NCBI GenBank assembly: GCA_034927635.1
Contig: JAYFPP010000215.1
Location: 6,868-70,867 of the forward strand
Length of the DNA stretch: 64,000 bases
Direction: 5' to 3'
Origin: Paludibacter sp.
GTDB lineage: Bacteria; Bacteroidota; Bacteroidia; Bacteroidales; Paludibacteraceae
Numbering within the stretch: position 1 is the first letter of the stretch; every line of letters begins with the position of its first letter. Both the position numbers and the translations under genes were made by a program. The notes beneath the pieces are model-generated. The model saw nothing but the letters and a program-made list of their open reading frames with translations, ran no database searches and was not told where the DNA came from. Below are positions 1 through 64,000 of this stretch, in pieces.

Positions 1-1317
1 GGGCGAATCAATTATAACTTTCTTGAGAGATATTTACTTACACTTAACCTGCGTTACGACGGTAGCGATAAGTTTGGAAAAAATAATAAATGGGGGTTTT
101 TCCCGTCGGCTTCAGTAGGATGGAGACTTTCGGAAGAAAAATTTATGAAAGGATTTGAGCAACTTTCGAATCTTAAAGTGAGGATAAGTTACGGACAAAC
201 GGGTAACAGCAGTATCGGAAGCAATGCATTTGCATTTTACGATCCCGGTTCCAACCGCTTTGCCTTTGACAGCGCTCCGGTTACAGGGGTAGAATTAAGT
301 CAAATCGAAAATAATGACCTGAAATGGGAGACTACGACTGAATTTAACTTTGGACTTGATTTCGGTTTTTTTAATAACCGTATATCAGGTGCTTTCGAAG
401 TGTTCGACAAAACCGTCAGCGATTTGCTGGGTTCACGCGATTTACGTTCGTGGATGGTGGTTCCTACAGTATCGGCCAACCTTGGTAAAACCCGAAGTCG
501 TGGTGTTGAGTTGACTTTGAATACAGTGAATGTGAAAACTCATGATTTTCAATGGAGTAGTGACTTTACATTCACACGTTACCGCGACAGATGGAAAGAA
601 CGCAGTCCGGATGTGGTGCTGAGTCCGTGGCAGAAAGTTGATGATCCTATTCGTGCCATTTACTACTGGCAGACAGATGGAATCATACAGATAGGAGAAA
701 CTGTTGATCATATGCCGAATGCAGTTCCGGGAAATGCAAAAGTAAAGGATGTAAATGGTTTTGATGAGAATATGAACTATACAGGCCATCCTGACGGAAT
801 AATCAACGAAGCCGATATTGTATACTTAGGTACCACAGATCCTGATTTTTCACTGGGATTCAACAATACATTTAAATACAAAGGTTTTGATTTGAATATA
901 TATACCTATGGTGTTTTTAACCAGTTGGCTTTTAACGGTGTGAAGAGAAAATACATAGGTTATAGCAGTCATATGGTGGAAGATGGAACAAATCTTTGGG
1001 TTGAAGCTTCAAAACGCTGGTCGTCCGGGAATCCTAACGGTATCTATCCCGGTGATGCAACGAACTCATACATGGGAGCCGATGCCTGGACGCTCGAAGA
1101 TGCCACATTTGTTCGTATCAAGAACATTACACTGGGCTATAACTTTCCAAAACAATTATTGACTAAAGAAATAAGAAGTATAAGACTATATGCCGATGTT
1201 CAGAATCCATTTTTGTTTACTCAGTGGGAAGGGATGGATCCTGAAATAGCCGGTGCCAATAAGGCGCCATATCCTAATCAACGTTCATATTCTATTGGTG
1301 TTAATCTGGAATTCTAA
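1..1317 (+). CDS. susC: SusC-like TonB-dependent transporter, 5'-truncated by the window edge
   Basis: Frame 1 is open from base 1 (GRINYNFLERY...RYDGSDKFG...WGFFPSASVGWR). It contains DLKWETTTEFNFGLDFGF and ends YPNQRSYSIGVNLEF. SusD follows directly. Confidence 0.95.
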   Translation, partial: GRINYNFLERYLLTLNLRYDGSDKFGKNNKWGFFPSASVGWRLSEEKFMKGFEQLSNLKVRISYGQTGNSSIGSNAFAFYDPGSNRFAFDSAPVTGVELSQIENNDLKWETTTEFNFGLDFGFFNNRISGAFEVFDKTVSDLLGSRDLRSWMVVPTVSANLGKTRSRGVELTLNTVNVKTHDFQWSSDFTFTRYRDRWKERSPDVVLSPWQKVDDPIRAIYYWQTDGIIQIGETVDHMPNAVPGNAKVKDVNGFDENMNYTGHPDGIINEADIVYLGTTDPDFSLGFNNTFKYKGFDLNIYTYGVFNQLAFNGVKRKYIGYSSHMVEDGTNLWVEASKRWSSGNPNGIYPGDATNSYMGADAWTLEDATFVRIKNITLGYNFPKQLLTKEIRSIRLYADVQNPFLFTQWEGMDPEIAGANKAPYPNQRSYSIGVNLEF

Positions 1318-1331
1318 TAAATATTCATAAA

Positions 1332-2837
1332 ATGAAAAAACAGCTCTATATAATTATAATAGTTGCTTCACTAATTGGATTTTTATCCTGTGAAGGCAAT
1401 CTGGAACCCGAGGTATACAACAGATTATCGCCAACAAATTATCCTGAAACGGAAGAAGATTATGTGACATTAGTGAATAATGTCTACGGACAATTCAGGT
1501 ATAATAATGCATGGTATCGTTACTCCTGTGATCCTCAATCACGAATGATTCTGGGAGAGATAGGTACAGATGAGTTGTATATGCCCTGGGAGTGGGCACA
1601 ACGTCCTCAGTCGACTTTCGATTTTAATCCGGGCTACGATTTATTTCATAATTTCTATACCAGGATGGTGCCTTCAGTGACTAAGGCCACCTATACGCTG
1701 GCATTGATTGAAGAATCGGACCTGGAGGAACAGATGAAAAACCGGTTAATGTCGGAAGTGATATGTTGCAGGGCACAATGGCTGTATGATTTAGGCTCAT
1801 TTTACGGACCTCCTCCGGTGGTGCTCGATAGAGAAAAAGCAAAAAACCCAAAGGAACTGTACTTCCCTCCCCGTTTGTCGGAAGAGGATTACCTGGCTTT
1901 TGTGGAAACTGATATTAAATATGCCATGAAACACCTTCCGGTGAAGTACGAATCGGGTGCTGATTATGGAAGATATACGAAGGGTGCCGCTGCCAGTATC
2001 CTGATGAAAATGTATATGCAACATAAGCGTTTTGCTGATGCAGTGTCAATATCTGACAGCATCATGGCTTGTGGTTATGGTCTTGTGAGTGAATACTCAA
2101 AAATATGGGACATCAATAATGAAAAGAATGAAGAATGCATTTTTGTACTGACAGCACCGAGCAAAGAACATGTGAATGCCAATATCTACAGAGCGCATGT
2201 CTTGCCGTCCGACTGGGTATCATTGAGTGGTGCCAAAGTGGTTGCCTATGATGGATACCGTATACCATGGACTATCTACGACAAGTTTGATAAGGAAGAT
2301 AATCGTTTGTCGACACTGATCAAGGATTACTACATCATGAAAAATAAAGTTCCAACGCTGGTAGACGGTCGAAAAACGGGGCGTTTACGCAACGGAGCTA
2401 TTCCTTTGAAATATGGTGAGGATCCTGCATCGGACGGACTGTTTTGCGGTACTGACATTGTTTTGATTCGTTATGCTGATATTTTATTGCTGCGAGCCGA
2501 AGCCCTGAACGAGATCAATGGCCCGAACAAGGAGTCGATCGACCTTATAAATCAGATTCGTGATCGTGCCTTTAACAACAATCCTGCAAAAAGGGTGAGT
2601 CTGTCGATGTTTGCCGATGCGCAGAGTCTGAAAGATTATATTCTTCAGGAACGTCAGTTTGAACTCTTATTTGAAGGAGAACGCAGGTCCGACCTGATCC
2701 GGCATGATAAATATATACAAATGGCACAGGACAGGGGAGTGACGAATGCGCAACCTCACCATGTACGTTATCCGCTGCCAAGTTTTATTATCATTGAAGG
2801 ACAGGGAAATATCAAACAAAACTACGGATATAATTAA
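1332..2837 (+). CDS. susD: SusD/RagB glycan-binding lipoprotein
   Basis: Lipobox FLSC; motifs IRYADILLLRAEALNE and ERQFELLFEGERRSDLIR; ends QNYGY; follows SusC. Confidence 0.95.
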   Translation: MKKQLYIIIIVASLIGFLSCEGNLEPEVYNRLSPTNYPETEEDYVTLVNNVYGQFRYNNAWYRYSCDPQSRMILGEIGTDELYMPWEWAQRPQSTFDFNPGYDLFHNFYTRMVPSVTKATYTLALIEESDLEEQMKNRLMSEVICCRAQWLYDLGSFYGPPPVVLDREKAKNPKELYFPPRLSEEDYLAFVETDIKYAMKHLPVKYESGADYGRYTKGAAASILMKMYMQHKRFADAVSISDSIMACGYGLVSEYSKIWDINNEKNEECIFVLTAPSKEHVNANIYRAHVLPSDWVSLSGAKVVAYDGYRIPWTIYDKFDKEDNRLSTLIKDYYIMKNKVPTLVDGRKTGRLRNGAIPLKYGEDPASDGLFCGTDIVLIRYADILLLRAEALNEINGPNKESIDLINQIRDRAFNNNPAKRVSLSMFADAQSLKDYILQERQFELLFEGERRSDLIRHDKYIQMAQDRGVTNAQPHHVRYPLPSFIIIEGQGNIKQNYGYN

Positions 2838-2896
2838 CGCTTTCTATACCATAGTAGAATAACTAAAAATCAGTGTTAATTTTAAATTAGATAGTC

Positions 2897-5674
2897 ATGA
2901 AATCACAGCTTTTTTGTAAAGTTATATTTGGAATTTATTTGTTCTTTTCAACAGGGAATGTTTTTTCACAACTTGCTCTAAACACTCAGGCTCAAGCCAT
3001 ACTTTCTAATCCATCAACCGGATTAGTAGCTACAACCTTAAATGATACTAATTATACATACGCTGATCGGAATACAAATGCTATAGCATATGCATTAAGT
3101 GTTTTAACGCCAGGACAAGACTTGCAACTTCCAGATGGTATGTATGATGTGACAACTATTCAAATACCATCGTTACTTTCAGGTTTGACGATTACCGGAA
3201 CAGGTATTAATACTACGATCTTGAGACGAAAAGCTTTTACCTGGGATAATAATTCTCAGGGCGACTGCTTATTAAGAACTGAGATATTCAGAGTGCAAAA
3301 TATTCAGAGTTTTGAACTCAGAGATATGACTCTTGATGGGAATTGTCATCAAATTGCAATATGCGGCGAAGGAACATTTGATTTATCAACAGGTCAGATC
3401 GTTGATAGGACTCCTCAATTCCCTGTTTATTCAAACAATGAGAGCTCTGGTAATGTTATTAACATTATTTTGTCTAATGATATAAACTTCGATAATGTCA
3501 ATTTTAAGAATGGTTATGGTTGGTGTGTTTATTTAGGGAAGACCAATGGTTTTCATATGCAAAATTGTATTATTGATACAGGGAACCTTTCAACGGAATT
3601 TAAAGGGCATAAAAATCTCAATAATGATCTTATGCATGCACATACTTCACAAGATGGATTACACTTAGTTAATGTAAGTAATGCTTTAATTGAATATAAT
3701 GATATTCATTCTGAAGATTCAGGAATAGCTTTAGAACTCAATCCATTGTGGGACTGGGGTGGTTATGATATCTCACAAAATATAATTATTCGTAACAATT
3801 ATGTCTCAACAGCTAGTCCAACCGATCCTGACAAATTAATGAATAATGTCGATCAAATATATGGATCAGGTCTGGCTGATAGATGGATTGGACAAAGCGC
3901 TGTTGATATTTTTTATTGTGATCCTTTCGACCCTGAGGGTCAAATATTAATGGGAGGTAATCAAGGACCTTTTCGTAATATTGAAATTTCTCAAAATGCG
4001 TTTGATGGAGTCAGGCAAGGTGTCAGATGTGGTTTTTTCTTAGGAGGTGGAGCTAATAATTCTGAAAATATCAATCATCGTATTTATAATTTGAAGATAA
4101 AAGATAATTGTCCAACTTACATGGCTGGACGTGATAGAAATAAACCGGCAGGTATCCAGAATGTGAATAAAAATGATATTTCTACTAGTTGGAATTTGAA
4201 TGGAGGGGCTGGTATCGCCGTTCGACATACAGATTCTGTACTTGTAAGTAATAATTTTATAAAGAAATGTAATGGTGGAATAGGCATTAATGTTCAAGAG
4301 GTAACTGAATTTTATATTTTAAATAATATTGTCGATAGTATTAGTGGAACTCAATTGGGGAATGTTGATTGGACAGGAGATCAATATGTGTGGGCAGGAG
4401 GAGAAGGTATCAGGGTTTATAACACCCAGTCGACAGGTCAGTATGATGCATTGAATTTCTTGATTCAAGGGAATAAGATTGGCGCTGTCGCTACCTCTAA
4501 GATAGCTGTAATCAACACAAAAAACGGGGTTGCAAAATTAGATGAGAATTATAATTTATCAAATTTAAGTCTTTTCCAAATATCAAAGGGCATAAATGCT
4601 CAAAATACCAGTAATATTGATTGGGGTGTTTTCTCTCCATCAATAACAAACACAACGGTTTCCAGTGTACTTACGAGCGATAATTTCGAAAATCAATCTG
4701 AGTGGGCAAGGTGTAGCTCATTAAACAACCAACTTGGTGGAGTCGAAAATCATAGTTGGTACTATTGGGGTGGGCAATTAGCGTGGCCGGGTATAAGTGC
4801 AGTCGGTGGAACGAAGGCAATGGGAGTTGTTTGGGGAGGAATTGTCCCATTAACGGGATTTGCAATCAATACTGATTCAATATATCAAATAGAATGTTTA
4901 GTGCACTCAACAGGAGGAAATGATGGTACATGGAATAATTGGAGTGGGGTGCACTTGTTTGCATCTGATGATACTAATATTTGGCAGAATAGTGGTGTCC
5001 GTATAAGATTGCAAAACGGAGCAACAGGAATTGGTTTCAGTAACCCAAGCCGTTTAATAACTGAATGGTGGGAAGGTATTAATAATACTTATCATAATGT
5101 TGAGGTAAATGACTTTTCGGCAGATCCAACTGTTTATCAAATTAATGGAGCAAATGAAAATAATTTCTGGATTCCTTTAAAACTCATTTTTACAGGAGCG
5201 GGCAATAGTTATAGCCCTTTGAAGATAGATTATTATCTTAATGATACGTTTGTTGGTTCCACCTCATTAGATAATCTTTCAGGTTTAGGAGATAGAATGC
5301 TTGGCCTTGCCCGTTACGGAACAAGTAATGACAATGCAGCTTTTGATAACTTTAAACTCACTAAATTACGAAACAATACCCCTTCATATGTGAATTCTTT
5401 CATGACAAATAGTATTGAAGTAAAAGATCCTGTTAATAAAGAATTCTCAGTTCAGTATAATAATAAAAGTTTAGGTATAGAAATATATTCAGCGACTAAT
5501 TCTCCGGCAGAATATCAGATTTATAATTTAGCCGGAATTCCTTTATATACTGGCAATATAACAAAAAATAAAACAGTCGTGGCAACTAATGAATTACATC
5601 GGGGTGTTTATATTGTGAAGATAGTTAATCTTTCTTCTTCAAAAACAGAGACTTTTAAGGTTATAGCACAGTAA
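2897..5674 (+). CDS. T9SS-secreted right-handed beta-helix glycoside hydrolase-like protein plus Trp-rich beta-sandwich domain plus CTD
   Basis: Signal peptide; pectate-lyase-3-like start (LPDGMY...ITGTGINTTIL); QDGLH...HSEDSGIAL; second domain homologous to ORF 5848; CTD IYNLAG...GVYIVKI...TFKVI. Confidence 0.75.
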   Translation: MKSQLFCKVIFGIYLFFSTGNVFSQLALNTQAQAILSNPSTGLVATTLNDTNYTYADRNTNAIAYALSVLTPGQDLQLPDGMYDVTTIQIPSLLSGLTITGTGINTTILRRKAFTWDNNSQGDCLLRTEIFRVQNIQSFELRDMTLDGNCHQIAICGEGTFDLSTGQIVDRTPQFPVYSNNESSGNVINIILSNDINFDNVNFKNGYGWCVYLGKTNGFHMQNCIIDTGNLSTEFKGHKNLNNDLMHAHTSQDGLHLVNVSNALIEYNDIHSEDSGIALELNPLWDWGGYDISQNIIIRNNYVSTASPTDPDKLMNNVDQIYGSGLADRWIGQSAVDIFYCDPFDPEGQILMGGNQGPFRNIEISQNAFDGVRQGVRCGFFLGGGANNSENINHRIYNLKIKDNCPTYMAGRDRNKPAGIQNVNKNDISTSWNLNGGAGIAVRHTDSVLVSNNFIKKCNGGIGINVQEVTEFYILNNIVDSISGTQLGNVDWTGDQYVWAGGEGIRVYNTQSTGQYDALNFLIQGNKIGAVATSKIAVINTKNGVAKLDENYNLSNLSLFQISKGINAQNTSNIDWGVFSPSITNTTVSSVLTSDNFENQSEWARCSSLNNQLGGVENHSWYYWGGQLAWPGISAVGGTKAMGVVWGGIVPLTGFAINTDSIYQIECLVHSTGGNDGTWNNWSGVHLFASDDTNIWQNSGVRIRLQNGATGIGFSNPSRLITEWWEGINNTYHNVEVNDFSADPTVYQINGANENNFWIPLKLIFTGAGNSYSPLKIDYYLNDTFVGSTSLDNLSGLGDRMLGLARYGTSNDNAAFDNFKLTKLRNNTPSYVNSFMTNSIEVKDPVNKEFSVQYNNKSLGIEIYSATNSPAEYQIYNLAGIPLYTGNITKNKTVVATNELHRGVYIVKIVNLSSSKTETFKVIAQ

Positions 5675-5847
5675 TTTATTTATAGTGCAATTGGAGAAGT
5701 CTATCTGAATTACTAATTGATTAAGTAAACTTATTAAATGCGATATTAAATTTTTTTACTAACAGGCTCTGAAAGCGTAAACTATTCTAACCTGCAGTCA
5801 AAGTTGTATATAATATATTAAATTCACAAATTTTAAATTTTACTGTT

Positions 5848-6927
5848 ATGAAAAAAAACTATTTATTTTTAATTGCTTTGGTATTCTCGGCATCAGTGTA
5901 TGCACAGCAAATCACAGGACTACAGGTCCTGGAAGTATTGGCAAGTGATGACTTTGAAGATGATGCTGCGTGGGTCAATTTTGACCAGAAAACCGGTATT
6001 GATGTTAAGCTGAACAATGCTTTAGGCGGCACTCAGCAGTATAACTGGTCGAACGAATGGGGTGGCGCCTGTGTACATGGAGGAAAAAGTGCCGTGAGTG
6101 GAAATAATTGTATTCAGTTGCATTGGGGTGGAACAGTCAGATTACAGGGATTTGAAATCAACCCGGATAAGGTATATCAGTTGGAAGTGATGGTACATCC
6201 TCTTGGTGGTAAATCAGGAGAGTGGAACAACTGGGGAGCTGTACATTTGTTTGTTTTCGATCAGTCGAATGTTTGGCAAACACAAGGCGTCCGGGTAAGA
6301 ATTAGTAATAATGGCGAAGGAGGAAGTCCGGCCTTACTGGCACTTGATGTTTGGGAAGGGGAACAGGGAACGGAACGTCCGGTGAATCTTCTTCAATTCT
6401 CAGATAAATGGACAGAATACACCATCGACGACGCTAAAGATGCCACTCCGGGCTTCTGGATTCCTTTAAAACTCGTTTTCAGGGGTGAAGGATCGGTTGC
6501 AAAACCACTCATCATCGACTTTTATCTGAAGAATAAGTTTGTTGCAACACAAACATTTGATAATATTTACTGGCTGGGTGATAGTATGATTGGTATTCAA
6601 AACGGATCAGACAATTCAGATGTATGCCGTTATGATAATATCAAATTATCAGTTATGAGTCAGGGAACAGGACTGAAACAAACTATTGCGGAAGAAATAT
6701 CGGTTTCTCAGTTAAAAGAAGGTAATTTGCAGATTGATAGTGAAATAAATGGGGAAAATATCGGTTATACCGTGTACAATATTTCAGGAATAGCAGTAAA
6801 AAAAGGCAATCTTTCCAACCGGATTACATTGATAAACTCAACTGACCTGACTTCCGGAGTGTATATTTTACAGGTAAAAGATCATCTCACCGGAAATTCC
6901 AAAACGGTTCGTACAATTTTAAAATAG
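5848..6927 (+). CDS. T9SS-secreted Trp-rich beta-sandwich (candidate CBM/lectin) protein
   Basis: Signal peptide; shares WNNWxxVHLF, GVR.R and FWIPLKL.F motifs with the second domain of ORF 2897; CTD VYNISG...GVYILQV. Confidence 0.7.
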   Translation: MKKNYLFLIALVFSASVYAQQITGLQVLEVLASDDFEDDAAWVNFDQKTGIDVKLNNALGGTQQYNWSNEWGGACVHGGKSAVSGNNCIQLHWGGTVRLQGFEINPDKVYQLEVMVHPLGGKSGEWNNWGAVHLFVFDQSNVWQTQGVRVRISNNGEGGSPALLALDVWEGEQGTERPVNLLQFSDKWTEYTIDDAKDATPGFWIPLKLVFRGEGSVAKPLIIDFYLKNKFVATQTFDNIYWLGDSMIGIQNGSDNSDVCRYDNIKLSVMSQGTGLKQTIAEEISVSQLKEGNLQIDSEINGENIGYTVYNISGIAVKKGNLSNRITLINSTDLTSGVYILQVKDHLTGNSKTVRTILK

Positions 6928-6936
6928 CAAGTTTGA

Positions 6937-6974
6937 CTGAGTCTGTCTGATCGTGAACTTTCAGACAGACTCAG
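6937..6974 (+). other. Intra-operonic stem-loop (perfect 14-bp inverted repeat, no U tail)
   Basis: CTGAGTCTGTCTGA-N10-TCAGACAGACTCAG between co-oriented genes. Confidence 0.8.
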
Positions 6975-6993
6975 CAATCATAAATTAATTTTA

Positions 6994-9015
6994 ATGCAAA
7001 AATCTGTCTTTTCATTACTTCTACTTATCATAATTCCCTGTCATCTTTTTAGTCAGGAACTGAACCTGAATGATAAATGTCAGGCTGTACTCTCCAATAC
7101 TGAAACCGGATTGGTGGCATCGGTCGACGGAACCTTTGATGATGCTGTTGCTGAACGAAATGCCAAAGCTATCACAACGGCTCTGAGTCGTTTAGGGCGA
7201 ACTCAGGACCTGTTATTGCCGGAAGGGATTTATTATGTTAACACCATTCTTGTTCCTAAAACAATAAGAGATTGTACAATAGCCGGTGCCGGAATTGGAA
7301 AGACGACGTTAATACGTAGCCCTTTTTCCTGGGATAACAATACGCAGGGTGATTGTCCGCTACGCACTGAGGTATTTCTGGCCGAATATGTTACAGGATT
7401 AGAACTGAGGAACATGACCATTGATGGTAGCAGTCAGTTTATGGCTATATCGGGCTATGGAAAGTGGAATACATCTACAGGAGAATTCTCGGATGGATTG
7501 CCTCAATTTCCAACATATAAAAGTAATGATGGGTATTCTGCCTCCGGTGGCAGCTTGATATCCATCAGGTTAAGCAATGACATCACCTTCGAAACTGTAG
7601 AATTTAAGAATGGATATGGCTGGTGTTTACTTTTAGGTAAAATAAATGGGTTCACCATGCGGAACTCTATCATTGATACGGGAAATTTATCCACCGAATT
7701 TAAGGGACATTTTAATGCTCCTCCCAATAATCAGGTAATGCATATGCATACTTCACAGGATGGCTTACATATGGTAAATGTGAGCAATGTGTTGATTGAA
7801 TATAACGATATTCATTCAGAGGATTCAGCAATTGCCATCGAATTAAATCCTTCGTGGAACTGGGGCGGATACGATGTTGTGGAAAATGTGGTGGTCAGAA
7901 ATAATTACGTGAGCACTATGAGTCCGTCGGATCCCGGGAAATTGATGAACGACGACGATGTCATATACGGAACAAATCTGGCTGATGTATGGATGGGACA
8001 AAGTGCGGTGGATATTTTCTATAACGAAAACTTTGATTCGCAAGGCAGTACGCGTTATGATGGCAGCGTGTACTTCAGAAATATAGAGATAAGTGAAAAT
8101 GCCTTTGAGAACGTAAGACAGGGCGTAAGATGCGGTTTCTTTATCGGGGCATCGTTAGGGCATTTCAATCACAGGATATTTAATCTGACAATAAAAAACA
8201 ATACACCTGAATACACAGCAGGAAGGAACAAGGACCGGCCTGCCGGTATCCGTAATGTGTTTAAAAACTCACATGCCACCTCGTGGAATAAATCAGGAGG
8301 GGCTGGTATTGCGGTACGTTATACCGATTCTCTCACTGTTTCCAACAATCACATCGAAAATTGTGTAGGCGGATTGGGTATCAGCATTGAGAATGTTACA
8401 GATTTTACTATTGTTGATAACTTTATTGATAAAATATCGGGCAAAAGTCTTGGCGATCTTGGGTCGCAGTGGACCGGAGGAGAAGGTATCAGGATAAATA
8501 ACCGCTATCTGACAAACGATCCGAATTTAGATAACGGCTATTTTAATGCAGGCAGTTTTCTGGTAGAGCGAAACAGGATCGGAGACGTTGAAACCACAAA
8601 GATTGCTGTACTTACAACCAAAAACGGAATTATTAAATTAAACGAAAACCACGACCTGAATGGCATAGCATTGTGTGCTCTGGAAAATGGGATCTACAGG
8701 GCCAATATAACGGAAATTGACTGGGGAGGCGAATGTAATACCGCTGTAGATGAAACAGATGATAATAGTTCAGATGTAAAATTGCTTCCGGGCAATGTTT
8801 TTCCCGGCAACCTGATTGTAGAATTACTTCAGCAGACAGTTGAAAATGTAATGATTGATTTGTTCAATATACATGGCAAAAAAATCTACTCGAATATTTT
8901 ATCTGTTGGTACAAATGTGGTTCCCATGCAACATTTACCCAACGGAATATATTTGTTATCTGTTGATGGACAAAAAGAAAAAAAACTTATTAAACTCATA
9001 AAACATAAAAAATGA
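6994..9015 (+). CDS. T9SS-secreted beta-helix glycoside hydrolase-like protein (paralog of the ORF 2897 N-terminal domain)
   Basis: Extensive shared blocks with ORF 2897 (FKNGYGWC..LGK.NGF, IIDTGNLSTEFKGH, HTSQDGLH, WGGYD, RQGVRCGFF, GGAGIAVR); CTD LFNIHG...GIYLLSV. Confidence 0.75.
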   Translation: MQKSVFSLLLLIIIPCHLFSQELNLNDKCQAVLSNTETGLVASVDGTFDDAVAERNAKAITTALSRLGRTQDLLLPEGIYYVNTILVPKTIRDCTIAGAGIGKTTLIRSPFSWDNNTQGDCPLRTEVFLAEYVTGLELRNMTIDGSSQFMAISGYGKWNTSTGEFSDGLPQFPTYKSNDGYSASGGSLISIRLSNDITFETVEFKNGYGWCLLLGKINGFTMRNSIIDTGNLSTEFKGHFNAPPNNQVMHMHTSQDGLHMVNVSNVLIEYNDIHSEDSAIAIELNPSWNWGGYDVVENVVVRNNYVSTMSPSDPGKLMNDDDVIYGTNLADVWMGQSAVDIFYNENFDSQGSTRYDGSVYFRNIEISENAFENVRQGVRCGFFIGASLGHFNHRIFNLTIKNNTPEYTAGRNKDRPAGIRNVFKNSHATSWNKSGGAGIAVRYTDSLTVSNNHIENCVGGLGISIENVTDFTIVDNFIDKISGKSLGDLGSQWTGGEGIRINNRYLTNDPNLDNGYFNAGSFLVERNRIGDVETTKIAVLTTKNGIIKLNENHDLNGIALCALENGIYRANITEIDWGGECNTAVDETDDNSSDVKLLPGNVFPGNLIVELLQQTVENVMIDLFNIHGKKIYSNILSVGTNVVPMQHLPNGIYLLSVDGQKEKKLIKLIKHKK

Positions 9016-10820
9016 TGGTGATACGATTGAATCTGCGATTTCTCACATTATTATCTGTCCTTTTCAGTATTTTCTTTGCTGTGGGATGTAAAGACACAGA
9101 AGTGACCGAAGGCATACAGGGGGTTTCGGTAAGCGAAAAAACGCTTACCATGGGTATTGGGAAAACCCGTCAGGTATATGCTTCGGTATATCCCTGCTTG
9201 CCCGGAGGCGATCAAATAAGATGGTCGGTGGAAAATCCGGATATAGCTACTGTTGAGGACAAGGGAACGCATAACGGTATAAGTATGGCGACGATTACGG
9301 CCGTAGCAAAAGGTAAGGTTGTGGTGATAGCCGAATCAGTCACCGACAGCACCAGAAAGGCAGTTATAACCGTCGATGTGGTTGAATTCACTTTTGAGGA
9401 TCAGGCAAAAGGAATGGATTATAAGTCGGATGAATTAATTACCTATAGTGTGCCTGACGGATACCCTCAGGAAGGCACTCAGCTGTTTAATGTTGCTGTT
9501 AATGACAAATTTACCGGTGTGTATACCGATATAAATGCATGGCAGAAACTTGTAAGTTTTGCTTACTTTGATTTTACTCCCGGCAATGAGGTAGAGGTGG
9601 AAGTTACTACTACAAAATCATTCGGAAGTTATAAAATATTACCGGAGTCGGAAAATATAATTTCTACCAGAGAAGGAAACGCCATCCGTTTTAAAGTAAA
9701 AGAAGCCTACCAGAATCTCTCGATTGTGTTTGATGATAATTATAAAGCGAATACACTTCATCTTTTTGCCAATGCCATCGACACTGATGCTCCCACTGAA
9801 TCGAACGATAACCTGATTTATTTCGGTCCGGGATACCATGATTTGTCGAAAAATTACGGAGGAAGAATTACTACAGGAAACAAGGATGTGTACATCGCCG
9901 GCGGTGCTGTGGTGAGTGGAGCGATGGTTGTAAGTGGCAACGGAAATCACGTGAGCGGCCATGGTATAATGATGAAAACCACTCCGAATGATCTGGTACT
10001 CATAGCCAATTATGCCAGAAATGCATTGATTGAAGGTATTATTGTTTGTAGTCACCGGAACGGAGGATGGACAGTGGGCATGCATGAAGCGTCGAATATC
10101 ACGGTGCAAAATGTGAAGGTTGTGAGTACCCGTTATGCAAGTACCGATGGCTTCGATATTGTTAATACCAACAATGTTACAATGAGAAATACCTTTATAC
10201 GCTCATGCGACGATGCAATTGCAATTAAAGGACTGATCAATAATACTCCGTCGTTGTGTCTGCCAAACGAAAAGATGTCCTTTGAAAAACTCCAGATATG
10301 GAACGACTGTAACAACGCGATGTGTCTGGGTGCCGAAACCCGTGCCAGACATTATGAAGACATTCATTTTAAAGATATTGATGTACTGTTCTCTTACGAC
10401 GACCGTGATCATCACACAGAGTTAGATGAGCGATCGGTAATGAGTATTGTGTGTCTTGAAGGTACCTATTTCAGGAATATCAGTTGGGAAGATATTCGTG
10501 TCAACAGGTGCGAACGGTTGATTTGTCAGACATTTAAAAACAGCTTCTGGTTTGGCTCCATTATGGGTGACCAGACTACCGAAGGTGGTGTTGAAGGAGT
10601 AACATACAAGAATATAACAGTAGCTTCGAATAGCGGGAGTAAAATTGCCAATGAGATACTGCTCAACGGATGGCTCAAAGATGGTACCCCGACTAAAATA
10701 ATCAATAATGTTGTTTTCGACAATGTAATTATTCAGGGGAAACGCGTGAACAGTGAGAGTAATATTAAGACAAACAATACCCCGGAACAGCAATTAATCA
10801 CAAATTTAATTTTTAAATAG
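9012..10820 (+). CDS. Lipoprotein: Ig-like (Big_2) domain plus GH28/GH49-like beta-helix glycoside hydrolase
   Basis: Lipobox AVGC; WSVENPDIATV Ig repeat; STDGFD and CDDAIAIK give Asp residues at 0/+21/+22 as in GH28. Confidence 0.8.
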   Translation: MMVIRLNLRFLTLLSVLFSIFFAVGCKDTEVTEGIQGVSVSEKTLTMGIGKTRQVYASVYPCLPGGDQIRWSVENPDIATVEDKGTHNGISMATITAVAKGKVVVIAESVTDSTRKAVITVDVVEFTFEDQAKGMDYKSDELITYSVPDGYPQEGTQLFNVAVNDKFTGVYTDINAWQKLVSFAYFDFTPGNEVEVEVTTTKSFGSYKILPESENIISTREGNAIRFKVKEAYQNLSIVFDDNYKANTLHLFANAIDTDAPTESNDNLIYFGPGYHDLSKNYGGRITTGNKDVYIAGGAVVSGAMVVSGNGNHVSGHGIMMKTTPNDLVLIANYARNALIEGIIVCSHRNGGWTVGMHEASNITVQNVKVVSTRYASTDGFDIVNTNNVTMRNTFIRSCDDAIAIKGLINNTPSLCLPNEKMSFEKLQIWNDCNNAMCLGAETRARHYEDIHFKDIDVLFSYDDRDHHTELDERSVMSIVCLEGTYFRNISWEDIRVNRCERLICQTFKNSFWFGSIMGDQTTEGGVEGVTYKNITVASNSGSKIANEILLNGWLKDGTPTKIINNVVFDNVIIQGKRVNSESNIKTNNTPEQQLITNLIFK

Positions 10821-10822
10821 AA

Positions 10823-11764
10823 ATGCATAATGTTATGAATAAGAGTGTGTTAATAGTTGCGTTGCTGTTAATACTGACCTCGTGTGCTGCAAAAAAAACA
10901 TATATATTTTCATACTTTAAGGGGAATGGAGAAGACGGATTACACCTGGCTTACAGTGAAAATGGTTACCAATGGACCAATCTGTCGGAGGAATCATTCT
11001 TAACACCTGTTCTGAGTAATGATAAACTGATGCGCGATCCTTGTATTATTACTGGTGGTGATGGCCGGTTTCATATGGTGTGGACCGTCAGCTGGACCGA
11101 AAACGGAATCGGCTATGCCTCGTCGGACGATTTGATGCACTGGTCGGAACAACAATTTATTCCTGTTATGGCACATGAGGAGGGCGTACGTAACTGCTGG
11201 GCACCGGAAATTACCTATGATAAGGCCAATGATGAATATATGATTTACTGGTCGTCGACAATTGCAGGTCGTTTTAATGATCAAAGTCAGGCCAGTGAGG
11301 ATGAATATAATCATCGTATATATTATGTTACTACGAAGGATTTCAAGACTTTCTCCGAAACAGGATTGTTGTACGATAGGGGATTTAATGCGATCGATGC
11401 TACAATTGTATTTCACAAAGGGAAATATATAATGTTAGTCAAAGACGAGACCTTGTCGCCTGTACAAAAGAACATTCGTATTGCTTATGCAGATAAACTT
11501 ACAGGACCTTATTCGAAGGCATCGGAACCTGTTACAGGCTTATACTGGGCCGAAGGACCAACCTCGTTAAGGGTAAAGGGAAAATGGCTGGTATACTTTG
11601 ACAAGTACAAAGAAGGAAGTTTCGGGGCTATACGTTCAAAAGACCTTAAAAAGTGGGAAGATGTCTCGGAAGAGATTATTTTGCCTGAGGGCATTCGCCA
11701 TGGCAGTATTCTCGAAGTCTCCCCTGAAATAATAGAAAATATTAAGAAAAAAATGAATCAATAA
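10823..11764 (+). CDS. Glycoside hydrolase family 43 lipoprotein
   Basis: Lipobox LTSC; five-bladed propeller motifs MRDPCI, WAPE, IDATI, AEGP, RHGS. Confidence 0.85.
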   Translation: MHNVMNKSVLIVALLLILTSCAAKKTYIFSYFKGNGEDGLHLAYSENGYQWTNLSEESFLTPVLSNDKLMRDPCIITGGDGRFHMVWTVSWTENGIGYASSDDLMHWSEQQFIPVMAHEEGVRNCWAPEITYDKANDEYMIYWSSTIAGRFNDQSQASEDEYNHRIYYVTTKDFKTFSETGLLYDRGFNAIDATIVFHKGKYIMLVKDETLSPVQKNIRIAYADKLTGPYSKASEPVTGLYWAEGPTSLRVKGKWLVYFDKYKEGSFGAIRSKDLKKWEDVSEEIILPEGIRHGSILEVSPEIIENIKKKMNQ

Positions 11765-11799
11765 ATTCAGTTCGGAATAATAGTAAATAAAGATTATTC

Positions 11800-13209
11800 A
11801 TGAAAAAAATAATATATCTGATAGCCTTTACAGGTTTAGCTTTGGGTTTACAGGCAAAAACAGGTCTCCCGGCGGTCTTTGGTGATAATATGGTGTTGCA
11901 GCAACATTCGGACGTGTCGGTCTGGGGGTGGGGCAATCCTTCCGAAACAGTGAAAATCGTATCAGGTTGGCTACTGAACGATACTGTTAGTGTAAAGGTG
12001 TCGGGGGAAGGAGTGTGGCGCACAAAGATTCGTACCGTCGGGGCCGGAGGACCGTATACCTTGCAGGTATTTGTTTCTGAAACAGATAAAACAGTATTTC
12101 GCAATGTTATGTTGGGTGAGGTGTGGTTGTGTAGCGGGCAGTCGAATATGGGCTGGACGGCTGCCGAAAATCTTGTAAATAAAGAAGCAGAGATAGAGGC
12201 TGCTAATCATCCTGACATACGTATTTTTCACGTGCCGGCACGAACTGCGACTTCACCTCAGGTGGATTGTGATACGCAATGGGTCGGGTGCACACCAGCC
12301 ACCATGCAACATACCAGTGCGGTAGGTTATTTTTTTGCCCGCAGGTTGAAAGAATATCTGAATGTTCCTGTCGGTATTATCGTGGCGGCATGGGGTGGAA
12401 CTCCCTACGAAACATGGACTAAGAAAGAGTTGATAGATAACCATCCGTTGCTGAAAGCTTATGCCCCTGTTAGCGAAAATAAATGGCGTCCGAATCTGCC
12501 CGGAACCTGCTATAATCAGATGATTCATCCCGTTGTACCTTATTCCATTTCAGGAGCAATCTGGTATCAGGGCGAAACCAATGTGGGTAATCCCTTTTAT
12601 GCGATGGGACTTCAAACCATGATCAACGGATGGCGTGCTGATTTTGGGAAAGAATTCCCTTTTTATCTCGTACAAATAGCTCCCTTTACTTACAACTCGG
12701 CCTTCAATGAACCGGCGTTGCTTCGCGAGCAACAGGAATTGGTTACAAAATTTGTAGCACGAACAGGTATGGTTGTGGTATCTGATTTGGTGCATGATGT
12801 TAAAGACATACATCCCATCGACAAACAAAATGTGGGACTTAGGTTGGCTAATCTTGCGCTTGCCGAAACCTATGCTCAACCGGTTAAAGAATATCTGAGT
12901 CCGGTCTTTAAATCCATGAGTGTGGAAAAAGGGAAGGCAATAATTACGTTCGACAATGTACAGGTGGGACTCATGATAAAGGGAGAAAAAATCACAGGGT
13001 TGAAAATTGCCGGTGCTGATGAGAAATTTGTGCCCGCGGATGGAATTGTCAAAGGTGACCAACTGGTTGTATCTTCGCCTGAAGTGAAACAGCCAGTTTA
13101 CGTAACTTTCTGTTTTGACGATGCCACAGCAGGTAATCTGTTTTCGAAAGCAGGTTTGCCCGTAGCTCCATTCAGAAGTAATCCTGTGAAATCACTCTTC
13201 GGTAAGTAA
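11800..13209 (+). CDS. Sialate O-acetylesterase (SASA, SGNH family)
   Basis: FGDNMVLQQ, GEVWLCSGQSNM, IWYQGETN, DIHPIDK. Confidence 0.92.
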   Translation: MKKIIYLIAFTGLALGLQAKTGLPAVFGDNMVLQQHSDVSVWGWGNPSETVKIVSGWLLNDTVSVKVSGEGVWRTKIRTVGAGGPYTLQVFVSETDKTVFRNVMLGEVWLCSGQSNMGWTAAENLVNKEAEIEAANHPDIRIFHVPARTATSPQVDCDTQWVGCTPATMQHTSAVGYFFARRLKEYLNVPVGIIVAAWGGTPYETWTKKELIDNHPLLKAYAPVSENKWRPNLPGTCYNQMIHPVVPYSISGAIWYQGETNVGNPFYAMGLQTMINGWRADFGKEFPFYLVQIAPFTYNSAFNEPALLREQQELVTKFVARTGMVVVSDLVHDVKDIHPIDKQNVGLRLANLALAETYAQPVKEYLSPVFKSMSVEKGKAIITFDNVQVGLMIKGEKITGLKIAGADEKFVPADGIVKGDQLVVSSPEVKQPVYVTFCFDDATAGNLFSKAGLPVAPFRSNPVKSLFGK

Positions 13210-13271
13210 TCATCAGGATGATAATCCCTTTTCAGAATTCGAACTCACATTAACATAAAGAAAGTTATTGT

Positions 13272-16200
13272 ATGAAGTGTATTAAAACCAGACTTGTTCT
13301 TGCTATTATAGGTTTATTGTGCCTGAGTGTTGGAAGTTTTTTCGGACAACCGGTTAACGCAAAATCAGAAATCGTTGTAAGCAGTCCTGATAGCCTGCTT
13401 AAAGTGAAAGTGTTATTAGAAAGAGGGAGCCTCTTTTATAATGTTTCCTACGATGGAAAACTTGTCCTCGAAGATTCTCCTTTGGGGCTTATCACCAACA
13501 CAGGAGATTTTAGCAAAGATATGAAGTTTATTAACTCAAAACATGAGGTGGTTGATGAAACCTATACCCTTAAACATGCGAAAAGGAGTACATTTCATTA
13601 TAAGGCTAATCGGCTGATTTATAAGTTGTCAAATGCAGGGAATCAACAGTTGGACCTTATCTTCAATGTAAGCAATAACGATATAGCATTTTGTTATGCA
13701 TTGAAAGAACAGGGAGAAATCGCCGCTTGTATCATTGAAAAAGAAATTACCGGGTTTAATTTTCCGTTGAAAACCACTACATTTCTGAGTCCGCAGGCAA
13801 GCCCGATGTCATTCTGGAAACGTACGAAGCCAAGTTACGAAGAAGAGTATGTTGCTGATGAACCGATAGGCACACCTTCGAAATACGGGATGGGCTATAC
13901 TTTCCCCGGATTGTTTCGAATTGGTGAGCATTGGGCATTGGTGTCGGAGACGGGGGTAACCGGCGCCTATTGTGCATCGCGGTTGAGTGAGGCAACAAAA
14001 GACGGGGTATATACATTGGTTTTTCCTGACAAAGGAGAGAATAATGGCGTTGGTAATGCATCACCCGTCGTATCGCTGCCATCAACTACTCCCTGGCGCA
14101 CCATAACCGTAGCTGATAATCTGAAACCGATTGTTGAAACGACGATTCCATTCGACGTGGTAAAGCCCGTGTATGAGCCATTGATAGAGTATAAGTCAGG
14201 ACGTTCGACCTGGAGTTGGATCATGTGGCAGGACGAAAGTATGAACCGGAACGATCAGGTGGCTTATATTGATTTTGCTGCATTGATGGGTTACGAATAT
14301 GTATTGATTGATGCGCTGTGGGATGAAAAAATCGGTTACGACCGGATGGAAAAACTGATTGCTTATGCCCACTCGAAGGGTGTTGATGTGTTTTTATGGT
14401 ACAACTCAAACGGGGTATGGAATGATGCGCCACAAGGCCCGAAAAATAAACTGAATACTGCACTCGCCCGTAAAAAAGAGATGAAGTGGCTTAAAAACGC
14501 AGGAGTGAAAGGGCTGAAAGTTGATTTTTTCGGAGGAGATAAACAGCAAACGATGCAACTGTATGAAGATATTCTGGCAGATGCCAATGAGTACGGATTG
14601 ATGATTATCTTTCATGGCTGTACACTTCCCCGTGGTTGGGAAAGGATGTATCCTAACTTTATCGGAAGTGAAGCGGTATTAGCCTCCGAAAATCTGATCT
14701 TTACGCAACATGCCTGCGATAATGAGGCTTTTAATGCCACTTTGCACCCATTTATCCGTAACGCGGTGGGGAGCATGGAGTTTGGACCTGTACTATTGAA
14801 TGAACGTCTCAACAGAAACAACGATGGTGGAAGTATACGTCGTACAACAGATATTTTTCAAATCGCCACTGCGGTGTTGTTTCAAAGTGCCGTACAAATG
14901 TTTGCCATAGCTCCGAATAACCTTACCGATGCCCCCTGGTTTGTCATGGACTTCATGATGAGCGTCCCTACGACCTGGGACGAAACGGTTTATATTGATG
15001 GTTATCCCGGTAAATATTGTGTCTTGGCACGCCGAAGTGGAGAAAAATGGTATGTGACGGGTGTTAATGCACAAAAAAATGTGTGTCGTGTCAAAGTAAA
15101 ACTGCCTATGCTCGAAGGCAAAACCTTCATGAAGTATTACGATGATAAAGATCGAAAGGCGCATGCAGAAAGAATGACATTGCAGAAGGGTGAAGAGGTG
15201 GTGTTGGAAATTCAGCCCGAAGGGGGCATTGTTCTGGCTACACCTTACGAAAATCTGTGGAATTCGGAGCAAAGCAAAAATGCAGATTTTCAACAAAACG
15301 CAACAGGGGAAAATTTTTCGTCATCAATACTCAAAACATATGCTGTGCCCGATGCGTATCCTCAGGAGGGAGCAGCTTTGTATACCGTAGCTGTCAATGG
15401 TAAATTTACCGGAGTTTACACTGATTTAAATGCATGGAAAGAATTGGTGAGTTTCGGATATTTTGATTTTAAACCGGGAAAAGAGGTGGAAATAAAGGTG
15501 ACGGCTTCAAAACCGTTTTCGGATTATAAAATCCTGCCGGCATCGAATCTTATCAGTTCAAGACGGGAAGGGCAAACGATTACTTTTAAACTAAAGGAGG
15601 CAGATAAGTTTTTTTCATTCGTTTTTGACGATGATTATAAAGGAAGTACACTGCATCTGTTTGCCAACTCAATAGATAAAGATGCTCCTGAGAAGTCGGG
15701 CGAGAATTTAATCTTCTTTGGTCCGGGATATCATAAACTGGAGCAACCTTTAAGCGTGCCGACTGGTACCAATGTGTATATAACCGGAGGGGCTGTTGTG
15801 GAGGGAAATATTGAGCTGAGAAATAATCAGGGAAGTTGCATCACTGGTCGGGGGATATTGATGAATACACTTCCGGGTGGACTTGTGTTGGGGGCAAGTC
15901 ATTCATCCGACATTAAACTTGACGGGATTATTGTTTGCAGTCACCGGAATCCGGGTTGGACGGTAGGTTTTCATCAGGTATCAAATGTTTCGGCAACAAA
16001 TGTCAAAATAGTAAGCCCGAGATATGCCAGTACTGATGGTTTCGATATCTCCAATTCAAATAATATCCGTATAAGCAATAGTTTTATCAGAACCTGCGAT
16101 GATGCTATTGCTATCAAAGGACTGGTAAAAGGGAGTCCCGCAAATTGTCCTCCGAATGAACATCTTTACCTTGAAAATCTACAGCTCTGGAATGATTGCA

Positions 16201-16718
16201 ACAATGCGATGTGCCTGGGAGCCGAAACACGGGCCAGCAAGTATGAAAACATACATTTCAGAAATATTGATGTGCTATCCTCCTATGACGACAAGTACCA
16301 CCATGAGGAACTTGACGAACGTTCGGTAATGTCAATCGTCAGTCTTGAGGGAACATATTTTAAAAATATCACATGGGAAAATGTACGCGTGAACCGATGT
16401 GAACGGTTAATATGTCTTACATTTAAAGATCAGTTTTGGTTTGGTTCCATAAAGGGAGATCAAAACACTGAGGGTGGAATTGAGAATGTAGTCTTTAAAA
16501 ATGTTACAGTAGAATCAAACAGCGGTAGTAGTATCGCTAACGAGATTCTCTTAAATGGCTGGTATAAAGAAAATTCACCGGTTAAAATGATTAATAACGT
16601 CACCTTCGATAATATGATTGTTGAGGGAAAGTTGATCAGTAGTGAGAAGGATATAAAAACCAATAATTCAAATGAACGCAAATTGGTGACTAATATAGTG
16701 TTTAAAAACACAAAGTAA
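13272..16718 (+). CDS. GH97 glycosidase fused to a C-terminal GH28/GH49-like beta-helix domain
   Basis: GH97 motifs YVLIDALWD, GLKVDFF, FHGCTLPRGWERMYPN..GSEAV in residues ~30-660; the C-terminal ~470 aa closely match ORF 9012; no stop at the junction. Confidence 0.85.
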   Translation: MKCIKTRLVLAIIGLLCLSVGSFFGQPVNAKSEIVVSSPDSLLKVKVLLERGSLFYNVSYDGKLVLEDSPLGLITNTGDFSKDMKFINSKHEVVDETYTLKHAKRSTFHYKANRLIYKLSNAGNQQLDLIFNVSNNDIAFCYALKEQGEIAACIIEKEITGFNFPLKTTTFLSPQASPMSFWKRTKPSYEEEYVADEPIGTPSKYGMGYTFPGLFRIGEHWALVSETGVTGAYCASRLSEATKDGVYTLVFPDKGENNGVGNASPVVSLPSTTPWRTITVADNLKPIVETTIPFDVVKPVYEPLIEYKSGRSTWSWIMWQDESMNRNDQVAYIDFAALMGYEYVLIDALWDEKIGYDRMEKLIAYAHSKGVDVFLWYNSNGVWNDAPQGPKNKLNTALARKKEMKWLKNAGVKGLKVDFFGGDKQQTMQLYEDILADANEYGLMIIFHGCTLPRGWERMYPNFIGSEAVLASENLIFTQHACDNEAFNATLHPFIRNAVGSMEFGPVLLNERLNRNNDGGSIRRTTDIFQIATAVLFQSAVQMFAIAPNNLTDAPWFVMDFMMSVPTTWDETVYIDGYPGKYCVLARRSGEKWYVTGVNAQKNVCRVKVKLPMLEGKTFMKYYDDKDRKAHAERMTLQKGEEVVLEIQPEGGIVLATPYENLWNSEQSKNADFQQNATGENFSSSILKTYAVPDAYPQEGAALYTVAVNGKFTGVYTDLNAWKELVSFGYFDFKPGKEVEIKVTASKPFSDYKILPASNLISSRREGQTITFKLKEADKFFSFVFDDDYKGSTLHLFANSIDKDAPEKSGENLIFFGPGYHKLEQPLSVPTGTNVYITGGAVVEGNIELRNNQGSCITGRGILMNTLPGGLVLGASHSSDIKLDGIIVCSHRNPGWTVGFHQVSNVSATNVKIVSPRYASTDGFDISNSNNIRISNSFIRTCDDAIAIKGLVKGSPANCPPNEHLYLENLQLWNDCNNAMCLGAETRASKYENIHFRNIDVLSSYDDKYHHEELDERSVMSIVSLEGTYFKNITWENVRVNRCERLICLTFKDQFWFGSIKGDQNTEGGIENVVFKNVTVESNSGSSIANEILLNGWYKENSPVKMINNVTFDNMIVEGKLISSEKDIKTNNSNERKLVTNIVFKNTK

Positions 16719-16900
16719 TTACAATTGCAGTGGTTGGAATTATTGGCATAGAGTGAAATGATGTCGTGGAAACGAGACTGTAAAAAAGTATTATTGTAAA
16801 AACAGAACAATGATCCTGTAAAAATGGAACATGTGTTTTCTCTGATATACATAATTTTGCAGGGTTTCTGATCACTAACAATAATAAACGACATTAAAAA

Positions 16901-17818
16901 ATGAAAAAAATTACTTTTATTCTCCTTGCTGTTTTTATTTTTTCGGGTAATAAGGCATTAGGTCAAAGTTCATATTTACTTGATGAAAATTTTGATTCGT
17001 ACACAACCGGTACTTTCCCTTCAGATTGGGTACTGCGATATCCTGGTGCCGGTGCGGGTTTGCAGGTGGTAACAAATTCCGAATTTGTATCAGCGAGCAA
17101 TTCCCTGAAACTCGAAGGAAAGGCTAGTAACTCTGCAAATGCTGAATTCCTGCTGTCGTCAACACCGGATATAATATGGCTTGAATTAAATGTAAAAGTT
17201 TCTCATGAAGGTCAGATAAGTTTTCCGGGCTATCCGCATGCAATTGTTGGTTTTAATAACAATGCAAGGTCGAGCTGGGCTAATGGTTATGGATATGTTG
17301 GGTTTTACACAGCGGGTTCAATTATTGCTGCAGGCACAACCCTTCAATCTTATAATGAGAACCAATGGTACAAAGTAAAAATTAAATATAATGCAACATT
17401 GAATACTATGGATGTGTGGATTGATGATGTTCAGAAAGGTGCAAATATGGCTCTTTCGGGTAATTCTTTAAAATACAATGCACTCCTTTTGAATGGTGGT
17501 AATGCAGGTCATTCAATTGATTATTTTGATAATGTAAAAGTTTGGGCAGAGACACCTACCGGAATCGATAATACAAAAGGGGCAAATTCAGTACAAATCA
17601 GTTCGAATCCGGATAACAGTGTAGTTGCAATAAATTGTACAAGTGAGGTTTCAGGACAACTTGTTTCAATCTATAATATTCAGGGACAATTAAAATTGCA
17701 ACAATTATTACAGGAAGGCACAAATATGATTGATATTTCAGCACTTCCAAAAGGATTATATGTTGTAAAAGCCGGGATTAAAGAATGTGAGTCAATTCAA
17801 AAGATGATGAAATATTGA
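16901..17818 (+). CDS. T9SS-secreted beta-sandwich (ConA/laminin G-like) protein
   Basis: Signal peptide; DENFD...WYKVKI.YN...DVWIDD...YFDNVKV; CTD IYNIQG...GLYVVK. Confidence 0.7.
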   Translation: MKKITFILLAVFIFSGNKALGQSSYLLDENFDSYTTGTFPSDWVLRYPGAGAGLQVVTNSEFVSASNSLKLEGKASNSANAEFLLSSTPDIIWLELNVKVSHEGQISFPGYPHAIVGFNNNARSSWANGYGYVGFYTAGSIIAAGTTLQSYNENQWYKVKIKYNATLNTMDVWIDDVQKGANMALSGNSLKYNALLLNGGNAGHSIDYFDNVKVWAETPTGIDNTKGANSVQISSNPDNSVVAINCTSEVSGQLVSIYNIQGQLKLQQLLQEGTNMIDISALPKGLYVVKAGIKECESIQKMMKY

Positions 17819-17878
17819 ATTTAATTTGTCGATATTTTACAACCTGACTGTAAAAAGGAAAACCGGAGAGTTTGCTAT

Positions 17879-17918
17879 AAATAACCCCGTACTGTCAAAG
17901 CACAGTACGGGGTTATTT
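17879..17918. terminator. Bidirectional intrinsic terminator
   Basis: AAATAACCCCGTACTGT-N6-ACAGTACGGGGTTATTT between convergent genes. Confidence 0.85.
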
Positions 17919-17941
17919 ATGTTTTGTCCCAACCTGAAAGG

Positions 17942-19402
17942 CTATTCAATACTATTCAGTAATCCCAGTTTACCGTCATCAATCAATTTGATAATCAGCT
18001 CGCCGAACAGCGTGTTCTGCCATGCAAACCACGAGCGGGTATAGTTGGTAGGATCGTCTTTGTGGAAGGATTCGTGCATGAAGCCGGTGCCGGCATCGGT
18101 AGCCATCAGTGTTTCGATACACCATTTAATCTCCTTGTCGTCCTTGCTGGTAAAGGCTTTCATCATGATGCTCATGGGCCAGATCATGTCGTAACCGATG
18201 TGCGGACCGCCAATACCTTCGCCTGCTTTTCCTTTGAAGAAGTAGGGATTGTCCTGGCTCCACACGAATTTGCGGGTGTTCTGATAGATCTTATCGGTTG
18301 ATTTTACATCTCCGAGGTACGACATGGCCAGCAGGCTTGGTACGTTGGCATCGTCCATGAGCAGCTGATTGCCGAATCCATCCACTTCAAAAGCGTATAT
18401 TTTCCCGTATTTAGGATGTTTGTAAACGGCGTATTTCTTTAGTGCTGTTTCCACTTCATTGGCCAAAGTAGTACATTCGCCGGCTTTGGCAGTGGCTTTA
18501 TTGACAGTGTTGAGGATTTCGGCTGCTTTACGAAGAGAAGTCACCGCGAAGAAGTTCGAAGGAATGAGGAACTGGAAAGTGGTGGCGTCATCAGAAGGAC
18601 GGAAAGCAGAAGCAATCAGACCAACCGGATTTACAGGATTCCCCATTCCGTTGTTCGACATGGTGTCGAGCTGACGGTCGGTAACCCTCAGGAAAGTGTA
18701 GGAGCCGTGTCCTTCCTTTTTCTGCTGTTCTTTGAAAGTCTGCACTATAAGAGCGATGGCTTGTTCCCATTCTTTACCGAAAACAGAGGCATCGCCGGTT
18801 TGTTTCCAGTACTCATAAGCCAGACGGATTACGTAGCACAGTGAGTCGATTTCCCATTTACGTTCGTGGAGTTGCAGCTTCATGGCTGTCTTGTCGCTCA
18901 TCCAGTGATGATCGGGATTCGGATCATGGGGATCGAGGAATGCGTTGGCGTAAGGATCGATGAGGATGCATTTGAACTGACGGAGAATAACGCCGCGCAA
19001 CATCTTTTGCAGTTTAGGATCGTCCTTGGCAAGTTTGATGTAAGGATAGACCTGAGCACCCGAGTCGCGCAGCCACATGGCGTGGATATCGCCGGTGTAT
19101 ACCACGGTGTCGTCGTCGCCCTCTTCCGTGGTATAATAACGAACGGTGGTGTCGATAGTGTTAGGGTAGCAGTTCTCAAACATCCAGCGCAGGCGGGCGT
19201 TGCTGAGTTGTCCGGTCACTTCAGCGATCTTGTTTTCCACGGCATCCGAACGGAAAAGGCGTTTGCCCGGTACCGGACGCTGCGAAATATACACCTTTGT
19301 GTTGTCGCTTGCCAGCGCAGTCGCTGTGTTACTGCCGGCGCTTACCATAACCGTTGCGGCAAAAGCGAAGACGGTTGATAGAATCAATGTTTTTTTGTTC
19401 AT
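17942..19402 (-). CDS. GH125 exo-alpha-1,6-mannosidase
   Basis: [40 protein letters not shown]...TRSWFAWQN. Confidence 0.93.
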
Positions 19403-19462
19403 ATTATATGTGATGTTAAGTTTTAATATATATACTTAAAGGGTCTTATATGACTTATATGG

Positions 19463-22400
19463 TTAATAGACCTGGAAATCATAAATCCTGGCTACATTAC
19501 TAAAATTCTGCTCGCCTTTGGTTACATTCAGCCTGACGAAACGGGCTTTAACTTCCCCGGCAAGGGCACGGTCGGTTTCGGGGCTTTTATTGTCGCTCAC
19601 ACTGTCCACCGTGCGCCATTCATCGTTTTTGTTTAGTTTAACCTGTAACGAATAATCCTTTGTGATGAACTCCGTTTCTTCGAGTCCGGCATGAAACACC
19701 GACCATCCGTGCAGTGTTTTTTCAGTACCCAGATCCACAACGATGTATTTCGTACTATTGTTGCTGGTATCGCACCATTTGGTGTTGATGTCCTCATCGA
19801 TGGCAAATTCGGCTCTTTCATCCTGATTGACTTGTCCTGTTTTTTCTACTACCGGTTTGCCGAAAAGCAGGTTGTTCCTTATCGCGAGTGTTTCCGAAAA
19901 TTCGGGATCGGGTAGAGCAACCCTGAGCAGATCGCAGGCCGGAGTCAGCGCATTGTTGTCGTCGGCAATGACTGTAGCGGCAAACAGGGCGATTCTCGAG
20001 TTTTCGGGGAGAACAAGCTGTTTGGCTCCTTTCGGAAGATCGATGGCAACGGCAAACATATAAGTAAACTCATAAGGCAGATCCCTGTTTTCGCTCATCG
20101 AATGACGGTGAGTTCCCACGAAGGCGATGTCGGCAGGTTTCAGAAATGCTTCGGTATGACCGGTATGTCCCCATTGACCGATAAAGCCGGTATACGAAGG
20201 TGCAATCACTTCAGAACTTTGCTGGTCGACTTTGAAGTTAACCTTGGTGTCGCCGGCAGTAGAAGCTACTAACAGGTATAAACGGTTGAAGTTCCCCTGC
20301 GGTAAACTGATGATCTGACCACGGCATTTCAACGCGTTGGGCTCGTCGGCGCCGGCAAGGTTAAAGCGTACACCTTTGAAATCAATTGTTTCAGGGAAAA
20401 GTTCAGCTGCAAAGGAGTTTCCTTTTCCATCGAAATTGGTGGTATTACGAAAAGCATTGTAGGTGGTTGCTTTGGTGTCGAAAGGCAGAGTTACAGGTGT
20501 AGACTCAGTCGTGGCAAGGGCGGCTTTTCCTGCGTTGGCTAATTTTACCTTAAAGGTTTTGATGCCGAATGCATTGATGCCCGTTTTCAGGTCATTTCCG
20601 GCAAACTTTGCAGCACCGGTAACCTCTTCGATACCATTCAGTTCTTCAGCTGAAAGAATCCGGGCAGGGAAACTCAATGTAGCCTGCTGTTGACCTTTTC
20701 CTGAAGTTTCGTAGAGGCGGATAACATATTCGTCGGAGTTTTCGGCCTGTTTGATGGTTTTTATCAGTACATTTTCGTTGTTGATTTGCACCAGTGAAAA
20801 AGCTTTTCCCAAATTACCGGCATGTTTATTTGTAGCAATGAAAGCCTGAGGCTGCTGATTGAGCAACTCAGCCTTGCTCACTATTCCGGCTTTTATGTAG
20901 TCAGCGGCATGTCCCACGATGGAGTAGGTAAAGATGTGTTTTCCGAAATCCTGTTTGTCCTGATAGGCATAACCACCTTTTGTTTTCGGAGTATGCAACA
21001 GGGTCAGACGGAGGGTATTGTCGTCGGGTTTATCCCATCCGTATTTGCTGTCGTTCATCACCGCTACGCCGTAATCTCCTTTTTTATCAGTAAGGTCGGC
21101 CCATTTCTGAGCAAAAATCTCGTAGGCAATATCGGTGTTATTCCCTCTTTTGATGGAACCTAAGCCCAAATCGTAAGTCGCTTCGGGATTGGAAACGCTG
21201 AGCGGGAATTCCGCTTTGAGGAGTGCGTTGGTGGTTTGCCAGTCGATTTCGTTCACGATGTCGATCCGGTCGGCCTGTGCTCCTTCGTTCAGACGAATGT
21301 ATTGTACAAAATTTGATTTGCCGTAAGTTCTTTCCACTTTTAGTGCGCTACGAACAGCGCCCTGTACGGCAATGCTTATTTTTACATTTTCGCTGATAGA
21401 AATCGGTGTTTTGTCAACCGCCGTTTTCAGGATTTCCCATGCCGGCCATGCAAATGATTCGTTTTCGGTGATCAGCGCCAGACGGATGGCTTTGCCGTTT
21501 TTTACCAACTCGCGGTTGTTTTTCTTGTCGAAAATTGAGGCAATGTCGCCGTTGGCATCCAGCGATACACGATAAATGCTGTTTTCGATGGAGTTATTGT
21601 TGACTTTTACATTCGTTTTTAAGTTGGATTTTCCTTTGCGAATATCATAAACCACATACCCGCAGGAAGGTACATTAGCCGTCACGATGAGGGTCATTTT
21701 GCCATTACTGAACTTTCCGGTCTGTGTTGGTAGTACCTTTCCGTTTTCATCATACACAACAAAGCTATCGGTAGCTTTAGTTGCCGGTATTTCAATTTCA
21801 ATATTTTCAGATACCGGAATCGCCAGAGGATTATAGAGAATTACAGGAATGCCGTTAACCCTGGTGTCGAGGGCGCGTGATACCGCTCCCACAGTACTTG
21901 TCAGTACATTTCCGAACTGTTTGAGGGAGATCAGTTCATCGTTCCATGAAAATTCGTAAGCACGGGGGATGCTGGTGCCGGTGAGGTCGTCGTGGAACTG
22001 GTGCCAGATAAAGCGTTTCCAGGCCTCCGTCAGGGTGTTTTTGGGATAAGCCATCGCGCCAAGCCAGTCGGCTGCAACTGCCGAGCGTTCAGCGGCGTCG
22101 GCGAGCAGTTCGTTGCGGCGGTTGTAAAGTTTCATAGCCGCCTGCGAAGTGTAGCAACCCGTGGCATGCACATCCATCAGTAATTCTCCTTTGTATACAG
22201 GCAGTTCAGGATGTTTATCGAAAGGCAGATAATCTTTATACAGCTGATCGCTGGTGGCGCTGATGATTTCCACCGGACCTTTGCCCGCGATGCCTTTTTC
22301 AACTGAGCGTACCGATTCGATGGTTGGTGCGCCGCCTGTATCACCGGTTCCGTAGTAATGATATACCGATTTTGTGGGGTTTTTAGTGACAAGATTCAGA

Positions 22401-23080
22401 AGCGCCGGGTTATTACTCAGGTCATCGTTGTCCCATCTTGTTCCGTAGGAATGACCGTCGGCCACCAGCATTACGCGTGAACCGTCGACACCTTCCCATA
22501 AGCCAATTTCAAAAGGTATTTTACTGTTTCCGTGAAATGGTTTGTGTCGCCATTGCAGTTTCTGTGTCGAAAACCCGATGAGTCCCGCATGAGAAGCCAG
22601 GGCCGGTAAAGTATAACCGAATCCGAAGCAGTCGGGCAGGAAAATATCAGTTCCCTTTACCCCGAATTCGTCTTTGTAGAATTGTTGTCCGTAAAGTATA
22701 TTGCGGGAGGTTGACTCCGGGGAGGGGATATTGGCATCGGTTGCATCCCAGGTGCTGCCTGTCACATGCCAGCGGCCTTCAGCAATGCGTTTTTTAACCA
22801 GTTCATATTCGGCAGGATAATACTCTTTCATCCAGTAGTATTTTATACCTCCCTCAAAATTGAAGATATAATTGGGATACCTGTCCATCAGCATCAGGTT
22901 TTGATGCATGGTTTTCGGTACGTATTCACTGATGGAGCGTTGTACATCCCAGTTCCATTGAGTGTCGAAATGAGCGTTGGAAACTAAGTAAGCTTTGCCT
23001 TTTTTGGGGGCAACAGGTTGCGCAAAGAGCGCAGCGCACAGGAGTGTTGCGGATAAAATTGAAGTGAGGTGTTTAATCAT
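19463..23080 (-). CDS. GH38 alpha-mannosidase with C-terminal F5/8 type C (CBM32-like) domain
   Basis: SNAHFDTQWNW, FLPDCFG, QFHDDLTG, NDSKYG; C-terminal AIDEDINTKWC...IVVDLG...ARFVRL. Confidence 0.93.
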   Translation of the reverse strand: MIKHLTSILSATLLCAALFAQPVAPKKGKAYLVSNAHFDTQWNWDVQRSISEYVPKTMHQNLMLMDRYPNYIFNFEGGIKYYWMKEYYPAEYELVKKRIAEGRWHVTGSTWDATDANIPSPESTSRNILYGQQFYKDEFGVKGTDIFLPDCFGFGYTLPALASHAGLIGFSTQKLQWRHKPFHGNSKIPFEIGLWEGVDGSRVMLVADGHSYGTRWDNDDLSNNPALLNLVTKNPTKSVYHYYGTGDTGGAPTIESVRSVEKGIAGKGPVEIISATSDQLYKDYLPFDKHPELPVYKGELLMDVHATGCYTSQAAMKLYNRRNELLADAAERSAVAADWLGAMAYPKNTLTEAWKRFIWHQFHDDLTGTSIPRAYEFSWNDELISLKQFGNVLTSTVGAVSRALDTRVNGIPVILYNPLAIPVSENIEIEIPATKATDSFVVYDENGKVLPTQTGKFSNGKMTLIVTANVPSCGYVVYDIRKGKSNLKTNVKVNNNSIENSIYRVSLDANGDIASIFDKKNNRELVKNGKAIRLALITENESFAWPAWEILKTAVDKTPISISENVKISIAVQGAVRSALKVERTYGKSNFVQYIRLNEGAQADRIDIVNEIDWQTTNALLKAEFPLSVSNPEATYDLGLGSIKRGNNTDIAYEIFAQKWADLTDKKGDYGVAVMNDSKYGWDKPDDNTLRLTLLHTPKTKGGYAYQDKQDFGKHIFTYSIVGHAADYIKAGIVSKAELLNQQPQAFIATNKHAGNLGKAFSLVQINNENVLIKTIKQAENSDEYVIRLYETSGKGQQQATLSFPARILSAEELNGIEEVTGAAKFAGNDLKTGINAFGIKTFKVKLANAGKAALATTESTPVTLPFDTKATTYNAFRNTTNFDGKGNSFAAELFPETIDFKGVRFNLAGADEPNALKCRGQIISLPQGNFNRLYLLVASTAGDTKVNFKVDQQSSEVIAPSYTGFIGQWGHTGHTEAFLKPADIAFVGTHRHSMSENRDLPYEFTYMFAVAIDLPKGAKQLVLPENSRIALFAATVIADDNNALTPACDLLRVALPDPEFSETLAIRNNLLFGKPVVEKTGQVNQDERAEFAIDEDINTKWCDTSNNSTKYIVVDLGTEKTLHGWSVFHAGLEETEFITKDYSLQVKLNKNDEWRTVDSVSDNKSPETDRALAGEVKARFVRLNVTKGEQNFSNVARIYDFQVY

Positions 23081-23107
23081 GATATTTTATTTTTGTAGAA
23101 ATATCCA

Positions 23108-23115
23108 CAAAAATA
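23108..23115 (-). promoter_or_regulatory. Bacteroidetes -7 promoter element for the GH38-GH125 pair
   Basis: TATTTTTG on the minus strand, 28 nt upstream of the GH38 start. Confidence 0.55.
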
Positions 23116-23259
23116 TAACATAAAATTTTACTAAACGTGTAAGATAGGTATGGTTACTGATTTTTTACAGGATTTATGTACGATGTAACCCTGTTTGTAA
23201 CCGGAATTATACAAATTTGGCACAAATGAGGGAACAAATAGCTGAGTGCGATTGATCAG

Positions 23260-23339
23260 GGGGTTGCTTCGCTTCGCTCGCAATGACGCTGGCAAATGAG
23301 TTTGTGCAGGGGCGCTGGGGTTGCTTCGCTTCGCTCGCA
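23260..23339. repeat. Two copies of a REP-like 23-mer GGGGTTGCTTCGCTTCGCTCGCA
   Basis: Identical at 23260-23282 (followed by ATGAC) and 23317-23339. Confidence 0.85.
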
Positions 23340-23340
23340 C

Positions 23341-23910
23341 TTAACTATTAAACACCTGTTCAATCACCCCTGGAAAATGTTCGTATTCCAGCGCATGCAC
23401 TTTCTCCGCCACCATATCGGGAGTATCGCCGGGCAGCACCGGGCAGGTAGCCTGAAAAATAATGTTACCTTCGTCGTAGTTTTCGTTCACATAATGGATG
23501 GTAATGCCCGAAGAAGTCTCCTTAGCGTCGACAACTGCCTGATGCACATGATGTCCGTACATGCCTTTTCCGCCGAATTTCGGGAGTAAGGCAGGATGGA
23601 TATTGATGATTTTGTTAGGGAAAACCTGCAATAAAGGGGGATGTATTTTCAGCAGAAAACCCGCCAGAACGATGTAATCGATTTTGTATTTATCTAGTAA
23701 TGAGAGGATATCGGTGCCTTTTTCAAATTCATCCTTAGAGAAGGTAAACGAAGGAATCCCCAGTTTGCGGGCCCTTTCGTGCACATAAGCATCAGATTTG
23801 TTGGAGATAATCAACGGAAACTCAAAAGCTGTTTTTTTGGAAAAATACCGAATGATATTTTCGGCATTCGATCCCGAACCCGATGCGAAAAGTGCAATTT
23901 TTTTGGTCAT
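23341..23910 (-). CDS. purN: Phosphoribosylglycinamide formyltransferase
   Basis: IALFASGSGSN, VLAGF, NIHPALLP.FGG.GMYG, SGITIHYV...YDEG. Confidence 0.97.
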   Translation of the reverse strand: MTKKIALFASGSGSNAENIIRYFSKKTAFEFPLIISNKSDAYVHERARKLGIPSFTFSKDEFEKGTDILSLLDKYKIDYIVLAGFLLKIHPPLLQVFPNKIINIHPALLPKFGGKGMYGHHVHQAVVDAKETSSGITIHYVNENYDEGNIIFQATCPVLPGDTPDMVAEKVHALEYEHFPGVIEQVFNS

Positions 23911-24058
23911 AAAGAGGGTTTATTTGCTCAGAAATATAAATAATGTGCAAAAAAATGTATTTTTTTCAACAAAATAGGAATTATGTCGAGAAATTTATTT
24001 TACTTTGCACCGCAAAATTAAAAAACAAATTTTATTTATCAACTTAAAAAACAAAATT

Positions 24059-24289
24059 ATGTCAGAAGTTGCAGCTAAAGTAAAAGCGATCATCGTAGAA
24101 AAATTAGGTGTTGACGAATCGGAAGTGGTTCCAACAGCAAGTTTTACAAACGATCTGGGAGCAGATTCGTTGGATACTGTAGAATTGATCATGGAATTCG
24201 AAAAAGAATTCGGCATCACAATTCCCGAAGATCAGGCAGAAAAGATTTCTACAGTAGGTGATGCAATTACTTACATCGAAGCTTTATAA
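24059..24289 (+). CDS. acpP: Acyl carrier protein
   Basis: [20 protein letters not shown]; the real start is MSEVAAKV at 24059. Confidence 0.97.
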
Positions 24290-24310
24290 TAACTATTCCT
24301 TAATAACATT

Positions 24311-25573
24311 ATGGAATTAAAAAGAGTTGTTGTAACCGGTCTTGGTGCCGTTACTCCTCTTGGTAATACTATTCCGGAATTCTGGAATAGTATTATCAAT
24401 GGAAAAAGCGGGGCTTCGTTGATTACACGTTTCGATACCACTCAGTTTAAAACAAAATTTGCCTGCCAGGTAAAAGATTTTGACGCCAACCAGTTTTTCG
24501 ATAGAAAAGAAGTCAGAAAATTAGACATTTATGCGCAACTTGCTATGGTCGCGGCCAAAGAAGCAATTGAGCATAGTGGTTTAGACCTCGATACTGTTGA
24601 TAAAAATGAAGTTGGTGTTATTTTTTCGGCAGGTATCGGTGGTATCACAACCTTCGAACAGGAAGTAGCCTATTATTATCAGAATCAGGAAAATGGTCCG
24701 AAGTTTAATCCGTTCTTCATCCCCAAGATGATATCGGATATTGCAGCGGGTCAGATTTCGATACAGTATGGTTTCCGTGGTCCGAACTATTCGATTGCCT
24801 CGGCTTGTGCTTCATCAACCAACGCATTAATTGACGCGTTCAATTATATCCGTTTGGGAAAAGCCAATGTGATTGTAACCGGTGGTGCTGAATCGGCCCT
24901 GACTCCCGGAGGAGTGGGTGGTTTCAATGCATTGACGGCTCTGTCGACAAGAAACGACAGTCCAGAAACAGCATCGCGTCCGTTCAGCGCCAGTCGCGAC
25001 GGTTTTGTGATGGGTGAAGGTGCAGGCTGTTTGATTTTTGAAGAACTTGAACATGCTTTGGCCCGTGGTGCTAATATCCTGTGTGAAGTAGTGGGTGGCG
25101 GTTTATCTGCTGATGCTTATCATCTTACCGCTACGCATCCCGATGGATTAGGTGCCACACTGGTTATGAACAGGGCATTGAAAGATGCAGGAATGCAACC
25201 GGAAGATATTGATTACATCAATGTGCACGGAACATCTACACCTGTTGGCGATATTTCCGAGTCAAAAGCTATAAAAGAAGTCTTTGGAGATTATGCCTAC
25301 AAACTGAATATCAGTTCTACAAAATCAATGACCGGCCATTTACTTGGCGCTGCAGGTGCTGTAGAAGCGATCATCAGTGTGTTGTCGGTGGTTAACGACA
25401 TTGTTCCGCCTACCATCAACCATGAAGATGGCGACGAAGATCCGGAGATTGACTACAAATTAAATTTTACCTTCAATAAAGCTCAAAAACGCGTTGTTAA
25501 TGCGGCCCTTTCCAATACCTTTGGATTTGGGGGACATAATGCCAGCGTGATTGTAAAAAAGTTTAAAAGATAA
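24311..25573 (+). CDS. fabF: 3-oxoacyl-ACP synthase II
   Basis: RVVVTGLG, SACAS, NVHGTST, KSMTGHLLGAAG, SNTFGFGGHN. Confidence 0.97.
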   Translation: MELKRVVVTGLGAVTPLGNTIPEFWNSIINGKSGASLITRFDTTQFKTKFACQVKDFDANQFFDRKEVRKLDIYAQLAMVAAKEAIEHSGLDLDTVDKNEVGVIFSAGIGGITTFEQEVAYYYQNQENGPKFNPFFIPKMISDIAAGQISIQYGFRGPNYSIASACASSTNALIDAFNYIRLGKANVIVTGGAESALTPGGVGGFNALTALSTRNDSPETASRPFSASRDGFVMGEGAGCLIFEELEHALARGANILCEVVGGGLSADAYHLTATHPDGLGATLVMNRALKDAGMQPEDIDYINVHGTSTPVGDISESKAIKEVFGDYAYKLNISSTKSMTGHLLGAAGAVEAIISVLSVVNDIVPPTINHEDGDEDPEIDYKLNFTFNKAQKRVVNAALSNTFGFGGHNASVIVKKFKR

Positions 25574-25574
25574 G

Positions 25575-26423
25575 GTGTTTAAATTTATACTAAAAAAAAT
25601 AAGGCTCTTATCGAATGCTCGAAAAGAGCCTTATTTGCAATTTCATCATATTCTGGGATTCTATCCCGATAATATCAGCTATTATCAACTGGCAGTCCGT
25701 CATCGCTCCACAACAACGGGCGCGAGCGGACATATCCTGAGCAATGAACGTCTGGAGTTTCTGGGCGATGCCGTGCTCAACTCTGTTGTGACCGATATTC
25801 TGTTTACCCGCTACGACCGGCAACGGGAAGGTTTTCTGACCAATACCCGATCTAAATTAGTGAAACGTGATTTTCTTAACCAGCTGGCACTCGAAATGGG
25901 GCTGGATAAGCTGGTGGTAAAATCAAGACATATCGCTCAGGGAGGTAACAGCAATATCTATGGCAATGCCTTCGAAGCGTTGATAGGAGCCATTTATCTC
26001 GATCAGGGATATAAACAGTGTAAGCGTTTTGTGGAAAAACGACTGTTTAAAACCTTTATTGATCTCGATAAAGTGGTGATTGATGAAAAGAATTACAAAT
26101 CGAAGATTATAGAATTATGTCAGAAATACCATCTGACCTATGATTTCATTTTGCTTGAAGAATCGGTTCGTTCGGCAAATATGCATGTATTCCGGTCGAA
26201 ACTGCTGATTGCAGGCAAAGATATCTGCGAAGCTACCGGTTCCAGTAAAAAAGAATCGCAACAGAATACTTCCTACAAAGCATACCGAATGATTCAGGAG
26301 GATCCGGGACTTATTGCGTCGCTCAGGGCCGAAGTACTGCCTGAGGATCCTGCTGTTGAGGAGGAGCCTGTAGTCACAGAGGATCCTGTTACTGAGCCGA
26401 ATGTTGCTTCACAAAATCCTTAG
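25575..26423 (+). CDS. rnc: Ribonuclease III
   Basis: NERLEFLGDAVL, GNAFEALIGAIYLD, dsRBD ending GSSKKESQQ; GTG start; Bacteroidetes acpP-fabF-rnc order. Confidence 0.96.
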   Translation: MFKFILKKIRLLSNARKEPYLQFHHILGFYPDNISYYQLAVRHRSTTTGASGHILSNERLEFLGDAVLNSVVTDILFTRYDRQREGFLTNTRSKLVKRDFLNQLALEMGLDKLVVKSRHIAQGGNSNIYGNAFEALIGAIYLDQGYKQCKRFVEKRLFKTFIDLDKVVIDEKNYKSKIIELCQKYHLTYDFILLEESVRSANMHVFRSKLLIAGKDICEATGSSKKESQQNTSYKAYRMIQEDPGLIASLRAEVLPEDPAVEEEPVVTEDPVTEPNVASQNP

Positions 26424-29400
26424 GCAACATCCCGAATTGTTTTACAAAACACCTGGTGAAGTAGGAGGCTGAACTGAATCCCACTTCATAGGCTACCTCG
26501 TTGATACGTAATCCATCTTCGATCAGGAGTTGCGTGGCTTTCTTCAGCCTGTAGGTGCGCAGGTAATCCCCGGGAGTATATCCACAAATGCTTTTCAGTT
26601 TTCGTTGCAGATTCGACCGGCTTATGTATAATTTGTCGGTCAGTGACTCAATGGAGAAATCGCTGTCGGAGATGTTTTTGTCAATCTCATCATTCAGGCG
26701 GTTGATGAAACCCATATCGCTTTTATTGGAAGTGAGGATGGAATAGGGAGTTAATGGCGAATGATTGAAGGAATCGAGTATGGCTTTGCGGTTAGCAAGC
26801 AACCTGGCAATCTGGGCTTTCAGGAAGGCCGTTGAAAATGGTTTCTCGATGAAAACATCGGCGCCGGCATTCAATCCTTCAATTTTGGTGATATTGTCGG
26901 TTTTAGCTGAAAGAAGTATTACCGGTATGTGACTGTATGCAATATTATCATGCAATTGTCGTGTAAATTCAATGCCGTCGGTATCGGGCATCATCACATC
27001 GGTAATAATCAGGTCGTAGGAATTCTCGTCGATCATCGACATGGCCTGTGAGGCATCCCCTGCGGTATTTACGTTATAATCGGTTTTCAGACTGTTTTCG
27101 ATAAAATGAAGCATTTCGGGGTTGTCCTCTACGACCAGGATATGTGTTTTTTCTTCTGGTTTAAATATTGGTGCATCTGCAAGATTATTTGCTTCTTCCT
27201 CCTGATAACTCCGGGTGCTTTGATTTTCAGTAAGTTCGTTGAAGGTAAAGCTGAAGACAGAACCTCCTGTCGGGTTGTCGGTGATGCGAATGTTTCCGCC
27301 CAGAATTTCGGAAAGATGTTTTGCCAGCGATAATCCGATACCTGTCCCTTTTGTATTCTCATGCGACCTGATCTGATAGAAAGGATCAAATATCTTAGCT
27401 TTCAAAGCATCGGGAATCCCTTTTCCGTTATCGCTTACCGAGATGGTAAAGCTGCCGTCGGCGTTATGAACAAGTTCCATTACAATTTTATCTTTTCCAT
27501 ATTTCAACGCATTGGTGAGAAAATTTCCGACAATTTTAGTCAGCGCATCAGGATCAAAGATTATCTCTGTTTTCTGTTGAGTAACGATGATCTGAAAATC
27601 AATATTTTGCTTTTGGGCTGTCTTACGAAACCGGTCGTATAATTCGTTTAAGTGCTTTGTCAAATCGAATTTGAAGGGATTAAGGGTATATTCGGCGGAA
27701 TCCATCTTCCTGAAATCGAGCAACTGGTTAATAAGTACATTCAGACGTTCGCTGTTTTTGTCGATAATGGACAGGTTCTGTTTTGTTTCGGCATTTCCGT
27801 CGCCCGACGAAATGATTTCCTCGAGAGGGGCTTTAATCAGGCTTACGGGAGTGCGTATTTCATGTGCGATATTGGTGAAAAACTCGATTTTTGATTTGAA
27901 GGATAGTGTTTCCTGTTCTGTTTTGTAAGCTTCGAGCTGCTTTTGCTGCCGGATCTGGTGTTTCTTGGTATAGTTCCTGAAAAGCAGGTAGATAAGCAGC
28001 AAAACGTCAATAAAATATAATATTTTAGCAGGTAGTGAAAACCAGAATGGTGGAAGAATTTCGAATCTGAGTTCTGCTCCGTTTTCATTCCAGATATTAT
28101 GATTGTTGGAAGCCTTTACCCTGAAAGTATATTTCCCCGGCGCAAGGTTCACATAGGTAACGCTGCGGTTATTTCCAATGTGGATCCAGTCTTCGTCGAC
28201 TCCCTCGAGTTTATAGGCATACTGGTTTTTGGTTGGTGCGATAAAACTCAGGCTGATGAAGGAGATGGTAAAGGAAGAATTGTTGTATTTCAGTCGAACG
28301 GATTCTTTTTTGTTGATACGGTGCATAATATTTTCTTCCGTTTCTTTGTCGTTATCGCCAAGCAGGCGCAGACCCGTGATTTCGATGGGAGGAACTACTT
28401 CATTGATGTTTGTAATAAGTTCCTGAGGATAAAAACTGTTGAATCCGTTGATTCCTCCGAAATAAATTTTCCCGTTACTTGCTTTGAAGCTTGATTTATA
28501 ATTGAATTCGTTGCTTTGCATGCCATCTCCCTGAGTATACTGCTTCTGAGCTTTTACATCGAAAGGGGGAAATGAAGCCAGTCCTTTGTTACTGCTGACC
28601 CACATATTGCCGAACTGGTCGTCGAGGATGCCATATACAACATTGTTGGGCAGGCCGTCCTTCTCCGAGATATTCAGAAAACTGTCGGTTTCGTAATTAT
28701 AAAGGAAAATACCCCGTCCTTCGCTCGAAAACCATAATCTTTTCTGATTATCAATATGGATGCCGGTGAGTTTGCTGTTGACCATCGGATCGTTTTCGTC
28801 GAGGATATTGCTGTAATAGGTCCATTTGTTGGTTTTGAGATTCAGCTTCGCAACACCGTTATTGCCGTACATAGCCAGCCACAGGTTATGGTAGGAATCC
28901 TCCTTAATATCATAGATAAACGCAATGGAGTCGGATATAATCCGTGTAAAGTTGTCGCTGACAGGATTGTATTTATTCAGGCCTTCGGTAGTACCAACAT
29001 ATATATCCCCCGATTTTGTCCGGTAGAGAGAAAAAACACAGTCGTCATCGAGGGTGTTGTTATCGGCGAAGTGGTTACGGTAATTGCGGAGGCGTTTGGT
29101 TTTTGTATTGTACACATCGAGACCGCGTGAAAAAGTACCGATCCATAATTCATTGCCCACCAGCATCAGTGGGTGAATGTTGTGGTAGCTGGTTTTGACC
29201 GGCTGAGAGAACCTGCCCGTTTTCGTGTCGAAATAGTTCAATCCTCCGTCCTCGGTAGCCACCCACAGATTGCCTTTTTCATCTTCACAGAACTGACTGA
29301 CTGCCTTTCCGGAAAGGGATCCCGCTTTGTTATTCGGTAAATAATTGTCGATGCTGAGTGCGCTTTTGTTCAGATAGTTCAATCCTCCGAAATAAGTTCC

Positions 29401-30378
29401 CACCCATATTCCCCCTTCTCTGTCACGGAACAAACTATAAACATTCTGATCGCCCAGACTGTATTTGTCGTAGGGGATATCAATGCGAGTTGCCTTTTTT
29501 GTAATGTTGTTGAAGAGATAAAGTCCATCATCGGCCCCTACCAACAGATTTTCTTTGTCGTACTGCAGGAAAGCGTGAATGTGTGTGATGTAGTGGGCTT
29601 TATCTTGCCGGCCACAATAAGGGATGGCTCCTTTTTGTTGTTTGTTGTAGAACAGAATGCCGTCGGACCAGGTGCCGAGCCACAGATATCCTTTTTCATC
29701 TTCGAAGATGGTGAGGATTTCCATGTTTGAATTATTACCGAAGTCGATAACTCCCTCCACAGCTTCTAATAATTTCTTATTCGGATTGTACTGGAACAAA
29801 CCCGAGCGGGAGCCTACCCATATGCCTCCGGATTTATCCTCGAAGACCGTCCATACGGTTGTTTTTGTCAGATCGTATTCCAGAGAACGCACCCTGCTGA
29901 GTATTGCTTTCTGAGGATCGTAAACATAAACCCCTTCTTTCCGGGTAGCGATCCAGAGCATTCCGTTCCTGTCGAAAATCAATGCCGATACCGAAGTAAT
30001 GACTTTATCCACCACATTCAGTATGGTTTCAAGTTTTGTGAAACTACCGTCATTCTGATTCATAATGTAAAGGCCATCGTCGGTACCTATATAAAATGTA
30101 TTGTTTTCTCCCTCGATGAATGATTGGATATAGTTGTTGCCGATGGATTTTTTATTTCCTTCGGTGTGCCGGTAAATAGTAAAATTCATTCCGTCGAATT
30201 TATTCAGACCGTCCTTGGTACCCAACCATAAAAAACCTTTGGTGTCCTGCATGATGCAGTTTACCGTGTTTTCTGACAGTCCGTCGTTAACCTGGTATTT
30301 CCTGAACTGAAACTGAGAATGTATATTGACAGGAATGAGAAGGACTAAAATGATAATAATGAGTTGTGATTTTTTCAT
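26389..30378 (-). CDS. Hybrid two-component system (Reg_prop repeats, Y_Y_Y, HisKA, HATPase, receiver, AraC HTH)
   Basis: FTNIAHEIRTP, DNGKGI, GTGIGL, DVMMP, AraC INEVAYEVGFSSASYFTRCF. The ORF opens at 30390; MKKSQ at 30378 is the more likely start. Confidence 0.96.
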   Translation of the reverse strand: MKKSQLIIIILVLLIPVNIHSQFQFRKYQVNDGLSENTVNCIMQDTKGFLWLGTKDGLNKFDGMNFTIYRHTEGNKKSIGNNYIQSFIEGENNTFYIGTDDGLYIMNQNDGSFTKLETILNVVDKVITSVSALIFDRNGMLWIATRKEGVYVYDPQKAILSRVRSLEYDLTKTTVWTVFEDKSGGIWVGSRSGLFQYNPNKKLLEAVEGVIDFGNNSNMEILTIFEDEKGYLWLGTWSDGILFYNKQQKGAIPYCGRQDKAHYITHIHAFLQYDKENLLVGADDGLYLFNNITKKATRIDIPYDKYSLGDQNVYSLFRDREGGIWVGTYFGGLNYLNKSALSIDNYLPNNKAGSLSGKAVSQFCEDEKGNLWVATEDGGLNYFDTKTGRFSQPVKTSYHNIHPLMLVGNELWIGTFSRGLDVYNTKTKRLRNYRNHFADNNTLDDDCVFSLYRTKSGDIYVGTTEGLNKYNPVSDNFTRIISDSIAFIYDIKEDSYHNLWLAMYGNNGVAKLNLKTNKWTYYSNILDENDPMVNSKLTGIHIDNQKRLWFSSEGRGIFLYNYETDSFLNISEKDGLPNNVVYGILDDQFGNMWVSSNKGLASFPPFDVKAQKQYTQGDGMQSNEFNYKSSFKASNGKIYFGGINGFNSFYPQELITNINEVVPPIEITGLRLLGDNDKETEENIMHRINKKESVRLKYNNSSFTISFISLSFIAPTKNQYAYKLEGVDEDWIHIGNNRSVTYVNLAPGKYTFRVKASNNHNIWNENGAELRFEILPPFWFSLPAKILYFIDVLLLIYLLFRNYTKKHQIRQQKQLEAYKTEQETLSFKSKIEFFTNIAHEIRTPVSLIKAPLEEIISSGDGNAETKQNLSIIDKNSERLNVLINQLLDFRKMDSAEYTLNPFKFDLTKHLNELYDRFRKTAQKQNIDFQIIVTQQKTEIIFDPDALTKIVGNFLTNALKYGKDKIVMELVHNADGSFTISVSDNGKGIPDALKAKIFDPFYQIRSHENTKGTGIGLSLAKHLSEILGGNIRITDNPTGGSVFSFTFNELTENQSTRSYQEEEANNLADAPIFKPEEKTHILVVEDNPEMLHFIENSLKTDYNVNTAGDASQAMSMIDENSYDLIITDVMMPDTDGIEFTRQLHDNIAYSHIPVILLSAKTDNITKIEGLNAGADVFIEKPFSTAFLKAQIARLLANRKAILDSFNHSPLTPYSILTSNKSDMGFINRLNDEIDKNISDSDFSIESLTDKLYISRSNLQRKLKSICGYTPGDYLRTYRLKKATQLLIEDGLRINEVAYEVGFSSASYFTRCFVKQFGMLPKDFVKQHSAQ

Positions 30379-30405
30379 GACGGTTAACAAATAAAATTTG
30401 TATTA

Positions 30406-30413
30406 CAAAAATA
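30406..30413 (-). promoter_or_regulatory. -7 promoter element for the HTCS
   Basis: TATTTTTG on the minus strand upstream of the HTCS start. Confidence 0.5.
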
Positions 30414-30560
30414 GAATACTTTTCCCGGTTTTGAAATTGTGTTGTTGTGATTTATGTTATTTTCCGGTCATAAAGTAGTAATTGATGGTCAGGCGCTCAT
30501 TTTGTTCAGAAAGTAACATTTTTTGGCCTGTATTTCTTATTTTTCTGACTTAGCTTGTAT

Positions 30561-30568
30561 TACTTTTG
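30561..30568 (+). promoter_or_regulatory. -7 promoter element for galM and the PUL
   Basis: TACTTTTG 18 nt upstream of the galM ORF. Confidence 0.55.
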
Positions 30569-30586
30569 ACTCGCTGAACAAGCAAA

Positions 30587-31759
30587 ATGTTAATCTTATA
30601 TTCAATGAAAGCGTCACATCTCCATCTGAAAAGCTACCTTATTGTAATACTTGCCGGTATTAGTATGTTGTCGTGCAGGGAACCAAAGCTGAAAGGAGTT
30701 ACCATGCTTGATGCTGAAAAGTTCACCACACTGGTCGACAAGAAAAATGTATCGTTGTATACATTAGAGTCGGGCAATGGAATTTATATGCAGGTGACCA
30801 ATTATGGTGCAAGGGTGGTTACATTGTGGACTCCCGACAGAAACGGCAATTACGAAGATATAGTCCTTGGATACGAAACGATCGACCGTTATATAAATAA
30901 TAAAGGAGAACGTTTTCTGGGTCCCGTGGTTGGTCGCTATGCTAACCGTATTGCCGGTGGGCGGTTTGTGTTGGATGGTAAAACCTGTCAACTTCCGCTG
31001 AATGACCACGGACAATCATTGCATGGCGGTATAAAGGGACTGGACAGGGTTGTTTGGGATGTGGATATGATAAGCAAAAACGAGATCGTCTTTTCCTGCA
31101 TTTCACCCGATGGAGAAGAAGGTTACCCCGGGACCTTAAGAGTAAAGATGTCGTACCTGCTGACCCCCGACAACGAGTTTAAAATAAATTATAGCGCTAC
31201 TACCGACCAACCAACTGTCATCAACCTGTCGCATCACGGGATTTTCAATCTTAAAGGCGAAGGCAACGGTACCATTACTGATCATATTCTTACCATTAAT
31301 GCTGATTATATCACTCCGGTGAATGAGAAACTCATCCCTACCGGTGAATTTATGGAAGTAGGAAATACTCCTTTTGATTTCAGAACACCCACAGCTATCG
31401 GCGATCGCATCAATCAGGAAAATATTCAGTTGAAAAATGGCGCCGGTTATGATCATAACTGGGTGATAAGCAAAACCAATACATCAGAAATTAAACAGGT
31501 GGCAACACTCTACGAACCCAATAGCGGCAGATTGATGGAAGTGTGGTCGGATCAGCCCGGACTTCAGTTCTACAGTGGTAACTTTTTTGATGGAAAAGTG
31601 ATGGGGAAATATGGTAAAACGCTGAATTATCGTGAAGGACTGGCATTGGAAACCCAGAAGTTTCCCGATAGTCCGAATCAGCCGGGTTTTCCGTCGGCCA
31701 GACTTAATCCGGAGGAGACCTATCAGCAAACATGTATTTATAAATTTACAGTAAAATAA
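30587..31759 (+). CDS. galM: Aldose 1-epimerase (mutarotase)
   Basis: GRYANRI, LHGG, EGYPG, NLSHH, GYDHNW, QPGLQFYSGNF, ALETQKFPDSPN. Confidence 0.95.
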   Translation: MLILYSMKASHLHLKSYLIVILAGISMLSCREPKLKGVTMLDAEKFTTLVDKKNVSLYTLESGNGIYMQVTNYGARVVTLWTPDRNGNYEDIVLGYETIDRYINNKGERFLGPVVGRYANRIAGGRFVLDGKTCQLPLNDHGQSLHGGIKGLDRVVWDVDMISKNEIVFSCISPDGEEGYPGTLRVKMSYLLTPDNEFKINYSATTDQPTVINLSHHGIFNLKGEGNGTITDHILTINADYITPVNEKLIPTGEFMEVGNTPFDFRTPTAIGDRINQENIQLKNGAGYDHNWVISKTNTSEIKQVATLYEPNSGRLMEVWSDQPGLQFYSGNFFDGKVMGKYGKTLNYREGLALETQKFPDSPNQPGFPSARLNPEETYQQTCIYKFTVK

Positions 31760-31763
31760 TATT

Positions 31764-31916
31764 TAACCACAAAAGGAAAATTAAAAATTAAAAATTAAGA
31801 ATTAAAAGGGAGGCACTTATCACTCATCACTTTTCGTTATTCGCTATTAACTCTTTTGTGATCCCTTAGTCTTTCTTTTCCCGATAAACCGGGACAAGTG
31901 GTGCCTTTTGTGGTTA
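31764..31916. repeat. Miniature repeat element with 13-bp terminal inverted repeats and internal heptamer repeats
   Basis: TAACCACAAAAGG (31764-31776) and CCTTTTGTGGTTA (31904-31916); inside are four near-copies of AATTAAA and a CACTTAT/CACTCAT/CACTTTT run. Confidence 0.7.
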
Positions 31917-31949
31917 GATACGAATGTCATATAAGTTTATAATTTTTTA

Positions 31950-34900
31950 ATGTTAATCTTAGATAAAAGTATGATTAAAAAAACGATTCATGAATTAAGA
32001 CCCGTGAAATCAATGGCTGATTTTATCAGCATTCGACCGGGTTACATCCTCCTGTGTTTACTTTTTTTCGTCGGATTATTTTCTCCACAGGAAGTATGGG
32101 GACAGCAGGGCAGGACAATACAAGTCACCGGAACGGTTGCCGATAATACCGGAACTCCGCTCGTAGGAGTAAATATAAGGGAAAAAGGGACAACGCTCGG
32201 AACAGTGAGCGACTTAAATGGTAATTTCTCTGTATCGGTTCCTGAAAATTCAACACTGGTATTTACTTATGTGGGATACAAAGCCCTTGAAAGGAAAGCG
32301 GCATCCAGATTAAACGTAACACTGGAAGAAGATGTGAATATGCTGGAAGAAGTGGTAGCAGTAGCCTATGGTACCCAGAGGAAGAAGGAGATTACCGGAG
32401 CCATTTCGGTAGTGGATACCAAACAAATAGAGAAAATGACCCTGCCCGGAATAGGTCAGGCTTTACAGGGACTGGCTACGGGTGTGCATGTTACCACTTC
32501 GGGTGTTCCGGGTTCTACTGCTGATATTGTGGTGCGTGGAATTGGTAGCTTCAATAGTGTATCGCCTCTGTATGTGATTGATGGAATGATCCTTGAAAGT
32601 TCACAGCGTGAATTCAATATGAACGATGTTGAAAGCGTTCAGGTGTTGAAAGATGCTTCAGCAACGGCTCTTTATGGAGCCCGCGGCGCAAATGGTGTTA
32701 TACTTATTACTACCAAAAAAGGAAAAGACGGCGAACCGCAAATCAGACTCAATGCTACTTACGGCATTTCGCAATTGGCAAATCGTTACGAAATGATGAA
32801 TGCAGTTGATTTTTTACGTTTAAACCGTATTGCTTATCAAAATGCAGATCGCGAGTGGCCGGGCGAACCGGCACAGGGACAACTGCTTACCAACACCGAC
32901 TGGCAGGACGCTTTCTACAAAACAGGCATTACAAAAGACATTAACCTTAATGTGTCGGGCGGAAACAAGCAGGGTAACTATATGTTCTCTTTGGATTATT
33001 ACAATGAAGACGGCGTGGTAGTAGGCCCGTATCACAATCGTATAACTGCCCGCAGCAATGCAGAGGCGCGAAAAGGTATTTTCACTGTTGGCGAAAACCT
33101 CATGGTCGGATATTCCAATACGCGAACATTGAACGGCTCTCCGTTTATCGACCTTGCCCGCATGCCGCCTGTGATTCCCGTATATGCTAATGAAGAGCAT
33201 ACAGAATATGGCTTTGGGTCAACAGCTTATCCTACTTATGGCACAAATCCGATTGGAGCGCAGGAATCGCAAATAACCAATCAGTACAATCTTCGCGTAA
33301 TTGGAAATGCTTTCTTGCAGATTGAACCCATCAAAGGATTACAATTGAAGTCGAATCTGGGAATAGAATATCTCAACTGGTTCGACAAATATACCAGCGA
33401 AGAAAAGCAACTTCGTTATCTTTCGTTGAGCGATTACGAAACCGTTTTGACTGAAGGAAACGGGTCTATGGAATCGTGGTTGTGGGAAAATACGGCATTT
33501 TATCAAAAAACCATCGGACAGCACAATTTCGATGTATTGGCAGGTTACACCGCACAAATGCGAAACAGACGGGGTAATACGGCAAGAGGATACAATATTC
33601 TGGAGCCGGGTTATTGGGTGCTTGATCAGGCGTCACCCGACGATGGTACGCTTCCCAGGGCTGTTTCAGGGAGTAATTCGGCAGTGGCTATGACTTCTGT
33701 TTTGGGTCGTATCAATTATAATTATGCCGACCGTTATATCTTCCAGTTCAATATCCGCAGAGATGGATCTTCACTTTTCGGACAGGATTATCGCTACGGT
33801 ACTTTCCCCGGCGTTTCGCTTGGTTGGCGAATGAGTGAGGAAAACTTTTTGAAACCCGTTTCGTGGCTGGATGATTTGAAATTGCGTTTGAGTTATGGAA
33901 AATCGGGAAATCAGGCGGCAATTCCCGCCTATCAGTTTGCAACCTATATCGACGGTGGCGATAGGGGAATTGTGCTGGGTACTGATGAAGTATTTTATCC
34001 GGGTAAAATTCAAACCGGTCTGGCAAATTCCGATTTGCGCTGGGAAACCCGTGCTACCTATAATGCCGGTTTTGAATTTACAGTATTGAATAATCGTCTT
34101 TACGGCTCTGTGGATTTGTTTTATGCAAATTTGTCGGATTTGTTGATTACAAAAGATATTTCGTGGATGCAGGGCGTGGATATAAATCCATGGATAAATT
34201 ATGGAAAAATAGATAACAAAGGCTTTGAGTTGCAACTCGGATGGCGCGAAACAAAAAAAGATTTCAAATACGATGTAAGCCTGAATCTGACACGCACAGT
34301 GAATAAACTCCTGGAATTGAACGGTAACGACAACTATTATTTTGCAGGAATCGGTTCGTCATCTTATTCCGAACTTGGCAGATCGCTGGGCAATTTCTAT
34401 GTGCTGAAGACAGACGGGATTTTCCAGAATTGGGATGAAGTGAATGCTCATTCCTGGATTGACCCGGAAACAGGCGTATCACAACTTATTCAGCCCGACG
34501 CACAGCCAGGTGATATCCGGTATGCTGACCTGAACGATGATGGCGAAATTTCTTACGATAACCTCAGTGATGACAAATATTTTGTAGGCTCACCTTTCCC
34601 TGCTTTTGAGGCCGGATTAAATTTCAATTTTGAATACAAGGGTTTCGATATGAACCTGTTTTTCTTTGGTGTGTATGGTAATTACATCTACAATAATACT
34701 AAGTTCTGGCTCGAAAGAATGGACGAAACCGGCAATGCGCCGAAGGGTTTGAATTACTGGCATGGTGAGGGAACTTCCAATACGGTACCCCGGCCGCTTA
34801 TGGAATCGAGTCATAATACTGCCGGAGCATCCGACCGTTGGATTGAGCGGGGCGATTATCTGCGTTTGAAGAATCTGCAAATCGGTTACAGTTTGCCTGC

Positions 34901-35093
34901 TAAATTGCTGAAAAAAACACAGGTTATTGAAAAAATGCGTATGTATGCAGGGGCACAAAACCTGTTCACGCTCACGGGATATTCCGGTCTCGACCCTGAA
35001 ATTTCTGGTGGCAGCATCTATGCAAAAGGCTATGACGACGGGCATTTTCCGCCAGTGCAAACTATCACTATAGGATTACAGGTAGGATTTTAA
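31950..35093 (+). CDS. susC: SusC-like TonB-dependent transporter
   Basis: CarboxypepD-like N-terminus, LEEVVAVAYG, PLYVIDG, LKDASATALYGARGANGVILITTKKG, LRWET, ends IGLQVGF. Confidence 0.97.
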   Translation: MLILDKSMIKKTIHELRPVKSMADFISIRPGYILLCLLFFVGLFSPQEVWGQQGRTIQVTGTVADNTGTPLVGVNIREKGTTLGTVSDLNGNFSVSVPENSTLVFTYVGYKALERKAASRLNVTLEEDVNMLEEVVAVAYGTQRKKEITGAISVVDTKQIEKMTLPGIGQALQGLATGVHVTTSGVPGSTADIVVRGIGSFNSVSPLYVIDGMILESSQREFNMNDVESVQVLKDASATALYGARGANGVILITTKKGKDGEPQIRLNATYGISQLANRYEMMNAVDFLRLNRIAYQNADREWPGEPAQGQLLTNTDWQDAFYKTGITKDINLNVSGGNKQGNYMFSLDYYNEDGVVVGPYHNRITARSNAEARKGIFTVGENLMVGYSNTRTLNGSPFIDLARMPPVIPVYANEEHTEYGFGSTAYPTYGTNPIGAQESQITNQYNLRVIGNAFLQIEPIKGLQLKSNLGIEYLNWFDKYTSEEKQLRYLSLSDYETVLTEGNGSMESWLWENTAFYQKTIGQHNFDVLAGYTAQMRNRRGNTARGYNILEPGYWVLDQASPDDGTLPRAVSGSNSAVAMTSVLGRINYNYADRYIFQFNIRRDGSSLFGQDYRYGTFPGVSLGWRMSEENFLKPVSWLDDLKLRLSYGKSGNQAAIPAYQFATYIDGGDRGIVLGTDEVFYPGKIQTGLANSDLRWETRATYNAGFEFTVLNNRLYGSVDLFYANLSDLLITKDISWMQGVDINPWINYGKIDNKGFELQLGWRETKKDFKYDVSLNLTRTVNKLLELNGNDNYYFAGIGSSSYSELGRSLGNFYVLKTDGIFQNWDEVNAHSWIDPETGVSQLIQPDAQPGDIRYADLNDDGEISYDNLSDDKYFVGSPFPAFEAGLNFNFEYKGFDMNLFFFGVYGNYIYNNTKFWLERMDETGNAPKGLNYWHGEGTSNTVPRPLMESSHNTAGASDRWIERGDYLRLKNLQIGYSLPAKLLKKTQVIEKMRMYAGAQNLFTLTGYSGLDPEISGGSIYAKGYDDGHFPPVQTITIGLQVGF

Positions 35094-35113
35094 TTAATTA
35101 AAAATAAAAAGAT

Positions 35114-36673
35114 ATGACACTGAAAATAAAAAATCTTGTTTATCTGTTTATCACGTTGATCGTGGTTCAGACCATGATCTCCTGTGAAGATATTCTTGAT
35201 CAGCGGAATCCGAATAAACTGGATACCACCAACTTTTGGCGTGATGCCGATGACCTTAATGACGGCCTGAATGCTGTTTATCGCTCGTTGCGTTTTAACG
35301 GTACATACCGCCTTTGGCTGAATATTCTGTATACTGGACGTTCCGACGAGGGCTATAGCGAATCGCCTGCTGCAGCAATGAAATCATATCACACTTTTCT
35401 GATTTCCAGATACACAGAAGAAGCAGTGATTTTCCCATGGCTTGATTCTTACAAGGGTGTGTTTTGGGCAAACCAGGTGTTGGACAATGCGCCGCGCATA
35501 GATATGGATGCTGCTGAGCGTGATCTGATTATCGGTCAGGCAGCTTTCATTCGCGGTGTAAATTTCTTCAATATCGCGGCGGTGTATGGTCGCGGCGGCA
35601 TTCCGCTTTCAGCCGAAGCATCGGTACAGCTGTCAATTCATGAGCAGGCCGACATTTACAAACAGGCACAAAAGGACTTTGAAAACGCGGCCAAACTGCT
35701 GCCGGTAGAATGGGATGTTGCTGATTTGGGACGTTACACAAAAGGTTCTGCTTTGGCAATGGATGTAAAAGTGTCGGCGCAGCTGCACGAATGGGACAGG
35801 GTAAAAACCAAATGCGAAGATATTTTTGCGTTGGGAATTTATGATTTGGTTCCTGTTTATGGCGACAATTTTACGGAAACCAACGAACATAACAGTGAAT
35901 CGCTGTTTGAAATAACACAGTCGGCCAATTCCGCTCTGCAATTAAACTCTCAACGCGCCCATTTTCTTGGCTTGCCTTGCGACTATGGAGCATGGGCCGA
36001 TTCTTTTGCCCGCAATGTGGTCAAAACAGATCTGGAAAAAGAAAAAGCCACTGATGGTAAAACTGATCCGCGTTTGAAATCTACGCTATATTATTACAGC
36101 GCCGAAACGGCAAGTGAAATATATTATACAAAAACATGGGATCAGTGGGCGCTGGATCGTTCAAAAGTGTTTTGGAAAAAATTTACAGGTTGGGGAGTTA
36201 CAGCGCCTACAGGAAAGGACCTGAATGGTATCAATACCCGTGTGGTACGTTTGGCCGATATTTATCTGATGTATGCCGAAGCATTAAACGAACTCACGCC
36301 CGGCGATGAAAAGATTGTTGAGTATATAAACAAAGTGCGTGCACGTGTTGGTATTCCCAATCTCGAAAATTCAACCGTTTTCACCGGATTCACTAAAAGT
36401 GGCAATTCGCAGGCATCCATCCGTCTGCAACTGATGCATGAACGTAGCACCGAACTAGCCGGAGAGAACTGGCGTTGGTTTGATTTGGAACGTTGGGGTT
36501 GCTTTGATCGGGTTGATGATGATCTTGCCAACGGCAAACGTGGTTTGGCATGGTTAAAGAGCCGTGATGCTGAGTTTAATAACTTTGTTATCGGTAAAAA
36601 CAACCGTTTTCCTATCCCGTCCCGCGATGATGTGCTGGTCGATGGACTTGAACAAAATCCGGGATACAACTAA
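35114..36673 (+). CDS. susD: SusD/RagB lipoprotein
   Basis: Lipobox MISC; VRLADIYLMYAEALNE, ERSTELAGENWRWFDL; ends QNPGYN. Confidence 0.95.
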   Translation: MTLKIKNLVYLFITLIVVQTMISCEDILDQRNPNKLDTTNFWRDADDLNDGLNAVYRSLRFNGTYRLWLNILYTGRSDEGYSESPAAAMKSYHTFLISRYTEEAVIFPWLDSYKGVFWANQVLDNAPRIDMDAAERDLIIGQAAFIRGVNFFNIAAVYGRGGIPLSAEASVQLSIHEQADIYKQAQKDFENAAKLLPVEWDVADLGRYTKGSALAMDVKVSAQLHEWDRVKTKCEDIFALGIYDLVPVYGDNFTETNEHNSESLFEITQSANSALQLNSQRAHFLGLPCDYGAWADSFARNVVKTDLEKEKATDGKTDPRLKSTLYYYSAETASEIYYTKTWDQWALDRSKVFWKKFTGWGVTAPTGKDLNGINTRVVRLADIYLMYAEALNELTPGDEKIVEYINKVRARVGIPNLENSTVFTGFTKSGNSQASIRLQLMHERSTELAGENWRWFDLERWGCFDRVDDDLANGKRGLAWLKSRDAEFNNFVIGKNNRFPIPSRDDVLVDGLEQNPGYN

Positions 36674-36734
36674 TTAATTGAGAGTGAGAAAAAAAACCGT
36701 CTCTATCATTGGCATATTAACACATTATTTACAT

Positions 36735-37862
36735 ATGAAGAAAATAACTTTAACAGGATTAGTATTTGCAATGTTAGGCACTATTGTGATAGCATGCAAG
36801 GATAAAGAAGAAGAACCGCTGTATTGGACAGACCCGCCGACTTCGGCGGATACACTGTATCAGAATCCGCTATTCGAACCTGATCTGGCAGATCCAAGTT
36901 TTATCAGGGTAACCGATACCGATGGGAACAGGCGTTTTTATGCTTACGGCACGCAAAATACATGGTATTCCGGTGCAGCATCCAGATTAACGCCGATTAT
37001 CACATCAAAAAACCTTACAAAATGGGAAGTGGTAGGAGATGCTTTCACCACTGACTCCAAACCTGCCTGGCATGACGGCGGGCTTTGGGCGCCGCAAATT
37101 GTACAAAACGAAACAGATGGAAAATTCTACCTGTACTACAGCAATTCCAAGTGGGGTGATAGTAATCCGGGCGTCGGCGTGGCAGTGTCGGATTATCCTT
37201 ACGGCCCTTTTGCCGATAAAGGTAAAGTTCTGGATGCGCAATCGAGTGGCGTAGCCAACGCAATCGACCAGTTTTATATTATCGACGGTACGGGGCGGAA
37301 TAAAAAATCGTATTTATTCTGGGGCTCGTTTCAGGGAATTTACGGACAGGAAATTTCATCGGATATGAAAACGCTTACCGGATCGAAATTCCAGATTGCA
37401 GGTCGCGGTTTTGAAGGCTCGTATATTTTTAAACACGGGGATAAATACTGGTATTTCGCTTCTTCAAACTCGTGCTGTGAAGGTCCTGATACCAAATACT
37501 ATTTGTCGGTGGCGAGCGCCAGTAATATTAAAGGTCCGTATTATACAAAAGAAGGCATTGATATCAAAACCATCAATGATTTTCAGGCAGCCCAATCCAC
37601 AAAATTTCTGGTTGGCGATGGCGTACATTGGATTGGTCCCGGGCACAATGCCGAAATTATTGTAGATGATCACGGACGTTACTTTATGCTTTATCACGCT
37701 GTGGCGGTGGAAAAGCCATATATTTTCGGTAATGGTGGTGCAACCCGCCGTCCGCTGATGATGGACGAAGTGCTGTGGGGCGAAGATGGCTGGCCTTACA
37801 TCCAGGGCGGCGTGCCGAGTCATACGCAGAAAACTGCACCATATTTTGAATCACAAAACTAA
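36735..37862 (+). CDS. GH43 lipoprotein (arabinanase/galactofuranosidase-like)
   Basis: Lipobox VIAC; LADPS, LWAP, AIDQF, FEGSY, GPGHN. Start MKKIT at 36735 (ORF opens at 36678). Confidence 0.9.
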   Translation: MKKITLTGLVFAMLGTIVIACKDKEEEPLYWTDPPTSADTLYQNPLFEPDLADPSFIRVTDTDGNRRFYAYGTQNTWYSGAASRLTPIITSKNLTKWEVVGDAFTTDSKPAWHDGGLWAPQIVQNETDGKFYLYYSNSKWGDSNPGVGVAVSDYPYGPFADKGKVLDAQSSGVANAIDQFYIIDGTGRNKKSYLFWGSFQGIYGQEISSDMKTLTGSKFQIAGRGFEGSYIFKHGDKYWYFASSNSCCEGPDTKYYLSVASASNIKGPYYTKEGIDIKTINDFQAAQSTKFLVGDGVHWIGPGHNAEIIVDDHGRYFMLYHAVAVEKPYIFGNGGATRRPLMMDEVLWGEDGWPYIQGGVPSHTQKTAPYFESQN

Positions 37863-37863
37863 A

Positions 37864-37950
37864 TAGTTGAGAGTTGAGAATTAAGAGTTGAAAGTGAATA
37901 ACTTAATAAACTCTTAATTCTCAACTTTCAACTCTCAACTCTCAACTCAA
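37864..37950. repeat. Inverted heptamer repeat array: (GAGTTGA)n followed by (CTCAACT)n
   Basis: gagttga gaattaa gagttga ... ctcaact ttcaact ctcaact ctcaact; forms an imperfect hairpin between co-oriented genes. Confidence 0.8.
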
Positions 37951-37979
37951 TTATTGTTCACTTAAAATTTAATTTTTGT

Positions 37980-39848
37980 ATGAAAAAAATCTTTACTTTT
38001 TTAGCATTAGTCGCTGTCACAATGACAGTGAATGCTCAGTTTGTTGATTTCAACTTAGAAATCTGGAAAGGTATATTCGCGGCTGCGGATATCGATAATG
38101 ATGGTGACCTGGACGTAATTGTCAGCGGTGATGCTCCGGGTAACATTGAAAATGGTGCTATTCTGATTAACGACGGAGCAGGTAATTTTACGGCACAGTC
38201 GGGCAATCGGGTGATTACAGCTGGTCGTGGAGGTAATATCAAGTTTGGCGATATTGATGGGGATGGTGACCCCGATGCTATTTTTGCAGGTTGGGGACTT
38301 AGCAATCCTGTTAAAGCAGGTATAGCACTTAACGACGGACAGGGTAACTTTACACTTGCTCCTTCCGAAACTTATCCGGTATTGGCTGCCGCTAAAATTA
38401 CTTCCTGCGGTTTTGCTGATTTTGACCTCAACGGATTACTCGATTATTATTTCTTTGGAAATGATCCCGGTAATTGCGTGATTTATTTTCAGCAAACCAA
38501 TGGAAGCTTTACGCCTGTAGCAGATGCTATTAAGGCTACAGCTCGTTATACAACAACTACTACCACTGTGGGCGATCCGATTGCGTACAACTTTGTCGAA
38601 CCTGAAGTGTCGGTAATTGACTATAATAATGACGGTTATCCCGATATGTGGATTAACGCTGCCGATTTAAACGCAAAAAATGAAGAAGTGAATGGTACGC
38701 AGCAAACCCAGCGTTTTTCCTATCTGTTTAAAAACGATGGTTTCGGTGTTCTCACACAGTATTCGGGTGTAATTGTTCCGTTCAAAAAAGGGAACGGCGA
38801 CTCACAATGGGGAGATTTCAATGGTGATGGATATCTTGATATGTTACTGCATGGTGACGGTTACCTCAATTCCGGAGAGAATAACGATATGATGTACCGC
38901 GTCTTTAAAAATGAAAGCGGTACTTCCGCTCTAACTGCATGGGAGCAAAAAATTGCCCGTCAGGGAAGTATGCAGAACGGTTCGGTTGTAGTGGATTGGG
39001 ATAACGATGGAAAACTCGATATTTTCGGCGGTGGCTGGAGCGGAACTGCTCAGGTAACGGAATTATATACAGGCAATAGCCCGGCTGATTTTACTTTTAC
39101 TAAAAGTAGTCTGAGTTTTCAGGGAGCATCCGAACAGGGACTCCTTGTTGCCGACATCAATGGTGATAATAAAATTGATCTGCTCCTTAATGGTTACTGT
39201 GCTGCACCGGTTAACAAACGCGCATCCGGTTACATTCTGAATCAGTCGGCTGCGGCATCGGTTGCTCCGGGAGTACCTACGGGACTGAACGCAGTAATTG
39301 AAGACGGGGAGGAAGTTATGGCTACATTCACATGGAATGCTCCGGCAAGTGAAACCGGGAAAAACGGTACAACGTATAACCTTTCGCTTAAAAATACCAC
39401 CACAGGAAAATATCTTTACAATCCATTGTCGACTTCTAACGGCAAACGTAAAGTAGGTGGATGTATGGGAAATGTATTTACCAACAAGCATTTTGAACTA
39501 TACAACCTGCCCGGTGGTAATTATGAATGGACAGTACAGGCTGTTAATGGCTCATTTATTGGTGGTGCCTTTGCCGAAACTAAAACATTTACTGTTGTAG
39601 GTGGATCTTCAACCAATGAGCTGCCGAACAGAGGTTTGAATGTGTACAGTCAGGATAAAAAACTGGTTGTTAATATGTCGGGTAATACTGTTGCAGGAAA
39701 AATCAATGTATATGCGATTAGTGGAAATAAACTGGCTTCAGGAGTACTCACGGGTAAAGCTGAATTCGAACTGCCACAGGGAATCTATATAGTTGAAGTC
39801 CTAAGAGATGGACATAGGAAGTTTGTGACCAAAGTGGTTGTGCAATAA
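37980..39848 (+). CDS. FG-GAP/VCBS repeat protein with FN3-like domain and T9SS CTD
   Basis: Repeated DxDxDGxxD motifs (DIDNDGDLD, DIDGDGDPD, DFNGDGYLD, DWDNDGKLD); PGVPTGL...WNAP...YEWTVQAVN; CTD GIYIVEV...FVTKVVV. Confidence 0.88.
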   Translation: MKKIFTFLALVAVTMTVNAQFVDFNLEIWKGIFAAADIDNDGDLDVIVSGDAPGNIENGAILINDGAGNFTAQSGNRVITAGRGGNIKFGDIDGDGDPDAIFAGWGLSNPVKAGIALNDGQGNFTLAPSETYPVLAAAKITSCGFADFDLNGLLDYYFFGNDPGNCVIYFQQTNGSFTPVADAIKATARYTTTTTTVGDPIAYNFVEPEVSVIDYNNDGYPDMWINAADLNAKNEEVNGTQQTQRFSYLFKNDGFGVLTQYSGVIVPFKKGNGDSQWGDFNGDGYLDMLLHGDGYLNSGENNDMMYRVFKNESGTSALTAWEQKIARQGSMQNGSVVVDWDNDGKLDIFGGGWSGTAQVTELYTGNSPADFTFTKSSLSFQGASEQGLLVADINGDNKIDLLLNGYCAAPVNKRASGYILNQSAAASVAPGVPTGLNAVIEDGEEVMATFTWNAPASETGKNGTTYNLSLKNTTTGKYLYNPLSTSNGKRKVGGCMGNVFTNKHFELYNLPGGNYEWTVQAVNGSFIGGAFAETKTFTVVGGSSTNELPNRGLNVYSQDKKLVVNMSGNTVAGKINVYAISGNKLASGVLTGKAEFELPQGIYIVEVLRDGHRKFVTKVVVQ

Positions 39849-39891
39849 TTAATGAAGCGATTCGGGAAACCGATCTACGTACCTTATAATG

Positions 39892-39930
39892 AATCCGGCC
39901 GGAACGATGTTTCACGGCCGGATTTTTTTT
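39892..39930 (+). terminator. Intrinsic terminator
   Basis: AATCCGGCCG-N12-CGGCCGGATT followed by a T run. Confidence 0.85.
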
Positions 39931-40110
39931 ACGAAAAAATCCTGAATAATGCGGGTTTGTAGTAGAAAGTTCATTTTTTGCTCCTGACTTCCATCGATAA
40001 AACAATAATGCTTATTTTTAGCATATATTTGCGAATATATAAAATGATAATGATTTATTTTTGTGCATTCAGCACCTGATGATGTCAAAAATAAATACTA
40101 ATAAAGATTT

Positions 40111-42705
40111 ATGAAGAAAATTACGGCTCTACCTCTCATAATGGCCTGCGGGATACCGGCAGTATCTGCTGAAAAACCGAATATTATTATCATTTATATT
40201 GATGATATGGGATTTTCGGATCCATCCTGTTATGGCGGAAACTATGCTCCTACACCCAATATCGATAAGCTGGCCAATGAGGGCATCCGTTTTACACAGT
40301 ACTATTCGGCCTGCCCGATCAGTTCACCTTCCCGTGTAGGAATTACTACCGGAATGTATCCAACCCGATGGGGGATTACCACCTATCTTAATACCCGGGC
40401 GGCGCAGGTGCAAAACGAATCGAACGATTATCTTGACGACAAGGCACCGTCGATGGCCCGTACACTCAAAGCTAACGGATATGCCACCGGTCATTTTGGT
40501 AAATGGCATATGGGTGGCGGACGCGATGTGAATGATGCTCCCTCGATTCTTAATTATGGATTTGACGAATACGCTTCGACCTACGAAAGTCCGGACCCCG
40601 ATCCTAAACTGACTTCAACCAACTGGATATGGGCAAATACCGATGAAATAAAACGCTGGGACCGTACGGCATATTTTGTGGATAAAACGCTGGATTTTTT
40701 AACCCGTCATCCCGATCAGCCCTGTTTTGTGAACCTCTGGCCGGATGATGTGCATACTCCATGGGTATATGAAGACGATGGAGGAACCGGGCGGGAATCA
40801 CCGGAACATTTTTCAGTGGTACTCGCAGAGCTGGATGTGCAGATAGGTCGCCTGATGCAGGGACTGAAAAATCTGGGGATAGATAATAATACGCTGGTGA
40901 TTTTCTCCAGTGATAATGGCCCGGCACCGGCTTTCAGTGGAAATCGTACCGATGATTTGCGCGGACAGAAAGCTACTTTGTACGAAGGTGGTATCCGTAT
41001 GCCTTTTATTGTGCGCTGGCCGGGAACAATAGCGCCGGGACAACTTAATACCAGTGCTGTATTATGTTCGGTGGATTTACTGCCTTCGCTTTGCGCGATA
41101 AGCGGTACACAGGTGCCACAGGACTATCTTCTTGATGGTGAAGACATGAGCAGGGTATTGCTGGGAACCGGACTAACCAACCGGGCTAAACCACTGTTCT
41201 GGGAATTTGGCAAAAACAAGGACAACAGGGTTAGTCCGCATATTGCGGTGCGTGATGGCGACTGGAAACTGTTGGTCAATGCTGATGGTTCAGGTGTTGA
41301 GCTGTACGATATGAAAACAGATTTCTTAGAGAAAACAAATGTGGCAGCTTCCAATACCGAAGTGGTAAATCGACTCAAACCCATGGCGATAAACTGGTTC
41401 AAAGCCTCTTTTCGTGAATTTGCCAACAAAACGATCCGGGTGGCTGTTGACGGTGATGCAGGCAAAGACGGTTCTTCGTGGGAAAATGCAACAACTTTAG
41501 CTAGTGCCATAACTCAGTCAGCACAGATTTCGGGTACACAAATATGGCTGAAAGCGGGCACTTATCACGTGAGTAATACACTAAACTTCGATAATATCGC
41601 TGTCTATGGAGGATTTGCCGGAAATGAACAATTTCTTGTTCAAAGAAACTGGGCCCAAAATCCTACGGTGTTGGATGGCGGAAATGCCATTTCTCCCCTG
41701 AGAAACAGTAATCTGACTGCAATGGTGAGCAGCGTGCTGGATGGTGTTATTGTTCAAAATAGTTTGAATCAGGTGGGAGCAAATGGTAGTGAAAACGGAG
41801 GAGGCATGATACTGGCAAGTGGTGCTGTGTTGCGAAATAGTATTTTTCGCAATAACAGGACTCAGAACGGAAAGAATGGTGCCGCGCTCCACTGTCATCA
41901 GGGAAGTGTAACAATTGAAAACTGTCTTTTTGTAAACAACAGCTCCTCAGGCAATGGTGGTGCGGTGCAGGTAGGTGGTGGTGTCACGGCAAATATTATC
42001 AACTGTACTTTTGCCAACAATAAATCGGTTAAACCGGGTGGTGCCTTTGGTCTGGGAACCAGTGCTTCCAACCTTAATGTCATTAATTCCATCGCTTATA
42101 ACAATTTATATGGTGAAACAACCTATAACAGTTACGGTCAGAATGATGATTTGAATGGTGGAGGAACGGTTGTCTCAAAAAATTCGGCCATCGAAAGCGC
42201 CAGTACAAAATTTACCGATGGCAATGATGTGGCTCATATTTCATTGACCCGTGAAATTACCCCGGATTTTGTTTCGCCTGCATTGGTGATAGGGAGTTCA
42301 ACACTTGCATATGACATACAACAAATAGAAACAGCTTCCTACCAACTTGCCGGAGGTTCGCGCTGTGTTAATGCAGGTGACGGTAGCTATGCCAAAGGAC
42401 TCCTGCTGGATCTGGCAGCTAAAAGCCGGATGCAGGGAGATGAGATTGATATGGGTGCCTACGAATATCAGGTTGAAACTGATATTACGGGCCTGTGGAA
42501 AGGAAAAAAGAGGGAAGTGGTGTTCTCGGGTGGAAAAATACAGATTACGGGGGCAGACATCAACGATCGTCTGATGATCTACAACATTAATGGATTGCTG
42601 ATGTTCCAAAAGAAAATTATCAGGAACGGTGAATCATTCGAATGGAACAAGAAAGGCCTGTATGTCATAAAGATTGAAGATGAGATATTTAAAATTTTTA
42701 TCTGA
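40111..42705 (+). CDS. Ser-type S1 sulfatase fused to a beta-helix domain and T9SS CTD
   Basis: IYIDDMG, SSPSR (SxPxR), GKWHMG, SSDNG, KATLYEGGIRMP; C-terminal GGGM/GGAV/FxNN repeats, IDMGAYEY; CTD IYNING...GLYVIKI. Confidence 0.88.
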   Translation: MKKITALPLIMACGIPAVSAEKPNIIIIYIDDMGFSDPSCYGGNYAPTPNIDKLANEGIRFTQYYSACPISSPSRVGITTGMYPTRWGITTYLNTRAAQVQNESNDYLDDKAPSMARTLKANGYATGHFGKWHMGGGRDVNDAPSILNYGFDEYASTYESPDPDPKLTSTNWIWANTDEIKRWDRTAYFVDKTLDFLTRHPDQPCFVNLWPDDVHTPWVYEDDGGTGRESPEHFSVVLAELDVQIGRLMQGLKNLGIDNNTLVIFSSDNGPAPAFSGNRTDDLRGQKATLYEGGIRMPFIVRWPGTIAPGQLNTSAVLCSVDLLPSLCAISGTQVPQDYLLDGEDMSRVLLGTGLTNRAKPLFWEFGKNKDNRVSPHIAVRDGDWKLLVNADGSGVELYDMKTDFLEKTNVAASNTEVVNRLKPMAINWFKASFREFANKTIRVAVDGDAGKDGSSWENATTLASAITQSAQISGTQIWLKAGTYHVSNTLNFDNIAVYGGFAGNEQFLVQRNWAQNPTVLDGGNAISPLRNSNLTAMVSSVLDGVIVQNSLNQVGANGSENGGGMILASGAVLRNSIFRNNRTQNGKNGAALHCHQGSVTIENCLFVNNSSSGNGGAVQVGGGVTANIINCTFANNKSVKPGGAFGLGTSASNLNVINSIAYNNLYGETTYNSYGQNDDLNGGGTVVSKNSAIESASTKFTDGNDVAHISLTREITPDFVSPALVIGSSTLAYDIQQIETASYQLAGGSRCVNAGDGSYAKGLLLDLAAKSRMQGDEIDMGAYEYQVETDITGLWKGKKREVVFSGGKIQITGADINDRLMIYNINGLLMFQKKIIRNGESFEWNKKGLYVIKIEDEIFKIFI

Positions 42706-42746
42706 CCATAATTTTTCCGCAATAGAAAGTTTTTCCATAAAATTTT

Positions 42747-42754
42747 TATCTTTG
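42747..42754 (+). promoter_or_regulatory. -7 promoter element
   Basis: TATCTTTG 29 nt upstream of the acyl-CoA ligase start. Confidence 0.6.
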
Positions 42755-42783
42755 TCCTGTTATAACAATAAAAATAAAGACAG

Positions 42784-44583
42784 ATGGATACGCTACACTT
42801 TGCAGAATTAGTTCAGACTCAGGCGATAAAGTATGGAAACAAGACCGTAATTAATCACAGGAAAGATATTAAGGACGATTGGTTACAAATAAGCTGGAAG
42901 TCATTTGCCGAACAAATTATGGCGATCTCAAAGTCGCTCTATGAATTCGGCGTGAAAGAAGGCGACCGTGTCGGTCAGTTTTCGAACAATATGGCTGAAA
43001 ATCTGATTGTGGATTATGCCCTTTTTTCGAACCGGGCCGTGGTGGTTCCCATGTATGCCACTTCCACAACACCCCAGGTAGAATTTATTGTCAACGACTC
43101 TGAAATAGCTGTACTTTTTGTAGGTGATCAGGTTCAGTATGATATTGCGATGGAGGTAATGGAGCATTCCAGCTATCTGAAAAGCATTATTGTATTTGAC
43201 GGGGATGTAGTTATCAAAGGCGAAAATACCATCTATTTTGAAGAATTTCTCCGGCAGGGTTATGCCTCCAACCGCCATTTTGAAATACAGAACCGAATGC
43301 AGGATGCTTCTGAGTCGGATATGGCTTGTATCCTTTATACTTCGGGTACCACCGGTAATCCCAAAGGGGTAATGATGCCGCATTCGTGTCTGAATGAAGC
43401 TGTAAGAATACACACCGTTCGTATTCCGGAGATTACCGATCAACAGACTTCCATTGCATTTTTGCCGCTTTCGCATGTTTTTGAACGCATGTGGTGTTAT
43501 TTGTGTATTGCCCGGGGAGTGGAGATATTCATCAATCTTCGTCCCATCGAAATTACTGAAGCCATCAAACAGGTGCGACCCACGATGATGTGTGCCGTGC
43601 CTCGCTTCTGGGAAAAAGTGTATGCCGCTGTGCAGGATAATATCTCTAAAATGACTCCGTTCAAACAGGGAATTGTAAGCTGGGCACTTGCAACAGGCAA
43701 GAAATATAATATTGATTATCTCAGACTGGGAAAGGTACCTCCTCTGACATTAAAATTCATGTACTTCATTGCAGATAAATTGATTTATTCAAAGGTAAAA
43801 AAAACCATTGGTATTGATCAGGCGGTGCTGTTCCCGGTTGCCGGTGCCAGATTGTCCGACGAAATCAATATTTTTCTCCGAAGTATGGGGATACCTATTG
43901 TGTATGGATACGGACTGACAGAAACCACAGCCTCGGTAAGCTTCTTCGATCATACAGGTTATGAATTTGGTACTGTTGGAAAGATTATTCCCGATTTAGA
44001 AGTAAAAATCGGTCCTGATAATGAAATCATGGTGAAAGGTAAAACTGTTTTTCCGGGATATTATAAGAATCCGACTGCCAATGAAGCGGCATTTACCGAA
44101 GATGGATTCTTTAAAACCGGGGATGCCGGTTATATACGTGGTAACAGCATTATTCTTACCGACAGGATCAAGGATCTTTTCAAAACATCCTACGGAAAAT
44201 ATATTGCTCCCCAGGAAATTGAAACCCGTCTGGTGTTGGATAAATACATCGAACAGGTAGCGGTGATAGGGGATGAAAAGCCTTATGTAACTGCTATCAT
44301 AGCGCCATCATTGCCTGATCTCGAGAGTTACGCAGCCAAATTCAGGATTGAATATAAGGATGCCGATGATTTACTGGCGAATCCGAAGATTTATGAGTAT
44401 ATGCAACAACGGGTTCAACGCATGCAGGCAGGAATGGCCGGTTATGAACAGATAAAGAAAATTGCCCTTATTTCAAAACCGTTCAGCATTCAAACGGGCG
44501 AACTTACCAATACCCTGAAATTGAAAAGGACGGTGATTCTGCAAAGATACAAGGTGCTGATTGATGAAATGTATGCTTCGTAA
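42784..44583 (+). CDS. fadD: Long-chain fatty acid-CoA ligase (FadD15-like)
   Basis: LYTSGTTGNPKGVM, YGYGLTET, FKTGDAG, DRIKDLFKTSYGKYIAP, TNTLKLKR. Confidence 0.93.
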   Translation: MDTLHFAELVQTQAIKYGNKTVINHRKDIKDDWLQISWKSFAEQIMAISKSLYEFGVKEGDRVGQFSNNMAENLIVDYALFSNRAVVVPMYATSTTPQVEFIVNDSEIAVLFVGDQVQYDIAMEVMEHSSYLKSIIVFDGDVVIKGENTIYFEEFLRQGYASNRHFEIQNRMQDASESDMACILYTSGTTGNPKGVMMPHSCLNEAVRIHTVRIPEITDQQTSIAFLPLSHVFERMWCYLCIARGVEIFINLRPIEITEAIKQVRPTMMCAVPRFWEKVYAAVQDNISKMTPFKQGIVSWALATGKKYNIDYLRLGKVPPLTLKFMYFIADKLIYSKVKKTIGIDQAVLFPVAGARLSDEINIFLRSMGIPIVYGYGLTETTASVSFFDHTGYEFGTVGKIIPDLEVKIGPDNEIMVKGKTVFPGYYKNPTANEAAFTEDGFFKTGDAGYIRGNSIILTDRIKDLFKTSYGKYIAPQEIETRLVLDKYIEQVAVIGDEKPYVTAIIAPSLPDLESYAAKFRIEYKDADDLLANPKIYEYMQQRVQRMQAGMAGYEQIKKIALISKPFSIQTGELTNTLKLKRTVILQRYKVLIDEMYAS

Positions 44584-44617
44584 CATTGTTTGTAAGCCTG
44601 GCTTAACGAAACAAATT

Positions 44618-44651
44618 AAAAGAGAGACGTGACATGCCACGTCTCTCTTTT
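44618..44651. terminator. Bidirectional intrinsic terminator
   Basis: AAAAGAGAGACGTG-N6-CACGTCTCTCTTTT between convergent genes. Confidence 0.88.
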
Positions 44652-44668
44652 TTGATGCTCACGACGAA

Positions 44669-47600
44669 CTAATCAACAACTACCATCCGATTTGCTTTCG
44701 TATAAATTTCTTTATCGACAGTTTTTATCCTTGCCCGGTAGAAATAAACTCCTGCAATGACCTTTTGTCCGCTGTCGGTGGTTAAATCCCAGGATATTTT
44801 ATTCTGTTCCGGGGATGATAAAGTGCAGACCTTCCTCCCTGAAATATCAAATATATCAATTGAGCAACTCACAATATTATCATAATTGTTTATGACAAAA
44901 CAGGTTTGACCTTTTGCCGGATTCGGATAATTTGTTACTGCAATTTCCGAAGTAGATTTATCTTCATCAGGATTAATAACTCCGGCAGTGTTATCAGTTC
45001 CTCCCACGATAAATTCTTCAAAATAACCCATCGCTTCATAATTGTTTGAATCGTCCTGTGCATAATAACAGACTTTCCCTCTACCAAAATCTTCATCGAT
45101 TGCTTTTGGCAGCGTAAATGAACAGGTAAACTCTCCGTTAACAACAGTTGCGGTTCCTGAATATAAAACAGTCGGACGATCATTGTATACAAAAGCAGGT
45201 TCGTAATTGTAATTACTGTTTCTCAGAGTGGTGTCCGATTGAACTCTGCCGTACAAACTCAGTTGTATTGTTCCATTGAAATCAGCTACTTTGTTGGAAT
45301 TCTCATCCACAATGCTCCCCTCAAAGGTATTAGCCGAGTTTGCTTTCAGGGTATCGCTTCCAAAGCTGTTGTTATCATTTATTTTGTTTGTAATTATCCT
45401 GTAATTATCGGCGTAGTTGAGCCGGATGGCAGGGTCGCCCAGATAAATAAATGATAGTTTGTTAATTTCCGAATAGAGTTGGTTCTTAGCTTTTCTGATC
45501 GCATCGCCTACCCGCAAATGTTGTCCGTTTTCTTTTTTGAACAGGTACCGGATAAGATAATCATTGAGTCCGAAATTCTGGGAGGCATATGTAAGCCGTG
45601 CAGCCGACAATACCCCGATTCCACCACCGACAGGATTCAAAAGAACATTTTCGCCGGCCGAAATACTTTTTGAGTCAGATTTTACAAAATCAGAAGTGGC
45701 TCCAAACCAGAGGGGTAAATGCTCGTTTGTCAATCGGGTAATGTCGGTATTGGTAAGGATTTGTTCGTTGGCCCAAAACTGGCTGCTTCCATGTCCGGTA
45801 TAATTTAGCAACAGCAGTCCCTTCTCCAGAGCATTCAGCAAACTGTCCTTTACCGCCGGATATCTGCCCATTATTTCAAGACTGTCTTTTTTGAAAGCAT
45901 CAAGATAGATTTTTTTTGTGTAATAGGATTTGTGGTTGTTGTTGATATAGGACGCGAGGCTGTCAGCCATCTTCATATGAATATTATAATCGCCGTCGTC
46001 GCCGATAAAGCAAAGTTCTCTTTTCCATTTACCTTTGCCGGTATTGTTCATGTAGCTGATCGTCTTGTTTACCACATCGTTAGCTTGCTGAACAGTTGTG
46101 ACGGGGAACCTCCCGACGGCAATATCCATGGTGTGTGATGGCACTTGCAGCCCTTCTTTATCTTCCAGAAAGGTGAAATAATCATCGGTTGTGTAGGCAT
46201 ATGTTTCAATCAGGGAATTTTCGGCTTGATAGGTCAGTACCAGATTGTCACCCGAATCAGACAATATCTTTCTGTTGTCAAAACTGCCTCTTCCAAAAAG
46301 TAATAAATATTTCGGGAGATTGGCAGTGTTGCCTGAAGCGACGGCGCGATCGTAAAACATCTTCATAATCCGGCGATAAGCGGTGGCATCAGGATTTCCC
46401 GACGAAAACTCATTGTATACCTGTTCGGTTGTTGCAACCGTCACCGTCATATCATCCTTTTGCCGGTGTGCCTGCGCCAGTGTTTCGGCCTGCGTCAGGA
46501 AACCGGGATAAGTGATGATGACCATGTCGGCCTGTTCGATGGCGTGAATGTTTTGATTGGAGACAACTCCGACTATCTCGGGTTTGGCAAATGCCGATGC
46601 TGCTTTCGGATCAATCGCCAGATAATGTTTGACCTCATTCCCGGAATCTATAAAGCTTATTTTCCCATTAATGTTTTCAGTGGTAATGCCGATGATGTTT
46701 TGTTGATCGGTGATGTCCCAAATTTGCACCTGCTGATTGTCGGTACTCAATAGGTATTGATTGTAGGTATTCATTCCTAAATAGTCGATATTCTGAAATT
46801 GCATAACCGGTCCGCTCATGGTCAGTTGACGGCGGATATTGACTTCCAGAAAATTCAGATAGCCTTTGGAAGTTGGTGTAGGCATAGAATAAGTCATATT
46901 AAACTCGAACAAATCGTTTTGCGGTGTGAAAGTGAAGATGCCCGCGTTCCTTTTTGCTCTCTCGTAAGGGTCGTAAGAGTTTTGTGCAGCAACGTTCAAT
47001 GTTTGATGCTGATTGCCGTTTAAGTTGAGAATGAATGACGACTGGGAAGCGGAGGCGGATGTGGCTGCAACATCCAGATTCACTTTAATGGCGTTCTCAG
47101 CTAATACAGGATTTGGAAAATTAAAGATATATTTATGGGCGGTGCCACTGCTAAATGTCTCGCCATAAAATTCTTTGCCTGCATTCACTAAATTGATAAG
47201 ATCCCGTTCATGCACCTGATAATCGATAAATTGGGTGACAGGATTTATCGTCGGATTTGAAGGTAATGCTATTGTTCTCTCCTGAATTTTCTTTCCTGTA
47301 CCAGCATTCGATGTTACAAAATAATATCCGGCATTGGAATAAATGTTTGCAATGTGTACAAACATCGATTTGTTTGTGTTGTACGACCAACGGGTGCTGC
47401 CCTGTGCATAGAACAAAACATAATCACCGGCATTAAAAACACCATCATTTCCTTTTTCCATCCATATAGCGATTTCCGGTAAATCATCAATTGTTGGAAG
47501 TGAGAAATCCTGTTCGAGCATTGCTCCGCCATAGCCGAAAACACGAATATTTTCCGGGACTATTCCCATGGCAGTTAAATCTTCGAAAGTGAGTTTGTAG

Positions 47601-47788
47601 ACTCCGCTGTTTGAAACTTTAATTTTGTGAAATGTTCCCTGAGATAAAACGGAATTTGCCGTGTAGGAGTGAATTGCTCCTGAAATACTGCGATTCGGAC
47701 TTTCAGAATCATTTTTTGATTCCTGTGCGCTGATTAAGGACAAGGCCAAAAGCGCAAAACAAAAGGATAATGCTTTTTTAATGTTCAT
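44669..47788 (-). CDS. porU: PorU-like T9SS sortase homolog (peptidase C25) with Cys-to-Ser at the catalytic position
   Basis: HKIKVSNSGVYKL, GKEFYGE, YNEFSSGNPDATAYR, YLLLFG, IAVGRFPV, NYTGHG, FIYLGDPAIRL; GATSDF where ATCxF is expected. Confidence 0.85.
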   Translation of the reverse strand: MNIKKALSFCFALLALSLISAQESKNDSESPNRSISGAIHSYTANSVLSQGTFHKIKVSNSGVYKLTFEDLTAMGIVPENIRVFGYGGAMLEQDFSLPTIDDLPEIAIWMEKGNDGVFNAGDYVLFYAQGSTRWSYNTNKSMFVHIANIYSNAGYYFVTSNAGTGKKIQERTIALPSNPTINPVTQFIDYQVHERDLINLVNAGKEFYGETFSSGTAHKYIFNFPNPVLAENAIKVNLDVAATSASASQSSFILNLNGNQHQTLNVAAQNSYDPYERAKRNAGIFTFTPQNDLFEFNMTYSMPTPTSKGYLNFLEVNIRRQLTMSGPVMQFQNIDYLGMNTYNQYLLSTDNQQVQIWDITDQQNIIGITTENINGKISFIDSGNEVKHYLAIDPKAASAFAKPEIVGVVSNQNIHAIEQADMVIITYPGFLTQAETLAQAHRQKDDMTVTVATTEQVYNEFSSGNPDATAYRRIMKMFYDRAVASGNTANLPKYLLLFGRGSFDNRKILSDSGDNLVLTYQAENSLIETYAYTTDDYFTFLEDKEGLQVPSHTMDIAVGRFPVTTVQQANDVVNKTISYMNNTGKGKWKRELCFIGDDGDYNIHMKMADSLASYINNNHKSYYTKKIYLDAFKKDSLEIMGRYPAVKDSLLNALEKGLLLLNYTGHGSSQFWANEQILTNTDITRLTNEHLPLWFGATSDFVKSDSKSISAGENVLLNPVGGGIGVLSAARLTYASQNFGLNDYLIRYLFKKENGQHLRVGDAIRKAKNQLYSEINKLSFIYLGDPAIRLNYADNYRIITNKINDNNSFGSDTLKANSANTFEGSIVDENSNKVADFNGTIQLSLYGRVQSDTTLRNSNYNYEPAFVYNDRPTVLYSGTATVVNGEFTCSFTLPKAIDEDFGRGKVCYYAQDDSNNYEAMGYFEEFIVGGTDNTAGVINPDEDKSTSEIAVTNYPNPAKGQTCFVINNYDNIVSCSIDIFDISGRKVCTLSSPEQNKISWDLTTDSGQKVIAGVYFYRARIKTVDKEIYTKANRMVVVD

Positions 47789-48058
47789 GTCAGAATTAAA
47801 TAAATGTTAGAGATTATGTTGATTAAGAAAAATAATCAGTTGGGAATGAACTTTCTCGTGTATTTATTTATTCATAGACATGAAATAATTGATTTTTAGT
47901 GTGTGATAATTAATGGATGAAAGTCTGAAGTTTTTATGGCGTTCAGACCTTAAACGACATTTCAAAAAATATATTGTTAAGACATACTGCAATTCAGAAA
48001 ATCCTGTAATTGTCCCGATTTTTTTGTATTAACATTTCGCAGAGTAAAAAAAACTTAT

Positions 48059-48066
48059 TATATTTG
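48059..48066 (+). promoter_or_regulatory. -7 promoter element of the tRNA cluster
   Basis: TATATTTG followed by CA, upstream of the tRNA-like units and tRNAs. Confidence 0.65.
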
Positions 48067-48080
48067 CAGCCGCTTTGAAG

Positions 48081-48108
48081 ATAGCGAATAGCTAATAGCT
48101 AATAGCGA
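48081..48108. repeat. Heptamer tandem repeat ATAGC(G/T)A x4
   Basis: atagcga atagcta atagcta atagcga. Confidence 0.8.
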
Positions 48109-48113
48109 AGAAT

Positions 48114-48247
48114 GCGAAAATAGCTCAGTTGCCGGAAAACAGACACGAAGGTGCTCTGCCAACTGAGTTTAAGTCAGAAAAGATTATTCAATGCGAAAAT
48201 AGCTCAGTTGCCAAGAAATAGACACGAAAAGTGCTCTACCAACTGAG
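48114..48247 (+). repeat. Two mosaic tRNA-derived units (48114-48167 and 48193-48247)
   Basis: Each is tRNA-Gly nt 1-18 (GCGAAAATAGCTCAGTTG), then AGACACGAA as in tRNA-Leu, then GTGCTCT(G/A)CCAACTGAG, the reverse complement of the tRNA-Gly D-arm. Confidence 0.85.
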
Positions 48248-48272
48248 ATACGATTAGCGAATAATTAAAACT

Positions 48273-48345
<73 letters not shown>

Positions 48346-48365
48346 CTCTCTCAGGAGTCATTCCT

Positions 48366-48448
48366 GCCCGGATGGTGGAATGGTAGACACGAAGGACTTA
48401 AAATCCTTTGGCCTCACGGCTGTGCGGGTTCAAGTCCCGCTTCGGGTA
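48366..48448 (+). tRNA. tRNA-Leu (TAA)
   Basis: Acceptor GCCCGGA/TTCGGGT, anticodon arm AAGGA-CTTAAAA-TCCTT, long variable arm, GGTTCAAGTCC, discriminator A. Confidence 0.97.
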
Positions 48449-50033
48449 CAAAAAGGGACAATTGATCATTTTGATTAATTGTCTCTTTTTCTTTTTGATC
48501 ATATTCATTTGGCTTACAGCACCTTAACGATACAAATTGATTAATCGACAGAGGTTCAATGTTGCCAACTTCTTTATTAAAAACAAAACCCATGGGATGA
48601 ATAACCTTCTGTATTCTCTTCTTCTCCCCAAGATCCGCTAACTCCCATATTTTGAGCATATTATTCCTGTATTTCAATCCATAATCTATGTATTTGGGTA
48701 GGTTCAATGACATATCATTAACCTTTTGCAATTCAGTCTCAATTATTTCTTTTTCATTTTCCAAATCAGCCAATTTCCTTGTGCAAGCTTCAACTTGTCT
48801 TTGATTGTTTGCAAAAGCCAAGTTGTCCTCAACTTGTTTAATATAACCTTCAACACTCGATAATTTACGCTTCAATAATGTCAGTTGCTCTGAGTCATTC
48901 TTTGTCATATAGGAAAAAGTTTTCTTCATTTGAATTTTCAATAGTTCTGTCAACTCACTTGACAATCCATAACTATTCAATATATCTTTATAAGATTGAT
49001 GAATATTCTTTGCAGCATTGTTTTGCTTACAACCTTTATTCCAACAAACATAATAATAAATCTCTTTATCGTATTTCTTTTTCATTTTAGTAGATATGGA
49101 GGCAGTCATATTTCGTCTACAGATTGGACATTTAATAGACCCAAGTAATGGTACCTCTGGTTTATACATTTTTACTTCATAGCCATTTGAATGACTAATA
49201 TCCAACAGTCCATTTGCTTTCAAAAAAATATCTTCACTTACAATTGCAGGATGATTTCCTTTAATTATCTCTCCTTTTAAAAAGTTATGACTCATGTATC
49301 CTGCATAGAATGGATTTTTGAAGAGTTCTGATAGCTTCTGCTTGTTTATGATGAAACCTAATTTTTCAAGTTTAATTCTGATTTCTTCATTACTAAGGTT
49401 CTGATTTACTTTCCAGTCGAAAGCCAGTTTAATCTTCTCCCCCTCTTCATTAATTGTAATTACTTGTTCCTTCTTCGTAGTTTTTTGATCATAACCCCTT
49501 GGTGCTTTGGCAATCCATCGTCCTTTTCTCAGTGCAGCAATGCTGTTGTCGATTGTAGTGTTTCTTTTAATATCATTATCTAATCTCGCAGTAGCAAGCT
49601 CCATATTCTGAATAAACTTTCCTTGTGCAGTTTTTGGGTCATAATTAGAGGTTGCAGATCGAACTTGTGCTCCTCTTTTTTCAACTTCTTCAATAATTGT
49701 TGTACTACCTGTACGGCTAAAACGGCTTGTCGAGTATACAATTACTGCTTTAATTGGTATTCTTGAATTATTGAGATAAGCAATCATTTTTGAAAACTCC
49801 TTTCTCTCTTTATCCGATTTGGCACTCTCAAATGTTCCTCCGAACCGTTCCAAAACTGTCATTCCAAGTTTTTCAGCATATTGTTCGCATTTTTCCATTT
49901 GCGTATTCAGGCTTTGACCATCCAACTGTTCCTTTGAGCTTACTCTATTATATATTATACAATATCCCCCAGCTTCCTCTTGTTCTTGAAACTTTCCCTT
50001 TGCAAATTTCTTTAGTTTATCATTCATAGTCAT
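48414..50033 (-). CDS. Large serine recombinase (integrase)
   Basis: [11 protein letters not shown] (catalytic Ser), ESAK, SRFSR, recombinase domain PRGY, Zn ribbon CPIC...YYVC...C, coiled coil. Confidence 0.93.
48451..48489 (+). terminator. Terminator for the tRNA transcript, lying inside the recombinase CDS
   Basis: AAAAGGGACAATTGATCA-TTT-TGATTAATTGTCTCTTTT; its two G-T wobbles pair only in plus-strand RNA. Confidence 0.75.
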
Positions 50034-50215
50034 TCATTGAGTTTGTTTTTAAAAGCTTTATATACAATAACTGAATAATCCCATATGAATTCAATTAGAG
50101 TTTCGATTTCTTCCTCATTTAAATCAGCAAATTGAGGCTGATTAATAATGTCCTGCTTTGTTAGCTTGTTTTGTAGATAAACTTCATAATAAACATCCCT
50201 TTCATCATTATACAT
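50030..50215 (-). CDS. Small acidic protein translationally coupled to the recombinase
   Basis: 61-aa ORF; its TGA overlaps the recombinase ATG (ATGA); upstream TACTTTTG at 50362-50369. Confidence 0.65.
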   Translation of the reverse strand: MYNDERDVYYEVYLQNKLTKQDIINQPQFADLNEEEIETLIEFIWDYSVIVYKAFKNKLNE

Positions 50216-50439
50216 TAAAATTGGATTTCTTTTTGTCCCGAAGAAAAAACACTCATTTTTAAGTGTCTAAATATTATAGTTAGAAAAAACTCAAATGTTT
50301 GTTTTTACAATACTATTAATCCAATCAAAATATTTAATATACTATATTTCATGATGTTATACAAAAGTACTATTTTCAGATGAGTTATTAATATGGAATA
50401 GATCATTTATCAACAACATAATATATCTTGCATAAATAA

Positions 50440-50472
50440 AAAAAACTACAGAATTAATTTCTGTAGTTTTTT
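50440..50472 (-). terminator. Terminator after the NADAR operon
   Basis: AAAAAACTACAGAA-N5-TTCTGTAGTTTTTT. Confidence 0.75.
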
Positions 50473-50499
50473 CATTTAAAGACACAAATCATTACAAAA

Positions 50500-50994
50500 T
50501 CAATTAATCAACAATACCCCCAAATCAAAAAACTTTCGTTCATTCAATTTGCTACGAAGTCTGTTCAGGTGTCCTATGAACTCTTTTCTGGTTAATAAGG
50601 TTTTGTCTTTTGCTGTTTTACCAATTCTATGAGTCAGTTTCGAATCACCGGATTCTTTCAATGCTTGTTTGAAATCTTCATTTGTAAATAATGCATCAAA
50701 AGCATTAGTGATTAAGTCTTCATACTCCGATGAGTGTCGTTTTATTATTTTATCTTTATAATAAACCTCCTGTTTTTCGTACCAGCTGAACTTATGACCC
50801 TTGTACCATGAGTCCAGACCGTAAGTTAGATACAGTTTTTGTTTTTCATTAAAATCATGTGTTCGTAAACTTCCAAAGAATGCTTCCATAGAAGCATAGC
50901 TTATACCATCAAAATCGAACTGGTATGGGTAAAGGTTGGATAAACTTTTTTCGAGGTTTTCACCCCTGAAGTGAATGTCAATTATATTTGTCAT
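50500..50994 (-). CDS. Phage T4 gp30.3-like NADAR family protein
   Basis: LSNLYPYQFDFDGISYASMEAFFGSLR...FKQALKESGDSKLTH.IG...KTLLTRKEFIGHLNRLR matches my recollection of the gp30.3 pattern (SNF...F..DG......EGFLQG.K...FRDAL..S....L.H......TILT..EF...L..LR). Confidence 0.72.
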   Translation of the reverse strand: MTNIIDIHFRGENLEKSLSNLYPYQFDFDGISYASMEAFFGSLRTHDFNEKQKLYLTYGLDSWYKGHKFSWYEKQEVYYKDKIIKRHSSEYEDLITNAFDALFTNEDFKQALKESGDSKLTHRIGKTAKDKTLLTRKEFIGHLNRLRSKLNERKFFDLGVLLIN

Positions 50995-51067
50995 ATTTTA
51001 CACTATTATTTTTTATTTATATAGTGCAGAATTTAGATGAAGTTGAATTAAAAGGTAATGAATTTTA

Positions 51068-52993
51068 TTACGATTGATAATTGACAACGCGATAATCTAA
51101 TCCAAGTCTTTTACATTTTCCGATTAACTGTCTAGACCCTTTACTTTCCCCATCCCAAAAGATAATAGCAGCGTTTGCATATTCTGCCATTTGGGTATTT
51201 CTAACGTGTCCCGCACCTCTACCCAATGACCAATCAGGTTTCATTATCTTAAGTAAATATCCTCTTTCATTAGCATAGCGTTCACCTTAAGTATCTGCTC
51301 CATTCGCACCTCCTGATACGATTTCAATATTAGTTTCACCTGTAAGAAAGTTATCACATTCATTACATAATAATTCGTAATCATCAAATTCACGACCACC
51401 TGCAATAATTACTTTCGTAGTAGTTTGATTGTGGAATCTATATTTGACCTGATTGTTCTCAACATAAATTTCTATTTTTTCCCCGAACCAAAATATATTT
51501 GAATGATTCAATAATTCAAAATTAATAGGTGGAATTGTATTTTGCAATAAAGCAAGTTGACACAGTTTTAAACACTTACCTGTCAAGTTCCGACCTTCCC
51601 ATGTACCAATATTATTTATCCGATTATGAAGTAATTGCTCTCCCTTCTCAAAAGTTGCATTTACATTTACCCCCTCCTGCAACAATCTTTTGATTAATTG
51701 CTTGTTTTTTGCAACTCTCAAACTCTTCAAAGTGCTATTTTTAGCTCCCCAAACCTGAGTAGTTCCACCAACTGGCATAAAACTGGTGTCTTCTATTATA
51801 TGAGCATCAATTGGTACCTGCTCAAGCATTTTTCTAAAATCATCATTACTATTTACCTTTTCCCACAATACCATAAGCATCCAATTGACATTGAATGTTT
51901 CCCAATCTTGACGAATATGATTGAAGGGTTCAATTGTTCTATTATTACCTCTGTATGTCTTCTTAAGTATATATCCTCCACCTTTAAAATTGGAGATTTC
52001 ATTCATAATCTCTACTGAACGAATATCTGGATTTGAATAACAACCTACCACATAAGCACTCTCGCTATCATTGAACTGTTTGTCAAATAAAATCATCGGA
52101 CATTTCACCATGTTACCAAAGTTTAGGAATTTTCCATTTCGGGTATCACCGTTATTCCGAAAAGACCAACAATTCTCTTTGCTTCCATCCAAAGAAGTCC
52201 ATTCATTGAGATTCAGATAATCCAGATTAAAATTGTTACCATTTTCAATAAAAGATTGTGATACATGATCTTTCTCTTCTATGTCAACAAGAACTTCATT
52301 GATAACATTATTCAGATGAGTATCATTGATTTTCCTTCTTTCAAAATTATCAATATAATGATATAGGTTCTGAATATCTATAATTGAATTTATTGTAAAT
52401 GTCTCACCATCTATTGACACGAGACCTCTGAATACAACTTCATGGTTCTGTTCAAAGAAAGCTCTTATATCAACATTCAGTATGTTTGCTAATAATTCAA
52501 GTTTCTCCAAACCAGGGTGATTATCCAATGAATTATCCAAATTTTGTTTGGTTGTATTGACAACCTTCAGTACATCCTTTATTCCAAGTCCTTTACTTGA
52601 AAGAATTTCATAAAACCGAACTTTTATTGAAGTTAGTGGTTGATTATTCGCAACTTCAGGTTGTGCAACTAATTTTTCAAGAAATAATTTCAGCTTATCT
52701 AAGTCAAAGAATGAACTTGTTTTTTGTTTTTTATGGATTTCTATTGTGATATATCCATATATTTCATTCTTTCTTTTGAAAAGTTCTCCAGGTTCGACAT
52801 TCAGACATTTAGCAATTCGATTAAGTGTTCTTAATGTTGGGTTGGCATTCAAACTATTATATAAATTCCCTTGTGTCAAGTAATTTTTTTTACCCATTTT
52901 CTTCCCTTCTTTAAGGTTGATTTTTCTAGCTAAATCAGTTAAAGTCATTTCTTTAACTTTAAGGAGTTCTTCTATTCTTAGATTTTTATTCAT
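51068..52993 (-). pseudogene. HTH-HTH-NADAR-SLOG(YspA/DUF2493-like) fusion interrupted by an in-frame TAA at 51287-51289
   Basis: Two XRE HTHs (NPTLRTLNRIAKCLNV, HPGLEKLELLANILNV); NADAR motifs (FGNM, SESAY, DWE, IIED...VWG, GRNLTGKCL); then KVIIAGGREF...IVSGGANGADT*GERYA...RNTQMAEYA...FWDGESKG, 72 further codons ending at TAA 51068. The 568-aa truncated product may still be made. Confidence 0.8.
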
Positions 52994-53112
52994 AAAATTA
53001 AATTTTGCTGTAAATATACCATTAATTAATCATATATAATTATTATATATCATTTGGAAATTTAAAACAACATCAAATCACTTATAGTCTAAATGCACTA
53101 AGGGTTCATTTA

Positions 53113-53442
53113 TTATCGAATTACAACTTGAGAAATCAATTTGAAATTTTCTGAATAATAATCAGGAAATCTCTGAATAAGTTTTCTTTCAATATTTGTT
53201 GACCTTCCAATAGTGATTATGTTCATTGAGTTTCCCTCATTTGAATATAACTCCCATGTCTTTTTATATTTCCAGACGAAGTAGTAACCTGATTTTGTAA
53301 AGACATTTGGATGTGGATTCACAATTTCTTTAATTGGTTTCATATCTGAAAATTTAAGAATCTGACTTTCATTAAATCTGCTCTTAACTGCATTTTCAAT
53401 TATCGCAACATGATTAAATGCTCCAACAGCATAATATCGCAT
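53113..53442 (-). CDS. Hypothetical protein (may extend 5' through a frameshift)
   Basis: 109-aa ORF; the frame is open upstream without an ATG. Confidence 0.5.
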   Translation of the reverse strand: MRYYAVGAFNHVAIIENAVKSRFNESQILKFSDMKPIKEIVNPHPNVFTKSGYYFVWKYKKTWELYSNEGNSMNIITIGRSTNIERKLIQRFPDYYSENFKLISQVVIR

Positions 53443-53591
53443 TATTGAAGCAATATTATGTTCTGGAGTATCCAGTCGGTTAGAGAAACTACGACCAAGT
53501 TTTCGAATTAATTGATATAATGTTTTTTTGACATGTGCTGCAATGCAACTTTTGTTGTGCTTGATTTTAATGTGTACATTCCTTTCATAAT

Positions 53592-53942
53592 TTATTTTTT
53601 AATTGTTTTTATTGAATTGTTTATTTCGATTGTAATTGAATATCTTTTCATATAACGATCAAAGTACTGAGGAGCATTAATAGTAATATCATAATTACCT
53701 TCAATAATTCTAATCCAGCTTGCCCAATTATATTCGTCCCCACCAAAGTTTGTTTGTGTTGCATGATTTCTTGCAATAGAATAGAATTCATGTATTTGGT
53801 CCCTGTTAAGACTTTCGATATAATACACAACCGTATCACCATATACTGCTGCGTGATTTGCAATATACCGTCCAAATAATTTGATGTTCGGTCTTTCACC
53901 AACTCCATTTTCACTGTCTGTTTCTTTAATAATTTGTTTCAT
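53592..53942 (-). CDS. Hypothetical protein
   Basis: 116-aa ORF co-oriented with neighbours, A-rich leader. Confidence 0.65.
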   Translation of the reverse strand: MKQIIKETDSENGVGERPNIKLFGRYIANHAAVYGDTVVYYIESLNRDQIHEFYSIARNHATQTNFGGDEYNWASWIRIIEGNYDITINAPQYFDRYMKRYSITIEINNSIKTIKK

Positions 53943-54081
53943 AAATTCTTGCTTTTAAATTGTTTGTAATAATAAGGAAGTAAGATTTCCCTACTCCCTG
54001 TTGTCTGCAAGGGAGTTCAATGATATCACAATTTATTGATACCCCGAGTGAGACGTTTAATGTATTAAGTCGGTAGTTCTG

Positions 54082-54915
54082 TCAAATCAAGCTCTTGTAT
54101 TCATTAAACCCATAAATCCAGAATTTATCAACTTCTTCCTTCATTTCTTGATAGTTACCCAATTCTATAATCTTATAAAATTTCTTTCGCTCATCCCAAT
54201 TAATGACATTATCTGGATTTAATCCGAAATCATTCAGGTTTTCATCAGGGTCAATCCCAACTGCAAAGAATAATTCTCCGTCAATCTCCCCAATATCAGG
54301 AAAATTGTAATCAATAAATTCAGACATTCCATTTCCAAGATATTTCATATTTACCCCCGAAATACCATTATCAACCAATACATAATTTTGGTTATATCTT
54401 AATATCGTATACGAATGAAAAGGTGGTCTTGTATCTATCATGAAATCCAACCTTATAAATAAATTGGGATGATCTATTGATAGAAATTCTACAAAATCAG
54501 AAATTCCTTCAGAAATTCGGAACTCACAATGATACAATGTATCTTTGATTATACGATTTTTCGAATCTTCGATTTCAAATCCTGATCCCCAATTTAGAAC
54601 GCACCAATCGTAGATTTGATATTCCCCAAACTCATCTTTCAATTCTTTACGTAATTGATTGTATTCTTGTTCGTTTTGACCGTTTTTATCTACGATTTCA
54701 ATAGATTCTTTACCGTTGCTACACCTTCTAAAAACCTTTTTGACTGGTTCAAATGACGAATCAAGATCATATTTCTTTATTTCTTCAGGAATCGGATAAA
54801 ACTTTTCCAACCTGAAATCCGAATCACCTTCTGAATTTAAGATTGAATAGAATTTATCCATATCCTCCTTACTCCCTTTAATTGTAATTAAATGATAATA
54901 TGTATTTCCTGACAT
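54082..54915 (-). CDS. YubB/DUF1281-like ferredoxin-fold protein
   Basis: N-terminal ITIKGS, FRLEKFYPIPEE and YDWCVLNWGS resemble the DUF1281 F....P.P and YDW...NWGTKW motifs. Confidence 0.55.
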   Translation of the reverse strand: MSGNTYYHLITIKGSKEDMDKFYSILNSEGDSDFRLEKFYPIPEEIKKYDLDSSFEPVKKVFRRCSNGKESIEIVDKNGQNEQEYNQLRKELKDEFGEYQIYDWCVLNWGSGFEIEDSKNRIIKDTLYHCEFRISEGISDFVEFLSIDHPNLFIRLDFMIDTRPPFHSYTILRYNQNYVLVDNGISGVNMKYLGNGMSEFIDYNFPDIGEIDGELFFAVGIDPDENLNDFGLNPDNVINWDERKKFYKIIELGNYQEMKEEVDKFWIYGFNEYKSLI

Positions 54916-55106
54916 AATATTTCCTTTCTTTTTAAATTTATTATTGTTTTATTTCTTGTTGAAAAACCGTTTATCCACCTATTGCAAATCCAACATATCA
55001 TATGTATTTATGATAAATCCTATTCACCTCTATGGATAATCCTTATATTCTTCAAATTTATATTTTATAAGTGCTTATTTATTAATTTCAAATCTCAATT
55101 ATTAAT

Positions 55107-55317
55107 CAAATGAAATTATTATATTCCATAACTATCAGATAGAAATTTCAAACAAAAAAGGTGTATCCATTTTGGACACACCTTCAGAACCGTGTATATT
55201 ACACGACTTACAAGTCTATCCATTTTTGTCTGAATTTTTTTTACTATTCATTTTCACTTTAATTTCACTTGTTCATGACCTAGGATTTGAACAAGTAGAA
55301 TTTATTATTGACCAATT
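55107..55317 (-). ncRNA. Candidate structured RNA/regulatory element, copy 1
   Basis: ~210-nt direct repeat of 56151-56361 with several hairpins and a terminator. Confidence 0.55.
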
Positions 55318-55358
55318 CTATTAGTCATTGCTTATTCAATCTGTCGACTGAATATTTT

Positions 55359-55949
55359 TTAAAATATATCTGATAATCTACCTTCTTTTATCTGTTTAGC
55401 ACTTTTATCAGCAACATAATTGTGATATTCATTCATTTTTAGAATATCTTCTATTGTTAGATTGTCGTTTATTTTGGTCTTATCTACTAAATAATAAATA
55501 GAACCAAAAATTATTTTATCAGATATCAAAATGATATTTTGACCAAACATAGGATTGAATATTTTGACCTTTTCAAATCCAATAAAATATTTCCACATGT
55601 CAATTAACTCTTCATTCAATTTACCACAATGATAAAATAATGAATTACGAACTCTTTTTAAATCCTTTTTATTTTTAGGATATAAAGTTGAAACATTCTT
55701 ATAAAATGAAACCATAATGTTGTCATTTACAGCATTAAACATAATACTTTTTTCTAAGTTAAATTTAGCTACTTTTATTCCACCTAATTCTGTAAGAATA
55801 TCCTTTAGCGTTACGTTTAAACCGATGGTTTTCACTGTTTTTTCGTTTGAACTATCATCACAAAATTCAATTTTGCATGTTTCGATATTTCCGCTTGACA
55901 ATTTGTCATTTGTACCCATAGTACTACATAATAAGTTTAATTTTTTCAT
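55359..55949 (-). CDS. Hypothetical protein
   Basis: 196-aa ORF lying between the two repeat copies. Confidence 0.7.
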   Translation of the reverse strand: MKKLNLLCSTMGTNDKLSSGNIETCKIEFCDDSSNEKTVKTIGLNVTLKDILTELGGIKVAKFNLEKSIMFNAVNDNIMVSFYKNVSTLYPKNKKDLKRVRNSLFYHCGKLNEELIDMWKYFIGFEKVKIFNPMFGQNIILISDKIIFGSIYYLVDKTKINDNLTIEDILKMNEYHNYVADKSAKQIKEGRLSDIF

Positions 55950-56150
55950 TTACAAATTTTTTATATTGATTAAAAACGATTGTCTTTTATTTGAAGGTGC
56001 ACAACCATTTACACCTTATCATTTTAATTATTATATCATCATGACATGATATAGGTTATGGTACTTAAATCTATGTGAAATAATCTGATTCTTTATATTT
56101 GTTGTTTACCATAGGTCTTTTGTCTTAATGTTCTTATATTTATTACATAT

Positions 56151-56361
56151 CAAATGATATTATTATATATCATAGTCTTCAGGTAGAAATTTCAAATAAA
56201 AAAGGTGCGTCCACCATGGACACACCTTCAGAACCGTGTATATTACACGACTTACAAGTCTATCCATTTTCATTTAAAATTTCTTTTTTTACAGTTCATT
56301 TTCTTGCAATTTTACTTGTTCAAGACTCGGGATTTGTACAAGTAGAATTTATTGACCAATT
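56151..56361 (-). ncRNA. Candidate structured RNA/regulatory element, copy 2
   Basis: Offset 1044 from copy 1; 54-nt identical core (56217-56270 = 55173-55226). Confidence 0.55.
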
Positions 56362-56479
56362 TGCATGCTGGTCGTAGATTATTCTATCTATCGAAAGAAT
56401 AAATCCTTTTACTTGTTAATTATATTCGTTTATGATAAACAATACAGAATTATCATATACAATAATTGACTTACTATCT

Positions 56480-56926
56480 TCAATGTAGATTAAACCTTAA
56501 ATTTTGAATTGGGTCTTCATATACAATTGAATTGATAATGTCAGTTTTTGAAATAACTGAAAACAGATTATTTTCAGTATTAATCCACTTCTTTACCACT
56601 TTCATAGTTCTTTCAACTACATTTTCAAATTTCACTGACTTTACAGTATCTACCACTTCTTCAATGACTTCATTTATCTTTTTACTAAAAGTTGATTTTA
56701 CAGTATCCCTATACAATCTTTTCAGTTCAAAAGAAGAAATCTTTGCATACATTACATTACCTTGAAACATACATTTAATCAAAGAAAAGATTTCAGTATA
56801 ATTCTTTACATTAGTGATTTCACACACGATTTCACCAGAATAAGATATTGTTACTATCTTATCGAATTGTCTAATTTCACAATCAGTTATTTTATACGTG
56901 ATTTTTGAAGTAATTCTTTTTTTCAT
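56480..56926 (-). CDS. Hypothetical protein
   Basis: 148-aa ORF co-oriented with neighbours. Confidence 0.65.
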   Translation of the reverse strand: MKKRITSKITYKITDCEIRQFDKIVTISYSGEIVCEITNVKNYTEIFSLIKCMFQGNVMYAKISSFELKRLYRDTVKSTFSKKINEVIEEVVDTVKSVKFENVVERTMKVVKKWINTENNLFSVISKTDIINSIVYEDPIQNLRFNLH

Positions 56927-57388
56927 ACTATTCTAATTTTAGTTATTAATATTCGTTTTTACCTTATATCCTATTGTTTTCAAAAAGTTGATGTTTCATA
57001 AATATTATTTTCAAAAAAATAGGGATACAAGTTTCTTTTTCAAACCGTATCCCTAGCTGTTGACCCATAATTGTGTCAATTCTATCCCGGTTCATATGTA
57101 AATTTATTATGAATCATTTTACTGAACATTAATCACTTACAATTAAGCAATTATGCATTCTTCTGATTTCATACTAACATTTTCATTCAATATCAATAGT
57201 TTTAAAAGTTTGTAAAAGCATCCCAGGTGGACTATCACAGTTGATCTGGGATTTTAATAATTAATAAATAATTAAACACAATTCTTAAGCTTGTGGGCCC
57301 CTGTCATTTCTCTGACAAGGGCACGTTATTTTTGTATGTATTATACAGATATATTCTGTATACTTATTGTCTAAATAAATAAATATTA

Positions 57389-58180
57389 TTATCCCTTTAA
57401 CTTTTCATTCTGTTTTGAAAACACAATAAAACTGAACAGGAAATTTAAATCTATGTCAGTTGTTATTGTGACTTCTTTGTTATTGTAATTAGTATAATAT
57501 ATTGTATTAGAATTATCATTTTCATCTGGACGACTATACAATTTTAATTCAAATCTATTTAATAGTTTATTTACTGAAGTTCTGAATCTTTCTAATATTT
57601 TTTCATTATCTTCATTATGTTCTTCATTATAAATAAATGATTCTTTATTATCAATAAATTGATGAACTATGAAATTAACATGTTCATTAACGATTTTCAC
57701 TTTACGATCCTTATCATCGTACCAAAATCCACGTAAATTAAAATAGATATCATTACTGTTATTATTGTTTTTTTCGCTTTTATGATTTTGCTGTACAACT
57801 GAAAATCCTTTTCTATTCATAAAATTATCAATTATTAAAATATGTTTTTCAAGATCTAAACGTTTATCAGCAATTTCATATACTATTTCATATGTTTTTT
57901 TCTTATTTTCTGAAACATAATACTTTAAAATGTCATTCACTTTTACCCAAAATTTTATTATAAAAGTTAACCATAAATCATAACCAAATTTTAGAAAATC
58001 AACACATATATCTTTCTTTTCAATATCATTAATAAAGGAATCAAAATCAATATTTCTTAGCATTTCAAAATTGATTAATTCAATTAAAGAATCAGATTTT
58101 AAACGAGAACTTTCTTCATTATTTATAATCGTCAAAACTTTTTGTTTCAATCCTTCAATTTCAGTCAACTTATTATTCAT
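57389..58180 (-). CDS. Hypothetical protein
   Basis: 263-aa ORF with a canonical promoter upstream. Confidence 0.7.
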   Translation of the reverse strand: MNNKLTEIEGLKQKVLTIINNEESSRLKSDSLIELINFEMLRNIDFDSFINDIEKKDICVDFLKFGYDLWLTFIIKFWVKVNDILKYYVSENKKKTYEIVYEIADKRLDLEKHILIIDNFMNRKGFSVVQQNHKSEKNNNNSNDIYFNLRGFWYDDKDRKVKIVNEHVNFIVHQFIDNKESFIYNEEHNEDNEKILERFRTSVNKLLNRFELKLYSRPDENDNSNTIYYTNYNNKEVTITTDIDLNFLFSFIVFSKQNEKLKG

Positions 58181-58244
58181 AATTTTTTCTTTTTTAATTT
58201 ACTATACTTTTATTATTTGTATACATTATATTGTAATTACGAAA

Positions 58245-58276
58245 CAAAGATAATACAAAAAATATTAATATGCAAA
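58245..58276 (-). promoter_or_regulatory. Canonical Bacteroidetes promoter TTTG-N20-TATCTTTG
   Basis: caaa at 58273-58276 and caaagata at 58245-58252 on the plus strand. Confidence 0.75.
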
Positions 58277-58573
58277 TATTTTTGAAATATTTTATACATT
58301 TATTTATTGTATACCATATATTCCTATTCTAAGACATACATATTACACAAATCATCAATTTGCACATATTCTTTAAAAATTGTAATGTGTGTTTCAATTA
58401 TTCACACCTAACATATTATTAATAAATTACTTATCATTTATTTCAACATTTTAATAGAAATGAGATTATTTGAAAAATTGACACAAAGAAGAGATTATTT
58501 AATTGATTTACTGATATAGTAGATATTTTTGTAAAAGATGATGATAATTCATGATTTTGGTAATACTACAATA

Positions 58574-58607
58574 AAAAAGCTACAAGATTATTTTCTTGTA
58601 GCTTTTT
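58574..58607 (-). terminator. Terminator after the resolvase
   Basis: AAAAAGCTACAAGA-N6-TCTTGTAGCTTTTT. Confidence 0.75.
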
Positions 58608-58635
58608 GAGAAAAAATTCTATATTGTACAAAAAG

Positions 58636-59247
58636 TTAAACACCTGAATATTTTTTTATCTTCGTCATTGTATTAATATGCACCCCAGCTAATTTAGCTG
58701 CTTCTGAATTTGACATCCCACGTTTAAGATATTCCATAGCTTTTTTGTTTTTGGGTTTGGAAAGAAATGTAATAACATCTTCTTTTGTACCTTGTTTTCG
58801 CCCCAAATAACTACCTCTTGCTTTCGCTATTTTAATACCTTCAAATTGACGTTCCAAAATCTGAGTGCGCTCCATTTCGCTGATGGTTGCAAGAATGGAA
58901 ATAATGAGTCTGGAAATAGGATTTTCTTTTCCATCATCGTTGATAGTGGTTAGTCCCTGATTGATAAAATAAACCGGTATCAAGTTTTGATTAAGATAAG
59001 ACAAGGTATTTAATATGTCCAACATATCTCGTCCCAATCTATCAATAGTAATAGCACTGATTTTACCAACAATCCCTTTTTCAATGTAGGTCATGATTTC
59101 TTTTCCACCTGTTCGTTCGAAAAAAGGGATTGCTCCGGAGCATTTATCTTCGACCACCAAATCATAATCTTTTTCAGTGATTCGCTGTCTATCTGTTTTT
59201 TGATCTAAAGTGGATACACGTGTATATAAAATACTGATTTTCTTCAT
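58636..59247 (-). CDS. Small serine recombinase (resolvase/invertase) with C-terminal HTH
   Basis: LYTRVSTLDQ...RQ, EDKCSG, TIDRLGR, EMER..ILERQ.EGI..AK.RG.YLGRK, HTH. Confidence 0.93.
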   Translation of the reverse strand: MKKISILYTRVSTLDQKTDRQRITEKDYDLVVEDKCSGAIPFFERTGGKEIMTYIEKGIVGKISAITIDRLGRDMLDILNTLSYLNQNLIPVYFINQGLTTINDDGKENPISRLIISILATISEMERTQILERQFEGIKIAKARGSYLGRKQGTKEDVITFLSKPKNKKAMEYLKRGMSNSEAAKLAGVHINTMTKIKKYSGV

Positions 59248-59394
59248 ATTTTTAGCTTACTATACTTTTAATCCTAATTTTGTGAGAAATACATGCTCTA
59301 TTTAATATTTTACTGATAACTTTATCCTTTCAATCCTCACAATTTCAACTCTACCCTATAATTGTGAGGAGTGAGATAAAATAATAAGGAGCAA

Positions 59395-59613
59395 CTACTC
59401 CTCATTATTTTTATCCTGACATTTCCGAAGGAATAAACTAAAAACATAACCTCTAGCTTGATGCACACTTACGAACCAAACTTCAGGTGAAACTAAATCG
59501 TGCGGGTCACAGTTCTTCATTTCTTCTAAAACAGGTAATAAATCAGATTTAACTATCTGTTGTAATTCCGTTATATATTGAGGATAGTACCGTATAAATT
59601 CAATTGCATCCAT
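59395..59613 (-). CDS. Conserved-type small hypothetical protein
   Basis: Start MDAIEF at 59613 sits one base after the upstream TGA; DPHDLV.P..WF motif. Confidence 0.6.
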   Translation of the reverse strand: MDAIEFIRYYPQYITELQQIVKSDLLPVLEEMKNCDPHDLVSPEVWFVSVHQARGYVFSLFLRKCQDKNNEE

Positions 59614-59614
59614 A

Positions 59615-59989
59615 TCAAATAACTTCTTCTTCACCTGTAAGTATATTATATTCCTGATTAATCCGTTCATTGTAATTAGGAACCAACTCAACATGATTGT
59701 CGATAGTATTAACCAATTCGTCGAAGTAAACTCCCTCAATCGTTTCTTTAACCATATCATCTTTATCAATTAAAAAGATGTCAAATAAATCTGCTCCTTC
59801 ATTATACTTAACTTGAACCATACCTTTGTGTTTAAAACCATTAACCGTGAATTTTAATCCCAGTTTTATCACCATCGGACGCTGAAATCCCCATGACATT
59901 AATATAGTTTTTTGGAATTTCAAAATTGAGTAGATGTAGTCAGCTATTTTTACATCTTCATCTAATAATTCTATTTTGCTCTCATCCAT
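59615..59989 (-). CDS. Bacteroidales mobile-element hypothetical protein
   Basis: Motifs SWGF, F.VNGFKHKG.V.V.YNEG.DLF, GVYFDELV..ID..VE, which I recognise from Bacteroides element proteins; start MDESK at 59989. Confidence 0.7.
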   Translation of the reverse strand: MDESKIELLDEDVKIADYIYSILKFQKTILMSWGFQRPMVIKLGLKFTVNGFKHKGMVQVKYNEGADLFDIFLIDKDDMVKETIEGVYFDELVNTIDNHVELVPNYNERINQEYNILTGEEEVI

Positions 59990-59994
59990 ACTTA

Positions 59995-61653
59995 CTATTC
60001 CTCCTTCCAAAGATTAGATTTAATTTTTTCTTCTTCACAATAGTCAATCACCTCATTAACTGTAGGATTACTTTTCGTGATTATACGATTGACAATACAT
60101 TTGGTGGAAATGTTCTCTATTTGTCCACCCGTTAAAGAATAGCTTTCTGCAATCATGTTAACTTCTCTCTCTTCCAAAAAATCAATCTTATTTTTCAGAA
60201 TAGATTTTACCGCTTTTATATCGGGATGTCCAATATGGATTTTAATAGTAAATCTGCGCAAAAATGCATTATCCAAATGCTCAACCATATTTGTGATTGC
60301 TATGATAATACCTTCATTTTTTTCAATATGTTCGAGGAGTACATTGATTATTGTTTGTTCAGTCATATCAGTTCTCTCTTGAATATCTGGATTTCTTCTA
60401 CCCATGAGAGCATCACATTCGTTGATCAGTAGAATTGGACTCATTTCAGATTTGCTACACAATAACTTGTAATCGTCAAAGATCTTTTTGACGTTTTTTT
60501 CAGATTCCGAGTACCATCTTGACCTAACTTGTGATAAATCAATCTGATATATATTGCGTTTAGTTTGTTTAGATAGCACTTCCACTATTGATGTCTTACC
60601 AGTTCCACTAGGACCATATAGCATTATCGAAATTCCTTCTGCTTTATTCCCTCTTTTCTTCATTTCCATTTTATATTCAGCAAAATTATCCTTCTGCAAA
60701 AGGGTTTGAATAATATTTAGTTCCCTTCGAATGTTAGAATTGAAAAACAACTTTTTTTCGGGTATTGAATCATGCTTTATATAATTGTGTGATGTCTCAA
60801 TCTCTGATTGTTTCTCACACTCTGTATTTCTTGTTTTATCATCAAGAAATAGTTCTTTTGCTTTTTCAGTTAATGTTAAGATAGTTTCATTTGACAGTTC
60901 CACCAACCCTTCTATTTGAATTTGAGTTGTCTTTTCTTTTAGTCTTTTCGTAAGCGATAAAACCTTAGAAGGTCCCAGAATATCAAAACCTATCATATTC
61001 AAATTAAGACTCTTTTCATTTTCAGTATATTTGTAAATCATATAATACATTATCAATCTATCCTTTACATCCAGGTCCAAAGACTTCATCGTCTTGATTT
61101 GAGTCAGGTTTTCATTCCTACTTTCTTGTTCAATAACTGAGTTCAACACATCTTCTCGTGATAGATGATTCAATAATTTGCGATTATTGATTCTGTACAT
61201 ATGTCCACAAAATTGAATGAAACTATACCCGTTTCCATACAATTTTTCAAATTGAATCTCTTCATTTCGAAACAACATATCTAATAGTTTCTGATTAACA
61301 GAAAATGAACTATTAAATAAATTATCTGATTTATCTTCCTTAATTTGCTTAATAAATCCCCTGTTTATTAGAACTTCAAGGTCGTTTTTGATATCAAAAA
61401 ACGACTCTATTTCCAGTCGAAGAAAATCAATCATTCGTTGTGATTTTACACGTTCCAGATCTTCATCAGTTGTAAAATTAAAAATGATTGAGAGCAATGC
61501 AGTTTGAATCTTAGATAGATTAAATAGTTCACACAGATATTTGAAAGCATTTTCCACCTCTTCGTCTGAACTAAATTCCAATTTCGATTTTCGACACTTG
61601 AAGAAAATGGATTTAAGGTGCTCAATAGTTGTCTTATGATTTATTTTATCCAT
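59995..61653 (-). CDS. AAA+ family ATPase
   Basis: Walker A GPSGTGKT, SRWYSESEKN, Walker B variant LLINECD, AITN...LDNAFLRRF, TGGQIEN. Confidence 0.9.
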   Translation of the reverse strand: MDKINHKTTIEHLKSIFFKCRKSKLEFSSDEEVENAFKYLCELFNLSKIQTALLSIIFNFTTDEDLERVKSQRMIDFLRLEIESFFDIKNDLEVLINRGFIKQIKEDKSDNLFNSSFSVNQKLLDMLFRNEEIQFEKLYGNGYSFIQFCGHMYRINNRKLLNHLSREDVLNSVIEQESRNENLTQIKTMKSLDLDVKDRLIMYYMIYKYTENEKSLNLNMIGFDILGPSKVLSLTKRLKEKTTQIQIEGLVELSNETILTLTEKAKELFLDDKTRNTECEKQSEIETSHNYIKHDSIPEKKLFFNSNIRRELNIIQTLLQKDNFAEYKMEMKKRGNKAEGISIMLYGPSGTGKTSIVEVLSKQTKRNIYQIDLSQVRSRWYSESEKNVKKIFDDYKLLCSKSEMSPILLINECDALMGRRNPDIQERTDMTEQTIINVLLEHIEKNEGIIIAITNMVEHLDNAFLRRFTIKIHIGHPDIKAVKSILKNKIDFLEEREVNMIAESYSLTGGQIENISTKCIVNRIITKSNPTVNEVIDYCEEEKIKSNLWKEE

Positions 61654-62184
61654 TTACACACTTTTATCCTTTATTAAATTCTTTGCTTGATTATTCATGC
61701 ACATCAATTGACGCATGACTTCGTGAAATAAATATTCATCATTTCCGACATTCAGATATAATAATACCCCTCCAATTTCTTCTTTACAAGGGATGAACTT
61801 TAAAACGCATTCGGTATAATTTTTTCGTTTTTCCTTTTCTTCAATGATTTCTGATATATATTTATAATATATAATATCATGTATTTCTGCTTTTAACAAT
61901 TGATTACTTATCAATAAGGGTGATTCCTTATCGTTGAGTATAATACTATACAGATAATGAGTAGTTAATAATGTGTATCCATTCCGATTAAACGATTCAA
62001 ATAAAGGATGCTCACCATCTTCCAATTTAATTGAATCTACCTGAAGGTTGTATAAACCTTCAGGGTTATATTCAAATATCACAGTCTTCTGATATCTGTC
62101 AATTCTGAATCTAATACGTTTGAATATTGACTCTACTGATCTGTGTTGTGTTATGTTATTGATGCTCATAATTATTGTTTTCAA
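61654..62184 (-). CDS. Hypothetical protein
   Basis: 176-aa ORF abutting the ATPase start. Confidence 0.65.
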   Translation of the reverse strand: MKTIIMSINNITQHRSVESIFKRIRFRIDRYQKTVIFEYNPEGLYNLQVDSIKLEDGEHPLFESFNRNGYTLLTTHYLYSIILNDKESPLLISNQLLKAEIHDIIYYKYISEIIEEKEKRKNYTECVLKFIPCKEEIGGVLLYLNVGNDEYLFHEVMRQLMCMNNQAKNLIKDKSV

Positions 62185-62223
62185 GTGTTTAATAAAACTC
62201 CTATAGTATAAGGTATCCTTTTA

Positions 62224-63399
62224 CTACAACATCTGGTCAACCTGATAAATTTTATTCAAATCTTTTGGATCAAAATAGAAGAAGTAAAGGTCCGTGATTT
62301 CAGACTTCGAACCACATATACTATTAATATAAGACGTATAATCAAAACCTTTTAGGGGAACAAATCCCACCTTCTTCACATTGTAAGTATTAGAGAACTG
62401 CACCATATCATCAGAAGTCATAAAATTGTATTCTTCCTCCAGAGAATTCACTTCACTTGATATTCGTTTTTTATAAACACCTCTAAAATCAAGTGCATTT
62501 ATAATAGTTCTGCTGAACTGACGGTGCATGAATAGATTTCGGAAATACAGGAACATAATATCCAATTCATTCTTCTTGCTGAATATATTACCTTTAATAT
62601 AATGTAGTGTTACATCTTCCTTTTTAATTGAAAGTTCAGGATAATGTATTTTGTTATGAAATACGGTGATATCTATTTCTTTTGAACTCCAGGGGTATGT
62701 TGTAAAATTAGGTAGTTCTATTTCATAACCCAATCCACTCAAATCATTTGTTTTGATTCTCCTTTTTGTTTCATATTGAAAACAATTGAGATAATCACGA
62801 GCAACCATATATTGCTGATTACATTTTTGGTAATCATATGAACCTACGAAAATAAATTGGTTCTTATCACATAAGGGTTCAAAAGCAGAGAGCACTTGAT
62901 TAGAGGAAAGCGAAAAGAAACCAAAACCTAGATTAGCTCCAAAATTGCATTCGATTAAAAGATTTATTGAAATTTTGGATTCCTCTAATAAAGCAGCGCT
63001 TCTCACTCCTTCACACCCAACATTAAATATGCGAAATGAATCATTTACAGTAATACATTCGAACTTCTCAATTCGATAATCAATCAAGATTAGGTTATTT
63101 ATTCCTTTTATAGAAGAATAGCGTTTTAATAGGTTTTCAGTAGAATCGATACCTGCAGCAAGATATACTGCATTTTTTATTTTTTCACCCCGCAATAAAT
63201 CCCGATTTAGGTTTTCAATATTACTTCGAAAATTAATATCAGAATTACGAACACATTTTGAGATGTAATTAAAGTCATGATAAACACCACTCTGATTATA
63301 ATACTTATCAGATTCATTATCTATAGCATTTCTCTTGAATAAGTTAAGAATTGATTTTTTAAAAGAATTTGTAGTTGTTTTAAATAGTTTGTTGGTCAT
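62224..63399 (-). CDS. Hypothetical protein (possible Rossmann/SAM-fold N-terminal part)
   Basis: 391-aa ORF; VYLAAGID and LILIDY weakly resemble methyltransferase motifs I and II. Confidence 0.6.
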   Translation of the reverse strand: MTNKLFKTTTNSFKKSILNLFKRNAIDNESDKYYNQSGVYHDFNYISKCVRNSDINFRSNIENLNRDLLRGEKIKNAVYLAAGIDSTENLLKRYSSIKGINNLILIDYRIEKFECITVNDSFRIFNVGCEGVRSAALLEESKISINLLIECNFGANLGFGFFSLSSNQVLSAFEPLCDKNQFIFVGSYDYQKCNQQYMVARDYLNCFQYETKRRIKTNDLSGLGYEIELPNFTTYPWSSKEIDITVFHNKIHYPELSIKKEDVTLHYIKGNIFSKKNELDIMFLYFRNLFMHRQFSRTIINALDFRGVYKKRISSEVNSLEEEYNFMTSDDMVQFSNTYNVKKVGFVPLKGFDYTSYINSICGSKSEITDLYFFYFDPKDLNKIYQVDQML

Positions 63400-63406
63400 A
63401 GTAACT

Positions 63407-63439
63407 CAAAGATAATACTCCCAACACCCCTTTTGCAAA
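63407..63439 (-). promoter_or_regulatory. Canonical Bacteroidetes promoter TTTG-N21-TATCTTTG
   Basis: caaa at 63436-63439 and caaagata at 63407-63414, only 7 nt from the ATG at 63399. Confidence 0.75.
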
Positions 63440-63583
63440 TATTTTTCCAAATTATTGTCATGAAAATGAGATATTTATACATTTCTCACATTTATGAGCA
63501 TATTCTCACATTATTTTTTGACAAAATTCCGCTTTTTGTCAGATTTGGACTTTTAATTTTAAATATATAGTAATAAAAAGTCA

Positions 63584-63919
63584 ATGTATATGGAACTATT
63601 CAGAATTAAAGAAATACTAAATCAATTCGACAACTATTCAATAGAAGATTTAGCAAACAGTGTGGGAGTATCACGAACTAACCTATACAATTACTTAAGC
63701 AGCAGCAATCAAACAATCAACATACTCCAAAAAGTCAGTAAAGAACTCAGGGTTGATATCCGTGAGTTATTCAAATCAAATAACAATGAAAAGGAAATTC
63801 TTGGTTTCTTGCTGATGGACGACTTTATCTATTATGTTAAAAACGAGCAGGATTTTATTGATGTAATAGACAGATTCACCGAATCAAAATCGGATAAAAA
63901 CAATAGCAAAGAATTATGA
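63584..63919 (+). CDS. XRE/Cro-C1 HTH transcriptional regulator
   Basis: RIKEIL...SIEDLANSVGVSRTNLYNYL...TINILQKVSKELRVDIRELF. Confidence 0.85.
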   Translation: MYMELFRIKEILNQFDNYSIEDLANSVGVSRTNLYNYLSSSNQTINILQKVSKELRVDIRELFKSNNNEKEILGFLLMDDFIYYVKNEQDFIDVIDRFTESKSDKNNSKEL

Positions 63920-64000
63920 AATATTCAGAGTGGAACGTACGTGATCTGGGTGACAACTCTTGTGTCTTCTCGATTAGCAACTACAACGAAGAGAAGTTAT
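63916..64000 (+). CDS. Partial ORF coupled to the XRE gene, 3'-truncated by the window
   Basis: ATGA overlap; MKYSEWNVRDLGDNSCVFSISNYNEEKL... open to the end. Confidence 0.5.
   Translation, partial: MKYSEWNVRDLGDNSCVFSISNYNEEKL

Follow-up and report, generated by a model that had tools for sequence, protein, structure and literature searches.

A rare family of GH28-related beta-helix proteins with an invariant E-D-S motif in a polysaccharide utilisation locus of Paludibacter

The window analysed here, a 64,000-nucleotide stretch of a Paludibacter sp. contig (JAYFPP010000215.1), opens within a polysaccharide utilisation locus (PUL), as indicated by adjacent susC and susD genes, co-directional CAZyme genes and upstream genes for an ECF sigma factor and FecR. 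The start of the SusC gene lies upstream of the window; contig L004 carries it, with the STN and Plug domains, and upstream of SusC on that contig are the Sigma70_ECF and FecR anti-sigma genes. Intergenic gaps in the locus range from -4 to 182 nt, and its genes and motifs are arranged as follows.

1..1317, + strand: 3' part of the gene for a SusC-like TonB-dependent transporter (Pfam TonB_dep_Rec_b-barrel, 3.7e-23)
1332..2837, + strand: SusD-like outer-membrane glycan-binding lipoprotein (Pfam SusD_RagB, 7.1e-24; SusD-like_3)
2897..5674, + strand: P0001, 925 aa; signal peptide, E-D-S beta-helix (aa ~40-577), 'B' domain, T9SS sorting domain
3635..3664, + strand: P0001 motif I, HAHTSQDGLH (D253 = position 0)
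3707..3736, + strand: P0001 motif II, HSEDSGIALE (E273, D274, S275, E280)
5848..6927, + strand: P0004, 359 aa; stand-alone 'B' domain and T9SS sorting domain
6994..9015, + strand: P0002, 673 aa; signal peptide, E-D-S beta-helix (aa ~60-578), T9SS sorting domain (aa ~606-670)
7741..7770, + strand: P0002 motif I, HMHTSQDGLH (D256 = position 0)
7813..7842, + strand: P0002 motif II, HSEDSAIAIE (E276, D277, S278, E283)
9012..10820, + strand: P0003, 602 aa; lipoprotein; Big_2 domain; beta-helix annotated as GH28, with the canonical D/D-D triad
10823..11764, + strand: GH43-like lipoprotein, 313 aa (Pfam GH43, 4.3e-15; BT_3657-like_N)
11800..13209, + strand: SASA-type (SGNH) carbohydrate acetylesterase (Pfam SASA, 8.2e-18)
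13272..16718, + strand: GH97 (retaining alpha-galactosidase type) fused to a P0003-like beta-helix (Pfam GH97_N, GH97, GH97_C, GH28)
16901..17818, + strand: P0037, 305 aa; unknown beta-rich domain and T9SS sorting domain (Por_Secre_tail, 38 bits)

Several genes of the locus could be placed in known families. P0003, whose first 4 nt overlap the end of P0002, matched Pfam GH28 at 32.3 bits (cut-off 22.9) together with Big_2, and it has more than 240 homologues, some of them named 'glycosyl hydrolase family 28 protein'. The GH43-like protein scored 81.7 bits against the NCBIfam model for alpha-arabinofuranosidases of the BAD_1527 type, far under the cut-off of 500, while the acetylesterase matched PDB entries 9ega, 9h4u and 7kmm at ~1e-80. 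The GH97 part of the fusion matched 5xfm at 1.8e-257, an entry labelled 'alpha-glucosidase' by its depositors and which we take to be BT3661, and the NCBIfam retaining alpha-galactosidase model at 7.2e-59 (199.6 bits, under the cut-off of 800); a motif script found TDG...CDDAIAIK in its second, P0003-like beta-helix. P0037 is the final gene of the co-directional block and has a low GC3 (0.26). No genes for processing uronates or unsaturated uronates were found in the locus.

The 'B' domain of P0001 is a ~250-aa beta-sandwich between the beta-helix and the C-terminal sorting domain, and P0004 is 36% identical to P0001 residues 578-925. Beyond its sorting domain, P0004 had no sequence match in Pfam or the PDB. 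Its AF2 model is all-beta and of low confidence (pLDDT 58), and Foldseek returned only concanavalin-like jelly rolls (TM 0.3-0.5), including lectin-like domains of many unrelated proteins, so that on this model the matches would say only 'beta-sandwich'. P0004 is probably a carbohydrate-binding beta-sandwich, and a gene of its type is kept beside the E-D-S gene in loci L005, L013, L015 and L021.

The same arrangement recurs elsewhere. The order ECF sigma, FecR, SusC, SusD, [GH97], [B-domain protein], family gene, [P0003-like], GH43-like, [SASA], in which brackets mark optional genes, was observed in the window and in L005/L006, L007/L008, L013, L014, L015, L020 and L021. The GH43-like gene is the most constant companion of the E-D-S gene: in the window and in L005, L007/L008, L014, L015, L020 and L021 it comes next after either the E-D-S gene or the P0003-like gene. 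A single ORF of 1587 aa in L015 unites the esterase, GH97 and GH28-like parts, and in L017 an E-D-S member sits outside any PUL; the distant members lie on short contigs that hold no informative neighbours. P0001, with a low GC3 of 0.24, is missing from the syntenic loci L014 and L015 and is a lineage-specific insertion.

We located the catalytic-site motifs by translation and a motif script. In P0001 (2897-5674) D253 lies in HAHTSQDGLH, and E273-D274-S275 and E280 lie in HSEDSGIALE; in P0002 (6994-9015) the corresponding residues are D256 in HMHTSQDGLH, and E276-D277-S278 and E283 in HSEDSAIAIE. Both proteins have QDGLH at position 0, E, D and S at +20, +21 and +22, and E at +27. An earlier note on this DNA had described this pattern in the ORFs starting at 2897 and 6994, and the pattern stands, whereas the motif II decapeptides had been attached to the wrong paralogues. 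Translation also confirmed that note's report of a canonical TDG...CDDAIAIK in ORF 9012, an ORF outside the stretch the note covered: in P0003 (9012-10820) D379 is found in STDGFD (STDG at nt 10140) and C399-D400-D401 in CDDAIAIK (nt 10206-10229). The spacing 0/+20/+21/+22/+27 is identical across P0001, P0002 and P0003.

The same change in two paralogues had been taken as an argument for selection. Since P0001 and P0002 share 55% identity over 585 residues, their agreement alone is weak evidence, but the motif is fixed family-wide, with E-D-S and the Glu at +27 present in 33/33 parsable members. In a 30-sequence alignment reaching down to 33% identity, H250, H252, S254, Q255, D256, G257, H259, N262, N271, E276, D277, S278 and E283 (P0002 numbering) are invariant. 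Invariant columns make up 14 of 30 in the 30-residue segment 252-283 of P0002, the highest figure in the whole protein. Further along, R375, R379, H393 and R394 are also invariant and may line the same groove face. Five invariant histidines (H239, H250, H252, H259 and H393) form a cluster around D256 for which a GH28-type mechanism does not account. The P0003 family, in turn, has x-D-D in 104/104 sequences and K at +27 in 103/104, and D379, D400, D401 and K406 are invariant there.

We found GH28 to be the sole catalytic Pfam family touching the motif segment. P0002 matched PF00295 at 15.8 bits (E 0.0076, residues 187-283), below the gathering threshold of 22.9 bits, and the Pfam search gave no match to it for P0001; among the 30 E-D-S members, 13 matched at E <= 0.1, the best at 4.9e-6, and one member carries a precomputed PF00295 label. 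With sub-threshold scores and this one label, the family lies at the fringe of the PF00295 model. A search of the PDB by sequence with P0002 and the family profile returned sorting-domain matches and noise only, with no solved relative. In hhalign, the E-D-S profile matched P0098, a true Pfam GH28 protein (84.8 bits), with a probability of 96.6% (E 6e-10, 300 columns), and a second GH28 protein with 94%. The P0098 alignment sets SQDG on NGDG and S-E-D-S on A-G-D-D. In this register D256 corresponds to the GH28 NTD aspartate and D277 to the proton-donor aspartate, while S278 replaces the second base aspartate and E276 occupies the variable position preceding the donor. P0002 motif II forms part of the turn that leads into a PB1 strand, like the GH28 GDD motif (DSSP strands 256-261 and 280-284; hhalign register). 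For D256 and D277, both register and strand position agree with the clan GH-N layout of one acid and two base Asp on neighbouring groove-facing coils, of which one base is missing here.

These results bear out the proposal of a distinct, selected, GH28-related beta-helix subfamily, in that the motif is invariant and neither P0001 nor P0002 reaches any curated catalytic-family cut-off in Pfam or NCBIfam; searches of Pfam, NCBIfam and the PDB found no strong match to a family in which E-D-S is standard. The family is also rare. It comprises ~6 full-length clusters among 1.84 billion representative proteins, occurs in 1/401 Bacteroidales genomes, and was seen in a small number of MAGs, from Paludibacter and other Bacteroidales, and in a few distant metagenomic sequences; P0001 belongs to a separate deep clade with P0025.

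The AF2 model of P0002 is a right-handed beta-helix (pLDDT 87.5, pTM 0.81), and its best Foldseek match in the PDB is the GH28 exo-polygalacturonase 2uve (E 2e-9). The fold matches, at TM 0.37-0.5, are generic, with epimerases and lyases among them: against the PDB and a viral library, GH28, AlgE, GH110, RbmB and tailspikes appeared at TM <= 0.5, none of them specific. P0002 also matched Pfam Beta_helix (1.9e-9) and Por_Secre_tail (27.8 bits). Both P0001 and P0002 have the features of T9SS type A cargo, namely an N-terminal signal peptide, the hydrophobic N-terminus ending in FSQ, and a C-terminal sorting domain (TIGR04183/PF18962) that scores 25.4 bits in P0001 and 28.1 bits in P0002 against a TIGR04183 cut-off of 23. 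Because they carry both signals, the two proteins are predicted to be extracellular or surface-located. A PorU-like C25 protein is encoded within the window. P0031, an E-D-S member that has no sorting domain, has a lipoprotein-like N-terminus.

On balance, and with moderate confidence, we favor the view that P0001 and P0002 are uncharacterised clan GH-N-like glycoside hydrolases, remotely related to GH28, that act as the outer endo-enzymes of the locus through a GH28-equivalent centre. No other enzyme of this SusC/SusD locus, which is under ECF-sigma/anti-sigma control, is secreted, and this suggests that the two act first, as endo-depolymerases: a polymer would be cut outside the cell into oligosaccharides, SusC/D would import these, and the lipoprotein or periplasmic enzymes (the P0003-type GH28-like, GH43-like, SASA acetylesterase and GH97 proteins) would finish degradation, with GH97 being of the alpha-galactosidase/beta-L-arabinopyranosidase type. 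Catalysis would take place where, in topological terms, GH28 has its own centre. Here D277 would serve as the general acid, matching Asp201 of A. niger PGII, and D256 as a water-activating residue matching the NTD Asp, while the second base Asp (Asp202) would have been lost to S278 (GH28 triad residues as in PMC8952511 and PMC6102391). Even rhamnogalacturonase has a carboxylate at position 202, its Glu198, and the residue at position 200, next to the acid, is tuned (PMC8952511). E276 stands at this variable position, which GH28 fills with Gln, Lys or Gly. It may stand in for the lost carboxylate, which would then have made a 'hop' from the +1 to the -1 side of the acid, or it may tune D277. 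Analogy with GH28, GH49, GH87 and GH110 suggests that the enzymes would hydrolyse an axial glycosidic bond (alpha-D or beta-L) with inversion.

The substrate is perhaps an acetylated glycan carrying arabinose or alpha-galactose. A neutral substrate had been proposed on the ground that the Lys-to-Glu change at +27 removes a uronate-binding residue, an argument that does not hold: the Lys after the Asp pair is not that residue. Carboxylate recognition in GH28 is the role of motif IV, RIK (R256/K258), with His223 of motif III, (G/S)HG (motifs defined in PMC6102391; roles in PMC6102391 and PMC8952511). The motif script found neither motif III (GHG/SHG) nor motif IV in P0001 or P0002, and both are missing also from P0003 with its D/DD triad. 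The motif had been misplaced, and the change to Glu does not imply a neutral substrate. Gene context nevertheless makes one plausible, and the lack of unsaturated-uronate or uronate-processing genes in the locus favors a hydrolase. A bolder reading, to which we give somewhat less than even credence, is that the E-D-S proteins form a new GH family in the GH28/49/87/110 superfamily with rebuilt catalytic machinery and are the key endo-enzymes of an undescribed PUL type for such an acetylated arabinose/alpha-galactose glycan; the second base carboxylate would have moved across the acid to E276, or have given way to a His-rich, possibly metal-assisted centre.

Other readings of the acidic cluster were weighed against a hydrolase. 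P0001 and P0002 could be polysaccharide lyases or epimerase-like enzymes, modelled on PL1, PL6, PL9 or AlgE-type beta-helix enzymes, in which D256, E276, D277, E283 and D340 bind Ca2+ or neutralise a uronate and R375, R379 or H259 abstracts the C5 proton. Beta-helix lyases do work by acidic clusters with Arg or Lys bases, RbmB using K227 and Ca2+ (PMC12993940), and the invariant downstream Arg and His residues, presumed to lie on the groove face, would suit such chemistry. AlgE4/AlgE6 epimerases, the RbmB lyase and an alginate epimerase/lyase also rank in the top 25 Foldseek matches (E 3e-8 to 2e-5). However, those fold matches are generic, the sole sequence-level relation of the family is to GH28, Pfam lyase families gave no match for P0001 or P0002, and the family has neither an invariant Lys nor a Tyr at the AlgE position. 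The locus, moreover, contains GH and esterase genes alone and nothing of the GH88/GH105 type or the uronate pathway, and we regard this reading as improbable. Comparably improbable is a metal-dependent or other new centre built on HxHxxxDxxH (H250, H252, D256, H259) and on E276, D277 and S278, with the carboxylates as metal ligands instead of acid and base. The crowding of four to five invariant histidines in the loop leading into D256, a feature seen neither in the GH28 protein P0098 (same alignment) nor in the P0003 family, speaks for it, as does the loss of the second base Asp; yet no known beta-helix glycosidase works in this way, and the histidines could equally bind substrate.

Loss of a catalytic Asp could instead mark a pseudo-enzyme, a non-catalytic surface protein that binds glycans and whose ancestor was GH28-like. 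Glycan-binding proteins of the cell surface are common in PULs, and P0001 is fused to a putative binding domain. Former active sites usually relax, though, whereas here this is the most conserved segment, with a new fixed Glu and with D256 and D277 kept, and the locus would be left without a secreted endo-enzyme; this reading is less probable again. A carbohydrate esterase of the CE8 (pectin methylesterase) type, in which a Q-D is followed 21 residues on by the catalytic Asp on a beta-helix, would account for the spacing of Q255-D256 and D277, and the family profile weakly matched pectinesterase 8tne (E 0.38, N-terminal region only). A comparison by hhalign with a real CE8 of a Paludibacter genome gave only 7.9%, at the N-terminus and with the motifs not covered, and we rejected this candidate. 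The QDT/DFIFG/LGRPW motif set of CE8 and a match to Pfam PF01095 were both lacking, LGRPW and QAVAL are absent, and there are no pectin genes in the locus and no CE8 in the genome, leaving this reading with hardly any probability.

The arrangement of one acid and two base Asp in GH28, GH49, GH87 and GH110 is among the best conserved in beta-helix glycosidases, and a Ser fixed at one base position with a Glu beside the acid amounts to a natural experiment in rebuilding GH28-type machinery. The E-D-S family is a candidate new CAZy family, and its gene marks a recurrent, unassigned PUL type that also includes GH43-like and GH97 genes and, often, an acetylesterase and a widespread uncharacterised 'GH28'. 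Identification of the substrate would give functions to several genes of the locus at once, whereas the rarity of the family limits its ecological weight.

Among known systems, AlgE-type mannuronan C5-epimerases and the RbmB lyase share with the E-D-S family the fold and the acidic and His residues at PB1 strand starts, but have no sequence relation to it. AlgE-type epimerases carry the motif YG(F/I)DPH(D/E), and neither this motif nor the RbmB K227 base has a counterpart in the family. The P0003-type 'GH28' proteins (ORF 9012-10820 and the C-terminal half of ORF 13272-16718) resemble P0001 and P0002 in their beta-helix, in a motif segment in the same register and in belonging to the same operon. 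P0001 and P0002 are nevertheless not close paralogues of P0003: comparison of the two profiles gave a probability of only 61.7%, across 102 columns. The P0003 family is widespread, with homologues extending to Clostridia, and its members are lipoproteins or GH97-fused rather than T9SS cargo; the E-D-S family is tiny. GH49, GH87 and GH110 (dextranase, alpha-1,3-glucanase, alpha-1,3-galactosidase) likewise have the beta-helix glycosidase fold, and GH110 structures occur among the P0002 fold matches. They act on axial alpha-linkages with one acid Asp and a base Asp pair, a triad and machinery common to them and GH28 (PMC7939477). All of them keep the D...D-D triad, whereas the E-D-S family does not, and neither Pfam nor the PDB gave a sequence-level match between them and the family. 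GH28 itself is the nearest relative, sharing the right-handed beta-helix, the remote profile homology described above, an Asp at a PB1 strand start followed 21 residues on by a second Asp, which lies in the turn leading to the next PB1 strand, and an N-terminal 'PxGxY' start that resembles the exo-enzymes. Of the GH28 carboxylates Asp(NTD)...Asp-Asp (or Asp-Glu) at 0/+21/+22, the E-D-S family keeps those at 0 and +21 only: an invariant Ser stands where GH28 keeps the second base carboxylate, an invariant Glu precedes the acid, and hhalign places a 27-residue His-rich loop before motif I and a 30-residue insert after motif II.

The first 18 kb of the window form one co-directional block, in which three ORFs were translated and the register of their motifs was checked by script.

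Motif positions in the three ORFs
2897-5674, P0001, 925 aa: 0, D253; +20/+21/+22, E273/D274/S275; +27, E280; HAHTSQDGLH ... HSEDSGIALE
6994-9015, P0002, 673 aa: 0, D256; +20/+21/+22, E276/D277/S278; +27, E283; HMHTSQDGLH ... HSEDSAIAIE
9012-10820, P0003, 602 aa: 0, D379; +20/+21/+22, C399/D400/D401; +27, K406; STDGFD ... CDDAIAIK

The E/D/S motif and spacing that an earlier note had described in both paralogues, P0001 and P0002, were borne out; its sole slip in register was an exchange of the two decapeptides between them. Since these proteins are 55% identical over 585 residues, their agreement alone would be little evidence. Among 5.8 billion proteins, word-indexed searching returned 32 relatives of this E-D-S family. 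When 1.84 billion representatives at 50% identity were searched exhaustively by HMM, only ~6 full-length clusters plus fragments emerged; lower-scoring hits were other beta-helix proteins, matching weakly at the N-terminus. Of 401 Bacteroidales genomes, only the one that contains the window has the family, and scanning the genomes of 185,579 species by pattern added four carriers (2 Paludibacter MAGs and 2 other Bacteroidales MAGs). In a 30-sequence alignment (A1; identity down to 33%), residues H239, H250, H252, S254, Q255, D256, G257, H259, N262, N271, E276, D277, S278 and E283 (P0002 numbering) are invariant, and conservation peaks at residues 252-283, where 14 columns are invariant, more than in any other 30-residue segment. 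E-D-S with Glu at +27 was present in all 33 parsable members. In contrast, the P0003 family displayed x-D-D in 104/104 and K at +27 in 103/104 sequences, with a variable +20 (C, N, S, A, G or M, never E). The K versus E contrast is real between these two co-resident families. Because P0001 and P0002 fall into different deep clades of a maximum-likelihood tree, the motif is older than their split. The E-D-S change is a fixed family character and not chance. The family-wide fixed motif upholds the earlier proposal of a distinct subfamily under selection.

Pfam returned a generic Beta_helix match for P0002 and a GH28 match of 15.8 bits, under the cut-off of 22.9, whose span (187-283) is exactly the motif segment; P0001 had no match. 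NCBIfam gave no catalytic family for either protein, and PDB sequence searches with P0002 and with the family profile found nothing. Profile comparison of A1 with P0098, a true Pfam GH28 (84.8 bits), gave a probability of 96.6% (E 6e-10, 300 columns) in a register placing SQDG on NGDG and S-E-D-S on A-G-D-D, and a second GH28 reached 94%. The P0003 family aligned with the E-D-S family in the same register but is just a distant relative (61.7% over 102 columns). In the P0003 family the D/D-D triad and the K at +27 are nearly always retained, but GH28 motifs III (GHG) and IV (RIK) are missing, and it is probably not a polygalacturonase. P0003-type 'GH28' helices (9012-10820 and 15300-16718) are widespread, with >240 homologues including Clostridia, and appear uncharacterised.

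The AlphaFold2 model of P0002, built with A1, is confident (pLDDT 87.5, pTM 0.81), with a right-handed beta-helix spanning residues ~60 to 578 and, after it, a sorting domain that is a beta-sandwich. DSSP strands 256-261 and 280-284 are consecutive and PB1-type; D256 lies at the start of the former and E276-D277-S278 in the turn preceding the latter, predicted places that NTD and GDD likewise occupy in GH28. The N-termini of both paralogues are hydrophobic and end in FSQ, and their T9SS type A sorting domains score over the TIGR04183 cut-off. Between helix and sorting domain, P0001 carries an additional ~250-residue domain that stands alone in P0004 (36% identity). Since this domain has no match in Pfam or PDB sequence searches and its all-beta model (P0004) is of low confidence, we regard it as no more than a probable carbohydrate-binding beta-sandwich. 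Three T9SS-exported beta-sandwich domains in the window are without family assignment (5848-6927, 4628-5400 and 16901-17600). Those of P0004 and the P0001 C-terminus are homologous, while the third, in the small T9SS protein P0037, has only a similar DxFD...FDN(I/V)K(L/V) frame; all three may be new carbohydrate-binding modules.

Genes for an ECF sigma factor and a FecR anti-sigma factor lie on the contig upstream of the window, as does the beginning of a SusC gene, with an STN signalling domain. Intergenic gaps in the locus range from -4 to 182 nt.

Gene order in the locus (+ strand)
1: SusD
2: 2897-5674, P0001
3: 5848-6927, P0004, stand-alone B-domain protein
4: 6994-9015, P0002
5: 9012-10820, P0003, lipoprotein with Big_2 and GH28-annotated helix
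6: GH43-like lipoprotein, 313 aa, distant from the BAD_1527 alpha-L-arabinofuranosidase model
7: 11800-13209, SASA acetylesterase (PDB 9ega, 9h4u, 7kmm at ~1e-80)
8: 13272-16718, GH97 fused to a second P0003-like helix
9: 16901-17818, small T9SS protein (P0037)

The GH97 part matched PDB 5xfm at 860 bits and the NCBIfam 'retaining alpha-galactosidase' model at 7.2e-59 (199.6 bits, under its cut-off of 800). P0001 has a GC3 of 0.24, compared to 0.36-0.43 in its neighbours, and is absent from otherwise syntenic loci in the 2 most closely related Paludibacter MAGs; it seems to have been inserted between susD and the B-domain gene by horizontal transfer. GC3 is likewise low in P0037 (0.26). Right after the locus, the opposite strand carries genes for GH125 and GH38 alpha-mannosidases in head-to-tail arrangement (17942-23080, -), and a GH38 also lies near locus L013. 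The same gene set accompanies the E-D-S family elsewhere.

Other loci carrying E-D-S family genes
L005/L006: SusC/D, GH97, B-domain protein, family gene, GH43-like, SASA
L007/L008: ECF sigma, FecR, SusC/D, family gene, GH43-like, GH97
L013: SusC/D, B-domain protein, P0003-like, GH97 fusion, family gene
L014 and L015: same as window, without P0001
L020 (metagenomic contig, 606-8093): 3 tandem family paralogues (with B domain, bare, with T9SS sorting domain), then GH43-like
L021: GH97, B-domain protein, family gene, GH43-like

A single 1587-aa ORF in L015 (14792-19555, Paludibacter sp. 47-17) combines SASA esterase, GH97 and a P0003-like GH28-type helix, which are two genes in the window (11800-13209 and 13272-16718). 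Overall, the E-D-S family is real, very rare, uncharacterised and GH28-like, has a rebuilt catalytic triad and belongs to a PUL type that recurs; carbohydrate enzymologists should find it moderately interesting, and its ecological reach is limited.

The companion genes point to a candidate glycan with L-arabinose and/or alpha-galactose, plus acetyl esters. A comparable pairing, of clustered alpha-Gal/beta-L-Arap-ases and the GH43 arabinofuranosidase BAD_1527, is described from Bifidobacterium adolescentis; arabinogalactan proteins bear beta-L-Arap-(1,3)-alpha-L-Araf side chains (PMC8056906). No uronate-processing genes were found in the locus. CE8 pectin methylesterase, present in 5 of 10 related genomes, was not found in that of the window, which fits a non-pectin role for the beta-helix enzymes of the locus. 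The earlier argument for a neutral substrate, from loss of the Lys after DD, was flawed because uronate binding in GH28 belongs to RIK and His223 (PMC6102391, PMC8952511), motifs absent from P0001, P0002 and P0003 alike. Invariant Arg and His residues are kept further along E-D-S proteins and, from their position, may face the groove.

We lean slightly towards the E-D-S enzyme being a glycoside hydrolase that is secreted, acts in endo mode and cleaves an axial glycosidic bond with inversion. Alongside the observed sequence, fold, homology, secretion and synteny, we infer that D277 would act as acid and D256 as base, that E276 would provide a second carboxylate from the acid's other side or tune the acid's pKa, and that S278 would hydrogen-bond inside the catalytic centre. 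In this locus and the others listed, no catalytic candidates besides the E-D-S enzymes are exported by T9SS, and we consider a non-catalytic binder quite improbable. The top Foldseek match of the P0002 model is the GH28 exo-polygalacturonase 2uve (E 2e-9, TM 0.37), followed by AlgE epimerases, GH110 and RbmB lyase, with phage depolymerases in the viral library; these structural neighbours are generic beta-helices only, and a lyase or epimerase-type mechanism is unlikely.

Invariant H239, H250, H252 and H259 lie in a 27-residue loop before D256, forming HxHxxxDxxH around the catalytic-position Asp (7708-7770, P0002 239-259), and H393 too is invariant. This pattern, without counterpart in GH28 or the P0003 family, could represent a metal site or substrate contacts, and we see a slim chance of a metal-dependent centre. 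CE8 pectin methylesterase has a QD...D spacing like that of the E-D-S family, but a real CE8 gave 7.9% probability over the N-terminus only, and a CE8-like esterase is highly implausible.

By alignment, D256 and D277 correspond to Asp180 and Asp201 (the general acid) of A. niger PGII, Asp202 is replaced by S278, and E276 stands at position 200. Asp180, Asp201 and Asp202 are essential for catalysis in PGII, the third-site carboxylate is kept as Glu198 in rhamnogalacturonase, and the residue beside the acid, at position 200, varies and is tuned to function, being Gln in endo-PG, Lys in endo-RG and Gly in exo-RG (PMC8952511). Since an acid and paired-base arrangement is common to GH28, GH49, GH87 and GH110 (PMC7939477), Ser at the aligned second base position is a real departure from the superfamily-wide rule.

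Follow-up and report, generated by a model that had tools for sequence, protein, structure and literature searches.

The gene, its protein and its surroundings

The window, i.e. the whole stretch of 64,000 nucleotides that was analysed from a Paludibacter metagenome-assembled genome, contains a complete open reading frame of 1039 amino acids (44669-47788, on the reverse strand like all features of the gene given below), which encodes a PorU paralogue that has lost the catalytic cysteine and very probably represents a pseudo-sortase. The protein scored 946 bits against the NCBIfam profile NF033707 (PorU, T9SS sortase; cut-off 420; profile positions 1-873 of 1095) and 334 bits against PF01364 (Peptidase_C25), while its HMMER alignment with PorU of P. 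gingivalis (6za2) reached an E-value of 4e-131. The same structure was the top PDB fold match of the AF2 model (pLDDT 79; E 4e-66), with 1cvr and 4rbm as further fold matches of the C25 domain. An identity as PorU2 (NCBIfam NF052324, putative T9SS sortase PorU2), another named PorU-related family, was rejected, because the protein scored 147 bits where 450 are required and hence lies outside this family.

The domain layout begins with a predicted signal peptide, read from the sequence (residues 1-21, 47726-47788; MNIKKALSFCFALLALSLISA cleaved before QES), of which residues 3-15 are helical in the AF2 model. The cut would leave an N-terminal Gln, which is consistent with the Q-rule of Bacteroidetes. 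The N-terminal beta-rich PorU domains follow (residues 33-420, 46529-47692), which align to residues 19-408 of 6za2 and are all-beta in the model, and then the C25 domain of the gingipain/caspase fold (residues 422-790, 45419-46525), which covers the PF01364 profile completely (1-374 of 374) and is the most strongly conserved portion of the protein with regional omega values of 0.03-0.28. Beta-sandwich domains downstream of it (residues 796-933, 44990-45403) are supported by the 6za2 alignment up to residue 917 and by strands in the model. The protein ends with a T9SS type A C-terminal sorting domain (CTD; residues 950-1039, 44672-44941), which aligns to residues 1058-1154 of 6za2, scores above the cut-off of TIGR04183 (29.3 bits, cut-off 23) and slightly below that of PF18962 (24.5, cut-off 27), forms seven beta strands over residues 950-1037 of the AF2 model, and matches the CTD of the canonical PorU of the same genome in type and length. 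The last beta-sandwich is joined to the CTD by a short low-confidence linker of 16 residues (934-949, 44942-44989; pLDDT below 50 at 934-947), which takes the place of an extra domain of about 110-140 amino acids in canonical PorU (residues 916-1039 of the copy on contig C117, about 918-1057 of 6za2). The counterpart of this pre-CTD domain is thus absent; a Pfam search with the domain from canonical PorU returned no family.

The gene is flanked by a convergent acyl-CoA ligase gene on one side and by divergent tRNA-Gly and tRNA-Leu genes on the other, an order that is kept in six other Paludibacter assemblies. A 15-bp hairpin between the two convergent genes (44618-44651) is, as far as can be read from the sequence, probably a terminator shared by both, so that the PorU paralogue would be monocistronic. 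In the intergenic region up to the tRNA-Gly gene (47789-48272, reverse strand) a comparison of four orthologous loci shows conservation of the last approximately 110 bases. The original prediction had described an intact reading frame without an adjacent porV, in which a His codon at 45791-45793 is followed exactly 33 residues later by a Ser codon at 45692-45694, and all of this was borne out. Likewise, the canonical porU-porV pair that was to be sought elsewhere in the genome was found on contig C117. The six T9SS cargo genes counted in the window do correspond to six TIGR04183 matches, but one of them is the tail of the present gene itself.

Altogether three C25/PorU genes are present in the genome, namely the one in the window and those on contigs C117 and C249, the latter two with the His/Cys dyad. 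The C117 gene is followed directly by porV, which lies at 18741-19874 of this contig and encodes the sole full PorV of the genome (500 bits). The window gene differs from the usual porU in that it does not stand beside porV and exists as a third copy in addition to the canonical pair. A Pfam search returned no family for the small proteins that flank the paralogue on C249. A third PorV/PorQ-family gene on contig C158 (179 bits) was considered as dedicated partner and rejected, since just 3 of the 102 genomes in the genus carry it, and none of the other genomes with a dead PorU does.

Active site and paralogue clade

At the active site, His666 (CAT, 45791-45793, in NYTGHGSS) is equivalent to PorU His657 and has been retained, while Ser699 (TCT, 45692-45694) is found in the motif GATSDF. 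The HMMER alignment pairs LPLWFGATSDF with MPIWITATCDF of 6za2; because GATSDF is thereby aligned with TATCDF, Ser699 occupies the position of C690, the catalytic cysteine of P. gingivalis PorU (PMC5121618, PMC4560394). A single base separates TCT from TGT. Arg731 (45596-45598), which is equivalent to the conserved PorU Arg R722 located 32 residues past the Cys (PMC4560394; Gorasia 2015), is retained here and in 33 of the 34 Cys-less proteins. Asp597-Asp598 (45995-46000) are retained in all, with Asp598 pairing with Glu152 of gingipain RgpB in the alignment to 1cvr, and the cleft residues Asp705 and Glu713 are likewise kept. Other positions have changed. Arg590-Glu591 (46016-46021) replace an Asn-Gln pair that is invariant in canonical PorU and relaxed in the Cys-less set, and Thr733 (45590-45592) stands at a position occupied by Val in 99% of the canonical PorU set and by T, S, C or N in 32 of the 34 Cys-less paralogues. 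A tie between the latter change and the loss of Cys is only suggestive in these alignments, as the 4-5 independent contrasts were not significant. Position 733 (Val to Thr, Ser or Cys) was also considered as substitute nucleophile and rejected, because it would be unusable in the proteins without His. Within the C25 domain no compensating Cys, i.e. one that the Cys-less set conserves and canonical PorU does not have, was found. In 134 PorUs with His and Cys, about 90 positions show an invariance of at least 97%, and of these the 34 Cys-less proteins have lost only C699, H666, N590, Q591, G640, A646 and V733.

The window gene is a member of a clade of PorU duplicates that is specific to Paludibacter. 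All members of this clade are devoid of the pre-CTD domain of about 110-140 amino acids, and none of those examined is linked to porV. In trees calculated by the 'quick' and 'fasttree' methods the duplicates form a clade (99), starred, that is nested inside the PorUs of Paludibacter. The nearest homologues of 1031-1068 amino acids show S, A or T at the Cys site (codons TCT for Ser, GCA or GCT for Ala, and ACA for Thr) and H, K, I, M, Q, N, V or R at the His site, the His being replaced in 13 of the 34 Cys-less relatives. The window's own subclade of 5-6 sequences has retained His as well as Ser. A few members, namely P0015, P0016, P0076 and the 1157-aa forms, have kept the His/Cys dyad, hence the clade is not uniformly dead. 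The dyad is also present in all single-copy PorUs sampled across the genera of the family. Loss of the Cys as a general outcome of PorU duplication was rejected, because His, Cys and Arg are present in all of the tandem or dispersed pairs from five other genera. The tree requires at least 5 changes between Cys and non-Cys or, counted by residue, 10 for the Cys position and 8 for the His position. A single clade of all Cys-less proteins was rejected by an AU test for which the group had been named after the tree was seen (p-AU 2e-38).

The earlier sequence-only reading had overlooked both the absent domain and its coupling to the loss of Cys. In a set of 152 proteins, comprising 150 global representatives at 50% identity, the window protein and the canonical protein from C117, the Cys is kept in 139 of 139 proteins that possess the pre-CTD domain. 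The domain is absent from six proteins, four of which, from three separate lineages, have no Cys. Because its loss is so tightly coupled to that of the Cys, the comparison points to a pre-CTD domain that is necessary for catalysis in vivo.

A probably non-enzymatic PorU relative

The window gene most likely encodes a conserved non-enzymatic PorU relative, because the Paludibacter group to which it belongs keeps nearly everything except the catalytic residues. We consider it very likely that its product is a folded and exported PorU paralogue that has no need for thiol catalysis and is almost certainly devoid of it. The original prediction had proposed either a pseudo-enzyme or a paralogue with a serine nucleophile, which might serve as scaffold or regulator or favour the release of cargo over its anchoring. 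The first half agrees well with the canonical pair elsewhere in the genome and with the phylogeny and dN/dS values, according to which the exchange is no isolated case and purifying selection acts on the gene. Judged from these comparisons, the protein is a clear homologue of an enzyme, is missing a residue essential for catalysis and is maintained by purifying selection, and hence qualifies as a pseudoenzyme in the operational sense of the term. The second half fared badly, since the Cys site is occupied by Ala or Thr in orthologues with 61-77% identity and the His site in many of them by Lys, Ile, Met, Gln or Asn, and the surrounding block is invariant nonetheless.

Most likely a PorU gene was duplicated within Paludibacter, and the copy, which is not linked to porV, shed the domain of about 110-140 amino acids before the CTD. 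The catalytic Cys would then have been lost repeatedly, from TGT to TCT for Ser and onward to Ala or Thr, with the His drifting freely and the rest of the cleft (Arg731, Asp597/598, Asp705, Glu713) remaining frozen. Ser699 would represent a one-base entry state towards any small residue and not a replacement nucleophile. Given its signal peptide and its sorting domain of the PorU type, the paralogue is probably exported through the T9SS and, like PorU, retained on PorV. The preserved cleft could probably still bind cargo in the region of the cleavage site, or else a partner protein, for example active PorU, without cutting it. The paralogue would then act next to the porU-porV attachment complex as a subunit that holds or regulates without catalysis; this binding or regulatory role is purely what we infer. 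How cargo is chosen for release or anchoring is an unsolved question (review PMC10202324). A wider proposal, which we regard as rather doubtful, is that deletion of the pre-CTD domain has led to a class of non-catalytic T9SS accessory proteins in at least three independent lineages, which would dock on PorV and either grip the cleavage-site region of cargo or pair with active PorU via the latency-dimer interface, thereby deciding whether cargo is held, anchored or released.

Alternatively, the subclade of the window protein could represent a working serine-type PorU, in which Ser699 and His666 form an oxy-ester acyl-enzyme that cleaves sorting domains and might favour hydrolysis, i.e. release, over transfer to lipopolysaccharide. 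Indeed, the window protein and the 4-5 relatives closest to it all possess His666, Ser699, Arg731 and Asp598, the TCT codon has been maintained across a dS of about 0.7, and the omega of 0.027 for the active-site block in this subclade would also be expected of a working Ser-His enzyme. However, sister lineages at the same orthologous locus show the combinations Lys/Ala, His/Thr, Ile/Ala and Met/Ala and are equally conserved elsewhere, hence the shared function cannot depend on a His/Ser dyad. Moreover, the fragment P0017 with 83% identity has Gln at the His site, and no new conserved residue has appeared from which a Ser-type triad or an oxyanion hole could be built. Exchanges of Cys to Ser normally inactivate peptidases of the caspase fold (clan CD), which also counts against such an enzyme. 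Taken together, a serine-type PorU is improbable.

The paralogue could also be a redundant duplicate heading for loss, with no function of its own and with the Cys change as the first lesion under relaxed selection. Its pairwise dN/dS (0.12-0.23) is 2-3 times that of canonical porU for the same genome pairs (0.05-0.07), and a value of 0.52 was obtained for two near-identical strains (99.3%), which rests on 23 differences only. Furthermore, only about 15 of the 102 species genomes of the genus carry the paralogue, and in one related species (G179) the copy is interrupted by stop codons, indicating that the function is dispensable in some lineages, while that of another species (G208) contains an in-frame TAG. 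Against decay, the frame is open at full length in at least nine species genomes and in dozens of metagenome sequences down to 55% identity, the locus is conserved, and omega is about 0.1-0.2 for the gene as a whole and stays below 0.3 in each of its regions, with dN/dS values of 0.03-0.15 for the active-site block. Nearly all invariant PorU positions are kept and the changes are limited to a few active-site positions, so that decay is a very improbable explanation. Finally, an error in a single assembly with TGT as the true codon, for which the one-base difference and the fragmentation of the source genome into 289 contigs might speak, has a negligible probability and is already effectively refuted by the sequences at hand: Ser699 is not a sequencing or assembly artefact, since CAT and TCT stand at the same codons of a gene with 99.3% nucleotide identity in the independent Logan assembly of run SRR28386957, TCT recurs in an 85%-identical orthologue from another species genome (L011/L056), and Ser is also found at the Cys site of P0001-P0004 and P0018.

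Relation to known systems

The presumably non-enzymatic PorU relative shares with PorU of P. gingivalis the succession of N-terminal beta domains, C25 domain and beta-sandwiches (residues 33-922 versus 19-917), the uncleaved type of C-terminal sorting domain, the position of the His, the Arg (R722 = R731) and the dyad spacing of 33, and differs from it in the exchange of Cys690 for Ser and in the missing residues 918-1057 (about 140). Compared with the gingipains RgpB and Kgp (MEROPS/Pfam C25, caspase-like fold), the fold of the catalytic domain, the His-Gly motif and an acidic residue at RgpB Glu152 are common features. However, the sequence similarity is distant (E about 1e-4). The gingipains are proteases that are secreted as cargo and have their Cys intact, whereas the window protein is devoid of the catalytic Cys and possesses the N-terminal domains specific to PorU. 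Pseudo-proteases of the caspase fold do exist, for example c-FLIP, a catalytically inactive caspase-like regulator. They resemble the present case in that the nucleophile is gone but the scaffold has been preserved together with its binding surfaces, and in that purifying selection acts in the presence of an active paralogue; they belong, however, to a different kingdom, pathway and domain context, and a pairing with the active paralogue is only conjectured for the window protein.

In the laboratory, PorU C690A with Ala at position 690 was engineered as an inactive mutant (PMC5121618). The thiol is lost at the same position, and orthologues with K/A, I/A, M/A and H/A at the His and Cys sites are natural equivalents. 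In contrast to the mutant protein, which replaces the sole PorU and renders the strain secretion-defective, the Cys-less protein of Paludibacter coexists with an intact PorU and is itself conserved. In the current view, the type IX attachment complex has a single PorU, which is an essential Cys/His enzyme, and no description of Cys-less PorU proteins was found in the searched literature. A natural, conserved Cys-less PorU beside an active one would be a ready probe of non-catalytic functions such as PorV docking, cargo recognition and dimer latency. Annotation pipelines label these Cys-less proteins 'type IX secretion system sortase PorU', a name that overstates their capability.

Sequence, fold and authenticity of the Ser-bearing PorU gene

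The gene at 44669..47788 on the reverse strand is an unbroken open reading frame of 1039 aa, and the coordinates originally claimed for its His/Ser dyad were correct throughout. His666 is encoded by CAT at 45791-45793 (-), read as ...AAT TAT ACC GGA CAT GGA AGC AGC..., and Ser699, 33 codons further, by TCT at 45692-45694 (-), read as ...GGA GCC ACT TCT GAT TTT.... The whole Pfam profile Peptidase_C25 is matched by residues 422-790 (334 bits), a C-terminal T9SS sorting domain (CTD) was detected by profile search, and the NCBIfam PorU model NF033707 gave 946 bits compared with a cut-off of 420. Membership in PorU2 was rejected, because only 147 bits were reached at a cut-off of 450. The best match among PDB sequences is P. 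gingivalis PorU, 6za2 (E 4e-131), with 'LPLWFGATSDF' of the window protein aligned over 'MPIWITATCDF' of PorU. C690 is the catalytic cysteine of PorU and C690A the standard inactive mutant (PMC5121618); the conserved Arg 32 residues past the catalytic Cys (PMC4560394) is present as Arg731. An AlphaFold2 model built from a 40-sequence alignment (mean pLDDT 79, pTM 0.76, low confidence in the linker 934-947) places His666 and Ser699 each directly after a beta-strand, as expected for the fold, and again has 6za2 as best PDB fold match (E 4e-66, TM 0.55), followed by gingipains.

The 90%-identity cluster of the protein includes a 1039-aa member from the independent Logan assembly of run SRR28386957. 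Its gene is 99.3% identical at the nucleotide level (8 synonymous and 15 non-synonymous differences, none within residues 475-805) and has CAT and TCT as codons 666 and 699. TCT is also found in an 85%-identical orthologue from the genome of another species (L011/L056), and Ser in four further metagenomic proteins (77-85% identity) and one 98%-identical fragment. Judged by these copies, Ser699 is not a sequencing or assembly error. Outside the catalytic domain, cysteines 963, 975 and 988 of the sorting domain (44672-44941) are shared by roughly half of the Cys-less paralogues but by 0-1% of canonical PorU CTDs; in the near-identical strain residue 963 is Ser.

Distribution of Cys-less PorU copies

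The genome (3.34 Mb, 289 contigs) contains three C25/PorU genes. The canonical porU-porV pair was located on contig C117, where the gene for a His/Cys PorU of 1132 aa immediately precedes porV, the one copy in the genome to reach a full score (500 bits). The window gene stands alone and has no adjacent porV, as had been noted. Its downstream neighbour is a convergent acyl-CoA ligase gene behind a 15-bp hairpin, and divergent tRNA-Gly and tRNA-Leu genes lie upstream. The same order recurs in six other Paludibacter assemblies; the locus is a stable part of the chromosome. Genome-wide there are about 120 proteins with a type A sorting domain; the six T9SS cargo genes announced for the window correspond to six sorting-domain hits, one of which is the window gene's own tail.

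In a collection of 5.8 billion proteins, the closest homologues (1021-1068 aa, 55-85% identity) carry Ser, Ala or Thr at the Cys position, hence the substitution is no singleton. At the His position they have His, Lys, Ile, Met, Gln, Asn, Val or Arg, and the flanking motifs NYTG.G and LP.W.GAT.DF.KFD are constant. Most of the 121 genomes sampled across the genera of the family have a single PorU gene, and all PorUs sampled outside the Paludibacter paralogue clade carry His/Cys; duplicated PorUs from five other genera kept His, Cys and Arg. An extra copy of this type, always alongside the canonical one, is present in about 15 of the 102 species genomes of the genus (nine without Cys, four with His/Cys, the remainder broken or fragmentary). 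Two short copies, G179:C3:54232-57046 (TAA and TAG) and G208:C195:1-1644 (TAG), are interrupted by stop codons; therefore, the gene is being lost in some species.

A 72-row tree, with a distant PorU as root, groups the extra copies in one supported clade (43 rows, SH-aLRT 99), which is nested inside the 1264-aa Paludibacter PorUs and distinct from those PorUs of the window's own subclade that are linked to porV. The topology requires at least five changes between Cys and non-Cys, and it implies 10 replacements of the Cys-site residue and 8 of the His-site residue. A constraint that placed every Cys-less protein in a single clade, a group named only after tree inspection, cost 516 log-likelihood units (p-AU 2e-38). 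The codons are consistent with single steps from TGT to TCT (Ser) and then to GCA/GCT (Ala) or ACA (Thr). The short paralogues P0015/P0016 and L061 (G191), which lie on a long branch, possess His/Cys, either restored or retained, but combine it with Thr733 and Asn591, the states typical of Cys-less members; their Cys may be a reversion from Ser.

Across 134 His/Cys PorUs, about 90 positions within residues 400-800 reach an invariance of at least 97%, and essentially all of these, Arg731, Asp597/598, Asp705 and Glu713 among them, are kept by the 34 Cys-less proteins. The canonical residue is found in 0% of the latter at C699, 6% at V733, 18% at Q591, 44% at A646, 62% at H666, and 74% at both N590 and G640; His/Cys-bearing clade members mostly kept N590, Q591, G640, A646 and V733 as well. 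No Cys or other residue conserved specifically in the Cys-less set was found within the C25 domain. Val733, two residues past the conserved Arg and nearly invariant in Cys-bearing PorUs, is Thr in the window protein (45590-45592). In 32 of the 34 Cys-less paralogues, which cover at least three separate Cys-loss lineages, and in two distant Cys-less representatives, the position holds Thr, Ser, Cys or Asn. With only 4-5 independent contrasts, this association is not significant.

The pre-CTD domain of canonical PorU, about 110 aa between the last beta-sandwich and the CTD (residues 916-1039 in the C117 protein, about 918-1057 in 6za2), is missing throughout the paralogue clade, and in the short forms the N-terminal extension is gone too. 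From a search of 1.84 billion representatives clustered at 50% identity, the top 150 were aligned with the window protein and the canonical C117 protein. Among these, Cys is present in 139 of 139 full-length proteins bearing the domain, while four of the six without it also lack Cys. The six are spread over three distinct lineages (the Paludibacter clade, P0152, and P0217 paired with P0235), and NCBI lists P0235 as 'type IX secretion system sortase PorU'. Cys-less PorU homologues are not mentioned in the searched literature; they are confined mostly to a portion of one genus rich in uncultured members, and parallels elsewhere are rare. Since the pre-CTD domain was lost first and Cys repeatedly afterwards, we suspect that it is required for productive catalysis.

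Selection and putative function of the paralogue

Pairwise Nei-Gojobori estimates gave dN/dS of 0.12-0.23 for the window gene and its orthologues (unsaturated pairs). Canonical porU, compared between the same genomes, had 0.05-0.07, and the neighbouring ligase gene 0.03-0.06. Regional values of the paralogue never exceeded 0.4, its catalytic domain is the most conserved part, and its active-site block (residues 661-740) had 0.03-0.15 versus 0.005-0.03 in canonical porU. Based on these values, the paralogue is under clear purifying selection, relaxed two- to three-fold relative to canonical porU; the suggested check on C-to-S homologues thus revealed constraint together with its partial relaxation.

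The original prediction offered a pseudo-enzyme or a serine-nucleophile paralogue. The latter, an enzyme using Ser699 in the window's own small subclade, would fit the retention of both His and Ser there, but is unlikely, because the orthologous genes of sister species dispense with either residue. The pseudo-enzyme fared better: with fold, signals for export and almost the entire cleft maintained while the catalytic positions vary, the gene quite probably encodes a conserved non-catalytic PorU paralogue, i.e. a pseudo-sortase. On this reading, selection preserves these features, the two catalytic positions evolve as though free, the Cys position being restricted to small residues, and Ser699 is the first mutational step in this process. 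The sorting domain of the window protein is of the PorU type; that of P. gingivalis PorU remains uncleaved and binds PorV (PMC10202324), and paralogue-carrying genomes have a single PorV each. Our best guess is that the pseudo-sortase docks on the same PorV as canonical PorU and binds cargo or active PorU without cutting, although confidence in any specific role is low.

Between Paludibacter species (loci L007-L012), dS of the window gene is 0.26-0.55, far below the ~2.4-2.6 of the adjacent acyl-CoA ligase and likewise far below the dS of canonical porU when identical pairs of genomes are compared. This divergence is mosaic along the gene (G000 vs G161: 1.2 in the N-terminal half, 0.2 in residues 661-795), which looks like recent between-species allele exchange at this one gene. 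The 5' ends of these loci show two unrelated types of signal peptide and upstream region (MNIKKALSF...ISAQES versus MKRKIAIMSF...ILCTQEV) at odds with the rest of the gene tree, a further sign of recombination here.

Further PorU and PorV-family genes

Three other genera of the family contribute five genomes with tandem PorU pairs, both copies having His, Cys and Arg intact (L091-L095). A third PorV/PorQ-family outer-membrane protein is encoded outside the window at C158:38281-39477 (179 bits on the PorV model, cut-off 250), two genes upstream of a CTD-bearing protein. It was found in only three of the 102 genomes of the genus, one copy containing stop codons, and was absent from the other genomes that have the Cys-less PorU. 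The third PorU paralogue (C249:42754-47738, locus L002, outside the window; 1264 aa) has an intact His/Cys dyad and an N-terminal extension, and no PorV-like gene was found across the whole 50-kb contig. Its neighbours on both sides are two paralogous Cys-rich proteins of 139-140 aa with signal peptides (MKNLLSILFAVLILLSGMHL...ICVFRI) that matched no Pfam family. The motif 'APTCDFNIFD' is common to its closest relatives, and together they may represent a second class of porV-unlinked PorU copies.

Follow-up and report, generated by a model that had tools for sequence, protein, structure and literature searches.

The two adjoining genes described here are best explained, in our moderately confident reading, as a self-contained, autoregulated and toxin-less de-ADP-ribosylation cassette that would shield nucleic acids from foreign ADP-ribosyltransferases (ARTs). 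Both lie on the minus strand of the window, by which we mean the whole stretch of 64,000 nucleotides that was analysed, and their features are collected in Table 1. The reading draws on the domain identities of the two proteins, on the conservation of the pair together with its 5' region, and on the absence of a recognisable ART nearby.

Table 1. Positions in the window of the two genes, their domains and the flanking signals
Feature	Position	Strand	Basis or remark
Operator-like inverted repeat ATGATATA-N9-TATATGAT (8-N9-8)	53029..53053	minus	-60 to -36 relative to the gene 1 start codon
TATATTTA, possible Bacteroidetes-type -7 box (TAnnTTTG-like)	53015..53022	minus	inferred from sequence
Gene 1 ORF as it stands	51287..52993	minus	568 codons, closed by in-frame TAA
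HTH module 1, residues 1-110	52664..52993	minus	XRE/Cro-C1 HTH + beta-hairpin + helix
HTH module 2, residues 121-215	52349..52633	minus	internal copy of module 1
Divergent NADAR-fold domain, residues 263-511 (~250 residues)	51461..52207	minus	structure model + Foldseek
SLOG N-terminal part, residues 521-568, up to GGANGADT	51290..51433	minus	YspA/YAcAr type
In-frame TAA, codon 569	51287..51289	minus	TTA (Leu) in intact alleles
Remaining 72 SLOG codons + natural stop	51068..51286	minus	same frame, without further lesions
Gene 2, gp30.3/AdfN-type NADAR, 164 aa, with E37, R44 and H122	50500..50994	minus	Pfam Phage_30_3
Terminator-like hairpin after gene 2	50439..50473	minus	15-pair stem + T run

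Domains of the two proteins

Gene 2 had been predicted to be T4 gp30.3-like, and its protein matches Pfam Phage_30_3 (PF08010) at E 1e-27 (97 bits, cut-off 36) over positions 6-138 of the 138 in the profile, the C-terminal helix included. It is 28% identical to a T4-type (RB10) gp30.3, and 1461 phage records match. E37 aligns with E36 of T4, and the last-strand His122, of the phage type, is present; the position of T4 K43 is occupied by arginine in all six of the aligned Bacteroidia copies of gene 2. The catalytic Glu of NADARs is E88 in the E. coli C7 NADAR and E36 in AdfN, and the Lys at Glu+7 is essential in the characterised enzymes (PMC11543638, PMC11257639). The K95R mutant of the E. coli C7 NADAR is active in vitro and does not rescue cells (PMC11543638). 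AdfN, the gp30.3 protein of T4, is both necessary and sufficient against DarTG1 and strips ADP-ribose from DNA (PMC11257639, PMC11125620).

Gene 1 starts at 52993 and spans 52993-51068 on the minus strand, its natural stop included. It was originally described as a fusion of two HTH modules, a NADAR-like domain and a YspA-type SLOG domain; these domain identities hold, and what falls is the single intact reading frame, the window copy being interrupted within the SLOG domain by the TAA at codon 569. HTH module 1 matches Pfam HTH_26 (residues 6-75, E 1e-8), its secondary structure being taken from the AlphaFold model, and the BLASTP match between modules 1 and 2 (E 3e-7) points to an internal duplication. 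The module 2 region gives transcription-regulator matches in PHROGs, and its TTKQNL motif is almost invariant across the gene 1 family (alignment A1). Pfam YAcAr (PF10686) matches the SLOG domain at E 4e-15 (55.7 bits, cut-off 28.2) if translation is continued past the stop; the truncated ORF stays above this cut-off (E 2.4e-7, 30.9 bits). Foldseek matches of the SLOG part of the full-length model are to DprA, LOG and ShosA.

The stop codon is a natural feature of the gene. We rejected an assembly error, since the identical TAA is found in an independent MAG differing at 16 of 3186 bases and in locus L031, and since at least seven distinct sequences of the 568-aa protein are on record; the related loci that share the codon are L013 and L031. 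Recoding was rejected too: the natural stop of gene 1 is itself TAA TAA, and the listed ORFs of the island have ordinary lengths under the standard code. The truncated form is a common natural allele, intact alleles of 641 aa are present in related elements (L024 has one), and both circulate widely. The truncated product has approximately the extent of the many family members that never carried a SLOG domain, and within the gene 1 family this domain is optional.

The middle domain of gene 1 was more difficult to assign. Its matches to Pfam NADAR (PF08719) have E values of 0.004-0.08 (13.6-17.8 bits), below the gathering cut-off of 35.1 bits, and a sequence profile of the domain found no match among the PDB sequences, so that fold comparison alone succeeded. 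As the Foldseek search with full-length gene 1 was swamped by the SLOG domain, the middle domain was modelled separately (pLDDT 95). In the PDB this model matches two NADAR structures, 8BAU (E 3.6e-4) and 2B3W (E 8.3e-4), with E > 2 for every other match, and almost all of its matches in the viral structure library BFVD are NADAR proteins. Relatives also match the Pfam NADAR profile (21 of 29 at E <= 0.01, the best at 5.5e-12, and 59 of 79 at E <= 0.001 in a second count), which ties the domain of the window to the family by transitivity. Comparison of the profile of the middle-domain family with that of the gp30.3 family gives a probability of 25% over 27 columns, a motif match that is by itself unusable as proof of homology. 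Both proteins are of NADAR type, as had been proposed, gene 2 by Pfam and the gene 1 domain by fold.

E311 of gene 1 aligns with the catalytic Glu, corresponds to E37 of gene 2, and is invariant in the fused-NADAR clade (122/122). E401, which the model places in a predicted strand (398-402), is kept in 120 of these 122 diverse members and corresponds to the acidic residue of the last core strand in the YbiA type, as defined in PMC11125620. K344, R361, D363, K379, and N419 are conserved across the same set. The canonical phosphate-binding Lys at Glu+7 (K95 or K43) is absent; the residue is C318 in gene 1, and the position varies across the clade between L, C, I, M, and A. The invariant K344, R361, and K379 might stand in for the missing Lys. 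It had also been argued that the domain may be a sensor, on the grounds that it has QVWG where D..WG is typical. We consider this argument weak because a WG motif is entirely lacking from the T4-type gp30.3, whose T4 orthologue AdfN is active.

The clade of the fused NADAR is large, with hundreds of clusters, and most of its members have an HTH; HTH-NADAR proteins are abundant in the databases. Some members are fused to ARH, HAD phosphatase, PARG or cREC, which are ADP-ribose-processing domains, or to a second NADAR; a divergent and a canonical NADAR share one chain in P0019 and P0099. In 23-25 representative clusters, the same NADAR-like domain occurs alone, without any HTH.

Genomic setting and upstream region

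The gene pair is carried by an integrated mobile element of a Bacteroidia genome, as originally suggested: a large serine recombinase lies at tRNA-Leu, the GC content changes from ~0.42 to ~0.28, and the element continues past the end of the window at 64000. The hairpin that follows gene 2 agrees with the earlier observation that the two-gene unit has its own terminator. Genes 1 and 2 are adjacent in the window and in L001, L002-L005, L006-L007, L009, L013, and L024-L027, with varying genes around them; beyond the window this amounts to five distinct genomic settings for the pair, each with a conserved 5' region. Each gene also has relatives that lack the other: gp30.3-like genes are found without gene 1 in L028 and L030, and gene 1 relatives without gene 2 in L008 and in a family with a single HTH. 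The fused-NADAR clade and the cassette are found in mobile elements and defence islands, with recombinases among the neighbours, and the cassette is confined to such settings.

The window had been described as having no recognisable DarT or other ART, and this holds for its island ORFs. Searches with Pfam, PADLOC, PHROGs, and NCBIfam recognised neither among them, and the last three returned nothing relevant to ADP-ribosylation. The Pfam gene tables of the related loci, in which many neighbouring genes have no Pfam match, likewise contain no ART.

The inverted repeat upstream of gene 1 is found, exact or with one mismatch, at the same distance 5' of the gene in L001, L002-L005, L006, and L009/L010. 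Locus L008, which is without gene 2, has no such repeat, although its HTH2 motif is conserved. Within the window, the copy given in Table 1 is the sole zero-mismatch match to the inverted repeat, and the island has similar motifs in two more of its intergenic repeats (56149-56173 and 55105-55129). The block AATAAATA[T/C]ATTTAC.GCAAA..TTTAAT is conserved across loci, and conservation of the repeat and the next ~35 nt extends to L006, whose gene 1 protein is only 38% identical. With HTH modules and an inverted repeat over the gene's own putative promoter both present, the latter at a fixed position in five locus groups, the self-regulation that had been predicted for gene 1 is plausible as judged from the sequence. 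The conserved repeat could instead be a promoter element and not an operator.

Proposed function and alternatives

From these observations we infer that the proteins are catalytically active and on what substrate, that the operator is bound, that expression is inducible, and in which direction the conflict runs. For the gene 2 protein, the likeliest activity is hydrolysis of guanine-linked ADP-ribose in single-stranded DNA or RNA. The probable binding site of the gene 1 protein is the conserved inverted repeat of its putative promoter, so that this protein would set the expression of both genes. Its divergent NADAR, together with SLOG in the intact alleles, may act on a different ADP-ribose adduct or may form the ligand-sensing part; a division of labour between the two NADARs is plausible because NADAR subfamilies differ in base specificity (PMC12945103). 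Since no ART travels with the cassette, we propose that its targets are the adducts of foreign enzymes, the candidate sources being DarT1-like toxins of the recipient cell that hit the incoming element and transferases carried in by phages or competitors. Counting against this explanation are the missing Glu+7 Lys of the fused NADAR and the Arg at the same position of gene 2, the separate occurrence of gene 1 and gene 2 relatives, the 25% profile-profile match, and the possible promoter role of the repeat, which L008 lacks while keeping the HTH2 motif.

On a more speculative and rather unlikely reading, gene 1 could be an enzyme-sensor that drives an inducible ADP-ribosylation damage response on mobile elements, and the proteins of the HTH-NADAR clade could be general one-component responders. 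The gene 1 protein would then stay bound to its operator for as long as it encounters neither ADP-ribosylated DNA nor free ADP-ribose, and turnover or occupancy of the NADAR (and SLOG) would cause its release and induce both gene 1 and the AdfN-type eraser.

An unlikely alternative, on our analysis, is that gene 1 would be purely a one-component transcription factor, whose NADAR-like (and SLOG) part would bind a ligand without cleaving it and would switch gene 2 and perhaps other promoters of the island. Candidate ligands would be ADP-ribose, NAD-derived signals, or ADP-ribosylated DNA, and the Nudix domain of NrtR offers a parallel. The two HTH modules and the conserved repeat over the promoter, the similar motifs elsewhere in the island, and the loss of the phosphate-binding Lys from the gene 1 NADAR are all consistent with such a role, and SLOG-HTH fusions have been predicted to be ligand-regulated (Iyer et al., PMC9503650). 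However, the conservation of E311, E401, K344, R361, D363, K379, and N419 resembles that of an active site, and a domain that also stands alone without HTH, or fused to other hydrolases, argues against regulation as its sole function.

Somewhat less probable again is that the pair would be defence cargo serving the host, stripping from host proteins, RNA, or DNA the ADP-ribose put there by transferases, either those of invading phages, like T4 Alt, ModA, and ModB, or those of competing bacteria. The same defence logic was proposed by Iyer et al. 2022 for ART-less ARG-centred systems (PMC9503650). The lack of a recognisable ART nearby would fit this role, as would the neighbouring defence genes, which include AbiE, type I R-M, and GmrSD in L001, SIR2 and TIR in L006, type I R-M in L021 and L022, and an IetA-like ATPase within the window; the ARH and phosphatase fusions of the clade are moreover the partners of the published prediction. 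Yet the characterised enzymes closest to gene 2 have DNA as their substrate and serve phages in counter-defence (PMC11257639), and the substrates of characterised NADARs are nucleic-acid bases, not proteins (PMC11125620). The data favour neither side of the conflict as the beneficiary of the cassette.

It seems to us improbable that the two genes supply the antitoxin function of a toxin-antitoxin system, its ART having escaped recognition or lying elsewhere. In type II systems, HTH-bearing, autoregulating antitoxins are the norm, and the element extends beyond position 64000; a gene past the window end is one candidate for the ART. The other is a protein of 239-244 aa encoded directly upstream of gene 1 in L001, L002, and L006, which is 78-82% identical among these loci while their gene 1 copies are 38-85% identical to that of the window. 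Examined as a possible hidden ART, this protein has no match in Pfam, PHROGs, or the PDB sequences. Its gene is, however, missing from the window, L009, and L024, all of which carry the pair; no island ORF matches any ART or DarT model, and the single-HTH relatives have no conserved partner gene in the neighbourhoods examined.

Finally, it is very improbable that the genes have no role in conflict, being either decaying passengers, as the nonsense codon within SLOG might suggest, or, in line with the metabolic role of E. coli YbiA mentioned in PMC11257639, a commonplace regulator with an N-glycosidase that repairs metabolites as YbiA does, given that conservation across loci is strong for both gene 2 and the NADAR domain of gene 1, that the cassette keeps to mobile elements and defence islands, and that the truncated allele persists as at least seven distinct sequence variants.

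Comparison with known systems

Gene 2 resembles AdfN and the orphan phage NADARs in its Pfam family, catalytic Glu, phage-type His, and C-terminal helix (PMC11257639, PMC11125620), and like AdfN it is an orphan on a mobile element with no adjacent DarT recognised. It differs from AdfN in residing on a Bacteroidia integrative element rather than in a T4-like phage, in having Arg for Lys43, and in being tightly paired with a DNA-binding second NADAR and a putative regulated promoter of its own. Orphan NADARs have so far been a phage story, that of AdfN, and the cassette would extend them to the chromosomal integrative elements of Bacteroidia. DarTG1 also employs a NADAR-type protein, which reverses guanine ADP-ribosylation, and some DarT1-linked NADARs have nucleic-acid-binding capacity (PMC11543638). 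In contrast to DarTG1, no DarT was recognised in the window's island or in any neighbourhood that was inspected, and the fused NADAR lacks the Lys and has the YbiA-type last-strand Glu where DarT1-linked NADARs have Asp.

The architecture had been thought undescribed. In part it is not: Iyer, Burroughs, Anantharaman, and Aravind in 2022 predicted NADAR-SLOG and SLOG-HTH fusions in phages (PMC9503650), and the cassette is therefore a variant on a known theme. Gene 1 shares with these fusions the vocabulary of NADAR, YpsA/YspA-type SLOG, and HTH, and the proposal that SLOG is a sensor or second-step enzyme for ADP-ribose derivatives would apply to it as well. Unlike the published fusions, gene 1 joins all three domains in one chain with a duplicated HTH, and its setting is an integrative element in the chromosome, where a second NADAR gene adjoins it and a conserved operator-like repeat precedes it. 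For this exact combination of HTH-HTH-NADAR-SLOG, second NADAR, and operator-like repeat, we found no description in the literature searched.

The cassette also draws attention to a sizeable and so far unstudied clade of NADARs that are fused to an HTH and lack the canonical lysine. Should these proteins be active, they would widen the catalytic make-up of NADARs and probably their substrate range; if they are regulators, they would be transcription factors of a new, ADP-ribose-responsive type. The alleles of 641 aa and 568 aa, which circulate side by side, provide a natural test of what SLOG contributes. NrtR, a Nudix-HTH regulator that senses ADP-ribose and controls genes of NAD metabolism, likewise joins a DNA-binding domain to an enzyme fold that recognises ADP-ribose, and may serve as a model for ligand-controlled repression. 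It differs from gene 1 in having a Nudix fold instead of a NADAR, in the order of its domains, and in its targets, which belong to NAD metabolism and not to a mobile-element cassette.

Gene 1 and its NADAR-like domain

The original prediction described gene 1 as a fusion of two XRE helix-turn-helix (HTH) modules, a NADAR-like domain and a SLOG domain. As a whole this observation holds, and the domains are supported by Pfam, by the internal duplication and by the structure model, in which each HTH is followed by a β-hairpin and a helix; the reading frame, however, is not intact, as a TAA at codon 569 interrupts the SLOG domain. On the Pfam NADAR profile the middle domain scores only E 0.004-0.08. 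A profile of this domain built from the window and five related loci retrieved 265 representative clusters at E <= 0.001, and Pfam NADAR is matched by 21 of 29 aligned relatives (best E 5.5e-12) and by 59 of the 79 multidomain members of the clade formed by these relatives. Modelled alone, the domain reaches a pLDDT of 95, and its only significant PDB neighbours are 8BAU (Phytophthora NADAR-ADP-ribose complex, E 3.6e-4) and 2B3W (E. coli YbiA, E 8.3e-4), the next standing at E 2.6; searched against a viral structure library, the model finds NADAR proteins near-exclusively. Since only NADAR structures match and the relatives match Pfam NADAR, its identity as a NADAR is confirmed at the level of modelled fold and transitive sequence links, below the curated Pfam threshold.

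Seven residues (N294, E311, K379, W415, G467, N469 and G472) are invariant across 122 clade members, eight more (Y314, K344, R361, M372, F386, E401, G416 and N419) are each present in 120 or 121, and D363 is kept in 113. E311 corresponds in alignment to the catalytic Glu in gene 2, and the last core strand contains E401, the arrangement of YbiA-type NADARs (PMC11125620). Seven residues beyond the Glu, where a Lys would be expected, gene 1 has C318, and this position varies within the clade. This looks like a conserved active site in which the phosphates would be held differently. We give little weight to the suggestion that QVWG in place of D..WG marks a sensor, because the T4-type gp30.3 used in the alignment has no WG motif at all and its T4 orthologue, AdfN, is active. 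The gene 1 NADAR is probably active; a role in sensing only is possible.

Of the 121 clade members in which the domain is complete, 91 extend at least 80 residues beyond it at the N-terminus, and the 79 multidomain members include 33 with HTH_3, 25 with HTH_26, 13 with ADP-ribosylglycohydrolase (ARH), about 10 with HAD phosphatase, two with cREC and one with PARG domains. A single-HTH form of ~370 aa is abundant (362 clusters in one search) and is found at island edges, adjoining type I R-M systems, integrases, resolvases and WYL proteins; the neighbourhoods examined hold no conserved partner and no recognisable ADP-ribosyltransferase (ART).

Features of the gene pair, its relatives and its element (window positions unless a locus or residue range is named)
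Feature	Position	Strand	Remarks
HTH_26	gene 1 residues 6-75, frame from 52993	-	Pfam
Second HTH module	gene 1 residues 121-215		internal duplicate of first module, E 3e-7
Linker after HTH modules	gene 1		low model confidence
Middle domain	gene 1 residues 263-511		~250 residues
YAcAr SLOG	gene 1 residues 521-641		
In-frame TAA, codon 569	51289-51287	-	inside GGANGADT-x-GERYA
Gene 2 ORF, 164 aa	50994-50500	-	Pfam Phage_30_3 over whole profile, E 1e-27
Inverted repeat ATSATATA-N9-TATATGAT	-60 to -36 from gene 1 ATG		-59 to -35 in L006
Gene 1 relative, 85% identical	L001		SLOG present
Gene 1 relative, 66% identical	L002-L005		no SLOG
Gene 1 relative, 38% identical	L006/L007		no SLOG
Gene 1 relative, 66% identical	L009		
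239-244-aa protein	L001:9145-9864; L002:9143-9877; L006:4127-4861		directly upstream of gene 1
109-aa ORF	53113-53592	-	upstream of gene 1
277-aa ORF	54082-54915	-	
Weaker motif copies	55105-55129; 56149-56173	-	within 55087-55242 and 56131-56286
Small serine recombinase, 203 aa	58636-59247	-	resolvase/invertase type
AAA ATPase, 552 aa	59995-61653	-	PADLOC IetA models, E 3.7e-28
Two ORFs	61654-62184; 62224-63399	-	no assigned identity
XRE HTH protein, 111 aa	63584-63919	+	

The SLOG stop codon and gene 1 alleles

The 72 codons that follow the TAA stay in frame and are free of lesions. Codon 569 is Leu in intact relatives, and TTA in L024, a syntenic element whose gene 1 protein is 95% identical. 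We rejected an assembly error, as the TAA is also present in L013, an independent MAG with other host DNA at its flank (16 mismatches in 3186 nt, 99.3% identity), and in L031, whose 568-aa product (P0350) departs from the window protein at 22 residues. The distinct sequences of the 90% cluster, at least seven of 568 aa and three of 641 aa, interleave as a mosaic; most substitutions fall in the HTH-linker part, few in the NADAR domain. Most of the family (P0005-P0017, ~490-540 aa, P0015 being a 357-aa fragment) lacks the SLOG and ends just past the NADAR domain. The recurring TAA alleles and the SLOG-less relatives thus indicate that the SLOG is an optional add-on and the truncated form a common, tolerated allele.

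Between the window (50500-52993) and L024 (5004-7495), the gene 2 proteins are 84% identical (69 of 164 codons differ). This contrast with gene 1, together with the mosaic alleles, indicates that parts of the cassette are reshuffled by recombination. In L017:2884-8107 (MAG INTA.CYC.039), the last 99 nt of the contig exactly match the codons for residues 486-518 of gene 1 (window 51438-51536). Just upstream, a Mu-like transposable element ends; judged by eye, its ORFs encode a 686-aa transposase-like protein, a 208-aa P-loop protein and a CI-like repressor ending in a LexA/S24-type peptidase domain. Probably the element has inserted into gene 1 in some cells of this population, or the assembly branches there.

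The pair, its putative control region and its element

A gene 1 relative is followed directly by a Phage_30_3 gene in L001, L002-L005, L006/L007, L009, L013 and L024-L027. Relatives come from MAGs of Paludibacter, Bacteroidales, Bacteroidia and Sphingobacterium. The surroundings differ: varied small ORFs lie upstream, and downstream are AbiEi/AbiEii, type I R-M and GmrSD (L001), SIR2 and TIR proteins (L006) or an integrase (window). Gene 2 copies are 69-84% identical to that of the window, even in L006, with its far more divergent gene 1. The exceptions are L008 (gene 1 without gene 2) and L028 and L030 (gene 2 relatives without gene 1). P0019 and P0099 carry a divergent and a canonical NADAR in one chain, which gives independent support to a functional link between the two types. 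The 239-244-aa protein, 78-82% identical among L001, L002 and L006 and absent from the window, L009 and L024, matches no family and no PDB sequence; it is a possible third partner. L024 has an intact 158-aa protein, and the 109-aa ORF represents the last two thirds of it; further upstream the frame in the window stays open, but its N-terminal part has diverged and lacks a start codon.

At the DNA level the window resembles L012, located where L001 is, from 53053 (60 nt before gene 1 starts) to 50564 (within gene 2). The inverted repeat is present in the window, L001, L002-L005, L006 and L009/L010, and was sought in L008 and found absent. The conserved block after it contains a TAnnTTTA box, which we take to be close to the Bacteroidetes -7 consensus, and the TTKQNL motif of the second HTH is nearly invariant. 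No terminator-like hairpin separates the genes, and one stands after gene 2, in agreement with the predicted two-gene unit with its own terminator. We infer that a promoter with a putative operator, to which the gene 1 protein would bind, drives both genes as one transcript. The weaker motif copies, which include the central TAATAAT, sit in duplicated ~156-nt intergenic elements ~200 nt upstream of ORFs at 54915 and 55949, and may mark co-regulated promoters.

From ~48.4 kb to the window end, G+C drops from ~0.42 to 0.25-0.31. A tRNA-Gly/tRNA-Leu pair stands at this boundary, with a PorU-like host gene to its left and a large serine recombinase (539 aa) whose 3' end overlaps tRNA-Leu, and all genes at 50030-63399, mostly small ORFs without family match, are on the minus strand. 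This places the gene pair near the integrase, at one end of an integrated element that continues past the window. The element also holds the second, small recombinase. Its IetA-like ATPase and the two ORFs just upstream may form a defence system. The 111-aa XRE protein, transcribed divergently from the long minus-strand array, is similar to the first HTH module of gene 1 and its relatives, with 42% identity to the copy in L008 and a weak match to the window copy; it may be the element's switch regulator. Among the few upstream ORFs common to different elements is the 277-aa ORF, related to two L002/L003 proteins (36% over 108 aa; 26% over 255 aa), one with a weak DUF1281_C match.

Gene 2 and the likely role of the pair

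The predicted likeness of gene 2 to T4 gp30.3 is upheld by its whole-profile Phage_30_3 match. Its hits among phage records number 1461, most of them T4-like, with identities of 26-41%. In alignment with the T4-type gp30.3 of RB10, gene 2 keeps E37 (T4 E36) and the last-strand His, H122, and is thus a clear member of the gp30.3/AdfN family. The T4 K43 position is Arg (R44) in gene 2 and in all five related Bacteroidia copies aligned. AdfN, formerly gp30.3, is necessary and sufficient against DarTG1 and strips ADP-ribose from DNA, and its E36A and K43A mutants are inactive (Johannesman et al., PMC11257639); the E. coli C7 NADAR carrying K95R works in vitro yet fails to rescue cells (Schuller et al., PMC11543638). 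The Arg therefore puts the efficiency or specificity of gene 2 in question.

The pair is most likely a mobile-element cassette that erases ADP-ribose, regulates its own expression and has no recognisable toxin partner among the element's ORFs in the window; gene 2 would be the AdfN-type enzyme, and gene 1 would supply a regulator that binds DNA and contains a further NADAR. No paper on NADARs fused to an HTH, or on NADARs carried by integrative or conjugative elements, came up in our literature search. The cassette could benefit either the element, facing DarT-like defences of a recipient, or the host, facing transferases that come in. The NADARs characterised so far remove ADP-ribose from guanine in DNA and RNA, and some of them also from cytosine (PMC11125620, PMC12945103). 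NADAR/SLOG/Macro fusions occur in DNA viruses, alongside sporadic SLOG-HTH fusions, and ART-less de-conjugating enzymes have been proposed to target the adducts of an enzyme that comes from outside (Iyer et al. 2022, PMC9503650).

Follow-up and report, generated by a model that had tools for sequence, protein, structure and literature searches.

Known terminator/antiterminator attenuators include the BglG/LicT RAT sites, and leader-peptide attenuators are represented, e.g., by the Bacteroid-trp motif. The promoter-early stem-loops (PeSLs) of T4-type phages are reiterated composite intergenic cassettes in which an efficient stem-loop terminator precedes the signals that drive expression of the next gene (PMC2839356, PMC4122927). 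PeSLs are located between ORFans in hyperplastic regions; when close relatives are compared, the elements delimit insertions, deletions and replacements, for which a mechanism of recombination between neighbouring copies has been proposed (PMC2839356, PMC4122927). In Bacteroidales, rAID-1 systems are low-GC arrays of co-oriented short genes that carry conserved repetitive intergenic sequences on mobile DNA; the authors call the biogenesis of rAID arrays unknown (10.1101/471110; 10.1101/2025.05.03.651265).

We analyzed a stretch of 64,000 nucleotides from a Paludibacter sp. contig (the window), in which a duplicated element flanks a single small gene. We propose, with reasonable though not strong confidence, that the two copies are units of a reiterated inter-cassette module, i.e., a terminator, probably a conditional one (an attenuator), and a recombination joint between ORFan cassettes. 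By analogy, the closest known systems appear to be the T4-type PeSLs and the intergenic repeats of the Bacteroidales rAID arrays.

Results

Two copies of the module bracket one cassette of a low-GC island

The module is found in a low-GC, integrative island inserted beside a tRNA-Leu in the Paludibacter genome. The part of the window that belongs to the island, about 50-64 kb, has a GC content of 25-31%. Among the islands, about 20 cassette families alternate in varying order between the anchors F1 and F3-F5, and the array genes are co-oriented and short (about 70-280 codons). F1 (148 aa, 56480-56926, minus strand) is the conserved left anchor of the array; each of its 21 homologues heads a comparable array. 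The bracketed cassette, a 196-aa ORFan of family F13 (55359-55949, minus strand), has homologues only in its own 90% cluster and had no Pfam, PHROG or PADLOC match, and its AlphaFold2 model was unusable (pLDDT 35.8). The next cassette, F2 (277 aa, 54082-54915, minus strand), is Api92/DUF1281-like, with PF18406 in four of seven family members and 2ijr as top PDB match in a fold search (probability 0.97). DUF1281_C in family F2 was the only Pfam match among the array genes. A second multi-hairpin-plus-terminator inter-cassette element, E2 (53923-54056, minus strand), is unrelated to the module.

The original prediction of a duplicated element with a 54-nt identical core around the 196-aa ORF was correct, except that the repeat is longer than the ~210 nt first assigned. 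Two direct copies are present on the minus strand, copy A at 55047-55354 and copy B at 56088-56401; in a self-BLAST, 56401-56088 aligned with 55354-55047 over 319 nt at 76.8% identity. Copy B lies downstream of F1 and upstream of the 196-aa ORF; copy A begins 5 nt past the stop codon of this ORF and is located upstream of F2. The 54-nt core has two exact matches on the minus strand (55173-55226 in copy A, 56217-56270 in copy B), with 0 expected from 100 shuffles. The whole assembly (3.34 Mb) contains two copies of the element, both in the array, and RNA folding of both was far better than that of shuffles (z = -4.8 and -5.6). All motifs named beforehand were located in both copies, i.e., ACTTGT(T/A)CA...TGAACAAGT (55267-55296 and 56314-56343, minus strand, corresponding to hairpin hp1 of the module), GACTTGTAAGTC (55205-55216 and 56249-56260) and CGTGTA-ATA-TACACG.

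The module belongs to a family in related islands

The duplication is not private to the window: a covariance model, R1, found 23 copies (22 distinct) in 12 related islands, the sources being two other Paludibacter genomes together with wastewater and digester metagenomes. All copies are in gene orientation between small, co-oriented ORFans, and the variable array is flanked by the conserved 148-aa gene and an HTH-NADAR gene pair. Three copies each were found in L050 and L056, with a single gene between successive copies. In the window, R1 matched the conserved core of copy B at 56170-56303 (cmsearch, 146.6 bits) and that of copy A at 55126-55255 (131.6 bits), both on the minus strand. When about 800 Bacteroidales genomes were searched with R1, no copy was found outside one genus. 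An exact-pattern scan had no match in viral contigs, matched only the G029 record among genome contigs, and matched two short metagenome contigs, L029 and L030; phage and plasmid collections had no match to the element.

The Rfam scan of the window at the gathering threshold returned two tRNAs only. The best sub-threshold match over the element was RT-17, with 18.9 bits against a threshold of 40.4 and E = 1.6, i.e., the Rfam check that had been suggested produced no known family at gathering or E-value thresholds. With 23 aligned examples, the core is a structured RNA motif that is new and that Rfam does not contain.

Each unit is 250-310 nt long. On the gene-sense (minus) strand, the module starts with optional 3'-UTR hairpins, hp0/hp1, followed by an invariant AUG with an A-rich stretch, a box and hairpin hp3; downstream of hp3, a strong intrinsic terminator is followed by palindrome P and, ahead of the next ORF, by a leader hairpin. 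In copy B, the core matched by R1 comprises the invariant AUG and A-rich segment, the antiterminator box, hp3, the terminator and a GAAATTTC box. Hairpin hp1, in the optional 5' part, is absent from many family members. In L038_c2 and G029_c1 its arms are swapped for compensating sequence, and hp1 is the region where structure is kept more strongly than sequence.

Terminator and hairpin hp3 are conserved in the gene-sense RNA

The module carries an intrinsic terminator, i.e., a GC-rich hairpin followed by a U-tract on the transcribed strand. In copy B, a terminator scan located it at 56198-56228 (minus strand; AAGGTGTGTCCA-TGG-TGGACGCACC-T6) with a 13-bp stem, a 3-nt loop, U6 and a dG of -19.5. 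Its counterpart in copy A (55154-55184, minus strand; AAGGTGTGTCCA-AAA-TGGATACACC-T6) has a dG of -18.0, and the shift of the G-U pair within the stem agrees with the original description. In 22/22 distinct family copies the terminator hairpin has an energy of -13.7 to -20.4 kcal/mol and is followed by T4-7. Directly before the terminator, a 10-bp hairpin, hp3, was found in 21/22 distinct copies. It is located at 55188-55209 in copy A and at 56232-56253 in copy B (minus strand), where it reads AAGUCGUGUA-AUA-UACACGGUU with a nearly invariant top, GUGUA/UACAC.

Both-sided changes occurred in 10/10 terminator stem pairs and in 4/10 hp3 pairs, values reached by 0/500 shuffles; these counts do not represent independent events, given that the copies are related and that their alignment had been fitted to the model. 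In hp3, 94.8% of cells were paired, and pairs 58-82 and 61-79 co-varied. RNAalifold on a MAFFT alignment, which was not fitted to the model, independently recovered hp3. G-U wobbles outnumbered A-C mismatches by 35 to 5 cells in hp3 and by 12 to 0 in the terminator, together 47 to 5, and we therefore assign the structure to the gene-sense RNA. The co-variation that had been proposed as a check is present in both the terminator stem and hp3, and the earlier idea of a minus-strand RNA under structural selection agrees with it. A GACTT/AAGTC hairpin named originally was not conserved in relatives; it has its bases in common with the box and an hp3 extension. A long-range helix between the two GAAATTTC boxes was 90% paired; GAAATTTC is its own reverse complement, and this helix would need read-through RNA.

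Downstream of the terminator, palindrome P (copy A, 55110-55129, ATGGAAT-ATAATA-ATTTCAT; copy B, 56154-56173, ATGATAT-ATAATA-ATATCAT; minus strand) is conserved in almost every copy and shows compensating changes as well as a loop of variable length. It is a candidate promoter/operator or 5'-leader hairpin and has a TATAAT-like centre; a -35/N17/-10 arrangement is absent. The leader hairpin AAGGUG...CACCUU (55994-56017, minus strand) lies ~45 nt upstream of the ATG of the 196-aa ORF, and palindrome P and leader hairpin together constitute a recurrent module before unrelated ORFs. The "restart" half of the inter-cassette module is only putative, since the Bacteroidota promoter consensus TAnnTTTG (-7 box) is not conserved inside it. 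The single perfect match, which alpha-type copies carry ~145 nt before the F2 ATG, is not a module-wide feature. About 95-255 nt separate the element from the next start codon.

A conserved box may form an antiterminator

Upstream of hp3, a box is complementary to the terminator 5' arm in 22/22 distinct copies. In copy B, the box (56256-56266, minus strand) is UGGAUAGACUU and pairs with the 5' arm AGGUGUGUCCA (duplex dG -13.6); the box of copy A (55212-55222, minus strand) was assigned from duplex energy and truncated-RNA folds. Across the family, box:5'-arm duplex energies range from -8.4 to -16.7 kcal/mol. When the RNA was cut just past the 5' arm, 8-11 bp of box:5'-arm pairing were predicted in 22/22 copies, including those with a different 5'-arm sequence; in copy B, this pairing is stacked on hp3. 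According to these folds, an upstream segment would pair with the 5' arm to the exclusion of the terminator, and this pairing is kept across variants, as in terminator/antiterminator attenuators. The riboswitch/attenuator suggested originally can hence be narrowed down: its attenuator part is supported by the comparative data, with a conserved box that can pair with the 5' arm in every copy, and a ligand riboswitch is not retained, as neither an aptamer-like conserved core nor an Rfam match was seen. E2 elements were also tested for a matching antiterminator partner, and none was consistent.

A putative mini-ORF precedes the box. In copy B (56270-56299, minus strand; MNCKKRNFK*) it starts at the family-invariant AUG, and its stop codon is located 3 nt before the box. 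The AUG is invariant in 23/23 copies, the ORF length varies between 3 and 42 codons, and comparison of the family copies revealed no constraint at the peptide level.

The module might instead be a plain constitutive terminator with a promoter region, duplicated with inserted genes, in which box, mini-ORF and hp3 are non-regulatory and recombination is a passive result of homology. Strong terminators are present in all copies, and in most of them the terminator form is thermodynamically favoured, i.e., 3-11 kcal/mol more stable than the antiterminator alternative, so that the switch may never operate. Moreover, among 223 other terminator-like hairpins of the genome, 21% also reach at least 8 bp of upstream pairing and 5.4% reach at least 10 bp. 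Co-variation of the antiterminator helix is modest as well, with 84.9% of cells paired and both-sided changes in two pairs only. Shuffling of the box gave p ~0.004 for the two main classes; with the strict 5' arm only, the diverged copies L053c2 and L050c3 were no better than shuffles. However, the position of the box is constant and the box tracks changed 5' arms (GGAUAU/GUGUCC, GGACAA/UUGUCC, ACUGACAC/GUGUUGGU), and the hp3 top and the AUG hardly change, in contrast to the variable positions beside them. We consider a plain terminator rather unlikely.

A small RNA that acts in trans on targets elsewhere, and that is either an own transcript or a 3'-UTR cleavage product, would also account for a structured core of ~110 nt that ends in a terminator and has its structure selected on the sense strand; lacking an Rfam match, it would be an undescribed RNA. 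Against this, the core starts 10-60 nt past the upstream stop codon in several copies, in unrelated sequence, and therefore no conserved promoter is possible. On this ground, the free-standing sRNA gene envisaged originally is not supported. In addition, the element is confined to these arrays with multiple copies per array, and we saw no conserved single-stranded seed region. This makes an sRNA quite improbable.

Cassettes are exchanged between module copies

Among related islands, the copies and their outer flanks are conserved and the genes between them differ. The cargo encodes 196 aa in the window and in L038, 204+75+105+76 aa in L042 and 109+86 aa in G029, and homology between islands breaks at the module ends, at 56131 and 55358. 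The sister island L038 is 98% identical to the window, and 50 of 68 differences lie inside copy A (55165-55343), which on this comparison is a conversion hotspot. The 3' part of the module groups by position, with 98.4% identity. The core groups by genome, i.e., in G029, c1 and c2 are 93.3% identical in the core vs 32% and 62.5% in the flanks. Because the cargo varies, the differences concentrate in copy A and the groupings of core and flanks disagree, we read the module as a recombination joint. Contig L030 has a hybrid copy, A-type in its 5' part and B-type in its 3' part, and many short-read contigs terminate inside the element. The cassette boundary contained in the original prediction is well supported in this respect, as genes between the copies swap among islands, the copies are mosaic and copy A is a hotspot of conversion. 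A strict empty site, i.e., a module without the intervening gene, was sought among related contigs and not found; L049 and L056 have an F1-module-F2 arrangement in which F2 is diverged.

The identity of the 54-nt stretch had been attributed to structural selection. Since the L038 core is diverged at the orthologous position, recent gene conversion seems the better explanation, and the tract would then be fresh, probably converted from copy B into copy A.

Might the module be the site of a dedicated site-specific recombinase, res- or attC-like? A candidate enzyme, a 203-aa resolvase (small serine recombinase) encoded at 58636-59247, is found about 2.3 kb upstream of the module, direct repeats flank the cargo, and the element contains several palindromes. 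According to Pfam, the recombinases of the window's island are all of the serine type, with no tyrosine integrase adjacent; in some relatives, a short Phage_integrase ORF is present several kb upstream but does not head the array. However, the palindromes have no half-site in common, and hp1 is missing from many copies or has its arms replaced by unrelated compensating sequence. The hp1 centres, moreover, differ (TA vs CG), where serine recombinases need identical crossover centres. Related islands carry the same modules without a resolvase or with other recombinases, and conversion tracts stop wherever shared homology stops. We judge a dedicated recombinase site highly improbable and have rejected both the res and the attC reading of the element.

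That the conserved sequence encodes a small protein, i.e., the sense mini-ORF, which is basic, contains Cys and has 35 codons in most copies, or an antisense ORF of 50-53 aa, is hardly credible. Points in favour are the invariant AUG, a 35-codon frame that stays open in 9 copies and the annotation of the antisense ORF by gene callers in several public assemblies. However, copies such as those of the window and G330 have a sense ORF truncated to 3-13 codons, substitutions among the long sense forms are all non-synonymous, and the antisense ORF shifts mid-frame between variants and has no conserved start codon. A sense ORF from AAAATGG (MDRLV...) is broken in G029 in the alignment. We also rejected a MITE or non-autonomous transposon, as there are only two genome copies, both in the array, and the relatives' copies are at syntenic positions.

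Discussion

For a conditional terminator that is also a recombination joint, we propose the following mechanism. The transcript of the upstream cassette would end at the module. In the emerging RNA, box, hp3 and terminator 5' arm could form one long hairpin, and because this hairpin excludes the terminator, the stop is probably conditional, i.e., an attenuator. Candidate switches are translation of the mini-ORF, which ends at the box, or an hp3-binding protein. Since the same module recurs between unrelated genes, it serves, on the comparative evidence, as a homology patch for recombination and gene conversion, where insertion, replacement, duplication and deletion of cassettes take place.

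More tentatively, and as a possibility that we would not yet favour, the module may represent an undescribed class of cis-regulatory RNA, i.e., a reiterated attenuator gated by the mini-ORF or by an RNA-binding protein of the island (e.g., the always-adjacent 148-aa F1) that doubles as an array-building recombination joint. If so, one signal would open read-through across the whole ORFan cassette array. Small-gene arrays with fast turnover on mobile elements harbour much unexplored biology of defence, counter-defence and immunity. The locus offers a concrete, sequence-defined joint at which cassettes are exchanged according to the comparative evidence, and this joint also carries a conserved terminator/antiterminator design.

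The module shares with known attenuators three segments, of which 1:2 and 2:3 pair in a mutually exclusive manner and 2:3 is the intrinsic terminator, as well as a conserved hairpin beside the switch and a short ORF that ends at segment 1. It differs in that its copies recur between unrelated genes instead of standing at the head of a single operon and in its location about 95-255 nt from the next start codon, and no sensor protein, ligand or regulatory codon run was identified for it.

With integron cassettes and their attC sites, the array has in common a structured element after each promoterless-looking ORF and the co-orientation of its genes. By analogy, the hp1 structure is kept more than its sequence, and the element may influence expression of the next cassette. 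In contrast to integrons, the island is without an IntI integrase, an attI site and a Pc promoter. R/L core sites are absent, hp1 is optional and lacks GTTRRRY and RYYYAAC, the conserved part of the module is a terminator with U-tract, and the mosaic junctions track homology, not a fixed crossover point. If attenuator and joint both hold true, the locus would represent an integron-like Bacteroidales cassette system that needs no integron integrase.

Closer to the host, the rAID-1 arrays share with our locus the order Bacteroidales, low GC, co-oriented short genes, repeated intergenic sequences and mobile DNA. In contrast to them, a XerD-like tyrosine recombinase is absent from the head of the window's array, no cassette matches a known immunity family (SUKH, other Imm) by Pfam, and the module was confined to one genus among about 800 Bacteroidales genomes.

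Like the PeSLs, the module is reiterated between ORFans of a hypervariable region and bounds the insertions, deletions and replacements found there. It is also composite, with a terminator followed by a leader part of the next gene, and recombination between copies is proposed in both cases. If the switch is not real, the locus would be the bacterial-island counterpart of the phage PeSL mechanism. Unlike PeSLs, however, the module is hosted by a chromosomal integrative island of a Bacteroidales bacterium and not by a lytic T4-like phage, has no recognisable sigma-70 -35/N17/-10 promoter, and is several times longer, with multiple hairpins and a conserved box able to form an antiterminator with the terminator 5' arm.

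A duplicated module on a low-GC island

The window has 40–45% GC up to about 48.4 kb and 25–31% beyond it. This low-GC stretch starts with tRNA-Gly/tRNA-Leu (48273–48449) and a large serine recombinase (48414–50033). It contains a T4 gp30.3-like gene, an HTH-SLOG fusion, a small resolvase, an IetA-like AAA ATPase and a series of co-oriented small genes without family match. The element hence belongs to a gene array carried by an integrative island. The 552-aa ATPase (59995–61653, minus strand; PADLOC IetA models, E = 3.7e-28) has no recognisable IetS protease beside it. The HTH-SLOG gene (51068–52993, minus strand) is split into 568 aa and 58 aa in the window; it is one unbroken ORF of 638–649 aa in the relative genome G029 and in the related islands L042, L050 and L053. 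T9SS proteins are present in the host, whose one named relative is a MAG of an uncultured Paludibacter.

The duplicated element of the original prediction is real. Its 54-nt core lies at 55173–55226 and 56217–56270 (minus strand) with no third copy window-wide, shuffled sequence gave an expectation of 0 such repeats, and the entire 3.34-Mb assembly contains only these two copies, A and B. The duplication thus stood, but its extent had been drawn too short, as self-BLAST paired 56401–56088 with 55354–55047 (76.8% identity, 319 nt). Between the copies lies an ORF of 196 aa (55359–55949, minus strand), and copy A begins 5 nt past its stop codon. This cargo gene is an ORFan, and its structure model was of no usable quality. 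All hairpins named previously and both terminators were found in the window copies, which fold much more stably than shuffles (z = −4.8 and −5.6); the GACTT/AAGTC hairpin showed no conservation across the family. An antisense ORF annotated by gene callers was rejected for lack of conservation, as were readings of the element as a MITE, res or attC site, whose defining features it lacks.

G029 carries a homologous island with two element copies about 1.3 kb apart, and the element also occurs on two metagenome contigs. A covariance model built on the 134-nt core (R1) found two diverged copies in a third genome of the genus and none in the order's other genera, of which about 400 genomes were sampled. 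Homologues of F1, a 148-aa gene that lies upstream of copy B, gave access to further islands. In total, R1 found 23 copies from 12 sources, all 23 in gene orientation and between small ORFs. Islands L050 and L056 have three copies apiece, with neighbouring copies one gene apart, and L049 and L053 have two. Numerous short-read contigs break off 77–283 nt past F1, within the element, as the repeat predicts. Given such ends inside the module in public short-read contigs (L040, L043, L048, L057, L059–L061), arrays are systematically fragmented in assemblies. The element matched no Rfam family and had no matches in a phage collection, a plasmid collection or viral contigs.

Conserved RNA structure

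The terminator hairpin is present in 22/22 distinct copies (−13.7 to −20.4 kcal/mol, followed by T4–7), and hp3, the hairpin preceding it, in 21 of them, with a 10-bp stem and a nearly invariant GUGUA/UACAC top. The 5′ part with hairpins hp0 and hp1 is optional, i.e., missing in about half of the copies. In the model-fitted alignment, the terminator was 93.2% paired with both-side changes in 10/10 pairs, and hp3 was 94.8% paired with co-variation at pairs 58–82 and 61–79; these pairing values were reached by none of 500 shuffles. RNAalifold also recovered hp3 on an independent MAFFT alignment. G-U wobbles outnumbered A-C mismatches by 35:5 in hp3 and 12:0 in the terminator, and hence the structure is selected on the gene-sense strand; as pair and wobble counts were drawn from related sequences, they are not independent events. 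The predicted minus-strand RNA under structural selection is therefore borne out by co-variation and G-U excess.

A predicted terminator/antiterminator arrangement

RNAalifold proposed a second pairing, between a conserved AUGGAUAU box and GUGUCC of the terminator 5′ arm. Across copies, duplex energies of box and 5′ arm were −8.4 to −16.7 kcal/mol. When the RNA was cut in silico just past the 5′ arm, all 22 copies folded into a single long hairpin with the 8–11 bp box:5′-arm helix stacked on hp3. This pairing tracks sequence change, the partners being GGAUAU/GUGUCC (class 1), GGACAA/UUGUCC (class 2) and ACUGACAC/GUGUUGGU (L056c3). In the two main classes, box shuffling gave p ~0.004; for two diverged copies the test is weak if restricted to the strict 5′ arm. 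Among 223 other terminator-like hairpins of the genome, upstream pairing of at least 8 bp occurred in 21% and of at least 10 bp in 5.4%. By column, the antiterminator helix was 84.9% paired with modest co-variation, and the terminator form was favoured by 3–11 kcal/mol in most copies. In the modeled folds, box, hp3 and 5′ arm are thus laid out as in a kinetic terminator/antiterminator attenuator.

Model positions 5–7 hold an AUG in 23/23 copies, without variation, and this start opens a mini-ORF of 3–42 codons; in short versions, the stop codon lies 0–3 nt ahead of the box or within it. No constraint on the peptide was seen across family copies. In most copies (e.g., class-1 copy L027:9896–10003), the mini-ORF is a basic, Cys-containing frame of 35 codons (MNCKKRNFRRKWIYFKLCKIHDFERCV...) and traverses hp3 and the terminator; in the window it is shortened to 9–11 codons. 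On either side of the hp3-terminator unit lies GAAATTTC, an octamer that is its own complement (56272–56279/56186–56193, and 55142–55149). In copy B the upstream octamer is degenerate (GAAATTTT), and in copy A a 4-nt deletion has removed it. Beside the upstream octamer, an A-rich stretch could form a helix with the U-tract over 18 positions, 90% of which pair in the family. Octamers and A-rich/U-tract pairing may represent a helix of read-through RNA or a pair of sites for protein binding.

Sequences downstream of the terminator

A palindrome, P, lies 3′ of the terminator (ATGATAT-ATAATA-ATATCAT in copy B, ATGGAAT-ATAATA-ATTTCAT in copy A). It is conserved; its changes compensate each other, and its loop varies in length. 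It is followed, about 45 nt upstream of the ATG, by a leader hairpin (AAGGUG...CACCUU). Palindrome and leader hairpin make up a unit of about 118 nt, which was found before unrelated ORFs. A P-like palindrome (AATGATATATAATAATTATATATGAT; 53029–53054, minus strand), conserved in G029, precedes the HTH-SLOG gene by 36–61 nt; the array and a putative regulator of it may share this palindrome as operator/promoter. The Bacteroidota −7 box had no conserved match within the module, and a promoter/operator role of the palindrome/leader unit is therefore putative. A second element, E2 (53923–54056, minus strand), has four hairpins, the last a terminator-like GGGAGU..ACUUCC stem with UUAUU. E2 is unrelated to the module and lies about 35 nt upstream of the next ATG. 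Seven related islands have 1–3 copies of it per array, and its stems show compensating changes.

Cassette exchange and gene conversion

The arrays are framed by conserved genes: F1 anchors one end, and the HTH-SLOG and gp30.3-like genes anchor the other. Between them, about 20 ORFan families vary in order and copy number by island. The cassette next to the cargo gene, the 277-aa F2 (54082–54915, minus strand), is Api92/DUF1281-like, a family without assigned function; PF18406 was found in 4/7 family members, the best PDB fold match was 2ijr with very high probability, and arrays hold up to three members. The cargo bracketed by two module copies also varies: the 196-aa gene in the window, L038 and L041, genes of 204, 75, 105 and 76 aa in L042, and of 109 and 86 aa in G029. 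Homology between window and L042 breaks at 56131 (copy B end) and 55358 (copy A start). The suggestion that the element is a cassette boundary hence gained support, since cargo differs among islands and the L042 breaks coincide with module ends.

Window and sister island L038 are 98.1% identical over 3.47 kb, and 50 of their 68 differences fall within 55165–55343 (copy A). Identities by segment were incongruent among copies. The module 3′ part clusters by position (98.4% between window copy A and the second L038 copy). The core clusters by genome or with its local partner copy; the two G029 copies share 93.3% identity in the core and 32% (5′ part) and 62.5% (3′ part) outside it. On contig L030, a hybrid copy (5′ part of A type, terminator and 3′ part of B type) follows the same 196-aa gene and precedes a different cassette. 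The difference excess in copy A, the incongruent segments and the L030 hybrid thus mark the module as a recombination and gene-conversion hotspot. The 54-nt identity is better read as a recent conversion tract than as a sign of purifying selection, because the L038 core has diverged at the equivalent position. Another 11 of the 68 differences are packed into 64 nt of F1 (56540–56603), which looks like a second short conversion tract. No dedicated recombinase was consistently linked to the module; related islands lack the resolvase or have other enzymes.

Comparison with known systems

Sequence comparison argues that the element is, throughout its family, a terminator module between cassettes that doubles as a recombination joint, and its attenuator logic is probable. 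In mechanism, it comes closest to the PeSLs of T4-type phages, repeated terminator-promoter cassettes between ORFans that mediate modular shuffling and give rise to mini-circles (PMC2839356, PMC4122927). Within the same bacterial order, the closest system is rAID-1, with a tyrosine recombinase, low-GC short-gene arrays and conserved intergenic motifs, whose biogenesis is unknown (10.1101/471110; 10.1101/2025.05.03.651265). Both share their architecture with the window locus. However, it has neither the phage setting and the sigma-70 promoter that mark PeSLs nor the tyrosine recombinase at the array head of rAID-1, and its cargo includes no recognisable immunity gene. Beyond both systems, the window locus has a predicted, conserved antiterminator design.
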